A DNA stretch of 64,000 bases from Hormiphora californensis (lineage: Eukaryota; Animalia; Ctenophora): positions 1,240,001-1,304,000 of the forward strand of contig CM035352.1 of NCBI GenBank assembly GCA_020137815.1, given 5' to 3'. The notes beneath the pieces were generated by a model. That model worked only from the letters and a program-made list of their open reading frames with translations. It was not told the origin of the DNA and searched no databases. The position numbers and the translations under genes were made by a program. Shown in pieces: positions 1 through 64,000 of this stretch (position 1 is the stretch's first letter; every line of letters begins with the position of its first letter).

Positions 1-2174
1 CTCCTTGAAATCTAACAAGGCTGCCCTCTCCTTTAGCTTTAAACTGAAATCCATATCAGAGACGTTCCTCCCCGCGTCATATCTTTCACCCAGATACGCT
101 CTTACCCTCCCATCCCATAGCTTATCCATCTGAAGATTAGTCCGGTTATAAGTATCTTACTCTGATTTAGAAACATGAAACGTTTAACTAAATTACCACT
201 ATTTAGTAATAAACTATCGCCTTACTGGGAAGATCGAGTCTTTCTCATTAGGTGCTGCCCAAAATTTGATGATTGATTCCATGAAATCCCTTTCCTTAAA
301 CTTCAACAGTGATAAGTCAAGGGAGGGAAGTACTTTCTTTAGGTGATCCTCATCGGTCAGTAAACTGAAAATGAAGTTGTTTGGTACAAGAATTCTTGCA
401 TTATATTATGTATTATTAACGAGCTGATGATCTATTAATTTAGTGAATCGATTCTTTTTTGAAAACTTGCTCTTTTTCTTTGTTTTCATAACTAGCGCAC
501 CCATTGGGTGCGCCTCAAGTAAGAGCTTTTTGATTACCCACCCGGCTTCGCCGGGTGGTTCTTTTCGTCCTTTCAAGGTCAATAACACGGTTGCCATGGC
601 AACTGAATTGGTGACTATGGGGACTGGCCTGTTAAAATTCATTCAAAATATTAATAAACCTCCACTGGAACTTCCAAAAGTGTGAGCAACAGCTTTACAG
701 CTTTCGTCATATGAAGTGTTTTATAAAGGAGCAGCATGTCGCTTAGATACCGCCTAACGAACGACTTCGACTTCGACGCGACATCTTCAAATTATAATAG
801 AGATGCGGTCTTTCCCCGCTACAAATGGATGTAAAGTTGATGACTAGGCTTCAAAACTGGATTTCCTGATGAATTGCATAAACGAAGCATGAGATGAAAA
901 GAGCAGCCTGTTGCTATGTGTATCGCGTAACGGACACTTTTTAGCCCCTAACATATACCCTGAATGATATTAGGTAGTGAATAAATCTTTATTTCTCCTT
1001 CCAGCCGGAAGAATTGATAGACGGGTATTTTATTTTAATTTAATAAATTATGAGTTGCAAAAGGTGCAAAACTAGAGGAATAGTAATCTAGCCGAAGGGG
1101 GGCACTCAACAAGGAAATATGGTGTCTGAGACACTGTCTAGTTCACTACGAGAAAGTGCAAGGAAGGTAAATAGACTACTAACTTTTGATACTTTTGATA
1201 CCTTGGATAAGTGTCCTGGCGCCAACAATCACAGGGTATAAATAGAGACTCTCAGCACAACAGAATTACTTTGACTGACTGCAAGTTATTAAGATGATGA
1301 TGTTTACAGCGGCCCTCCTGTTTACTGGGCTTCTCGGCCATACTACTGGATTTACTACTTATGGACCTACTACCAGTACTTCCATGCCGGACCAAATAAA
1401 TAGGGACCATATCCGGCCGGTATGTTTGCCAAAAGTACTCCCAATGGCGCCTCCACGCGTAATTTGTTTGGGTTGTTAGCACTTTGCAAGCTGCGGCGCA
1501 GGTATACATTATACCATCGCGGGACAAAAGTACCCGTAATTTTTGTAAGTTGCTCTTTCACATTTCTTCCCTTGCAGATGCTGACCATAACCGTAGGTGT
1601 GCAAACTGAGGGTTACCACGGGTACAGTGGAACAGATAACAATATCAGAATAACCATATATGGAGCGAACAATGATGTCAGCTTTTCCCTTGGAAGCTCC
1701 TTCCCCAAGTCATCCTTCAAAAGGGTACACAATCAATAGCAAACCTCTATTTTAAGTAGCTACGATTATGAGATCATTATATATTATTCAACCTCCTCAG
1801 GTATTATGACGTCATTTTATTCAACCTCCTCAGGTACACTACAGGACGAACGTGGAGCTGGGAAACATCCAATGTATTGAACTCGAAACTGATGGCACGG
1901 ACTGGTGGTGGCCAAGGCAAATCACACTCCAGATCGATCATGGCAAGCCTATGTACTTCTACAACACCCACAATCAAAAACTATCAAAAGATGACTATGG
2001 TGAGATAAATTAACATTATATAATCACTAACTGATTAATATCATCGCGCGCGAGAGACGAGAGAGCGAGAGAGCGAGAGCGAAGGAGGAGAGAAGAGAAG
2101 AGATCCTCTCTCTCTCTCTCTCTCTCTCTGCATGAGAGAGAATCTCTCTCTCTCTCTCTATCTCTCTCTCTCCT

Positions 2175-2251
<77 letters not shown>

Positions 2252-3792
2252 GCAGATTCAGTTCCCTCAATGCGGATGTGTACGCAGGGAATGACGACCT
2301 GCTCCATCACCGCTGTGACTGACTCTCAAGAATCGTGGGCTGGCTCAGATGATATTGTAGTCATGGCAACTATCGAGGGGGAAAAGGGGCACTACTAAGA
2401 CGGGAATCCTAGATAGCAGTCAATTCAACCACCGGGTAATTATATCAGATTAAAATCTTAAAATCAGCAGGCTTGAGCAGGGTCCTGTGTATTTCCTTTC
2501 TGCTATCATACCTAATAGCCAATGCTCTGACCACGGTTCTCACGTGCGTTTGAAGAAATGAGAATAAAGTTTAGGGCCAGGCCAATACTCATCAGCAATT
2601 CAAATTTACAATTCTAGGTGCAAACTCCCAATTATACCGACCCCACTATTTCAGGGACAGATAGGGAACTGGGTTTTCCCAAATTTGAGAAACGTTGGAA
2701 AGATCAGGTGCGTTGCCGTTAATGTACTGGTTGGTGGAGATGCATGGTTATTCGACACCATGACTGTAACGTGTGGAAGACATTCCAAGACGTTCACAAA
2801 CTCGGACAATATATATCTGGAAGATGGCAGTTATTCAATCGTGCGATTGTGGGATTAATGTGTGTTTCAAGAAATGAGATGTAGTCGATGATAATAAGTA
2901 GATGATAATAAGTAGATGTATAAATAGATGATAACACATAAGTAAATTAAAAAACATTTCACCAAAATCAGTTTGTTTGTTGTTCCAACACTACGCTGAA
3001 TCTCCCTGCTGTGTGAAGCTGTGAAGAAAGGAAATCATTGCTAGATTCACTGTGGGAGCAGGCGGGAGATAAAATAAAATGAATTGTCTCAAATACCGTC
3101 CTCTACGCACCGCCGCACCGGTGCAGCTACGTGAGGCCGCGTAGCAGCGTGCGTGATGTACAGTCAGTACCTGACAAGTCATGAACTGTCTGGCGTCGCC
3201 GAGCCGGTATGAGCGCACTGTTTTGAGAATCAAAACAAGGTCTCGCAGCGCCAGACAGGTCATGAACATTGCCCATTGCCCGCAGCAGTCCCGTTAAACA
3301 CCACCGGTCGGTGGCAAGCCCCCAAAACATACTTGATAAAGTTGGCAGCGTTGTTGCGGACAAATTTCATGGAGGCACCCCGTACCAGACTGTTTCCATA
3401 AAGGTCCAAATACAGCTCAGTCTTCTCCTGGAGGCCCATCACCCTCGGGTCTTGTAGTACAACCGATAGAAGGAGGATGTGCCGACAGTACTGTTCAAGA
3501 TTGGTGTCTATCACAAATAACTCCACATCTCGGCCACTGCACATCTACATAGGATGGTATTTCGGGTCAAGACTCAAGTAGTAATAATAGTAGTGTTCAA
3601 AGTTCGCACTGCTAGGATGAAGTTCTTTCACGATATCTAACTTACAATTTCGAGTGCGTGTCTGAGATCAGAAGCACCGATAGTCAGAATTCTCAGTGGT
3701 CCTGATTTGCTGTTTCTGCAGTAGGTCGTTAGGTCCTGAGAGGGCGTCAATCCCCACCAGGCAACCTCACCAACCCCTTCTAGTAGTGACAT
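1..3792 (-). CDS. DNAAF3: Dynein axonemal assembly factor 3 (PF22), 5' part; exons 3792-3646, 3544-3333, 364-226, 129-<1; continues left of the window
   Basis: Manual splicing at GT-AG sites with consistent phases gives MSLLEGVGEVAWWGLTPSQDL..RILTIGASDLRHALEI|MCSGRDVELFVIDTNLEQYCRHILLL..MGLQEKTELYLDLYGNSLVR..|LLTDEDHLKKVLPSLDLSLLKFKERDFMESIIKFW..|MDKLWDGRVRAYLGERYDAGRNVSDMDFSLKL. This matches the DNAAF3 motifs WWGLSP, MGLQE..E.YGN.L, LKF.ERD and LWD.R.R.YLG.RYD. Confidence 0.92.
590..603. promoter_or_regulatory. Perfect palindromic RFX X-box in DNAAF3 intron 2
   Basis: GTTGCCATGGCAAC fits the consensus GTNRCC-N2-RGYAAC and lies in a motile-cilia gene; function is inferred. Confidence 0.55.
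1237..1243 (+). promoter_or_regulatory. TATA box of the nested PLAT gene
   Basis: GGGTATAAATAG about 55 nt upstream of ATG 1294. Confidence 0.5.
1294..2858 (+). CDS. Secreted protein with two PLAT/LH2 domains, nested antisense in DNAAF3 intron 2; exons ~1294-1419, 1578-1724, 1834-2000, 2256-2435, 2655-2858
   Basis: Signal peptide MMMFTAALLFTGLLGHTTG. PLAT1: ITVGVQTEGYHGYSGTDNNIRITIYG..F|..LGNIQCIELETDGTDWWWPRQITL. PLAT2: SITAVTDSQESWAGSDDIVVMATIEGEKG..|..NVGKIRCVAVNVLVGGDAWLFDTMTV..*. One extra G near 2388 must be removed to keep frame. Confidence 0.75.
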
Positions 3793-4214
3793 ACCTACAA
3801 ACTGTATCACAATGTCAAAATGTTATAAAACAGAAAGGTGTGGCGGTGTGCGGACTCGACTAGTGCTAAAATCATTCGCAGCAAACTCTAGATTTCGGCC
3901 GTTAGGCTGGAAACGAGAGTTTGCTGTGCCTCTTTACTTATTTAGAAGTGATAGGGCCGATATTTGGGTTCGAGATTAGGTGTTAGGTTTAGGGTTAGAT
4001 ATAGACTAGAGTTCGCCTGGGGTTTAGAATTTAGATATATAGATTCCGTTAGCCTTAGAGTCCGCCCACCATAACGGCAAAACAGAACATAGCTATAACA
4101 GTAAAACAGGGACTTCAAAGTTCAAGTCGTTAAAGTGTATGTCAAACATAATAGGTCAACTTTCAAACATATCATAATAGTCACAATTCAGGACAATTTG
4201 AACATGGAGGGTCT

Positions 4215-6600
4215 CTAAACCTTTGAGTACAATTTGAACATTGGCCGTGTCTCTTTGTTTGCCTCTAAACTCTGAACAGTCTTCTTTATTGCAATTGTCA
4301 TTTCTGTAGGAGCACTTTGGACGACTGCCAAGATTTTCAAACACTTCTTAAACTCCACCAAAGCTTCCTTCGTCTTTTCTATTAGCAGGAACACAGACCC
4401 AAGAAGTTTGTGATGTGTTGCCAATTGCTTACTATATTCCCCAAATTTTAGCACTTTAGCCTCCTTTGTAGCACGTAGCTCGTCTATAGCTTCATCGTAC
4501 TGCTCCTATTATAAAGGGTGAGGTTGGGTCAGCTGTTTGGAAATTAAGTGCCAAGTAAGGGCCGTGATACAAAACTAGCTGCTAAGGTAGCATGGTGCAC
4601 AAGGAAGTGATAACTCCTTGGTATCTCCTTCTGGTGCTGATACACACTCAGTAGTGAATGTACAACAGTTAAATGGGGAATTCTCACATACACACACGGG
4701 CAGATCTCGGTTAAGGAGAGATTAATTGATTATTCTGAATCAATAAAGAGATCTGAGCAAGAAGAAATAGGGAAGAAAATCGAAAAATACTGGGTTTGAC
4801 CGGGAATTGAACCAGGGACCTCCAGAGAGACATGCTCGGAGCTATACCACTAAGCTATACCAAACCCCTATTTAATTCTTGCTCAGATTTCTTTAGTCTT
4901 TATTCAGCACATGTTACTTGGTAAGTTATCCCTCCCTTGCCGGAGCGTGCCAAACGAAGGCCGTGAAGCCTAAACAGAGTGTGAGGTGTATTCGATACCA
5001 AGGCAGTACTGACCTGCTTTATGAGAGCATTAATCAGCAAATCATATGTTTCAATGGTGACATTGTGCAGACCAGTAAACTGAGTGGTGTAGAGAGCTAT
5101 CGCCTCCCGCAGTAGACCTAGCCCCTCCTCTATACAGCCGTGACCTGTACTGTCCAGGTATATCCCGGCAAGGAACCTGCAGTGAAAGTAAACAGTCAGA
5201 CTTTACCGGACCCCGATTTACTGGAACCCCGATTTGGGGAACTAATAATGTATTGCTAAATTGCTTCTAGACATTCTACAAGTCAAGTAGATGTCAGCAA
5301 CGTGACTATTGGCTGGTTTACCTCGAAGCATCAGCCTGTAGTGCAACATCACTAGAACCTTCCGCTATTCTTTGTGCTGCTCGGGCCGATTTCAGTGCAG
5401 CACCCGGATCACTGGATGTTGATGTGTTTTTGTGTGTGTTCGCGATCATGTGATGTAGGTATACTGCCTCTAACCCTGCACACCTCTCAAGGGCAGGGGG
5501 TAGGAAGGTAAGGGGTGAGGTACATGCCGCACTCAGCACGTTAATCTTTGTAGCTATCGAACCTACAGGAAATGGAGATGTTAGAACGATTGTGTATCTG
5601 TACCCGTTGCAACAACACTCAACAACTGTATGAACAACTGTAACAATAACTGTAACAATAACTGTAGCTTCTATAACTGTGGTTAACATGGTTATAGTGA
5701 GTCACACACCTGTAATTGTGTCGTTTAGAAATGAGAGTTCCTGGAGACAGTTCCTTGCAGCAGTTGCAGCCTCCCCTGCATCGGCTGTCTTCCCAAGCTT
5801 TAGACGGCAATGACCAAGGAGGTAGTACGCAAATGTCTGGAAATATTATTTATTAGTATGCCGTTAATTACTTGAGAGGGGTCGCCAGACTAGAAAACGC
5901 CATGTTACTGTCCTATACTCACCCCCCCCCTCCAAACGTGTTACTCACGAGGATTGTAAGTTGGGCTTTCACTTGTAGACACATTTTCAGCGTGCAGTAC
6001 AGCCTCCCCCGAGTGGTATTCCCCTTGTTTTAAATATCCCTTTTTAGTAACATATGCTTCCGCCACTGGAGGGGGTGAATTCGTCAGACAACTTACTTTT
6101 GTGTGACGATTGTGATCGGTTTGACCCTTACTACCCAATAGTACTCTGTCAGAGAATTGGCCTGAGCGCACGAAAACTGTGGTCAGAGCATTGGCCTGAA
6201 CGTGCGAGAACTGTGGTCAGAGCATTGGCCTGACAAGTAGTACTAGGTTCTGGGACACCGGCCAGTACCCATGCCTCCCGAAAGAATGCTATACTCACAT
6301 GTTAGATGTGCAGCAGCTAATGGTAGTGGCTCTTTTTCCACCTGTAGTTTAGAATATGCCACTAACTTGATTAGCGATTTGAACAGCGCCTCCTCGTCTT
6401 GTCCATCTTGTTCAATTGTCTGTGGGGGAAAATATACAGCGATAAAGTTGCCATTGTGCTGCAGAAGTTGCATTAATTTTAATTTTTTAACTTACATGAG
6501 AGTAGATTTTTAGGATGGAGCTGAAAACTTTCCGGCGGTTTTTAACCTCGTATGAGGGTTCCAGTTGTCTGAAAACGCCACTGCTGTGAAAAACATTCAT
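4215..6600 (-). CDS. TTC23: Tetratricopeptide-repeat protein, TTC23-like (multi-exon)
   Basis: Exons read MNVFHSSG..KIYSH|TIEQDGQDEEALFKSLIKLVAYSKLQ..LAAAHLT|VAEAYVTKKGYLKQGEYH..|LLREAIALYTTQFTGLHNVTIETYDLLINALIKQ|EQYDEAIDELRATKEAKVLKFGEYSKQLATHHKLLGSVFL..KEALVEFKKCLKI..*. These resemble the TTC23 N-terminal (LAEAH..LA..Y...KG) and C-terminal (KV..FG..S..A..Y.LLG..KKCL.I) motifs. Confidence 0.65.
4735..4907 (-). mobile_element. tRNA-like Pol III cassette (4867-4791) enclosed by ~40-bp imperfect inverted repeats, in a TTC23-like intron
   Basis: Minus strand GGTTTGG-TATA-GCTTAGTGGTATAGC-T-CCGAG-CATGTCT-CTCTG-GAGGTC-CCTGG-TTCAATT-CCCGG-TCAAACC has A and B boxes and an imperfect cloverleaf, followed by TTTTT. 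Flanks 4735-4772 and 4866-4907 are inverted copies of each other. Confidence 0.7.
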
Positions 6601-6875
6601 TCTCTGACTGGGATTAGCATAGGTATTGAATAGTGAGACAAAGCGCCAAAGTATGGCTGATTGAGAAGTAGGACACACTATTATATGTGTAACATAAACC
6701 CAAGACCCCCCTATCTGTTACAACAGAGCCTTATCTCTTGCAATATTTCTTGTTGCTGCCTCTTTGCTTTTACTTTTTGGGGGAGGGGGAGAGTGTGTGA
6801 TAGATTTGTTCTAACATTTGCTATATACTTTGCTTTGCTTTACATTCGCTAATAATTCCGACACACTTGTTACAG

Positions 6876-8250
6876 ATGTCTGATAGTGATCGACGCCAAC
6901 TATGCCCGGGTTTGGAGTTCTTCAATATCCCTGTGTTGGACACCTTTAAGCTGTACCTCCAATCAACCAATGAGATGAATGTCTCTCCACTTGTACTAGC
7001 TCAAGCAAGTCCGGAGTTGTTTCGCGTGATGAAGACACTAAAAAAAGAGGAAGCTGGTTTGGACCTTTCAGACTACCAAGATGAGGCAGTTCGATCAATG
7101 GTCAAAGCACTGTACTCGGGGAAGGAACCAGTTATACAGTTTGATTACTTTCGAGATATCCTTAAGCTGGCTATACACTGGAAGATCGAATGGGCTACTG
7201 ATATGTGTTACAGTTGGTTCCGTAAGCATGTCGATTCCATGACAGATGTCCTTCAAGCCGGGCCTTTACTAAAAGAAGCCTGTTTTGTCTGGGAACGGTT
7301 TTCCAACATGGACCCAATTAATATTCTAACTCGGCGCATTTGTTACGATCTTGAAGGCAGGTTCACGTTGACCGAAATGCTTTGTGAGAGGTATCGGAGT
7401 CTATCAAAAATTGAAATAAAGATTTTGCTGGTGTGTTCCCGGATGTGATAGTGAACACAGCTGTTACCTTCTTGAAGCTCTCTTTTCGAAATTGAACTCG
7501 GAAATCACAGCAGGTGGATTTGCCCTGTGTAGCAACGGAAAGTATCTACTCGAAAACTCGTGCCTGGATGCCCTACCACCAGAGAAAATGGGCATTTTGT
7601 ACAGACGTCTTGGATCGCTCCTCGATAATCATAGGCTTCTGAATCAAGATGACCTTCTCTGGTTACTAGACTTCAGGAAACATTGTTTGGAGGAAAATGA
7701 TCACTCCTGCAAATTTGACTACTCTAAGTTCTACAATTTTGATCAAAGCATTTCTGAAGAGGACAAGTTTGAATGGTTACTCAGCAACAATGATAAATTC
7801 TCAGTCCTGTCGCATTTCCTCTTTAATTTGTATGCTTGTGTTGATTTGGGCAAGGTACAAGATTTAGTTAAACGTATTGTGGAAATAAAGAAGGCACGGA
7901 GCTGGAATGGTGTACCATCATCGGTGTTCCCAATGTTCAACAACCTTGTGGGCTCTCAGGAGTTGTTTAGTGAGGAAGGCTGGCAGAAATTCGGCAACGG
8001 AAACTCATCAGTAGTGTTTTTTACAGATAAAACATGGCCGACATGTTGGAGAGACGACTATGGCTGCACATTCGAAGTAGCAGATGTTAAGTTCAAAAAA
8101 GTTCGTCGCCATGGAATTGCTACAAAAGGAACTCTTCGGGGGTTAGAAAGAGAAGGCCATTTTCACGAGAAGCGCTATAAAAACAGACATATTTTGTTTG
8201 AAAGACTACAAGGTAGTGAAAATTTTTCTGTTTGGATTGAAAACATCTAA
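6876..8250 (+). CDS. BTB/POZ-domain protein, apparently single-exon, with one frameshift
   Basis: FKLYLQ..VSPLVLAQASPELFRVM..LDLSDYQDEAVRSMVKALYSG..DILKLAIHWKIEWATDMC is a BTB pattern. Deleting one C in TTCCCGG (~7438) joins ORF 6867-7448 in frame to ORF 7492-8250. Confidence 0.75.
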
Positions 8251-8813
8251 ATGAACGGTACATGTATTTAAGTGTACAGTTACAATCCTAACTCAACAGA
8301 CGGACGAAACTAGCTGGGATTTTTCGTTGTAGCGTACACACTTTACAGTTTAAATGCACTTTTTTGCTCAGTTCTAATACAAATATGGAATTTTGATTCA
8401 CCCATCTGATATATTTTGATTGTTCGTAATGTATAAGTTTTGTTTTCTAAAAACAATGTCTAATTTCTGTTGTGTTTTTAATTTTATCAACAGAAGAAGT
8501 TTTTGCATTTCTCTGTGGTGGTACTCTGTCTTCAGCTAGCGTTGACACACTGTACGCTATGATAGTGCACAACGTTTCAGGTTTGATGAGTAGTAATTCA
8601 TGACATTTAATATAGTTTTTATATATAGTGTTTAAAATAAATGCCAAATGGTTTGCTACTGATTCAATCAGATCGATACTACACCATCGTTTATCTCTTT
8701 AACCGTCATATTGGCTGGCCGCATGATGATAAAGCAGCGTCACCCAAAGTGTGTGCGTCTTGGACGTCGTGGGCGGTCACTTGCACTGTTAATCACAATT
8801 GACGCACGGCGAT

Positions 8814-8872
8814 TACTTTATTTCCAAGCCGACTCCGGTTCGCCGAACCGGAGTCGGCTTGGAAATAAAGTA
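8814..8872. mobile_element. 59-bp perfect palindrome bounded by TA (minimal Tc1/mariner-type MITE)
   Basis: TACTTTATTTCCAAGCCGACTCCGGTTCG-C-CGAACCGGAGTCGGCTTGGAAATAAAGTA. Confidence 0.6.
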
Positions 8873-8977
8873 TAAACAATTGGCATACGCTACAGACAAC
8901 ATGGGATAATGCAGCGCTTTTCAATTGGCCTTCATTGTAGTCCCCCTACCTCACTAACGCATGCCAATCTTTTCAAA

Positions 8978-9129
8978 ATGAGGCCCCTCGGAAATGTTCA
9001 AGTCATGCACAATCAAGTCACGCCCACCAATCACAGCGCAGAACGCGCGAAGCACTCCGCGCGTTCTGAGCTGTGATTGGTGGGCGTGACTTGATTGTGC
9101 ATGACTTGAACATTTCCGAGGGGCCTCAT
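8978..9129. mobile_element. 152-bp foldback MITE
   Basis: Two ~72-bp arms (ATGAGGCCCCTCGGAAATG.. and ..CATTTCCGAGGGGCCTCAT) with one mismatch around a short loop; each arm carries CCAAT and CACGCCC motifs. Confidence 0.75.
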
Positions 9130-9554
9130 GGATTTGGGAAATCGAGCTTTTTGTGAATTTTTAGTTTTTTCAAAGTCTAAAAATGTACAAATTTTGGTGA
9201 AGCTGAAGTAAATGAAAAACGCGCGCAGCTGCGCGACGTCATCTCATTATTTGCGCGTTACACGTAACGGGCGCCGCGCATCTCTTATTTTATTTACCAG
9301 AGCCGAGAAAAAACGCAAAAAAAGAAAGAGAAAAAAGAGGAAAAAAAACGAAAAAAAGAGAAAGAAAAAAGAAAAGCATGCCGTTTTGTTGAAAAGCGCT
9401 TCCTTATCCCGTGCTGCTATCGGGGGCCAGCAACGTTTGCCAAGCCGTTTTGTTTTGAAAAGCGTTTCGTTGCACTGCGTTGTGCTGCGTAACGTAAAAC
9501 TATTTATTGAGTTTTAGGATGGCGACCCACTAGCCGCCCCTAAGGGCAGAAACC

Positions 9555-10988
9555 ATGACTAAAACGAAAAAGAAGAACGGGGAGGATAACCCCGATATGA
9601 AAACTGTTCGAGACACCCACGATGGATTTCTGGCGTTGAAAGCCGCAGTTGAACAGAAAGGGTTAATGACTTATGTCACCAAGGGATCACCAAATCCCCC
9701 TTCTTCCAAGCCCAGCCGTACTGATATACTACAGTTATTGAGGAGTGCGTACTGTCTCACGCTTGAACTTTTGGACGATCTACATGAGCAGGCATCTAAT
9801 GCCCCGTCAACCATCAATGGAGAGTATACTGTAACATGCCGAAATAGTGACTGTTCTGCCGTTCTAGATGATGATAAAACCTGTTTGCTGATAAACGAAT
9901 ACGAGGGTTTAGCATGGTTTTGTCCCAGCTGTAGGGACGATGAACTGAACTGTACTATTAAGAGTATGAGCAACGAACCGTCTGTACTTACTCAGAGGGT
10001 ACTAGAAGACCGCTTAGACAATTTTGAACATGCGATAGACACTAAAGTATCGTCTTTCTTGGAGGAGATGAGTAAATCCATTAACCAGAGCTACGCAACA
10101 GCTCTCGGTTCACAAGCCATTGTCAGGGCCAAATCAAGTGTTGATGAGTGTGGTGATTCACAGAGAGTTGTAAATGTTCAGAGAGAAGTTTTTAAGGGCA
10201 CAAATAACAGTTTTAAGAACTCTTCTCATGGTGCAAACCGATCTAATTTGTGTGATGCTAAGAGAACAGTTATAGTAAGAGGAGTCACAGATTATGAAAA
10301 GTTCATTAAGCAGGGATATTTAACTTCGAAAGAATTTCACAAATACTACCCTAACATTGTAATCTCCCAGGTCAAGCCGACAAGGCGGGGTTATCTTCTA
10401 TTGGAGATGACTTCAAGTGAAGATGCAGAAACTGTCGTTCGTGATTGGAAGCCTAACTTCTTTGCTAGCGATGATAAATCAACACGTGCATCCATTCTGT
10501 CTGAGGGAGGTCACAAGTGCGTAGCTGAGAATGTGGACCCTTCAGTTTTGGAAGCTGAAATCTCAGAAAGTCTGGAGGTCAAACTGGGTGTCAAGCCCAC
10601 CCATGTACGGAGAATGCTCGGTAGAAGTCGCACACCTACATCTTCAGTAATGATAATCTTTGAAACTGAACAAGGACGAGATGCTGCTATAAGTTCTGGA
10701 CTCCGATTAGATTACCAATCATGTCGGATAAGGCAATACGTTGATACGAGATCTCCGAAAAGCAACCAGTGCTATAACTGCTTCCAGTTTGGTCACCCAG
10801 CCTGCTGGTGTAGACAGAAACGTTGTTGTCCTCATTGCTCTGAGGATCACAAACCTGTGGATTGTCCTGTTATATCAACTGGGGATTCATCTCGTCTAAA
10901 GTGCTCAAACTGTGTTAACAGTAGGGACCGCAACCATTCCGCCACATCAATGAACTGCCCTATTCTCTCAAAAATGCACTATGGTTAG
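9555..10988 (+). CDS. LINE ORF1, gag-like protein with a degenerate PHD-like finger and C-terminal CCHC knuckles
   Basis: CRNSDC..C..WFCPSC; knuckles CYNCFQFGHPACWC, CPHCSEDHKPVDC and CSNCVNSRDRNHSATSMNC. Confidence 0.9.
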   Translation: MTKTKKKNGEDNPDMKTVRDTHDGFLALKAAVEQKGLMTYVTKGSPNPPSSKPSRTDILQLLRSAYCLTLELLDDLHEQASNAPSTINGEYTVTCRNSDCSAVLDDDKTCLLINEYEGLAWFCPSCRDDELNCTIKSMSNEPSVLTQRVLEDRLDNFEHAIDTKVSSFLEEMSKSINQSYATALGSQAIVRAKSSVDECGDSQRVVNVQREVFKGTNNSFKNSSHGANRSNLCDAKRTVIVRGVTDYEKFIKQGYLTSKEFHKYYPNIVISQVKPTRRGYLLLEMTSSEDAETVVRDWKPNFFASDDKSTRASILSEGGHKCVAENVDPSVLEAEISESLEVKLGVKPTHVRRMLGRSRTPTSSVMIIFETEQGRDAAISSGLRLDYQSCRIRQYVDTRSPKSNQCYNCFQFGHPACWCRQKRCCPHCSEDHKPVDCPVISTGDSSRLKCSNCVNSRDRNHSATSMNCPILSKMHYG

Positions 10989-13900
10989 TTTGTGTCAATT
11001 AAACGTGAGCGGTCTTAGTCCCCAATCTGCAATTGCAGTAGATCGTTTATGCTATACAAGACGTATTAGCATACTCGCCTTGCAGGAGGTGGGAACCTCA
11101 CCTGCTGTTAACACATTCACTAATATGAAGACCTTTGGAGTTTCTGCCGACCGGGGAGTATCACTCTCCATAAACCCTGATTTAAAGCCACAGCGCATCC
11201 ACAAACTTGAATCCGCCCTAGTTGGTGCTGTCTTCGCAACCATCCAGATCGACAACAAGCCATTGATGGTAGGATCTGTCTACCGTTCCCCCAGCAACAG
11301 TTTATCTCCACTTCTCGATGTTATCAGAAATGCTTGGGCGCTCTGTAAATCCTCTGGCATCCGTTCTTTACTTGTTCTTGGAGATCTAAATGCACGATGC
11401 ATTCCCCTAGGTGACAAGCAAACTAATAAGGAGGGAAAACAGCTGCTGGAATTTTGTGACACGGAAAAGTGTGTAGCCCTTTCGCCCGGTAGAAATACAT
11501 TTCTTTGTAGCAACGGGGGAAGTGTGATTGACATAGGACTTATGTTCGGGAATGCTGGCATCCAGCAGCACCCTTGGGTTGACGAAGAGGCGGCCTACAC
11601 CCTTTTTACAGGGTTCCCATCGCGTGGTCACGCCCCAGTTTTTACAGAAATGAATTTCCAGAACTCAAGAGCCTCAAAAAGAGAGGTACCTGATCTCGCC
11701 AGAACTGACTGGAAGCTCTGGTCCCTTGAAGTTGAGAGTGTACTTTGTGAACATCCTCCATCTGTTACTGAATCTCCTGACAGTATGCTTCGCAACTTTT
11801 TAGACTGTTTAAAATCTTCCAACGAGAGCCACATCCCAACAAAGACCATTTGCAAACATTCCCGGCCATTTTGGACTCCTGAATTGTCAGAGTTGTCTGT
11901 AAAACTCAGAGATGCTCAGAAAAGGCTGCGCTATAGAAGAACTAATATCAACAAAGAAGCAGTGGAGCAAGCCAAAGATATTTTCAAGGAGGCGCTGATT
12001 AAGAAGAAAAACGAGTGGATTCACCAGCGACTAAACGGTCTCAATGTCCAAGAATGCAGTGAATTCTGGGAGCAATATCGCAGAATGTTCCTTGCCAAAG
12101 AGGAGAATACTATTGGATGTTTAGAAAACCAAAACGGAGATCTTCTGCACCTTGACTCTGAAAAAGATCTCATCCTCTTTGATGCCTACTTTACTGGTAA
12201 ACACCTACAAGGTGAGGATTTTGACGATGTTCACCTCGACGGAATAACTGAGGATTATGCTCGTTTGAAGAACGAGATAGAGGATGACGATCATCACGAC
12301 CCGGAGGATCAACTCAATCGCCCAGTAGCCGCCGACGAAGTATCAGCAGCCATCAGCTCTATGAAAGCGAGTGGTAAAGCCTGGGACGGAGATGGTATCC
12401 ACCCAACCATGCTGAAACACCTTCGCCACAGAACTGTACAGTACTTAGCCGATATGTTTTCGAGATGCCTAAAGCTGGGTCGATGGCTGTGGAACTCTTC
12501 CTACGTTACATTCATCCAGAAACCTGGAAAGTCGTCCTATGTAAAACCAGGTTCCTTCCGACCCATCACAATATCATCGTACATCGGAAAGATGCTTGAA
12601 AGGGTTATGGACAAAAGAATTAAAGATCTTTGCGCCATGGAATCAATACCAGATGAGGAACAAGAGGGCTTCCTACCGGCACGAAACACCACTCGCTATC
12701 TCTTCAAGCTGCTATCGACCGTTCATGAAACACGCAGAAGAAAGCTGACAGCCTTTCTGTTGTGTATAGATTTCCAAAAAGCTTTTGACTCAGTTCCCCA
12801 TGAATGTTTGATTGTGAAGCTCCATAAACTTGGAATCAATGGAATGCTGTTGAACCTTATCGACAACATGCTTTCACAAAGAAGTGTTCGTTTGAAGATC
12901 AATGGAGTTCTTGGCCCACTCCGTAGGTGTGGAAGAGTAGGCCTTCCCCAGGGGGCAGTCCTCTCTCCAATCCTATTCATTCTCTACATCTCTGACTTAC
13001 TCTGCACCAAAAATCTGCCGGAGGAGGTGAGATGTAGGACTGAAGCATTCAAGTTCGCCGACGACGGATCTGTGTTGGTTTTTGGAGACCAGACTCAATG
13101 CGAGAGAACTATGGCAATAGTTTTGGACTACATTCACAACTGGTGTCGGAAGTGGAGACTAGCGGTGAACTGTGATAGAAATAAAACAGAGATTGTCATC
13201 ATCAGACCAAGGGGTTCATCAGATGATAGTGCATCACCTCAGCAACTGAAGATTGGAAATAAAGTTGTCTCTTTTGCCAAGAATAGTAAAGTCCTTGGGG
13301 TTTACATTGATAGTAACCTAAATTTCATGACTCATGCTGCTGATGTACTGAAAAGATGCTGGTTTAACTGGAACACATTAACCTCAATGACTGGTCGACT
13401 GACAGGGATTAACAGTTCGGGGCTTTCGCTACTATTCAGAACAGTAATCTTGACAAAGATCCTTTATGCAGCACCAGTTTGGTTAAGACAGCGAACGGAC
13501 TTCTTCGGAGATCTTCTTTCCCGAGCACGGCTGAAGATAACAGGGGGACAAGTTCACATAGCCAAACCTCTGTCAGAACTCCTAGCATGCGTGCCTCCTA
13601 TTGACGTTCTTGTGGAAACAGTGGTAACCAAATTTGTCCTAAAAGGCCTTGCAGCTAAAGATAATATATCAGCTAAACTACTACAAATTGAAGCGGAACA
13701 AAATCATGTGTTCTTCTGGCAGATTGCTGCTACCAAAAGATATTTGGTTTGGAAGTCGACTCAACTAGACGGTGTCCAGATCCAGGATTCTAACAGAGAT
13801 TCAATCAGAACTATTAACTTGGGAAGTTTAGAGCCGGACACTTTCCTGTACTCAAAAGAGGAAATGAGACAGTACACATGTAGTTTATGGGACCGGTCAC

Positions 13901-14373
13901 TCAAATCATCGATTAACCATTTGACTCGAGATGACCCTTTCAGCATACTTCCTATTCACTCTCAAGAAGAACTCGCCAACCTTATCAACTCAGAGGCCAC
14001 TTTGGATTTCCCCATAATTCCAAGAAACATGTCCCGACAGAACTCATCTCAGGTCTTAGACTTTGTACATGGCAGATCCTTACGTTTTCAAGACTTCAGC
14101 TTCAGTTACCTGAGATACGAGCGATCACTTACAGTTCCCAACTGTCTTGAATGTGGCCAACTCCCAGATTCAACATTCCACAAGTTGTTTGAATGTTCTG
14201 CGATAAAAGATGTGGAAGGGCCCCGTGAGGAACTAAGGGTGATATCTTCTTATGAAATGAACTTCCATCTTCCACTAATTTTCTCCAAAGACAAGCAGGT
14301 AAAATCGAACTTTAGAAAGCTAGTAAGAGCTGTAATAGAACAATCTTTATTTGGGGATCAACTGCTTGTGTAA
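10981..14373 (+). CDS. LINE ORF2: AP endonuclease, reverse transcriptase and C-terminal CCHC
   Basis: APE motifs QLNVSGL, ALQE, SVYRSP, GDLNAR, SVID; RT motifs FRPITI, QEGF, IDFQKAFDSV, GLPQGAVLSPILF, FADD, LGV; C-terminal CLECGQLPDSTFHKLFEC. Confidence 0.95.
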   Translation: MVSLCQLNVSGLSPQSAIAVDRLCYTRRISILALQEVGTSPAVNTFTNMKTFGVSADRGVSLSINPDLKPQRIHKLESALVGAVFATIQIDNKPLMVGSVYRSPSNSLSPLLDVIRNAWALCKSSGIRSLLVLGDLNARCIPLGDKQTNKEGKQLLEFCDTEKCVALSPGRNTFLCSNGGSVIDIGLMFGNAGIQQHPWVDEEAAYTLFTGFPSRGHAPVFTEMNFQNSRASKREVPDLARTDWKLWSLEVESVLCEHPPSVTESPDSMLRNFLDCLKSSNESHIPTKTICKHSRPFWTPELSELSVKLRDAQKRLRYRRTNINKEAVEQAKDIFKEALIKKKNEWIHQRLNGLNVQECSEFWEQYRRMFLAKEENTIGCLENQNGDLLHLDSEKDLILFDAYFTGKHLQGEDFDDVHLDGITEDYARLKNEIEDDDHHDPEDQLNRPVAADEVSAAISSMKASGKAWDGDGIHPTMLKHLRHRTVQYLADMFSRCLKLGRWLWNSSYVTFIQKPGKSSYVKPGSFRPITISSYIGKMLERVMDKRIKDLCAMESIPDEEQEGFLPARNTTRYLFKLLSTVHETRRRKLTAFLLCIDFQKAFDSVPHECLIVKLHKLGINGMLLNLIDNMLSQRSVRLKINGVLGPLRRCGRVGLPQGAVLSPILFILYISDLLCTKNLPEEVRCRTEAFKFADDGSVLVFGDQTQCERTMAIVLDYIHNWCRKWRLAVNCDRNKTEIVIIRPRGSSDDSASPQQLKIGNKVVSFAKNSKVLGVYIDSNLNFMTHAADVLKRCWFNWNTLTSMTGRLTGINSSGLSLLFRTVILTKILYAAPVWLRQRTDFFGDLLSRARLKITGGQVHIAKPLSELLACVPPIDVLVETVVTKFVLKGLAAKDNISAKLLQIEAEQNHVFFWQIAATKRYLVWKSTQLDGVQIQDSNRDSIRTINLGSLEPDTFLYSKEEMRQYTCSLWDRSLKSSINHLTRDDPFSILPIHSQEELANLINSEATLDFPIIPRNMSRQNSSQVLDFVHGRSLRFQDFSFSYLRYERSLTVPNCLECGQLPDSTFHKLFECSAIKDVEGPREELRVISSYEMNFHLPLIFSKDKQVKSNFRKLVRAVIEQSLFGDQLLV

Positions 14374-14680
14374 TGGGTTTATATTCTAATCAATTGTAAA
14401 TGTATAACTGACCAGCCCGAGACGTACACACTGTGTACGAATCGCACTCCACGGAGTGAATTTTTAACTAACTTATTTAATCAATTTACAATATATTTTA
14501 ATCATTATCTAATCAGTATTTTAATCGACATTTTATATTTTTTTGTATGATCTGACAGCTGAGAAAGTGTGAAAGAGACCTAGAGAGTTCCATTTTCCTC
14601 GCAAATAGGAGGGCAATATTGACAGTGTCAAATTATTGTAAACAGATTTAATAATAATAATAATGTGCTGCGTGAGAGAG

Positions 14681-15920
14681 TATTGCTGCACCTAAATTAT
14701 GGAATCAGCTACCACGATCAATCCGGGACTCAGAATCCCTTACTACTTTTAAAACATCCCTGAAGACGCACTTGTTCTTTAGAGCATACAACCAATGATC
14801 GGCAAAATAATCCTCACTTCCCTACATTTGGTACATCCACATGGATTCCTGAGTAACTACTGTCTCCAACTCCTATTCTTGATTCCTGGGCTCCATTTTT
14901 CTCGTGTATTCCTTCAAATCGATACCTGGGTCCTCTACTCCTACCTCCTCCACATCGATTCCTGGGTCCTTTACTCCTACCTCCTCCACATCGATCCCTG
15001 GGTCCTCTACTCCTACCTCCTCCACATCGATTCCTGGGTCCTTTCCCTACCTTGCTCCACATCGATCCCTGGGTCTTTTCCCAACCTCCTGGCTCCTTCA
15101 CATCGATCCCTGGATCTTTTACTCCTACCTCCTCCACATCGATTCCTGGGTCCTTTCCCTACCTTGCTCCACATCGATCCCTGGGTCCTCTACTTCTACC
15201 TCCTCCACATCGATCCCTGGGTCCTTTACTCCTACCTCCTCCACATCGATCCCTGGGTCCTTTACTCCTACCTCCTCCACATCGATTCCTGGGTCCTTTC
15301 CCTACCTTGCTCCACATCGATCCCTGGGTCTTTTCCCAACCTCCTTCACATCGATCCCTGGGTCCTTTACTCCTACCTCCTCCACCTCGATTCCTGGGTC
15401 CTTTCCCTACCTTGCTCCACATCGATCCCTGGGTCCTCTACTCCTACCTGCTCCACATCGATCCCTGGGTCCTTTACTCCTACCTCCTCCACATCGATCC
15501 CTGGGTCCTTTACTCCTACCTTGCTCCTCATCGATCCCTGGGTCCTTTACTCCTACCTCCTCCACATCGATCCCTGGGTCCTTTTCCTTGCGCTGCTCCA
15601 TATCGAGCACATCCTCATTCCTCATTCTACAAACTATCTACAACATCCCTTCTACACGCTACTCATCACTTGTTATCACGACAGTTTATTGATTCTGTTT
15701 TTTGTACATACAATGTGATATTGAAGAGTGTTTGAATTAGACGAGATAACCCAGCTAGAGGTAGCTACGGGCGGAAACGTCCGCATGTTGGACATATTTA
15801 TTTTAATACTTGTGAACCAATATGTTTAGTGTAATAGCGGGGTGTCAATAATTACATTTATTTAATTTATTGACATTATAAATATAATTTTAATCTTGTA
15901 ATCTTGTAATCTTGTAATCT
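14681..15920 (+). mobile_element. 5'-truncated L2/CR1-group LINE: last ORF2 codons plus 3' UTR
   Basis: 14682-14798 reads IAAPKLWNQLPRSIRDSESLTTFKTSLKTHLFFRAYNQ*, the typical L2-type ORF2 C-terminus. (TAATCTTG)n at 15891-15920 may be its tail or that of an opposite-strand element. Confidence 0.7.
14918..15600. repeat. Minisatellite with a ~35-36-bp unit, CACATCGATCCCTGGGTCCTTTACTCCTACCTCCTC
   Basis: About 19 variant copies; it explains the overlapping repetitive ORFs at 14795-15735. Confidence 0.95.
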
Positions 15921-16173
15921 TTTTCCGAGCCTCAAATTTGAGGTCCGTGCACTTGCAGTTTATACCAATACCCAAATAAATTGCAACCGACTATAACGCT
16001 CACAATGAACACCACTTGAGTATGGAGTTGCTGTTCGCTTGGGCAGGATAGCTGTCTCAACACATACGGGGGGGGGGCTTACATATTAATCACGTGTTGA
16101 AAGAGGTAGCATTTTCTTGCGATATTCGACCGTCTCTTTAAAGAAGGGTTATGGAAAAAATATTTTATAGACA

Positions 16174-19100
16174 ATGGTGAAAGGGAAACCGAGCAAGGAC
16201 AGGCCCCGATCTTCTGGTGAGTGTCGCACATCTTTTTTATGTTTGTTATCCCTGAACTGCAGCACACACGAAGCCCTTTTGCAGCTAACAGACGAAAGAA
16301 AGCAGGTTCACCTGATGGATCGGATACGCCCATAGAGAATCAGCTGGTCAACCTTGAGAGTTATCAGCAGCCCCCGATAATCGATGTTATACGAGGTCCA
16401 AATGTTGACAGTCTCCAGATTACAGAATCTGACATGAAGTCGGTAAGTATAGCCATCAAATAATCTGTCTTTAACCTTGATGTGAAGTTTACTGATTCGT
16501 CATCTGTATATTTAGCTGCGTCCAGAAAAGAAGCAAGAGATGCCGAGGGAAAAGAAGGTGGTTGAAGTCAGGAAAAAGAAGATGGTTTCCAATGCGCCCA
16601 AGAAAATGTAAGAACTCCAAAGAATGGCTATATCACACTTGTTACTTTCGTAACCCTCGCTTCGCACCGGGCCGGAGGGTCGCGTAATCTGACAATATCA
16701 CACAGGCATATTTTTTCTTCTCCTTCTTATGAGTGCCAGGTTGCATTATATATATGTTTCTATACCTCCTCTATACCTCCTCTAAATATATATTCTCTAC
16801 AGTGTGACTGTACTAAAAAAGGTAGATAAAGAGCTGCCGGATGTTGCTGTTGCCAGTTCTGGTCCGAGATTTACCGGTGATGGAGAGATACTTCCTTACT
16901 CTATCCTGGGATCAGTCAGCGATTACAAACAGGCAACTGCCGCTACAGGCTATACGGTGTGTGCTATTTGTTTTTAACAGCCCATTTATAATTTGTATGT
17001 GAGAGTGTAGCATAGAGTATAACAAGTTTAAGTGCTACTTAAACTTTTTCCGTAGCGTCTAGGCATTAGTTGTTCAACAATATCAAGTAAATATGTCAAA
17101 TTGTGGGCATGCTGTGCCGTTACGTTATTATCATATTTCCTTGCAGGGTCTTATTGACACCGCTGTGTTCCAAGTAAGGGTGTTTGGGAATTTCTCCGTT
17201 ATTTTCAAAAAACAATTGCATGTTGATCGCTGTTGCTGTATCTTTTTAATTCTCTGGATCAGCTGTGTAGGGCTGACCCCTCTACATGTCTTTTGAATTC
17301 TTCAAAAATAACGCCCTTCTTCTCCAACGCTTGCCTTGCTCGACCCTCTCTCTCCGCTGTATTTAAAGAGAGGTTAAAATAATAACAATCCAACGCTTCC
17401 ATTATATATCAAACTAAAACCCCCATTCTCTAGGCGTTATCAAAGGCTCCTCAGCCTGTCTATGTGGAGCCATGTGTACCGGATGAGACAGAGACGAGCA
17501 AGGAGGGTCACGCTCTTCAAAACTGGGAGAAGCAACTTGAAGCAGCACTCTAAACAAATGTCCCAACTGTCCCAACAAGTTGGACGGTCTCCCAGCTTCT
17601 CTCCTGATGAATAGGACCAGGGAGTACAGGATGAAGCAGGAGGAGAGAGGAATCATAGACCGTGCTATACCTGCTCTTGATAGGGGCAAGGGATGTAAGT
17701 TCCGTTTGAGAATATCATTTTATTCGCCATCCAAAAACATATTATAGATAGTACTTGCTACTTATAATAGACCAGTGACCACATATTTGATTTTAGTACT
17801 TGATCATAAAAGCAAGCTGTACGTTGTAGCTGATGAAAGTTTTAAAACTCTCTCTCTCTCAGTCCGGGTTGGAAGTGAGTTCTGGAGTCAGCCTCAGTAC
17901 ATTGGAGATCCTGACTCTGCTGTTGTCATGACACTCAACCGGAGCGAACAGGGCCAATTCCCCGAAATGGAGAAGATCGGGCTACCAAACTGGAGCGGTA
18001 AGAACCCAACCCGGGCCCTTTACACAGGTTCAAGGGGGGTTCAAGACCTCTCTCTCTCTGTAGAAGCCGCCGCATATGCAGCGAGTTTCGTGAAATGATT
18101 AAAAGCGATAGACAAGTTTCCATATATTTTCATAATTCCCCCAAGTGTTTTACAATTTCCCCACAGAAAACATGTCCCAAGGACACATGTACCCATGGAA
18201 GCGGAACAAGTTTTTTGAGAAACGCCGAAAAGAACTTAGTGATGTTATTACAGAACAAGAACCTTTCAATCCGGTCAGTATGAGTTATGTAGTGTGTGAT
18301 GTATGCTATGAGGCTAGGATCAGATAATATTTCTAGAGATCTATCTGAGTATCTAATCCTATAAGTGGAAATGAAAACATGGGAATTACTTCACAAAATG
18401 GCCCTTTTTACCATACTTCCCTGGACTAATTGGACTAATTGGCTAATGAGTCCTCGAACTGTTCTGATATAATTATTGTTTCAGGAGTTTGATGGTCTAT
18501 GTATAGTTGGGAAAAGAGAACTTGCTGAAGCTAAACCGATTACACCTGTTCCCTCTGTTACCCGCACTGACCCGTAAGATTTTCTACCAATAGTTTAGTA
18601 GTTTGTATCCCCTAGTTTGTATCCTGGATCGATTGAGCTCTCTCGTGTGAATCGACTACTCACATTGATCCCCTATCACCTCTCCATATTTCAGACCGAC
18701 AAGACCTGCCACACCCCGGTGCGAGGGAAAGATTGAGACGGGGCCGAAATTAGAAATCAATGGCCAGGAGTGTAAATGGGGAACTGAAGGGTTCGACCCG
18801 ACTGTCGTTAGGATGCTGTTTAGTAGTGATGCTGGATCCATTTCAAACCAACAAATGACACTGAAGAATACTGGCACTACTGCCATCTTCTTTGCGTGGA
18901 AGGTAAGATTTTGGTTACCAAGTAGCAGCTGGGATAACGGTGTTACCAAGGCAACGAATAATACACGATATAGTTTACAGGTTTTACTATCGAGTAACGG
19001 GTTAATTAACCTGTATTTCTAATACATCTCAGTAACTAAACAACAAATGCTATCTAGTGAATATATCAGTAGTAATCCTCATCTTCATTTCCAGTTGATA

Positions 19101-19947
19101 CCAAAAGAAAACAAACTCAATACTATTATGGAGGGAGATAAACAGCGCTTCTATTTTAGCATCAACGATGGTAGGTCACATTTGTCATTAATTGGGATTC
19201 GGGTTGGCAAGGGAGTTACTTGTTGCTTGAGATTTTGTTGCTGTCCCACACACGGTCACACATTTATGTTGACTCCAATCACATGTTCGTAACGCGCGGG
19301 TTCGATTTCAAAGTTAGGACCGCGCGCAATTTACCGGGAACCATAGCAACCTAGTGTACCGTGGGAAAATCACCATTTCACTTTTCAGGTGTGATATTGC
19401 CCGGGCAGGAGTTGAGTGTGCCCTTTATTTTCCTGAGCAAGCAGGCTGGTATCTACACAGAATCTTGGCAGTTTATCAGCAAGCCTGTCCTGAACAATGG
19501 ATCCCCTATTGTGGTGACACTCAAGGGTGTCGCCCTCAAACGAGATCTTTACAAAGAGGAGAAAGAGAAAATCGAGGTAAATTAAGTCTTTGAAATATCT
19601 CATTGTACTGCTTGAGATTGGAAATGTAAGGTATAATTTCTTATTTTGGGATGTGTTTGTCTTTCCTCAACTAATTCCCCCTTCCCAGGCGATGCTTGAG
19701 AAACGTCAGATCCAATATAACATGTCTCTACTTGTGGAAGAGTTGGTTCGTGGTATTCACAGTCCACCTCCACCCGCCCCACCCACTCCCCCTGGTCCCT
19801 CTGTAGAGGAGAGGTTCGCTGATAACAACCCGTACCTTCACTACCAGTCGGATTATTATAGCGAGGCAGAGGCCCTCTGGGCGGAGGTAGCACCAGAGGG
19901 AGGGGCATGGGATGAAACAATGGCATCTCTTAGAAAGGTAACAGATC

Positions 19948-20032
<85 letters not shown>

Positions 20033-21650
20033 TGATGACTAATATTATGTTTAATGGTCCTTGCTGTTAGGCCACCCTCTCACTTGCCTTGTTCTACCCT
20101 GTCTCGCTACAAATGTAAAAGAGGGCAACATCTCACTACAATTCCAGGCTGTACTCGCGGTACCGCTGGAAGAACAGGAGGAGAAATTAGAGAAGTTCAC
20201 TGCTTTGAGAGAGAAAATGACAGAACCAAGGAGAAAGCCAAACTCGAGTGAAGTTTATGATTTGTGGTAAGTATGGCTAATCTTAACCAGCTATGAGCAA
20301 ATCATGATTGACGCTGTTATTTTTTTGTGTTGATAGCCCCCGACAGTTAGCTATTGTACCCCTTTAAACGGGTTAATTTCAGCTACGGGTGTCTGAGAGC
20401 AGCAGTGGATAACTTTGAGATCCAAGACAAGGCTCTCCGAACGGGTCTAGGAATTGGGGAGAGAGTACACATCGAGGAGCCGCCTCCAATTGAGCCGGAT
20501 ACGACATCAGAGAAAACAGGTAGGTACCAGGACATTTTGTGTGCAGTAGTAGGAACTAGATATAGAACATGTGATCTTCTTGTACTTCACTAGCCTTCTC
20601 TCTTCGTAAGCTCACTCCGAGTCAAGACAAAATACACGGGATTGTAAGTTGGAAGCAGCTATTATAATAGTGATGGTTGCTGTGTTATTGTGGTTACCAT
20701 GGTAACACCCTTCTTACTATGGTAACTCTCTCGTTATCATGGTAGCACCCTCGTTACCATGGTAACACCATCGTATGCGTCGTATTCTTGAGCTGGGATA
20801 TCATGGCTTGCTCGTGAACACAGTGAAGCACCTGAATTCTCTTTACATTGTGCTAACTCGCTATCTCTTTGGGTCGTTCACCGTCGCTAATTGGAAGTAT
20901 CGTGTTGGAAATAGCGGTGTAGCAAACCAATTAAAATTAATTAATTTTGGTGGCTAGATTACTAACACCTCTGTAGCATCTGCTCTAATGTCCCCAGCGC
21001 CAGACAGTAAAAAGGGAAAGAAAACTGCAGACGGAGATAAGAAGAAGGATGCTAAAGCAGCCAAGGTATAGTTTAAAGTGTTACTGTAAAATTTTACAAC
21101 TATATAACAACAACTATATAACAACATATAATATTACAACAAATATAGCCAGGCATCATATAAGGAAGAACTTAATGGTAAGCCTATACATTTTATTCGA
21201 CGAATTCTAACGCTCACAACTCAGCGTCTTCAGGATAAGGGGAAGCCTGCTTCAAAGGGTGGTAAGAAGAGTGAAGCAGCGCTCATTCCTGATGATGATG
21301 AACCCGCACCCAGAAAAGATGTAGGTACCCCCATCCCGTATATATACTAGCTTGTCAAGTTTTCGTACTTCAATTCTTATTTGTTAAGCTGTAGCCACTA
21401 ACCATAGTTCTAGGGGAGATCAATCATGCTCCCCTCACTTGTAATTCCTAGCACTTAGCAGAAAATTGTTACTTTTTAGTAGCTGTATATTTCTAATAAA
21501 TTTCATTGCTTTCAGTGGGTGCCTATATCGGATCCAATTCTAAATGCCAAGTATAACGAGAAGTTACACGTCCTACTGAACAACGTCCTGTCGCAGTGTT
21601 TCGATCAAATATCCCTAGCATTGGAAGAGGAAACTGGGAAGAGTTTTTAA
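16174..21650 (+). CDS. MYCBPAP: MYCBP-associated protein (axonemal central-pair protein), about 17 exons
   Basis: Exon peptides LLMNRTREYRMKQEERGIIDRAIPALDRGKG|VRVGSEFWSQPQYIGD..VMTLNRSEQG; LKNTGTTAIFFAWK; QRFYFSIND|GVILPGQELSVPFIFLSKQAGIYTESWQFISKPVL..VTLKGVA; last exon ..LEEETGKSF*. Start inferred as MVKGKPSKDRPRS. Confidence 0.85.
20693..20766. promoter_or_regulatory. Four X-box-like palindromes at a 20-bp period in a MYCBPAP intron
   Basis: GTTACCATGGTAAC (20693 and 20753), CTTACTATGGTAAC and GTTATCATGGTAGC. Confidence 0.5.
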
Positions 21651-21887
21651 GGGACTCTGTGTTGTGATTTTAAACTTGTTGCAACAGCTCTCAATCAAGA
21701 ACAATTTAGTTCCAGTCAGTTCGTTTTGTGTACAAACATGTAAATAATACGTTTTCAGATTGCAGTGAAACAAGCAGTTATCACCGTGGTATAGAACATA
21801 ATAAAACACCCAGCATCATAGCACTGACAAATACCCCGGGCCCAAAAGGGGCTGTAGGGGACTACAGATTAGTTTCAACATACTGTG

Positions 21888-21966
21888 CCCTGATTGGCTG
21901 ATAACCAGTCACGTGACCTAAATAACGAGTTCTGATTGGTTGTTTACTTGTTTCGGTCGGTTCCTG
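21888..21966. mobile_element. Left-truncated copy of the 109-bp hAT-type MITE, abutting the GPCR stop codon
   Basis: Near-identical to 60421-60499 (CCCTGATTGG..GTCACGTGAC..TTCGGTCGGTTCCTG). Confidence 0.85.
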
Positions 21967-24900
21967 CTACAGATTAGTTTCAACATACTGTGCCCTGGAC
22001 TTAGTGGGGTGATCTCGGTGTGCTAACGTCCTTACACGAGAAGAAGTGGAGTTGATTGCACCCTGAACTGTTCTAACTGGGGTTCGTATCAGGATGGTAA
22101 ACAGGAAGTTGTCATACAGAAGTGGGTTTATAACAGAGTTGATGGGCAAAATGAGGATAGAGAAGACGGGATACCAAGGCTCGGCATCTATAACTTCACT
22201 ATAATGAAGTGCTGATGTCAGGGCGAGAGGTATCCAGCAGAGAAAGTCAGTGACAATGATGGCAGTGATCTTCCTTTGTACAGAGTGTCTTCTGGATTTG
22301 AAGGAGGCATTAGCAGTTCTAACAGTGTTTATAGATCGCAATGTTGTCCACGCCACTCCAATATAACAAGCTGCAATGATAGTGAAACAGAGGACGTTTA
22401 AAGAGAGAATACCGGCTGAGAATTCCTTCTGGGGGTCAGACTCCGTTACCAGATACTTGAAAACACACACTCCATCATTACCGTAAAAGTGAACAGTCGA
22501 GTTGTGGATACCTGAAACAGAAAAAAAATCTAGATACTGGATTGAATCTGCCGGTTTCAAATTGATTCAAGCATTACCTGAACAGCTGCCAATGCTCTGA
22601 CAGCGATTCTCGAAATGAGAATAGGGTCAGGTCAATGCTCTGACAGCGATTCTCGAAATGAGAATAGGGTCAGGTCAATGCTCTGACAGTGACAGCGATT
22701 CTCGAAATGAGAATAGGGTCAGGTCAATGCTCTGACAGCGATTCTCGAAATGAGAATATAGGTCAATGCTCTGACAGAGTATCGCCCTTACCTCCATACT
22801 GAGTTGTGAACATGTTCCTTGCCATTTCTCTGATAACCCTCCACGATATGATACTATCAGCGGACTTCACTGCCGAGATCCTGCTGTAGTACCGACTGAA
22901 TAGTTCCAGGTGTTTAATCTTTGTCACGGGCCCACTGAATAACGAGGATCCATTGTAGTAGAGACCGTTGACAAAATAATCTTCAAACACAGGGAGAACA
23001 GGAATCACAGCGATTATAACACTGCCAATAATGGGAATGAATGTTAGGATGCCAAGTTTAATAATGGACAAGATACTCCCTCCGTCGGTGTGGATGAGCT
23101 TCCCCACACTAAACACTCGGACAATACTCAGAGCAGTCATGGCGAATATAGACAATTGAGATCCTGTAGTGCTAACAACTCCCAGTACTTGGCATTGCGT
23201 GGACGAGAACCAAGTGAATCTGTCTCTGCAGTAACCTCCAGATCTCCTAAACATTAAATCAAAGACAGAGATAGAGAGCAGATAAATGCCAACCAACAGG
23301 TCACCTAGACAAATCAGAATGATTGCTAGTTTATTGGCAAGGAGTTCGAATGTTCGTCTTTTTATTGGCTTACGAATTGTGACAATCAGTACCAGGAAGT
23401 TGAGAAGTGTGGCCACAGGTCCGACTATGTAGCACACTGCTCTTAGACCATCATTAGCTAATATCTGTTTGTTAGTCACAGGGCAGTTGGCATTACATTC
23501 ATCCGACAAGTCTACACAGTCCACTTGTCCATCGCACACAGAAGAGAGGGGAATTCTTATCCCATGATGTGGTGCACTGGAAATTATTAACACAGTCCGC
23601 CTCATCACTGCCGTCACCACAGTCATCTTTCAGATTACAAAATGTCCCTGTAAAGCACACATTTCTTGTTGTCACACGGGTAATATCCGGTGTTCGTAGG
23701 ATCCCGGCTCTTGGGAGGCTTTAAAGAGGAACCACTAGTTCCGGTGGATATGTGTCTGCTAGTGCGTAGACTCTTTTATTCAGGCATATTCCAGCAAGTT
23801 TCAAGGGGAACGGTCCTGTTTAGAGGACATTCAAGCGTTGTCTGTACAGAGTCCGCTACATGCTGAGTATACATAGTTTTCTCCGTACAGGTATCCACAA
23901 TCAACTGAGTGGAATGGTAGGTTCACATGTACTGACTTGATAACGTTCAGAACTGTTGGAAGTGTAAAGGATGGCTGTTTAACTGTGTGACATGTCCCCA
24001 GCTGTAGTTCTAAAGAAGATGATGGGATGGGGAAGCAGTGCTGGAGAAAGACCTCCTGGTTTGAAGTATTAGTAATAGCTGTATCCACAACCTGGTTATT
24101 TCGCATTGCATTGCAAAGATCCACCTCCACTGGACAGGAACTAATCTTATCACAGAGTTTATCTAACTCAACAAAACCATCATCCCCACCACAGATCAGT
24201 ACATCAGAGCAAATTTGCCCCTCTATCTTTTCTGAGTATCTTGAGTAAACTCCACTGCCACACATTTTCCAGGATGATTCCATCTCGTCTGAACCATCCT
24301 TACAGTCAACCTGACCGTCCATTACCCAAGCAAGGGGCATCGCCAACTCCCTTCCTTTCAGGTCCTGCCGTCTTAGCGAACCTTCGCTCACAGACGAATG
24401 ATTGGGTGAGTCGGCTACACAAATCCGCTGTTTCATCCCCTCCATTTGACAATCACTGACCCCATCACACAACTGGTTCTTGTGAACAGTGCAGCCTGTC
24501 TCGGGCTCAAAACATACGTTATTGTACCCATCATCACAAAGATCATATCCCCTGCAGTGGCCGAGGAAGGAAATGGCTGTGTGGTGTCCTTGGTGTAGGC
24601 AGCTCATAGTGACCCTATCTGGATCAGTACAAGTTTGTTTGATCCTCTCCGTTCTCACAGATTGTTTCCACTCGGTACCAAGGGGCACATCTCGCTCCAT
24701 CTGGCATCACAATTGTGAGTTGTATATCTGATCTGACACAGGTCTGTTTACCACTGTCCACTTCATAGCATCCTACCTCGTCATCTCCCCTCTCGCAATC
24801 TATCCTTCCATCACACAAAGATCTCGGTGGAACTATAGAGTGGAGTCAATTGATCTTTAACACAAAACATACCATAGCTCACGCCATTACACTCTATTTC

Positions 24901-25504
24901 ATCTAAACACTCTTGGGTTAAGCACCGTCCGTCACAGGGCAAATTCTCCTCACGATCATCGCACAATGAACTCATTCACGTTCGTGTTAGAACACCTACC
25001 CTTTTGGCATTTGCTATGAGTCTCAATGTCCTTCCCACTCGACTTTCCACAAATGTATCGTCCACAAAGGAGTGGGGAATTGACCCCAGCCACCCTCCTA
25101 AATGCAGTTGAACCAGCGTGGCCACAAACTTGGTAAAACGCTGGATCGTTGGGGCATACCTCACTATAAAAAGTGTATTCGGCTCTCTCGAAATCAGATG
25201 AAGTATAAAGTTGTTGGGAAGATGGGCATCTGTAGATTGCGCTATTATACGTTGAATCATACCCGCACTGTTCCTTCAGATATCCCCCAACCTCTTCGAT
25301 AGAGCACTCTAGAGTTGGTGTAGGAGTTGGTCTTGGGACGGGTGTTATAGTTGGTCTTGGGACGGGTCTAGTTGGCCTCGGTACGGGTCTAGTTGGCCTC
25401 GGGATGGGTCTAGTTGGCCTCGGGATGGGTCTAGTTGGTGGATCCAGTGCATCACTTGGTGAGCCAGTGACTACTAGGTTTAGGAGAACAAATAGGGAGA
25501 GCAT
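21967..25504 (-). CDS. GRL101/RXFP-related class A GPCR with an LDLa-repeat ectodomain and no LRRs; two exons (intron ~22510-22791); many frameshifts (assembly errors or pseudogene)
   Basis: Signal MLSLFVLLNLVVTGS; (PTRPIPR)n stalk; LDLa modules CDGRIDCERGDDE, CDGVSDC, MDGQVDCKDGSDE and CDGQVDCVDLSDEC; LGR-type 7TM motifs ICLGDLLVGIYL, W.SS.QC.VLG..ST..SQLS, IVTDFLCWIP and LPINSVINPLLY. Confidence 0.85.
22588..22780. repeat. Tandem ~43-bp repeat of a dispersed family (GGTCAATGCTCTGACAGCGATTCTCGAAATGAGAATAGGGTCA)
   Basis: About 4.5 copies in the GPCR intron; related CAATGCTCTGACCAC..TTCTC copies occur at ~2518-2600, ~6140-6235 (reverse) and ~35192-35250. Confidence 0.8.
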
Positions 25505-26025
25505 CGACCTAGAAAAAGAATGTTGCCTAGTTTTGTGGTTTACATGTGTACATCCGTGTGTTACAGAAGCCAATTTATAGCAAAAAAAAGAAGAATTATC
25601 ATCGGGAGAACGGAGTCTATTACTACTGCATAACACAATGGTGTTTGTTACACTGTAGGGAAATTATACTGCTGTCTAAAACTGAGATGCTAAACCACTC
25701 TGAAGAACAATCGCGTTGTCCTACTAATGAAAGATGTTCAATGAACATCCTAGTCCAGATAACCACTCGTTTTCCAATCTTTAAGTGTAAGTGGACTCGT
25801 TTTCCTGGCATACTATGCCGCATAGCTACACTCAATGCATGGCCTTATTCTCTGAATTCCTACATCGAATATAGCACCGTACTTGGCTCGATATTATAGA
25901 GAGAACACTGCACTTCTTGCACATTACCCCATCATATTGCTGCTGCACTATTTGACATGTACCATTCTTAGCGTTATCCATTACTCTCTGCAATCCTGGC
26001 TCGGTTCGGGAGCACTCTGGACACC

Positions 26026-29000
26026 ATGGACCCCCGGAGACAGAGCTCTGACATGGACCCCCGGAGACAGAGCTCCGACATGGATCCACGGAGACAGAGC
26101 TCCGACATGGATCCCCGGAGACAGAGCTCTGCCTCAGCTACCTCTTTAGCCTCCAGATTCTCCAATATGTACAACAGAACACGGTCCACTTCCTACACTG
26201 CAGAAACCTTCTTTATTCGCCGCTGTGCAAAGTTCGTCCCTCATTCAATTGACGAGGACTGCGTAGAGGAGAACCGATATTACACCAGACAGAGTTTTAA
26301 GGGGGACACCTGTGTGAACTGTAGGGGAACCCGGAAATCTCATCCTGGGAGGAAGGCTAACCCTGCTGACATTCCAACTAACGCTTTCGGGGAGTTACAT
26401 TTCGGTAACGACATGGACAACTTCAGTGCGCTACCCTACTACATTCGTTTAGACTCAGAAACAGATAAGAAGCTAATCGCTAAGTTAGTCGTTGACAAAT
26501 GGGCCATTCCTCACCCGTATCTGATAATTTCCTTTATCGGAGGCCCTGATTCCTCTGAATTCAGTCTGGCTGCTAGGGAGATGATAAAGAGTGTGACCGA
26601 TGAGCTGTTGAAGGGAGCTCGGACTACTAAAACCTGGTTCATTACAGATGGAATGGACCGAGGTGTTGGACAGCTCATCGGGAGGGCAGCAGGGAAACAG
26701 AGAAACTTCCTGGAATCCATTCCCATTATTGGTCTGGGAGCATGGGCCCTGACCACTAACAACAGAGCTCTTATTGAGTGCAAGAAGCCTGGTAGTGGGT
26801 GTTTCCCAGCGGATTACGAGGGGGAGGTATGTGAGTTCCCGAGATGTGAGAACAAGGCTGCACTTGAGCGGCACCACACTCACTTTATACTGTTTGACGA
26901 TGGCCGAATGCACAGTTCTACCTCTGAGTTTATGAAGGCCAGGTTTAATGTAGAGTTGGCGATATCACACTACAAACGAGTTCGACTTGTGACACTTCTT
27001 GTTGGCGGGGATGAGATCAACTTGAAAGAAGTTAGGGATCGTGTTTCGAAGGGGACGCTGGTTGTCCTGATCAAAGGTACTGGTGGTATAACAGATGTTC
27101 TCTGCTGGTCCTTGGATCTTGTAGAAGCGGAAGAGGTGGAGGAGCTGGAGCAGTATCTTAGGAAGACATACCCCGGTGAGGATAACTTGAAGACACGGAA
27201 TACAATACTCTACATTCTGGACAAGGCGACATTTCTTATCCAGTGCCGGGGGGTTGATTCTCAGATAGATGAGGTTATCCTGTCTGGGTTGAGGAAGATA
27301 TCACGCGATGGGATGGGAGAGGACGGGGGTACAGTCTGGAGGGTATACGATCAGTTACTGTTGGGGCTAACCTGGGATGCGGTTGAGAATGACGATGACT
27401 GGCAAGTGTTGAAGAGTTATAACTTTGCTGAGTGTGGAAACTATTCAATGACAAGGTTGATATCTCAGGCTCTACAACTGAACAGGGTTGAGTTTATCAG
27501 GAGGGCAATTCATTTCAAAGCGTACACCAAGAAAATGTTGACAGAAGAAATGTTTGAAGAGATTCTAAACAGCACAAAGACACACTCTTTTCTCCGGAGG
27601 ATTCTCTCGGAGACCAAACGGTGGTATAAATCTATGAAGAAACCAATCATGATGGCAAGTTATATACAGCTAGACGGTAAACCAGGAACGACTGAAGAAG
27701 ATGCTCCTCTTGACAATGATCCGATTAAATACTCTTTTGAAACGTTCGCCTTGACGATTGATTATCTCTGCGATGGAATCTTTAACGGCTGGTCCACGTC
27801 AAATCAAGTAAGAAAAACAGATCATTGTGAGTGTATTTCACGTGTCAACAGGTGTTTGTGCCTCTGTTTTTCAACTTCATACAAATGTGTCAAATAAAAC
27901 GTTTTGACCAACAGCTGGGGGCATTTCTCTAGGGTCATTTCTCTGGGGGGGGGGGGGGGAAGGTCATTGGTACCACCAAATATCAAGTACCACGGCCCAT
28001 TCCACCAAACATCACCCTATCAGGGAGCATCAGGGTCCAGGAGATCAGACGTCCCTCCAAAACCCAGACATCCTACTGATCCTACTATGTGTCCTGGAGC
28101 AGCGTACATCAGATGGCCCTGTTACTTTGGGAGGAGAACAGAAGCCCGATGATGGTAGCACTCCTGTGTAGTCACATCTATAAGTGGATGGCAAGGAAGG
28201 AGAGTAAATACGTGGAGATAACACCTGACATGAGGACCAGCTTGTTGGATAATGCCTTGTAAGTTTGGGTGCCCGTGTTGAGCATCACGATAATGGGGAT
28301 CTCAGAGAGATAGAGATAGTGTGGTTGAACATTATATTTTGCAGGGAGTTTGAAAAGTTAGCGTATGGTCTGCTGCATGAAGCAAATGAGGATTACCCCA
28401 CTCGATCTGTGGAGCTCCTTCTGACACACCCTCACTTTGACTCGTGTGATAAGACACTCCTTCAGGTACAGGGTTACCATGACAACAAGTTCCAACCTCT
28501 CGTGAGAGAGGGTGAGCCGGGAGGGGGAGGTTAGATAGAAGGATATAGATAGGAGAGTCTACTCCCTATAATATATGGGTTATACACAATCTCTCCCTAC
28601 TCTCTGTCAACCTATTACACCAGCTCTTTTCCAACCTATGTGATCCCAACTTCCAACTCTCCTGGCAGGTAGCGGATTACACGGGATCTGATCTGTTCCT
28701 CTCCCACGACGCTGTACAGGACTACCTCACTCGTGAGTGGATGGGTCTACTGGATGACGATGTTCAGACCATCCAGATTCTAGCAGCCCTACCATTTCCC
28801 CTGTTAGCGCGGTTCAGGAAGGTACCAAATCTTAGAAACCAGGTGACAATTGACCAAGAACAGACGACAGTCAACATAAAGGTACTAACAGACATACACA
28901 CACACACCGATTATCTACACAGTTGCCACGGGAACAATTGTCATGTTTGCTCGTTATCTCCACATTTACTCGTTAACTCCACATGGCCGCCTTGTTGAGT

Positions 29001-31033
29001 AAGGCATGCAGGACTAGGGAGAAATGCTGTCCTGTATAATTAGTGTAAAGGGAAATGACATACCTACACAGTATATAATACACACCATCATCTCTCCTTT
29101 CAGAGACGTCGGGATAGGTTCATGGGAAAGTTTAGTAATGTAAAGGTGAAGTACGTTCATCTTGGACCGCTTCAGAAAATCTGGCATTTCTACCACGCCC
29201 CCATCGTTAAGTTTTACTTCTTCCTAATCACATACTTATTATTCTTGACCACCTTTGCGTATGCGCTGCTGATGGAGCATCCCATAAAGTCCCGGACATC
29301 AAACTCAGAGCTCTGTGTTTACACCTGGGTCCTCTCTACTATACCCCTAGAGATCAGACAGGTAAATTCTCACTCAATATTTTACACGAACTATAATATA
29401 TTCTCTCGGCTTGCCTTGCTCGTCAACTGAGCTGTGTCTCATGGTGCCGCTAGATCCCGTGTGACCGTCAGACAGATTAGAACCATCTCTTGTTTCAGAT
29501 TTACAAAACATGTCCGAGTAGATTTTACAGCAAGTTAAAATGCTACTTCAAGAATTCATACAACCGGTATGATGTTTTGTGCCTGCTATTCGTTCTACTC
29601 TCCATCGCCTGCCGTTACTTTATTCCATACCTCAGGTGGGTTGCCCGTTATAGTAACCATAGTAACCATAGTAACCATAGTAACCATAGTAACCATAGTA
29701 ACCATAGTAATCATAGTAACCATAGTAACCATAGTAATCATAGTAACCAAAGGTGGGTGTAATAGTAACTATAGGTACAACATCACATCAGTCAAGTTGA
29801 TATTTTCAGTGGTAAAATCTTGTTCTCTCAGTAACAATAAGTTCTTCTGTTTTAGGACCGGTATCAATATGATTGATATTTTACATCCAAGAGACCTCCC
29901 ACCACCCCCCGTTGAAGAGGCATTCTACAGAATATTCTTTTCCATTGCTTTTGCTCTATCTTGTGTCAGACTCCTGCAAAACATGCAAATTCATAGCAAT
30001 GTTGGACCAAAGGTTTGAACTGTGGCAGCTTCTCTGCTGCAATATTTCTCATATAATATGTCTCACTCATTTTTGCCAAATTTCGACCCCCTCCCCCCGA
30101 TTCCACTGGATGTCTGTATTAATTACTCCCCCTTTCAGGTTGTAATGGCAGCCTCCATGGTAGTGGATTTGTTGTTCTTCATGGGATTCCTTATCATGTC
30201 CATAATCTGCTATGGGGTGTCAACTGAGAGTCTCATAAACCCGACAAAGGAAAACAAGTCGGGTGCTTTCAATTCGGTCAGTTTTAATTCGGGTACTTTC
30301 AATTCGGTCAGTTTCAATTCGGGTACTTTCAATTCGGTCAGTTTCAATTCGGGTACTTTCAATTCGGGTACTTTAAATTCGGGTACTTTCAATTCGGTCA
30401 GTTTCAATTCGGTTGGTTTCAATTCGGGTACTTTCAATTCGGTCAGTTTCAATTCGGGTACTTTCAATTCGGTCAGTTTCAATTCGGTTGATTTAAAAAA
30501 ACGTGTTGGAATAGTATCTAATGCATGGATTGGGAACACAAAACAGATCAGCTATTTTCTAGAGATACCAATTCAGTTATTGATTCGTTTGTTTCCGCAG
30601 ATATTCGATATATTCTGGAGACCCTATATTAACATCTTGGGAGAGCTAAATCTGGATAGTTTACAAGGAAAACTAAACATTGGTTATTGCAAGCTAGCCA
30701 TGATCTACAATACAACACTGGACTGTACGGACGCAAGAGAGAACTATCACTGCACCAAGGATCCTTACTGCAACTACAACAGGTTCGAGTTCAGTCATGA
30801 AACTTCGACTGAGATAAATTAGACACGACAGTTTGAGTTTGACTATTATATTCTTCTTGTGGTCAGTATATGTACACTTCAAATTCTGATCTCTTACTAC
30901 TGCAGGTATGTGATATACATAGCGATGGCAGTTTATATGATGCTGGTAGCTGTGATGATGATAAACCTTTTAGTGGCCGTCTTCACCTACACATACGATC
31001 AGATTAACTCAATATCTGCACGGGTAACATTCC

Positions 31034-31068
<35 letters not shown>

Positions 31069-31723
31069 AGCTCTAGATCTCTGTCTGTCCTTCTTGCTTT
31101 CTGTCTGTCTCTCAATATATCTGTATCTCATATATAGGTTTGGAAGTGGCAGAGATATGAGTTGATCACAGAATTTAAAGACAGAAGCGCCATCCCAATG
31201 CCGCTCAACTGTATCTACCTGTGTATTCTAGCCGTGATATGGGTCTTTCGAAAATGTAAACCCAAACAAAAGCAAGGTATGATAACAGCATCAGTTACTG
31301 TTATTATTATGACAGTTATTAGTATATTATGACATGACAGTTATTAGTATATTATGAAAGTTATTGTAACGAATTTATCATAGTTCTTCTAGAACAAGTA
31401 ACCATGCTAAGTTGATAATAAGTTATTTAAATCATGTTCTCCTGCAGTGAGTAGAGCAGTTGGCGTTGAAGAGGAACTAACGATAATAGAGACGGAGTGC
31501 CGGAGAAATCTGCTCACTAAAACTGACTGCTACGAACAGTGTTCGGAATACTGGGGAGGGGATACATCGGATGCAAGCACAGTTAACAGAGTGTGTGAAG
31601 GCTGTAGAGAGGTTAACAGAGAAGGTGGAAGGGTTAGTGGTGGCGGCTAACAATGCTAACAGATCCCCAACTCCCATTCACGATTCTCTGCTTCGATTAA
31701 GGAACCGAAAGGCTTCAGTGTAA
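26026..31723 (+). CDS. TRPM: TRPM-family cation channel (about 11 exons) with no NUDT9-H or kinase tail
   Basis: MHR motifs PTNAFGELHF, YIRLDSETD, W.IPHPYLIISFIGG, WFITDG, PIIGLGAW and HHTHFILFDDG; FYHAPIVKF; MINLLVAVFTYTY; TRP box VWKWQRYELITEF; C-terminal coiled coil IHRMQAQLTECVKAVERLTEKVEGL. Single-base frameshifts at ~28106 and ~31520. Confidence 0.92.
29650..29749. repeat. (AGTAACCAT)11 microsatellite in a TRPM intron
   Basis: Read directly; translates as the spurious SNH and IVT repeat ORFs. Confidence 0.95.
30262..30490. repeat. 15-bp-unit tandem repeat (AATTCGGTCAGTTTC / AATTCGGGTACTTTC) spanning a TRPM 5' splice site
   Basis: About 15 units, six of which contain AATTCG|GTCAGT. Confidence 0.95.
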
Positions 31724-32085
31724 GGAACAATGACGGATCATACAACTGACCAATGAACGACAGACTTGATTTTGACTGAATATTATATTGACTACACACT
31801 ATAATCACTTCGTTTGACCGTGGGAGTACAGTAATTTTATTATATCGAATGAACGACTGATGATTTGCCTAAACTATGACAATCGTTAAACTCATTCGCA
31901 TAAAACGTTTCTAATACAAGTAACCGACCTTCTTTGTTTCCAACTGCATTTTCATCTTGTTTCAACCCTCTCCCCTTTTTATTTACTTGCACTTGCAGTT
32001 GTAAACGTGTGTGTTTGTGTGTGTCTAAGGTCCTATATTGATGACGTGCAGCCCACTGTATGATATACATTTAGAAGAGGGAATT

Positions 32086-33160
<1,075 letters not shown>

Positions 33161-33919
33161 TTTGATAATCTAGTATTCATCATGGGTCATCAAATGAAGC
33201 TCATTGCACTTCTCTGACCATCTTTCTCTCAAGTTTCGACCATTCGCTCATTCTAAGCTCTGTTATATTAGCTCCTATTCACGTAGCTTGCTTAACAACT
33301 GCACGTGCTGCTATTACAGAGCTGCCATGTCTTGTAAACAAATCTTAGGAGACGATCTTTAACTCTTAGTGTTGAGAGAGCTGCAGCTGCAGGGGGTGTT
33401 GTTACTGTGAATATTCTGGGTTATGGAGCGGTAATATTATTCAGTGGAGGCACTTTCGGTTCCTACATCCATGGAACTCTATCTACCCTGCTGCACCGAC
33501 ACGTCCTACTGACCTTCCACCTTTCGGTGATGTTTTCTTCGTTTCATGGACTTGTAGCCGCGACTAGTCTGTTTTTGTGATAAATACCGATAATCAATGT
33601 GATTATGCGAGAAAGAAATTTAATATGTGTTTATAAAAATCGGTACTGAGGCCTGATAATTAATGGTAGAGATAACGAGAAGAGAGACTCGGTAGTAGTG
33701 CAAGTATGCAGAGCTCAAAAGTCGTATGACTCTGCTATGCTTCAAGAGATCTCAGAAAATGTGATTTTGTTCTAAGAGGGCGGGAGTTTCGATGCGTAGC
33801 AAATGCTCTTTGTCACATAATCTAGCTACCCGAGTTACACACCCCCCCCCCCCCCACTGGCCCCTCCACACTCCAGTTCTCCACAGTTGAATTAACGCAG
33901 TCGACATCTCCTACTTATA

Positions 33920-35129
33920 CAGGGTGTCCCACTGTCTTTGCATCACCTGCGATTTTGGGTCATGACCGGGCTCTATTAAACTAACCAAAACTGATCGAAA
34001 AATTGGTCAAAATGGTTCTAACATTCTAACAAAAACCAGTGTTCTAGAGAAATGTCTGGCGAACATTTTGGTTGCAAGATTGACTTTCCAAGTCTTACCA
34101 ATCGTCAGATATATCGTCGTAAAGTCAAAATTACGTGTTTATGAAATCCGACCGGGGTTCACGTTTTGAAAAATTCACAAGTGCAAAGTTGCTCGGATCA
34201 TATTGCATCCCTCATAAGAGTTGTAGGAAATTGTCTGGCGGTCATTTTGGTACCCGGGTTTTTATCCTAGCTCAATGTTTAGAATGTCTTATGACTGTCA
34301 GAACTGGAATTTTCCCAAAAGTGGTCTCAGGTAACGCATTGCATTTTGCCCTGTTATGAAGCTCATAGCTGCTTGAATACATCTTAGTGCATGATAGGGT
34401 TGAGATAGACCACTTGCGTATCCTACACATTAACATGGGCCTTGCCAAATCGTCATAACAACCCTGTCAAGTGTCTAGATGAAATTGAGACGATATGTGC
34501 TGATTATCATGGGATTACACACGACACCGAGCCACCTAATTAGGGGCTGTGAGCCGATACCAACTAAGACTCAGCATAGAAAAATCTTCATGTTCCTACA
34601 GTCATAACGCAACTTAAACGTAGAGCTATGGAAAAAACCATGGTATCAAGATGAACCTTAGACGATTCCAATGAAGCTCTTGTAAATTTCAAATCATTTT
34701 ACCCATTTGTTGATAACACGTGATCCCCTCAAAAATGCTGGTTGAATTTCGTCTTTAGACAGCCATAAGACACTCTGAACATTGAGTTAGGATAAAAACC
34801 CGGGTACCAAAATGACCGCCAGACAATTTCCTACAACTCTTATGAGGGATGCAATGTGATCCGAGCAACTTTGCACTTGTGAATTTTTCAAAACGTGAAC
34901 CCTGGTCGGATTTCATGAACACGTAATTTTGACTTTACGACGATATATCTGACGATTGGTAAGACTTGGAAAGTCAATCTTGCAACCAAAATGTTCGCCA
35001 GACAATTCTCTAGAACACTGGTTTTTGTTAGGACCATTTTGACCAATTTTTCGATCAGTTTTGGTTAGTTTAATGGAGCCCGGTCATGACCCAAAATCGC
35101 AGGTGATGCAAAGACAGTGGGACACCCTG
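33920..35129. mobile_element. 1.2-kb non-autonomous Tc1/mariner-type element with ~380-bp TIRs and a TA TSD
   Basis: TA|CAGGGTGTCCCACTGTCTTTGCATCACCTGCG ... CGCAGGTGATGCAAAGACAGTGGGACACCCTG|TA; arms ~33920-34300 and ~34760-35129; no transposase ORF. Confidence 0.92.
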
Positions 35130-37696
35130 TAGAGAAATGCTGCAGGTCCTGCAGCTTTCTCTCTTTTAGTCTTTATTAGCCCTCTCCTCTGTCAGGCCAA
35201 TGTTTTGACCACAGTTCTCGCGCGAGACTAGGGTGCAATGCTCTGACATGACAGCCTCTTCTAAAGTGTTACATGATCAGTTCATAATCAGTTCATACCA
35301 TGATCAGTTCATTATTTAGTTTAACGAAGAAGACATGTGGTGTTGTTGTTGTTTTATTTGGCAGGATGCCCAGTTAGTTCTACCGGTGTTATACCCCGTG
35401 TTTCCGTTTGGGTTTTAACGGCTGGTACTACCGTGCAACCCTGTCATTGGTACTACCGTGCCGGATATATCAGTCATCGTTGGCACTATTCCTCACTACA
35501 CGATCCGTTGTACATTTGTTAGTTTTGTGATTGTCCTTCACAACTTTATTACTTATTACTGATTGTTTTTTTTCCCAGGTGTCACTCTTTCCTTTGTCCT
35601 CTCCCCTTGTGGTATATTGCATAGTATGGGGACTGTATATGACATAATGGGAGAAAGAAGGTTTTCTTTGACAATTCATTTTGATTGGTATCTGTTGAGC
35701 GTACCTAATCATTCATGTTTCTACCCTGTACACTACGAAAGTATCCTACCTTGAGGGTCAGAGAGATTCAGAGGGAGAAAGACATCTGAGAAAGAAGGAG
35801 AGGGAGGGAGCTGGAGGAATTTGGCCAAGCAGGGTGTACCTTGACAATTTATTCCAATCGTCCCCTTTCCATATTATTACTTGTCGCCATAATTATGTCG
35901 CGTAGTCTCTATGTCTCTACTCACATCGTCCCCACATCTCTTCTCAGGACCACCCTGATCTTCTGCCGGTTGTCTTATGGTTTGGTCTGTTCGTCATCCT
36001 CTCCCCGTCCCGGACGTGGACTTTTGCGGCTCTGTGCAGGAGGGTCATCTCAGAATCTCATCATTAGTGATACCCTCGAGTCAACAACCTGTTTCATTTT
36101 GACGGGCTGTTCTGCTTGTGAGACATGCATAGATCACATTTTCCCTCTCCCTTCTATGTCTATGCTCTCCCTCTTCTCTCTCTCTCTCGGGTGGGGTATT
36201 GGGGAAGACACTTCTTCCCCTCGTGATGCTCCTTCTTATTGTGGTTCTTCTCTCTCTCTCTTCTCTCGTACGGTCCGACGGATCATTCTCTCTCTCTCTC
36301 TCTCACGCGGTCTTTCCGTCTCATGTCGATTCTGTTTCGTCCTCGTCTCTTTCATCATCTTCCCTTTCTCCTTTTCTTCCTCTCCTCTCCTCTTTCTCGT
36401 CTCTTCTTTGATCATATTTCGTCTTGCCTCTCTCTCTGCTCTCTACTCTCACCACGTCTCTCTTTCTTTTACCTCTTCGTCTTTTCTCTCTCTCTCGTCT
36501 CTCTCTCTCTGTTCTTCTCCCTCTCTCTCTCTCTCCGTCTCTCTTCGGTCCTCTCTCTCTCCTCTCCTCCTCCTTCCTCCTCTCCTCTCTCGTCTCTCGT
36601 CCTCTCTATCTCTCACTTCTTATGGGGATCTCACTTCTCACGTCTCTCTTTGTTTTCTCTCTACCCTGCCTCTCTCTCTTCTCCCGTCTCTCTCTCCCGT
36701 TTCTCCTCTCTTCTCTCTCTCTCTCTTCCATTGTTTTCTTGTCACCAGAGTGGTCACTGGAGTCACGGAGACCCAAATCTATCGCTCGGTTTACTCGTTA
36801 GGAGACAATGAGGCTGTCTGTTGATTGTGCACGTTAGCCTTTAGGTTGTAGATCGTCCTAATAAACACGCAATGCTTGCCTGAGACTGAGAGAGAGAGAG
36901 AGAGAGTAGAGAGAGGATTGCAGGAGAGGAGCGAGAGGAGAGTAGAGAGGAAGAAGGAGAAGAGAGAGAGGATAGAGAGAGAGAGGAGAGAGAGAGTAGA
37001 GAGAGGTAACCAGTTAGAGGAAGAGGGAAAAGGATGAGGACGGTGCGTGGAGATAGAGAACACCGGGTAAAACAGCACCACTCTCCAGAATCTTTATTGA
37101 ATGCAAGATCTTGTTGTGACCTATGATCATCTCTAGTCAGCGGAAAGCCTAAAATGTATTACCTTCATGAGTAGAAGAGATGCACAAATAAGGGAATATT
37201 TTCCAATCGAGAGAGGGGGGGGGGCATATAAGGTAGAGAGGTTCAGGAGGGAGAGAGAGTAGGGGAGGATGTATTATGGTGGTGCTGGTATTGTTTGCGA
37301 TGCAGTTATATTTTGGTATTGTTGGTTCTTACTTGTGGCTGTTTCACCCCCATCTTCCCCCCGCCGTCCCCTGGGTAGTCTTACAAGAGATGAGAGGAGG
37401 GGAGCTGGCCGCTCTTTGAAAAATATGTATGCCTGCTTTTGCTTTAAACCACACAACTACTGCATATTTAAAAGCTCCCCCTGCGAATTCCGCTCCTGTC
37501 TAGTCTCTCTTCCTCTTCGGTGGGGAATTTATATGTTAGAGAATAAGAAACCTCATTTATAATGGGGATATGGGGACTCGGGATCCAGGGAGGGAAGTCT
37601 TGTTACGAGGGAGAAAAGATAAGAGTCGTCGCTCCCTCTCTCTCTCTGACACTCTCTCTCCCTTCTTTTTAGATATTTTCCTGATTCTTTTTTTAG

Positions 37697-38897
37697 CACT
37701 TGTATATTACGATTTCACTGCTGATAAACTCCGATTAGAACGTCAGAAGAGCGATCTTTCCCACAAGCTTCATGCTCTACAGGTAATACCTATAGCAGTG
37801 CAGCTGGGCCTCCTCCAGGTATTCTGGGCGTCCTGGGATTCTGAAAATCTATTTAGTTTGTTTGTGCTAATAATTAATTATTGACCCCCACTTGGCAGAA
37901 CCGGCTAGAGCAATGTGAAAGGGAGAAGGGACAGGTGGCTGAGGAGAGTGGGTACAAGATAAAACAAGCTTTGTCATTACTAGACAATGCTAGACAGGTA
38001 TTGTTAGTCATGGCTCCCTTCTCTTACATTGAATTGTGTCAGGCGACTAGACTCAACTGTAACAATGTTATTAGACAAGGGAGCCATGAAAACCATGTTA
38101 CTGTCACTGTTATTGTTTTCTATTGTTGCAACTTGCACGCATATCGCATCGTGAGTTGTTTATTTTTTCTCTTCCTCTCGACTTTATATGAAATTGACGT
38201 CTTTCCAGTAAAAAGACGGTCCTATTGTTAAACCGGGCCGCAGTTTTAAAGGTCCAGCACAACAATAGATTGCATGTTCGTTCTGATATAATTTGTTCCA
38301 GAAGTTTCTAGATCAAGTGCTCTTATTGCCGAATTTGGACCGTTTAAGATTCTCAAGCTGATCCCTGTGTATGTCACACCAGGATACTGCTTTCCACAAT
38401 TATTTGTCACATAATATCGCTTTTTCTCAGCTCCTTTATATTTTATCTCTCAGCCGCATCTCACCACCCCTTTAATATATTCGCATATATTTAGGAGATT
38501 GACAAGTTAAGATCGGATAATGATCTGCTGAGAGGAGAAGTTACTAAACTCAAAGAAGAGAACGGCAGATTGAGAAGTCAACAAACTCCTCTTACTAATC
38601 AGCCACTTTCTAACGGTCAGCCTCTTCATAACGGGGACGTCCCTGAACGGTGAGTGTCAAATGGGGCAGTCCTTCCTGTTTGTTATAAGTGACCCATTTC
38701 CCCTGGGCTACACCTTCAGCATTGTATATTATATCTCTCTCTTACTATTTTACTCGGCTATCTAACTCAGCTTCTATTCTCTCAGGTCTGAACTAGATCC
38801 CAGCTCTTCAGAGACACTCAGTGCATTACCAGCCGCTGCACCAGCAACAACACCGCCTCCAACACGAAAAACTAGCGCCTTAAAAACTTTCCCCTAA
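37697..38897 (+). CDS. 3' exons of a small coiled-coil protein, possibly GOLM1/CASC4-like type II membrane protein; 5' exons unresolved
   Basis: Four phase-compatible GT-AG exons: LVYYDFTADKLRLERQKSDLSHKLHALQ|NRLEQCEREKGQ..LDNARQ|EIDKLRSDNDLLRGEVTKLKEENGRLRSQ..|SELDPSS..KTFP*. Confidence 0.6.
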
Positions 38898-39559
38898 GAC
38901 CTCAACATGGGGATACGTCTGATGATAAAAGGATGTCAACTGAATATGGGAATTTTCGCTCAGATTATAAAAATTTAAATAGGCTTTCATTTTCCCTTTA
39001 ATTTAAAATCATTGGATTTTCAAAAACAATGTGCATCTTGAGGGTTTCAAAATTTTAGTGTAGCTGCTCAAGGTGTATCTGGGAAAAGGGGGGGAAAAAA
39101 GAGATGCTATAGAAATGTAGTCAGATTTTGTAGCTTGATTTTCAGCCAAACTAGTAGAGAATTAGAGACGAAGGAGAGATATGAAAAAAATAGGAATTGA
39201 GTTTATTGGCATGGCTCAGCTATATTGTACAGGTCATATAGATCTGTAGTGATCAATAATTGATGCAAACCAAATTGTGACACGGATCGTCAGCAGATCT
39301 TGAGAGATGAGGGGGAGAGAGAAGAGGGAGAGATGAGGGAGATAGAGAGAGGGAGATAGAGAGAATTCATGTTTATTTGACCTCCATCCTTTCTCACTTC
39401 CTCAGCCGCCCCATCATGTACGTGATCGGTGATACCATTTTCTATCTTAGTAGGACCAACTCCATTTCTTCCCATTCTTGTCAGTTTGGCCCATCATCAA
39501 GTTTTACGAATTCCTTAAACGCAAATACCTTGTCGTTGCTGCATTAGTTTTCACTCCAA

Positions 39560-40800
39560 TTAAAGGGGTTTTCTTTTTTAAGTTTCCCCCCGTCTTTTTC
39601 ATCCCTCCCTTTTGTAAAGTCATACCAAGCTCCCCGGAGGAGAGAGAGAAAGGGGAAGAGGAAGAGAGAGAGAGAGAGAAGAAGAGGGAGAGAGAGGGAA
39701 GGAGAAAGAGAGAGGAGAAGAGAAAGGAAGGGAAGGGAAAGAGGAGAGAGGAAAGAGGAAAAATGAGAGGAAAAAGAAAAAGGAGGGAGAGAGAGAAGAA
39801 GAGAGGGGGGCCCCCCGGGGTTTTTAAAAAAAAAAAGGGAACTTTTTTTTTTTTTTTGGGGGTTTTAAAAAAATTTTTTAAAAAAATTTTTTTTTTCCCC
39901 CTTTTTTTTCCCCAAAAAAATTTTTTTTAAAAGGAAAAATTTTTTTTTTAAAAAAGGAAAAGAGGGCCCGGGGGAAGAGGGGGAAAAAAAAGGGGGTTTT
40001 TAAAAAAGGGGGTTTTTTGGGGCCCTTTGGGTTGTTTAAAAAAAAAACCAAAGGGACGGGGGGAAAAAGAGGGGGGGGGAAAAAAAAGGGGAGAAAAAAG
40101 GGGAGAAGGGGGGAAAAAGAAAAAAGGGGGGGTTTTCCCCCCCCCCCCCCCCCGGGACGGGAAAAAAAAGGGCCCAACCCCCCAAGGGGAAAAAAACCCC
40201 CCCCCAAAAAAAAATTTTGGGTTCCCAATTTCCCCCCCAAAAAAAAGGGGGGGGGGTTTTGTTTTTTAAAACCCCCCCCCCCCCGGGGGGGGCCCCCCCC
40301 CCAAAAGGAAAAGGGGGAAAAAAAAGGGGGGGAAAAAGAGGGAAAGGAGAGGGAAAAAAAAAGGGGGGGAGAGGGGGGGGGGGGGGGAGAGAGGGGGGGG
40401 GGGAGGGGAAAAAAGGGGGGAGAGAGAGAGGGGGAAAGAAAAGGGGAGAGAGAGAGAGAGAGAGGGGGGGTTTTTGGGGCCCCCCCCTTTTCCCTTCCTT
40501 TTTTCCCCGGGTTCTCTCTATCCTCCCTTTTTTTGGGGTTTTTATAAACCCTTTTTATTTTTTTCCCCCTTTTTTAAAAAAGGGGAAAAAAGGTGAGATA
40601 TGAACCGGAAATGGCTTCCATATTTTCACCCATTTTAGATATTTTTACATTAAAAACCCGGGTTTTTAGAAAAAATAAAATCTAGCTCCCTAAATGGAAA
40701 ACCAGGAATATTTAGGCCTTTTTACTTTTTCACCCGAAAGGGGGCAAGACGTACCCATTTAATTTACAAAAAATTTGGGCCCCTAAATCTACATAAAAAC
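39560..40800. other. Low-quality, homopolymer-expanded sequence (probable consensus artefact)
   Basis: Runs of A/T/G/C dominate and yield K/G/P/F-only ORFs next to GA tracts. Confidence 0.85.
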
Positions 40801-41505
40801 GTACAGAAGGGAAATTATTATAACCGGAATCGATAATATGTTTCATTTATTCAAAATATCCAGTCCTCTGTGACGCATGTTCAATGAACATTGTTCATAC
40901 ATGATAATTGCAAAATCGTGACTTCATTTTCGGCAGAAGCTTGCGTACATATGTCCCGGCTTTTCTAGTCGGGCTATTTTTATTTAATTTTTTCATATAA
41001 TCTCTCCTCTTAGAGGGGCAAGGTGGTAGTGTAATTTTAGCTTGCGACGACGCCACAAACTCTCAGCTTCTTACCGTTTTGTTTCCAATTAATTTCGGTG
41101 TCAGTTTTAGCAATTCAATCTCTCTGAGATGTCCTAAAATGTGCCGTTTTTTTCTTGATCTCACGACAATATATTGCAAATTAGGATGTCTTTTGTCACT
41201 TCCGGCTGTTTTCTTGATGATATCATAATTATAAACTTCTCGAGCCACTTTTTCTCTCTTTTTTCTCACTATATTCCGTTGTAATATACGCATTTTCTCT
41301 GATCTGACTCTCGTGTGGTTTCAATTAACACTGCAGTTGATATTTCTCTCTCTCTTCCATTCAACTTCTCCCTGTTCTACGTGCCTCTCCGTGCTTGTGG
41401 CCTACTTGACCCTTCACTATCCAGTCATTTTGTGTCTACTGTACATTTCTCTAATCTCTCTCTCTTTCTCTATTTTTTTCTATGTCTCCCTATAATAGGT
41501 CTCTC

Positions 41506-41591
<86 letters not shown>

Positions 41592-42434
41592 CTAGCAGCC
41601 TGTAAACTACATTTAATCATTATAACAGTCGATATATTTTTCAAGCCACCCAGTACATATTATCACTGATGTAATCAGTTTCTCTATTTGAAAAAAAGTT
41701 TTTAATTTATTAGTATTATCCGTGGTTTCCTTGTTAATACTATTTTTATTTCCTTTTTTGTTCATGGATTTGTATTTTGAGTTCCCGATTATTTAGTAAA
41801 CTGTTTCAAAGGCTCAGTGTTATCACATTTTAGTACAGCCCCTGATATTCCTTGATAATGGCGGATGGTAATTAAGTGTGTAAAGCATGATATGTGAGCC
41901 CTGGGTTTTCAAGCACGATAAATGCCAATTGCGATGTTTGGTTTAGGATTTTACAGCATGCAATCAGTCCAATCACAGATATAGCTGCAATAGTGGAGAG
42001 GCCTGAGGCATGGGCCATGACCTCCCCTCTTCCATTTTCTGCCCATTATATCAGGATATGTCCCATAGAATATCTCGTTAGCCGAACTTTTCTATCCAGC
42101 TTCCTGATATTGCCAATTACATTATCATATCCACAGCATATAGAAGCTAACCGAGTCTATTACACACCTCTCCGCTTGTAATGCTGTTAGTAGCATTCTG
42201 GTTTGTTCTGGCTGTGTTCCGTTGAGCCGTCGTATAACTTAGTGTGAGTTTAGATGTCCTTATTATAGCTCTGAAGGGAATCAGAAAGTAACGGAAAAGT
42301 ATAAAAAATAGTTAACATATTATGACACATATGTTGCTAAAACCGTGTGTATTCAGAGTGCCCAACAATAATCTAACACCATGCTGCATCACACATTGTT
42401 TAATTCATTGTTTAATTCCTGTTCAACATTGCAG

Positions 42435-44730
42435 TACAGTTACGGAGGAGGAATCAGGACCAAGAAGAGAAGCCTATGAGTATGGCGGAGAGGATGAGTA
42501 TGTTTGAAGGTGCCAAGTCGAATGGAGGTGGTGGTGGAGGTGGTGATGGGGCCAGGAAATCGTGGAGATCAGCCGCACCACCCATGGTAATTTGTGATTA
42601 TTGATGTTGTACGTTTCTTGAGGACCTGGGTTTAGAAGTTCAGGCAAGAGTTTCAAAATCCGAGGCAGTTATATACCCTGATTAGTAGGGAGTTGATTTG
42701 TTGCCCTAGATTCTCAATTCTGTAATCTGTTTACTGTTTAGAAAACTGCAAACATGCGTACCAGTTTTGTGTGTGTGTGTGCTAATATAAAGAGATAGAG
42801 CTGTCAGCATACAATTAACAGTTCCAATTCTGAGTCAAAAATCCGGCCCTTGAGTGCAGCACACACAGAAGATACTGAATTTTAGTGTAAATTCCTCCTT
42901 TGTAGAGAGGGAGAGAGAGAGAGAGAAAATTTTAAATTCGTCTGTACCAAGAGTTGCCTTGAGTAGGGAGAAGTGCGAAACTAGACAAGTTAAAATGTTC
43001 ATGTCGTCCAACAGCTCACACTTCTCTAGGTAAAACTAAGCAACGATGATGAGGGTGACAAGAACGAAGGGGAGAAGCAATCCTTCAGGAAAACTGTTCC
43101 ACCCAACATGTATTCTCAACAGCAGATCTCGTCAGCCGGGGCTCCCACTACAAACGGCAATAAGAGCACCTACAGCGGTATTTCCAAACTGAAGACTGCT
43201 GTTAGTGGAATGACAGCTGCTATGGAAACGGAGCGATCACATCGAGGACTGTAAGTACCCTTTTTAGATATCAGATCTTTTGTTAGACAACCAAATTTCT
43301 ATTTATTATGGGGGATATTGTACTCTGAGAGGTCTAGGTGATCAGTTATATTTCCATCGCCTGGCGGTTCCATCGCTCCGTGCCATATGTTACGAGCCCT
43401 ATTAGGTCATATGAAACTGGTGTAGAACATAGGCCACACACATATAATTATAGAGAGATAGGTACCAGTGTCATTATGTGCGGTTATGTTAAATTCCGCT
43501 GTTTCTGCCAAGTATAGCAGTATTTACCAGTATAGTACCGCGAGAGAGAGACTGAGGGGTGAGGAAGAGAGAGATAAAGAGTGAGAGAGACTGAGAAACG
43601 AAGAGAGAGAGAATCTATCCATTAAAAAGAGACGCATTGATGCTATTCTTGGAAAGACAGACAAAGTTAATTGACATATTTACTGGTATAAATTCAGTCA
43701 TTTTCTAAAAAATTGAAACATGGTACATAATATGTGGAAAGACGTTGCCTTGTTCGACTCTATCTCACCGCACCCCGGTTAGAAGGGTTAGAACATAGAA
43801 CCAGAACTGAGAACCACACCTCTCTTTCCTAGCATTGACCCGGGCCAGTGGACCCTCTCTGTGCTGGACATGCCAGGCAATGACATTGGTCAGCTAGCGG
43901 ATACTCTCCGGCCCTTACCCAGACCCCACTCACGACCACCCAAAACAGACACAATACACCTCCCATCACGGCCTGACTCAAGGTGCCATTCCCGCTCTGA
44001 TTCACGGTGTCAGTCCCGCTCTGATTCACGGTGTCAGTCTAGAGGTGCAGATTTGTTGCATCCCCCATCCAGGGAAACACGACCACCATCACCCTACGAA
44101 ACATATCACTCCACGTCTGGTCCAACCCGGGTGATACCACCACGAACGATAACACCACTGAGCACCAGCCGACTCACCTACAGCCCCTCCTCACCTCCCC
44201 TGGGGGATCTAATCTACATCCCCAGCAGGACACCATCACCTCAACACCGTGTAGCAGATCAATCACCCTGCCCCTCCCCTTGGCCCAATGAAGAGAGGTC
44301 CCAGGAGCTCGGGAAACCATCATCCTATCTCTTTGCAAACACTCCCACCCCTGATATATTCGAGATACCGCCCACACCAGAGAAAACTCCCTCTCCCACG
44401 ATTTACAGGAAGACTCGACCACCGGGACGAAGATCTCCTGCGAAGTACCGGCTGTTGGCAGATCGGTCCCCTCTTCAGGATATGACATACCAGGGTAACC
44501 ATGGTAACCAAGGCAACCATGGCAACCAGGATAACCATGGTAACCATGGTAACCATCAGACTGGTATAAAGAGGGCCGGAGAGGACGTTAGAGAAGAGTG
44601 GATGCCCCGGCAGGTACCGACCCCTTGTGCGGATGAGCAATGGACTGAGTTTGATAGTGATGGTGAGGGTTTCAGGACAGCAATGACCACTCCTGAAGAG
44701 GGTGCTTGGTGGGGTCCGGGATCCTTGTAG
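42435..44730 (+). CDS. Low-complexity Pro/Ser-rich coding exons (42435-42586, 43030-43250, 43833-~44700); probably upstream exons of the smoothelin-like gene, or a separate gene
   Basis: Phase-compatible joins ..PMSMAERMSMFEGAKS..APPM|VKLSNDDEGDK..HRGL|IDPGQWTLSVLDMPGND..; the join to 45170 is not resolved. Confidence 0.6.
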
Positions 44731-45000
44731 AGGGTGCTTGGTGGGGCCTGGGATCCTTGTAGAGGGTGCCTGGCAACAATATGTATTTATTCAGTCACAC
44801 ATACAGTCTTACATTCACACAAACTCACACAGCTACACACACTCACACACTCACACAAACTCACACACAAACTCATGGACATGCAGTGCTATTTAGACAT
44901 GATATATCTTTGGTAGTCGGTTTAAGCAATTCCATAGTAACCGAGCTAGTACTGTACAAAGAGAGCTGAACGTTCAGCCTTTAATGATGTAATTATAGCT

Positions 45001-45093
<93 letters not shown>

Positions 45094-45169
45094 TTGCTTT
45101 ATTGTACCCCCTTTACATCGCACTTCCTTGTTTCTCTGTCCTAGTCCTCCTCGTATAAGTATAGTGTAG

Positions 45170-48100
45170 ATGGATTGGCAAGGATTGCTCTGCCTTGTTC
45201 TTGCAGCATTGATTACCATCATGACCTTTGCCGAAAGGTATTGGAACGCCAGACGACGGGGCGGTGGAGGTGGAGGTGATAAGATAGACGAGTTATTGGT
45301 GCAGAATTTGGAGACATTTGACCAGACATCCCGTCACAACTCACAACAACACACAACCACTAATCATGATCAAGTAATGAGAGATGAGTTCGCTGTGGAA
45401 TCTGAGAGGATATTGGACAATGTGGGTAGAATGTTCGATCAACAACTCAAACAATCAGAGGATTTATTTGCTGCTCGATCGAAAGATATTTGTACTGCAC
45501 TTGATAGGATTGATTCTCTCAACATTAAAGATGAAAACAAGGAGTTTTTAGCGCAGGAGATTGTCAATCGTGATCACTATGAGAACCCTCTGGAGCCCAA
45601 AAAGTATTCGTGTCAGCCGAATAAGCTGGATATAAACACTGAAAAACACTCGGCACTCAGGGGTCTAATGAAGAAACGGCACGAGTTTTCTAAAGCAACG
45701 CCAGCCATTACGAACCAAAGCGAACACAGACCAACTCGATTCTTCCCGAAAAAGAACATCCCTCCCCGGGATGTTGTGAAGGGTGAGACTGTTGACCGTT
45801 ACGCCACCTTTAAACGGGGTTCTATGTCTCCCCAGGAGAAGATAATGGCTAATATTAGGAACCTCAGGGAGGGTGGGGGGTGATAGGGGTGATGAGGACA
45901 ACACCTTGGTCCTTCCCTCCCAAGCTAAACTAGCCATGTATGCCCCAGAGGAGAGGGAGGAGCCACTAAATCGTCCCCGGGGCATCTTCACCCCGAAACT
46001 CCTCCGCAACCCTGTTAAGGAGGCACCGAGGCCCATGTTGCTACAGGAAAACAGCAAACCAGCTCCTTTCACCTACATGAACCCTGGGGCACCATTAGCA
46101 GAACTGGGGGATATCAAGGCTCACAAAAAGCTGGCTAGTATCTCCGAGAAAACGGCCCAAAAAGAACCAAAGATGCAGAGAGGCTCAGTGAAGGACTTGG
46201 CAGCACTGTTTAGTAACAGCGCTAGTAGTTCCCCGAGTGAGGGTGACAGAGTGAGGTATGAGGCTGTGAGGCACACCCTGGATCTCAACAGATCGGATCT
46301 GACCTGCACAACCCGGTATACAGACAACACTGACAGGGATATAGACACCTCTATTATGGATGATACCGCTGATGGGGATATGTTAAATGGAGGGTTCCGA
46401 TCCCCACCTCCACCCTCCACCCTTCTCAGCCACCACCACACTGTAATTCACAGCGAGGATGAAGAAGAGGAATGTGATTCTTCTAGTGCTAGTCTTTCCC
46501 GGGCTGTATCCCCAGTCAGAAAGACTAGCAGAATGAAATTGTACAAGTCCAGCAAACGTAGTGCTGGGAAACCTTTTAACAGTAGACCTAGTGAGTATCT
46601 GGCGCAGCAGCAAGAGGAGGAGGAGGAATCAGAGGCTATGACAGGAGCTTACAGGAAAGATCAGGGCTCAACACCAAGAAAAGAAGATATATCCCCTGTA
46701 CGGAGAGATATATCGCCTGTTAGGAGAGTCCTATCACCTGTTAAACAAACTAGAGATTCCTGGCAACCTAGGAACCAGGATAATTCACCAGGTAGAGAAG
46801 ATTGTTCATTACCTAGAACCCAACAAAGAAAGGATGTGTCACCGGTGAGAACAGTACTACGAGATAGATCTCCCTTGAAAAACCAGACAAGACAGATCTC
46901 TCCCCCTCGACAGCAGCACCGCTCATCACTAGGCAACAAGGAACTCTCGTCACTAGGCAACAAGGAACTCTCGTCACTAGGCAACAAGGAACTCTCGTCA
47001 CTAGGCAACAAGGAACTCTCGTCACTAGGCAACAAGGAACTCTCGTCACTAGGCAACAAGGAACTCTCATCACTAGGCAACAAGGAACTCTCGTCACTAG
47101 GCAACAAGGAACTCTCATCACCACCCCGGTATTTGAAGGATCAGGGTGAGCCTAATCTCAGCTCTCCACCCCGTTATAAGGGGACCCAGAACTCTCATCC
47201 ACGGTACGGTGACTCAGAGATCAAGGATGATATATCTCAGGATCAGGAACTCAGGGCAAGTTCCAGTACGTCTCTCAAAGAGAATGACAACTCTCAGCTA
47301 CCTCTCAGTATTACCGAGTATCAGAAACTGTTTACAGAGAAACAGAAACAGAAACAGGGACAGGATAAACCGGTTGTTCGGAGGTTTGGTACGGCTCGGT
47401 CACAGTTTCACACCTCCACCACCACACCATCATCCAATGACACCTCGGGGTCTGGTCAAATGTACATCCCTGGCGAATAGAGGGTGAGCAGCTATTATAC
47501 TGCTACACTGCTACACTGCTACACTGCTACACTGCTATATGATGATTACTGATACTATGAAATGGCATAAAAGGCTCAGTGTACATTACAGCTCAGCTAC
47601 TGCTACTTATTTAGCTACCCGCCTTATTTCAGTTACACAGCTCATTTTCTACAAAACTATAATTGGCTACAGCTTTCTCTCCTTGAACTTCAACATTTCT
47701 TCACGTAGCCCATAATACACCCATATAACTAACTATATTACCTCTATTTCTAATCTATATCCCCTCATTTCAGGGCCCCAAAACCGCCTGGTGGTGGCGC
47801 CTTTGTAGGGTTGGTCAACCAGATAGCCCCCAAGAACCCAGTGGGAAGGGCCAAGTCTGCACCCGCTAAAAATAGTGCTGCCTCCAAGAAAGCCGCCCTA
47901 CTTCACTGGTGCCAGCGTATGGTCAGCGATAAAGAGGTAACTGTTATTGAGCATTAGACTCTTCGAATGATACATCTTGGTCTATAATATTATGGGCCTG
48001 CTTATAAATATTTTCTGTATCTGTTGTCGCTGAGGGAGGTGGACACTGGGAGGTGGACACTGGGAGGTGTGCTGAGAAGTGAGTTGGGAGGGTCTGACTA

Positions 48101-49668
48101 GACAGATGGGTGTGCTGACAGCTCTACTCAGATGTGTTAGAAAACACTTGTCTGGGCTTAATTCCTGCATCCCTTCACACTATATTTCCCTTCTTGTTTA
48201 TCCCTTGTTCAGGATTCCCTTGTCCAGGATTCGAGTATCCTCTCTCCCAAATGGGTTTAACCCTTTGGAGACGATTGGGTCACAGGTGACCCAATACTTT
48301 GAACCCATTTAGCGTCTTTCTAGACCACGTTTGAAAGTTTTAAATTGTTTCCAGGGTTGAAACATACATTTTTCTACCATTTTGAGGTCGTTTTGAGCCT
48401 CTGAAGTCGTCGACTTCGGAAAACAGGGCTAAAACAGTGCATTTGGTAGGCAAAATGGGTAGTTTAATGGCCATATCTCAAAATTGGTACGAGTATGCTT
48501 AAAATGGACTTGGAAAATGCAAGAAAAGTGTACATTTTACTCCGGGGTAAAGTTTCAGGGTGATATTGCAAATTTTGTGCCTCTCAGAGGCCTTCAAAGT
48601 GCTGGGTCACCTGTGACCCAATCGTCCCCTAACGCTAAAACAGAAATTTGCATTTTACGAGCATTTCTAAAGGAATGGCCGCCGATAAAAGTCCAAAACG
48701 GCATTTTTTAAACAGGTGCTAGCGACTAACCGACTCCATCATTGTTATATCAACATCCAAGGGAGTCGATAAAAATTTTTTTGAGATCCGTGCTCCTTCA
48801 GAAAATTTTTCATCTCGGCCAATTTTGAAATTCTAAAATCGGCTACAGATGAGATAGAGAGGTCCATAGGGTGTGCAAAATGTGCAGAACGGCCGGGTTT
48901 ATATAAGTGTTATGAAGAAACATAGGGCCTAAAATGAACGGTTTTCGAGTTATGGGGCAAAATAGCTGCGAAATCTCAATTCCTGTTTTAGCGTTAGGGG
49001 ACGATTGGGTCACAGGTGACCCAATAGAAATACAGGTGGTAGAACCAAAATTCCTTTTCCTACGTTTAAGTAGGTTCAAAGTAAGTGTCTCCAGAAAGTT
49101 TTAGAGAATTCTGTCGACAGGGGGCTTATCGTCCCCAAAGGGTTAAACAAAACAAGGTGATTCCCCTGGCTAATATATCTCTATTTCAGAATGTTAGCAT
49201 AACGAACTTCAGCTCAAGCTGGAACGATGGCATGGCATTCTGTGCACTGTTTCACCACTTCGTACCCAACCAGATCCCATTCAGTACTCTTGATCCTAAA
49301 AACAGGGTATGTCTACTAAAAATGTACTATCGTTATCAATACAATCACAATGTCATTTGACAGCTCTCAATTACCCCCCTTGAATTTTAACATTCTCAAG
49401 CAAGTCCAATTTATCCCGATTATTCCGGTAAGCGGTAAAGGTTGACCGTCTCCTGAGAATTTTAATTTCATTCCAGGAGTACAATTTCCGGCTTGCATTT
49501 ACCGAGGGTGAGAAGGCTGGTGTAACGGCCCTCCTCGACGTTGAGGACATGGTCGAGATGAAGAATCCCTGCTGGATGAGCGTGATGACGTACGTGTCCC
49601 TGATTTACAATCACTTTAATGGCATTCGAGTCGGAGGACCTCGACTCCCTGAAATGCCCTCCGAGTGA
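45170..49668 (+). CDS. Smoothelin/cytospin-like protein with a C-terminal calponin-homology domain; exons 45170-~47483, ~47775-47936, 49190-49306, 49477-49668
   Basis: [17 protein letters not shown]|[39 protein letters not shown]|[47 protein letters not shown]. Frameshifts near 45878 and 47437. Confidence 0.85.
46922..47120 (+). repeat. Coding 24-bp minisatellite, (SSLGNKEL)8
   Basis: TCGTCACTAGGCAACAAGGAACTC x8, nearly identical. Confidence 0.95.
48261..49142. mobile_element. Non-autonomous piggyBac-type element, 882 bp, intronic
   Basis: TTAA|CCCTTTGGAGACGAT ... ATCGTCCCCAAAGGG|TTAA (15-bp TIR, one mismatch); an internal ~40-bp inverted pair lies at ~48603-48643 and ~48983-49024. Confidence 0.9.
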
Positions 49669-50113
49669 TGCGTGTTGCGGCTAATGATGAGTGTGTGTGA
49701 CGAGAACTATTGAGTGAGAGTGAGAGTAGATATTGATTCAGATACTGTCAAAATATGACCCGATTTCTGGGCGTTAATAGATGCTGTCATGTTGTGCATC
49801 AAGAGATTTCTTAAAGTATAGCTACAAAAATTGTGAATATGTAATTTATTAAATAAGTTTTAGACTTATTCAATAATAAGTTTGGCATGTGCATCAAATT
49901 TATTATTTATTTGCTGCATCTCATGCTTTTACAGCTGCTGTAGCTTAGCAAGCGTCAAACTCAAGAATTATATTAGTTCCCTGGTCCTACAAAAATGATA
50001 TTAACTTGTAAATTGAGTTAATTGAAAGAGCTATTTGTAAATTGTTGACTGAAGTTTTCTAAGGTGAAACCGATGTGTTTGATTTATTTTATTTAATTGT
50101 TTACACACAGCTG

Positions 50114-50230
50114 TCACACGCTTTTTAGCTCCAAATTTTGACGTTTTTGGTCATACCCCTATTTCTTGACCAAATCGTGTTATGTTTTAAATCTTAAAAA
50201 CGTCAAAATTTGACGCTAAAAAGTGTGTGA
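50114..50230. repeat. 35-bp imperfect inverted repeat upstream of PITPNM (MITE-like)
   Basis: TCACACGCTTTTTAGCTCCAAATTTTGACGTTTTT ... AAAAACGTCAAAATTTGACGCTAAAAAGTGTGTGA. Confidence 0.65.
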
Positions 50231-50771
50231 ACTTTCCAGCGCTGAAATTAGCTGCGCGCAAATATTTCTCGCGCAACAAAAACGAATCGACCGCGGCCGC
50301 GCCGCGCTGTAGAAAACAAATTTTGCGGAATAAAATCCGATCCAAAAATCTTTGGAATTTTGGAACTTCTTTTTCGCAAAGTCGTTTTCCGAGTTTAAGG
50401 AATACTGTTTCAAAGTTGTTGACTGTTGCTGAGTAACCTTAGCAGTCAAACAAATTAAGAATTGATACACCATCATCCTATTGGTCTGATCCTAGAATTT
50501 AGCAGTTATCAGAACAATGCGACTTGCGAGCGGCTAAGGCCTAACCGTCTGGCGTCTGGCGCTCACTATCCGCTCACTATCCCGGAGTCCGGACAGTAAT
50601 CATCAGACAGTAGACGCTAGATAGTAAAAAGTCACAAATGAATCTTGAATCGTTTCAGTTCACAAATCTTGATCTTAGTCAGACATGATTTGTCGTCCGA
50701 TTGCTCGATATTTGCTTTTTTTGCTAATTCTCACACATGACTTATAGTTGTTTATAGTAGTCTGATGGATC

Positions 50772-63163
<12,392 letters not shown>

Positions 63164-63624
63164 GTATGTTTAATCACTTCGTCCTGCAGAGTTTATGTGT
63201 GCAACCTTTTTAACTAGTCAGAGTCTGAGGAAGTGACTGAAAATCAGTCAAACAAATTTTAAATAACAACACATAAAGATAGAAATTTTTTAACAACAAA
63301 AAAAGGATCAGCAACAACAATTTGTTCAATAACAACAAACAGCAACAGCCCAGCTGTTAATATAATACACACACTTTTCCACACTTCTCTCAGCTCCCTT
63401 CCATTCTGGTAGAATTCGAATCAGAGTTCAGAGACTTCTGTAGTCGGGAATGACCGGCGACCCCTAAGTACCACACAGTTAAGCAGCAACGTTTCGAATA
63501 TATATTGTCTCTCAGCCTGTACAGCTCAACTCTGATATCAAGTTGGTATCGAAGACACCTCACACTCTGTTCAGGTCGCCGGGCGACCTTCGCGCGCGCA
63601 AGGGGTAACTTCGTAACCAAGATA

Positions 63625-64000
63625 TCAAGCTTCCCCATTTTGCGGCTCACTAATCCGTAAGGATGCTTCGAAGTTTGATTTAGGGTTGAGCGGTTTGATC
63701 ATCCGAATGACATGGAACGTCACCACATACACAATAGGGTCCACCAAACAGTTGACATAAGTTAAACACTCCATAGCGTATACAAGCTGGGGTCGGGCCT
63801 CAGGGAATGCGACCCTGGTAACCAGGTTAGGTAGCCAGGTTGCCATGGTGAAAACACTCACTGCAATGGTCCTGATAGTGGCCTTGGTGCATAGATCATG
63901 CTCCTGACAGATCCCTCTAGTGTAGAGGCGGCGTATCATGAGGGAGTAGGCGATGATGGAGAGGAAGAAAGAACATCCCATTGTAACAACCTGCAATGGT
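63625..64000 (-). CDS. Rhodopsin-class GPCR, TM5-TM7 part, nested antisense in a PITPNM intron; 5' end is outside the window
   Basis: FFLSIIAYSLM (TM5), KATIRTIAVSVFTMATWLPN (TM6), LTYVNCLVDPIVY (TM7 DPxxY). The tail may continue in ORF 63390-63650 through an indel. Confidence 0.8.
   Translation of the reverse strand, partial: PLQVVTMGCSFFLSIIAYSLMIRRLYTRGICQEHDLCTKATIRTIAVSVFTMATWLPNLVTRVAFPEARPQLVYAMECLTYVNCLVDPIVYVVTFHVIRMIKPLNPKSNFEASLRISEPQNGEA

What the first reader, a model, noticed from the sequence alone, without database searches (positions are those of the whole stretch)
30262..30600. Six in-frame splice donors and a stop-free intron in the TRPM pore turret
Seen: the donor after S5 (..KSGAFNS|gtcagt, intron 30277-30600) is tandemly amplified. 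AATTCG|GTCAGT starts at 30271, 30301, 30331, 30391, 30436 and 30466, all multiples of 15 nt apart. The whole 324-nt intron is also in frame without stops. Inference: donor choice could add 10-65 aa (108 if retained) between S5 and the pore helix, giving repeat-driven isoforms of the outer pore. Established precedent: alternative donors in the TRPM3 pore loop change selectivity.
Basis: partly seen in the sequence, partly recalled or inferred. Interest (0 to 1): 0.7.

Follow-up and report, generated by a model that had tools for sequence, protein, structure and literature searches.

The report
Splice-donor minisatellite in comb-jelly TRPM
In a comb-jelly ion-channel gene, a 15-base repeat has copied the end of one exon and its splice signal several times into the next intron, a kind of repeat already known from lancelets and the human F7 gene, and splicing likely uses only the first signal, so the channel's outer pore would keep its normal length.

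Summary
In detail: six identical donors lie in a 15-nt array at 30255-30489, all in frame, and the 324-nt intron is stop-free. The gene is a TRPM of a pleurobrachiid ctenophore. The array is built from the exon tail plus its donor: a junction-spanning 'mirage' minisatellite, as in amphioxus globins/Adh3 and human F7 IVS7 and ABCA7; the scan noted this repeat type before on other DNA of this genome. The isoform reading is weakly supported. The Pleurobrachia bachei orthologue model has exactly the first-donor length and no repeat; this S5-to-pore-helix linker is length-constrained (26 residues in 58 of 72 homologues, 29 here), unlike the post-filter loop where TRPM3 is spliced; seven out-of-frame donor look-alikes are interleaved; 28% of simulated donor duplications are in frame and open. 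No RNA of this species was available, so donor use is untested. As assembled, the gene has a frameshift at about 28106, likely a sequencing error. Best reading: first donor dominates, array tolerated (0.62). A real 10-65-residue pentapeptide insert remains possible (about 0.25). Interest 0.2.

The parts
26026..31650 (+). TRPM-family channel gene, 12 modelled exons (exon 1 26026-27807, 594 codons, SLOG/MHR; S1-S6 and TRP box in 29104-31276)
   Evidence: Pfam LSDAT_euk, TRPM2, Ion_trans; P. bachei P0003 77-92% identical over seven matched stretches; P0003 matches TRPM5/4/2/3 structures; intron model
30139..30276 (+). Exon with S4-S5 linker and S5; its last 21 nt are the first units of the array
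30255..30489 (+). 15-nt minisatellite, 16 units of two types: exon-tail type (one native, seven copies) and donor type (six identical in the donor, two degenerate)
30277..30282 (+). First donor GTCAGT; gives the orthologue-length linker (29 residues); inferred to be the working donor
30307..30477 (+). Five identical in-frame donor copies (30307, 30337, 30397, 30442, 30472; +10, 20, 40, 55, 65 residues), each with 19 nt of exact context shared with the first
30293..30463 (+). Seven out-of-frame donor look-alikes CGG|GTACTT, predicted to be mostly base-paired
30277..30600 (+). Intron, 324 nt from the first donor, 129 nt from the last; stop-free in the exon frame
30490..30600 (+). Non-repeat remainder of the intron with A7 run and the single strong acceptor at 30600
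30601..30782 (+). Exon with pore helix, filter and the long post-filter loop
28100..28110 (+). One-base frame break in exon 2 (MHR4) as assembled; 4 nt stand for one residue of the homologues
   Evidence: P0010, P0011, P0159; P0004
29636..29855 (+). S3-S4 intron of the same gene with a 9-nt array and a second, in-frame AG|GTGGGT at 29753 (+39 residues, stop-free up to it)

Best explanation
A 15-nt minisatellite spans the exon-intron border after S5 of a ctenophore TRPM gene and repeats the exon tail and its donor into the intron; it likely arose by slippage or unequal crossing-over, and splicing likely uses the first donor almost alone, so the array would be a tolerated 'mirage' and the pore would keep its normal linker. 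Shown: the array's two unit types are copies of the exon tail and of the donor; the first donor gives the orthologue's length; the last donor would leave a 129-nt intron, the size of this gene's short introns, so the array accounts for the extra 195 nt. Inferred: the 30-nt stretch across the junction already had a 15-nt internal likeness, which seeded the expansion; the spliceosome takes the most upstream donor as in F7; rare use of a downstream in-frame copy would give an open-frame but probably poorly functional subunit, and rare use of an out-of-frame copy a stop; an in-frame unit is either luck (about 1 in 4) or what survives selection.
For: Orthologue model P0003 (P. bachei) has 29 residues and no repeat, as the first-donor form; four further close homologues have 27. 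The linker is 26 in 58 of 72 homologues, 33 or more in 3 of 72, 39 or more in 1 of 72; the smallest insert would make 39, the largest 94. Precedents: F7 IVS7, five to nine identical donors, only the most upstream used, in-frame copies silent (PMC1557585, abstract and Discussion); amphioxus mirages do not disturb regular splicing (PMC3087553 and PMC3902484 passages); ABCA7 canonical donor is the first unit (PMC5954066 passages). The window is full of short arrays (37 with period 7 or more). In-frame and open is common.
Against: No RNA tests it. P0003 is a gene model with errors elsewhere (skips exons 2-3, last exon out of frame), and comes from a species that need not have the array. With two strong identical donors more than 45 nt apart, HeLa splicing goes almost wholly to the downstream one (PMC3413131 passages). 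The first donor is predicted less open (0.45 unpaired) than the five copies (0.59-0.63) at 37 C. The last donor leaves an intron of the gene's usual short size (129 nt; others 86-137 for the five shortest). A second intron of the same gene also has an in-frame, open second donor. ABCA7 shows that second-unit donors can be used. All mechanistic precedents are from chordates.
Confidence: 0.62

Rival explanations
1. Several donors are used at appreciable levels, giving a ladder of subunits with 10-65 extra residues between S5 and the pore helix.
For: Six identical donors with 19 nt of shared context, all in frame and open; in-frame copies are predicted open while the out-of-frame look-alikes are predicted paired (0.17-0.28 unpaired); TRPM3 uses two donors in its pore loop (PMC9290681); ABCA7 uses a second-unit donor at some level.
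Against: Linker length is constrained; orthologue model lacks any insert; F7's in-frame copies are silent; TRPM3's insert is in the other loop; frame and openness are common by chance.
Confidence: 0.15
2. The last donor (30472) dominates by proximity to the acceptor, so the array is in effect a coding expansion and the main protein carries a 65-residue pentapeptide repeat on the outer pore.
For: Intron-proximal rule for strong duplicated donors (PMC3413131); 129-nt intron fits the gene's short introns; shorter-intron preference under intron definition (recalled, no call); the same gene tolerates a coding 27-nt repeat at its N-terminus; the translated repeat scores below cut-off against Pentapeptide_4 (26.2 of 38 bits) and is modelled as periodic strands (pLDDT 60-71 over the repeat).
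Against: A 94-residue linker is outside all 72 homologues (largest 49); adjacent donors are only 30-60 nt apart and match U1 at 6 of 9, not the strong-site case; natural arrays of this kind use the first donor.
Confidence: 0.1
3. The gene or this allele is dead, so the array grew without constraint and donor choice has no effect.
For: Frame break at about 28106 upstream of all membrane segments; probably a second one near 28038 (exon 2 is 235 nt where a length of 2 mod 3 is needed); repeats in two introns and exon 1.
Against: Exon 1 is open for 594 codons and the ten downstream exons splice into one open frame of 541 residues; 77-92% identity to P. bachei; the neighbouring receptor gene shows frame steps of the same +1 kind, which fits extra-base errors of the assembly.
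Confidence: 0.1
4. The array's length or the intron's frame is an assembly artefact.
For: Local one-base errors; A7 run in the tail; a low-quality-looking stretch at 39800-40600.
Against: The 16 units are all exactly 15 nt and form an ordered mosaic of two types with few variants, which errors would not produce.
Confidence: 0.03

Closest known systems
Amphioxus 'mirage' minisatellites (Adh3, globins BflGb6/BflGb9, troponin C, PGBD5); PMC3087553 and PMC3902484, passages read
   Same: Head-to-tail repeats that span an exon-intron boundary and carry copies of the splice signal; unit size within the 10-72 bp given for Adh3.
   Different: Ctenophore, not cephalochordate; two alternating unit types; all exact donor copies in frame in a stop-free intron; regular splicing and length polymorphism, reported for amphioxus, are untested here.
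Human F7 IVS7 37-bp VNTR; PMC1557585, abstract and Discussion read
   Same: First unit spans the exon-intron junction; five to nine identical donors face one acceptor.
   Different: 37-nt unit puts most copies out of frame; here 15 nt keeps them in frame. First-donor use is shown for F7, only inferred here.
Human ABCA7 intron 18 25-bp VNTR; PMC5954066, passages read
   Same: Array begins at the donor; every unit starts with GT.
   Different: Use of the second unit is documented and frameshifts; here it would be in frame and is not documented.
Mouse TRPM3 alpha1/alpha2 pore-loop splicing; PMC9290681, passages read
   Same: Alternative donors that lengthen an extracellular pore segment of a TRPM channel.
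   Different: Two non-repeated donors, 12 residues, inserted after QID in the post-filter loop, with read counts and electrophysiology; here the pre-pore-helix linker, repeat-made donors, no transcript evidence.

Membership tests
Mirage / junction-spanning minisatellite | Head-to-tail repeat whose first unit(s) span an exon-intron boundary | tested here: met
   Array starts 22 nt inside the exon and runs 213 nt into the intron
Mirage / junction-spanning minisatellite | Units carry copies of the splice signal and flanking exon sequence | tested here: met
   Five copies share 11 nt upstream and 8 nt downstream of the junction exactly
Mirage / junction-spanning minisatellite | Copy number varies between alleles or species | tested here: inconclusive
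   P. bachei protein model has no repeat, but no second DNA copy of the intron could be fetched
Mirage / junction-spanning minisatellite | Regular splicing at the authentic site is kept | not testable with these tools
   No RNA run covering the gene was listed
TRPM channel family | SLOG/MHR N-terminus, six-helix channel domain, TRP box | tested here: met
   Pfam LSDAT_euk 5e-30, TRPM2 4e-05 (below cut-off), Ion_trans 0.014 (below cut-off); orthologue model matches TRPM5/4/2 at 1e-33 or better
TRPM channel family | Intact reading frame | tested here: inconclusive
   One clear one-base break in exon 2 as assembled; error or null not decided
TRPM3-type pore-loop alternative splicing | Insert lies in the post-filter loop after QID | tested here: not met
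   This intron lies before the pore helix
TRPM3-type pore-loop alternative splicing | Both donors seen in transcripts | not testable with these tools
   No RNA of the species
Pentapeptide-repeat beta-helix (if translated) | Pfam gathering score or a significant fold match | tested here: not met
   Pentapeptide_4 26.2 of 38, Pentapeptide_2 21.7 of 26.4, LD_SV2 15.9 of 29 bits; no Foldseek PDB match at E 0.001 for a low-confidence model

The most novel reading that the evidence does not exclude
Ctenophore splicing does use the downstream copies (the last one, or several), so a junction minisatellite has grafted a length-variable pentapeptide beta-solenoid of 10-65 residues onto the outer pore of a TRPM channel, with a second repeat-made insert of 39 residues (ten N-glycosylation sequons) available in the S3-S4 loop: repeat copy number would tune an ion channel's outer face.
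Probability: 0.22. Interest if true: 0.62.

Novelty: new member of a known kind. Interest (0 to 1): 0.2.

Why it matters
If the best reading holds it is one more mirage: a small natural test of how a non-bilaterian spliceosome chooses among identical donors (first-site scanning versus proximity), made cleaner than F7 because all exact copies are in frame and so would not be removed by nonsense-mediated decay (recalled mechanism). If downstream donors are used, it would show a minisatellite creating a new extracellular repeat domain in a channel pore in one step.

Tried and rejected
RNA evidence: no RNA holder listed; the one added run X1 did not cover the junction and, laid on 41600-53900, gave only pieces of roughly 75-90% identity on coding exons, so it is not this species; no evidence either way. 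Whole genome not held. Metagenome contigs: 320 pattern matches, none confirmed. Protein search for a transcript-derived product with or without the repeat: 5 hits among 7997 scored, two TRPM fragments with a 27-residue linker and three unrelated repeat proteins; none from this gene. Search among proteins of 1092-3115 residues found none. An earlier donor at 30263 was rejected: out of frame with 30601. Exact junction echoes of 9 nt or more at the other 21 junctions of the gene: none; the S3-S4 echo is 8 nt. The idea from earlier notes that copies differ from the exon by silent changes does not fit here: the exon-tail copies differ by an amino-acid-changing base. Single-sequence fold of the retained-intron form: mean pLDDT 53.9, pTM 0.31, no PDB match at E 0.001; not used as support. 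Literature: 'TRPM'+'outer pore'+'pentapeptide repeat' 0 papers; 'ctenophore'+'TRPM' 18 papers, 15 listed, none on this locus by title or abstract start; ctenophore splicing search 5 papers, listing only; PMC8527503 passages gave nothing on junction repeats. Supplements of the cited papers were not read.

Full report
Observation. The six AATTCG|GTCAGT copies are at the stated places, and 30277-30600 is 324 nt with no stop in the exon frame. They belong to one array, period 15, 15.7 copies, 30255-30489. In coding register the 16 units are of two types: an exon-tail type (the native last full unit of the exon and seven copies) and a donor type (six with GTCAGT, two degenerate at 30412 and 30487). 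So the array is the 30 nt across the junction, repeated as a mosaic of its two 15-nt halves. The exon-tail copies carry CGG|GTACTT, out of frame, seven times; these match the recalled U1 consensus at 6 of 9 positions, as the in-frame six do, and the gene's own eleven donors match at 5 to 8 of 9.

The gene and the organism. Exon 1 (26026-27807) carries the TRPM SLOG domain. Its only close relatives among 7993 scored candidates were P0003 and P0004 at 86-87% identity, both Pleurobrachia bachei models in EukProt; the window is therefore from a close pleurobrachiid relative (inference). P0003 maps on seven exons at 77-92% (one stretch spanning an intron scores 57%) and matches TRPM5, TRPM4, TRPM2 and TRPM3 structures. 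P0003 is an imperfect model: it skips exons 2-3 and reads its last exon out of frame.

Which donor fits the protein. From the S5 glycine to the pore-helix proline the first donor gives 29 residues. P0003 has 29 and no repeat; P0008, P0010, P0161 and P0162 have 27. Of 153 proteins fetched by then, 108 were longer than 700 residues, 92 aligned, and 72 covered 95% of the membrane region; in these the span is 26 in 58, 33 or more in 3, at most 49. The loop from the filter to S6 ranges from 31 to 68 in the same 72. The second donor would give 39, the last 94, retention 137. TRPM3's 12-residue insert comes from two donors at the end of exon 24 and lies directly after QID (PMC9290681, passages); QID follows the pore helix and filter (P0136).

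Is the frame more than chance? Not much. Of 37 non-redundant arrays of period 7 or more (low-complexity ones and 39800-40700 left out), 16 have a period divisible by 3. Of 7722 simulated donor-spanning units of 10-45 nt at the gene's 11 donors, 2706 are in frame and 2159 of these are stop-free. The 105-nt tail is stop-free in 10% of 5000 dinucleotide shuffles and in 89 of 587 overlapping stretches of the other introns; the whole intron shuffled is open in 2.8%. Seven of 11 modelled introns have lengths divisible by 3, and only this one is open.

Known kind. Earlier notes of this scan pointed to amphioxus mirages and F7; I checked the papers. Mirages are tandem repeats spanning exon-intron boundaries, 10-72 bp at Adh3, and the authors' RT-PCR suggests they do not disturb regular splicing (PMC3087553, passages; PMC3902484, one passage). 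In human F7 five to nine identical donors face one acceptor and only the most upstream is used, also where copies would keep the frame (PMC1557585, abstract and Discussion). In ABCA7 the first unit holds the canonical donor and a second-unit donor gives a frameshifted isoform (PMC5954066, passages). Against this, two strong identical donors more than 45 nt apart splice almost wholly to the downstream one in HeLa systems (PMC3413131, passages).

Results against my reading. The last donor leaves 129 nt, like the gene's short introns (86, 114, 123, 126, 137); this also follows if the array simply lengthened an ordinary intron. RNA folding puts the first donor at 0.45 unpaired, the five copies at 0.59-0.63 and the out-of-frame sites at 0.17-0.28 (37 C), which would favour the in-frame copies. 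The S3-S4 intron has a second AG|GTGGGT at 29753, in frame, open, behind a 9-nt array, adding 39 residues with ten sequons. The translated array resembles pentapeptide repeats below cut-off, and a single-sequence model of the retained form shows periodic strands at pLDDT 60-71, overall 53.9, with no PDB match at E 0.001.

A caveat on the gene. In exon 2 the homologues P0010, P0011 and P0159 align in one frame to 28105 and in another from 28110, 4 nt for one residue. The neighbouring LDLa-containing receptor gene shows motif halves 43-46 nt apart in frames that step by +1, while exon 1 (594 codons) and a LINE frame (1139 codons) are open. I read these as extra-base assembly errors (inference); a null allele is not excluded. 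They also weaken the exact 324-nt figure.

RNA. No RNA holder was listed; run X1 does not cover the gene and looks like a more distant ctenophore. Donor use is untested.

Verdict. A real, ordinary junction-spanning minisatellite. First donor dominant 0.62; several donors used 0.15; last donor dominant 0.10; gene dead 0.10; artefact 0.03. New member of a known kind; interest 0.2, about 0.6 if inserts prove to be expressed.

Noticed in passing
window 29636-29855: S3-S4 intron of the same TRPM: 9-nt array (11 copies) followed by a second in-frame AG|GTGGGT at 29753; use would add 39 residues of (SNH)n with ten N-glycosylation sequons and leave a 103-nt intron.
   Followed up: partly
window 28024-28258: TRPM exon 2 has one clear and one probable extra base, shortly downstream of a run of 15 G (27945-27959).
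   Followed up: partly
window 27915-27949: A 14-nt unit ending in TAG is present about twice in intron 1, resembling a duplicated acceptor.
   Followed up: no
window 26025-26129: Coding 27-nt repeat (about 4 copies) at the TRPM N-terminus; the P. bachei models have about two.
   Followed up: partly
window 21970-25663 (minus strand): LDLa-repeat rhodopsin-family receptor gene with several +1 frame steps inside its large exons; a 43-nt array lies at 22590-22777.
   Followed up: partly
window 10954-14370: Intact 1139-codon endonuclease/reverse-transcriptase frame of a LINE (identified by eye), preceded by a 484-codon frame at 9534-10985 with no Pfam hit.
   Followed up: no
window 39800-40600: Runs of single bases that look like low-quality raw read sequence.
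   Followed up: no
window 3263-3544, 4218-4505, 17541-20039, 49085-49665, 50766-60771, 63628-63999: Neighbouring genes by Pfam: DUF4470, TPR, MYCBPAP, CH domain, phosphatidylinositol transfer protein, another 7TM receptor.
   Followed up: no
window 20693, 29650, 44489, 62329: Arrays built on the same GTAACCAT/GTTACCATGGTAAC motif recur across the window.
   Followed up: no
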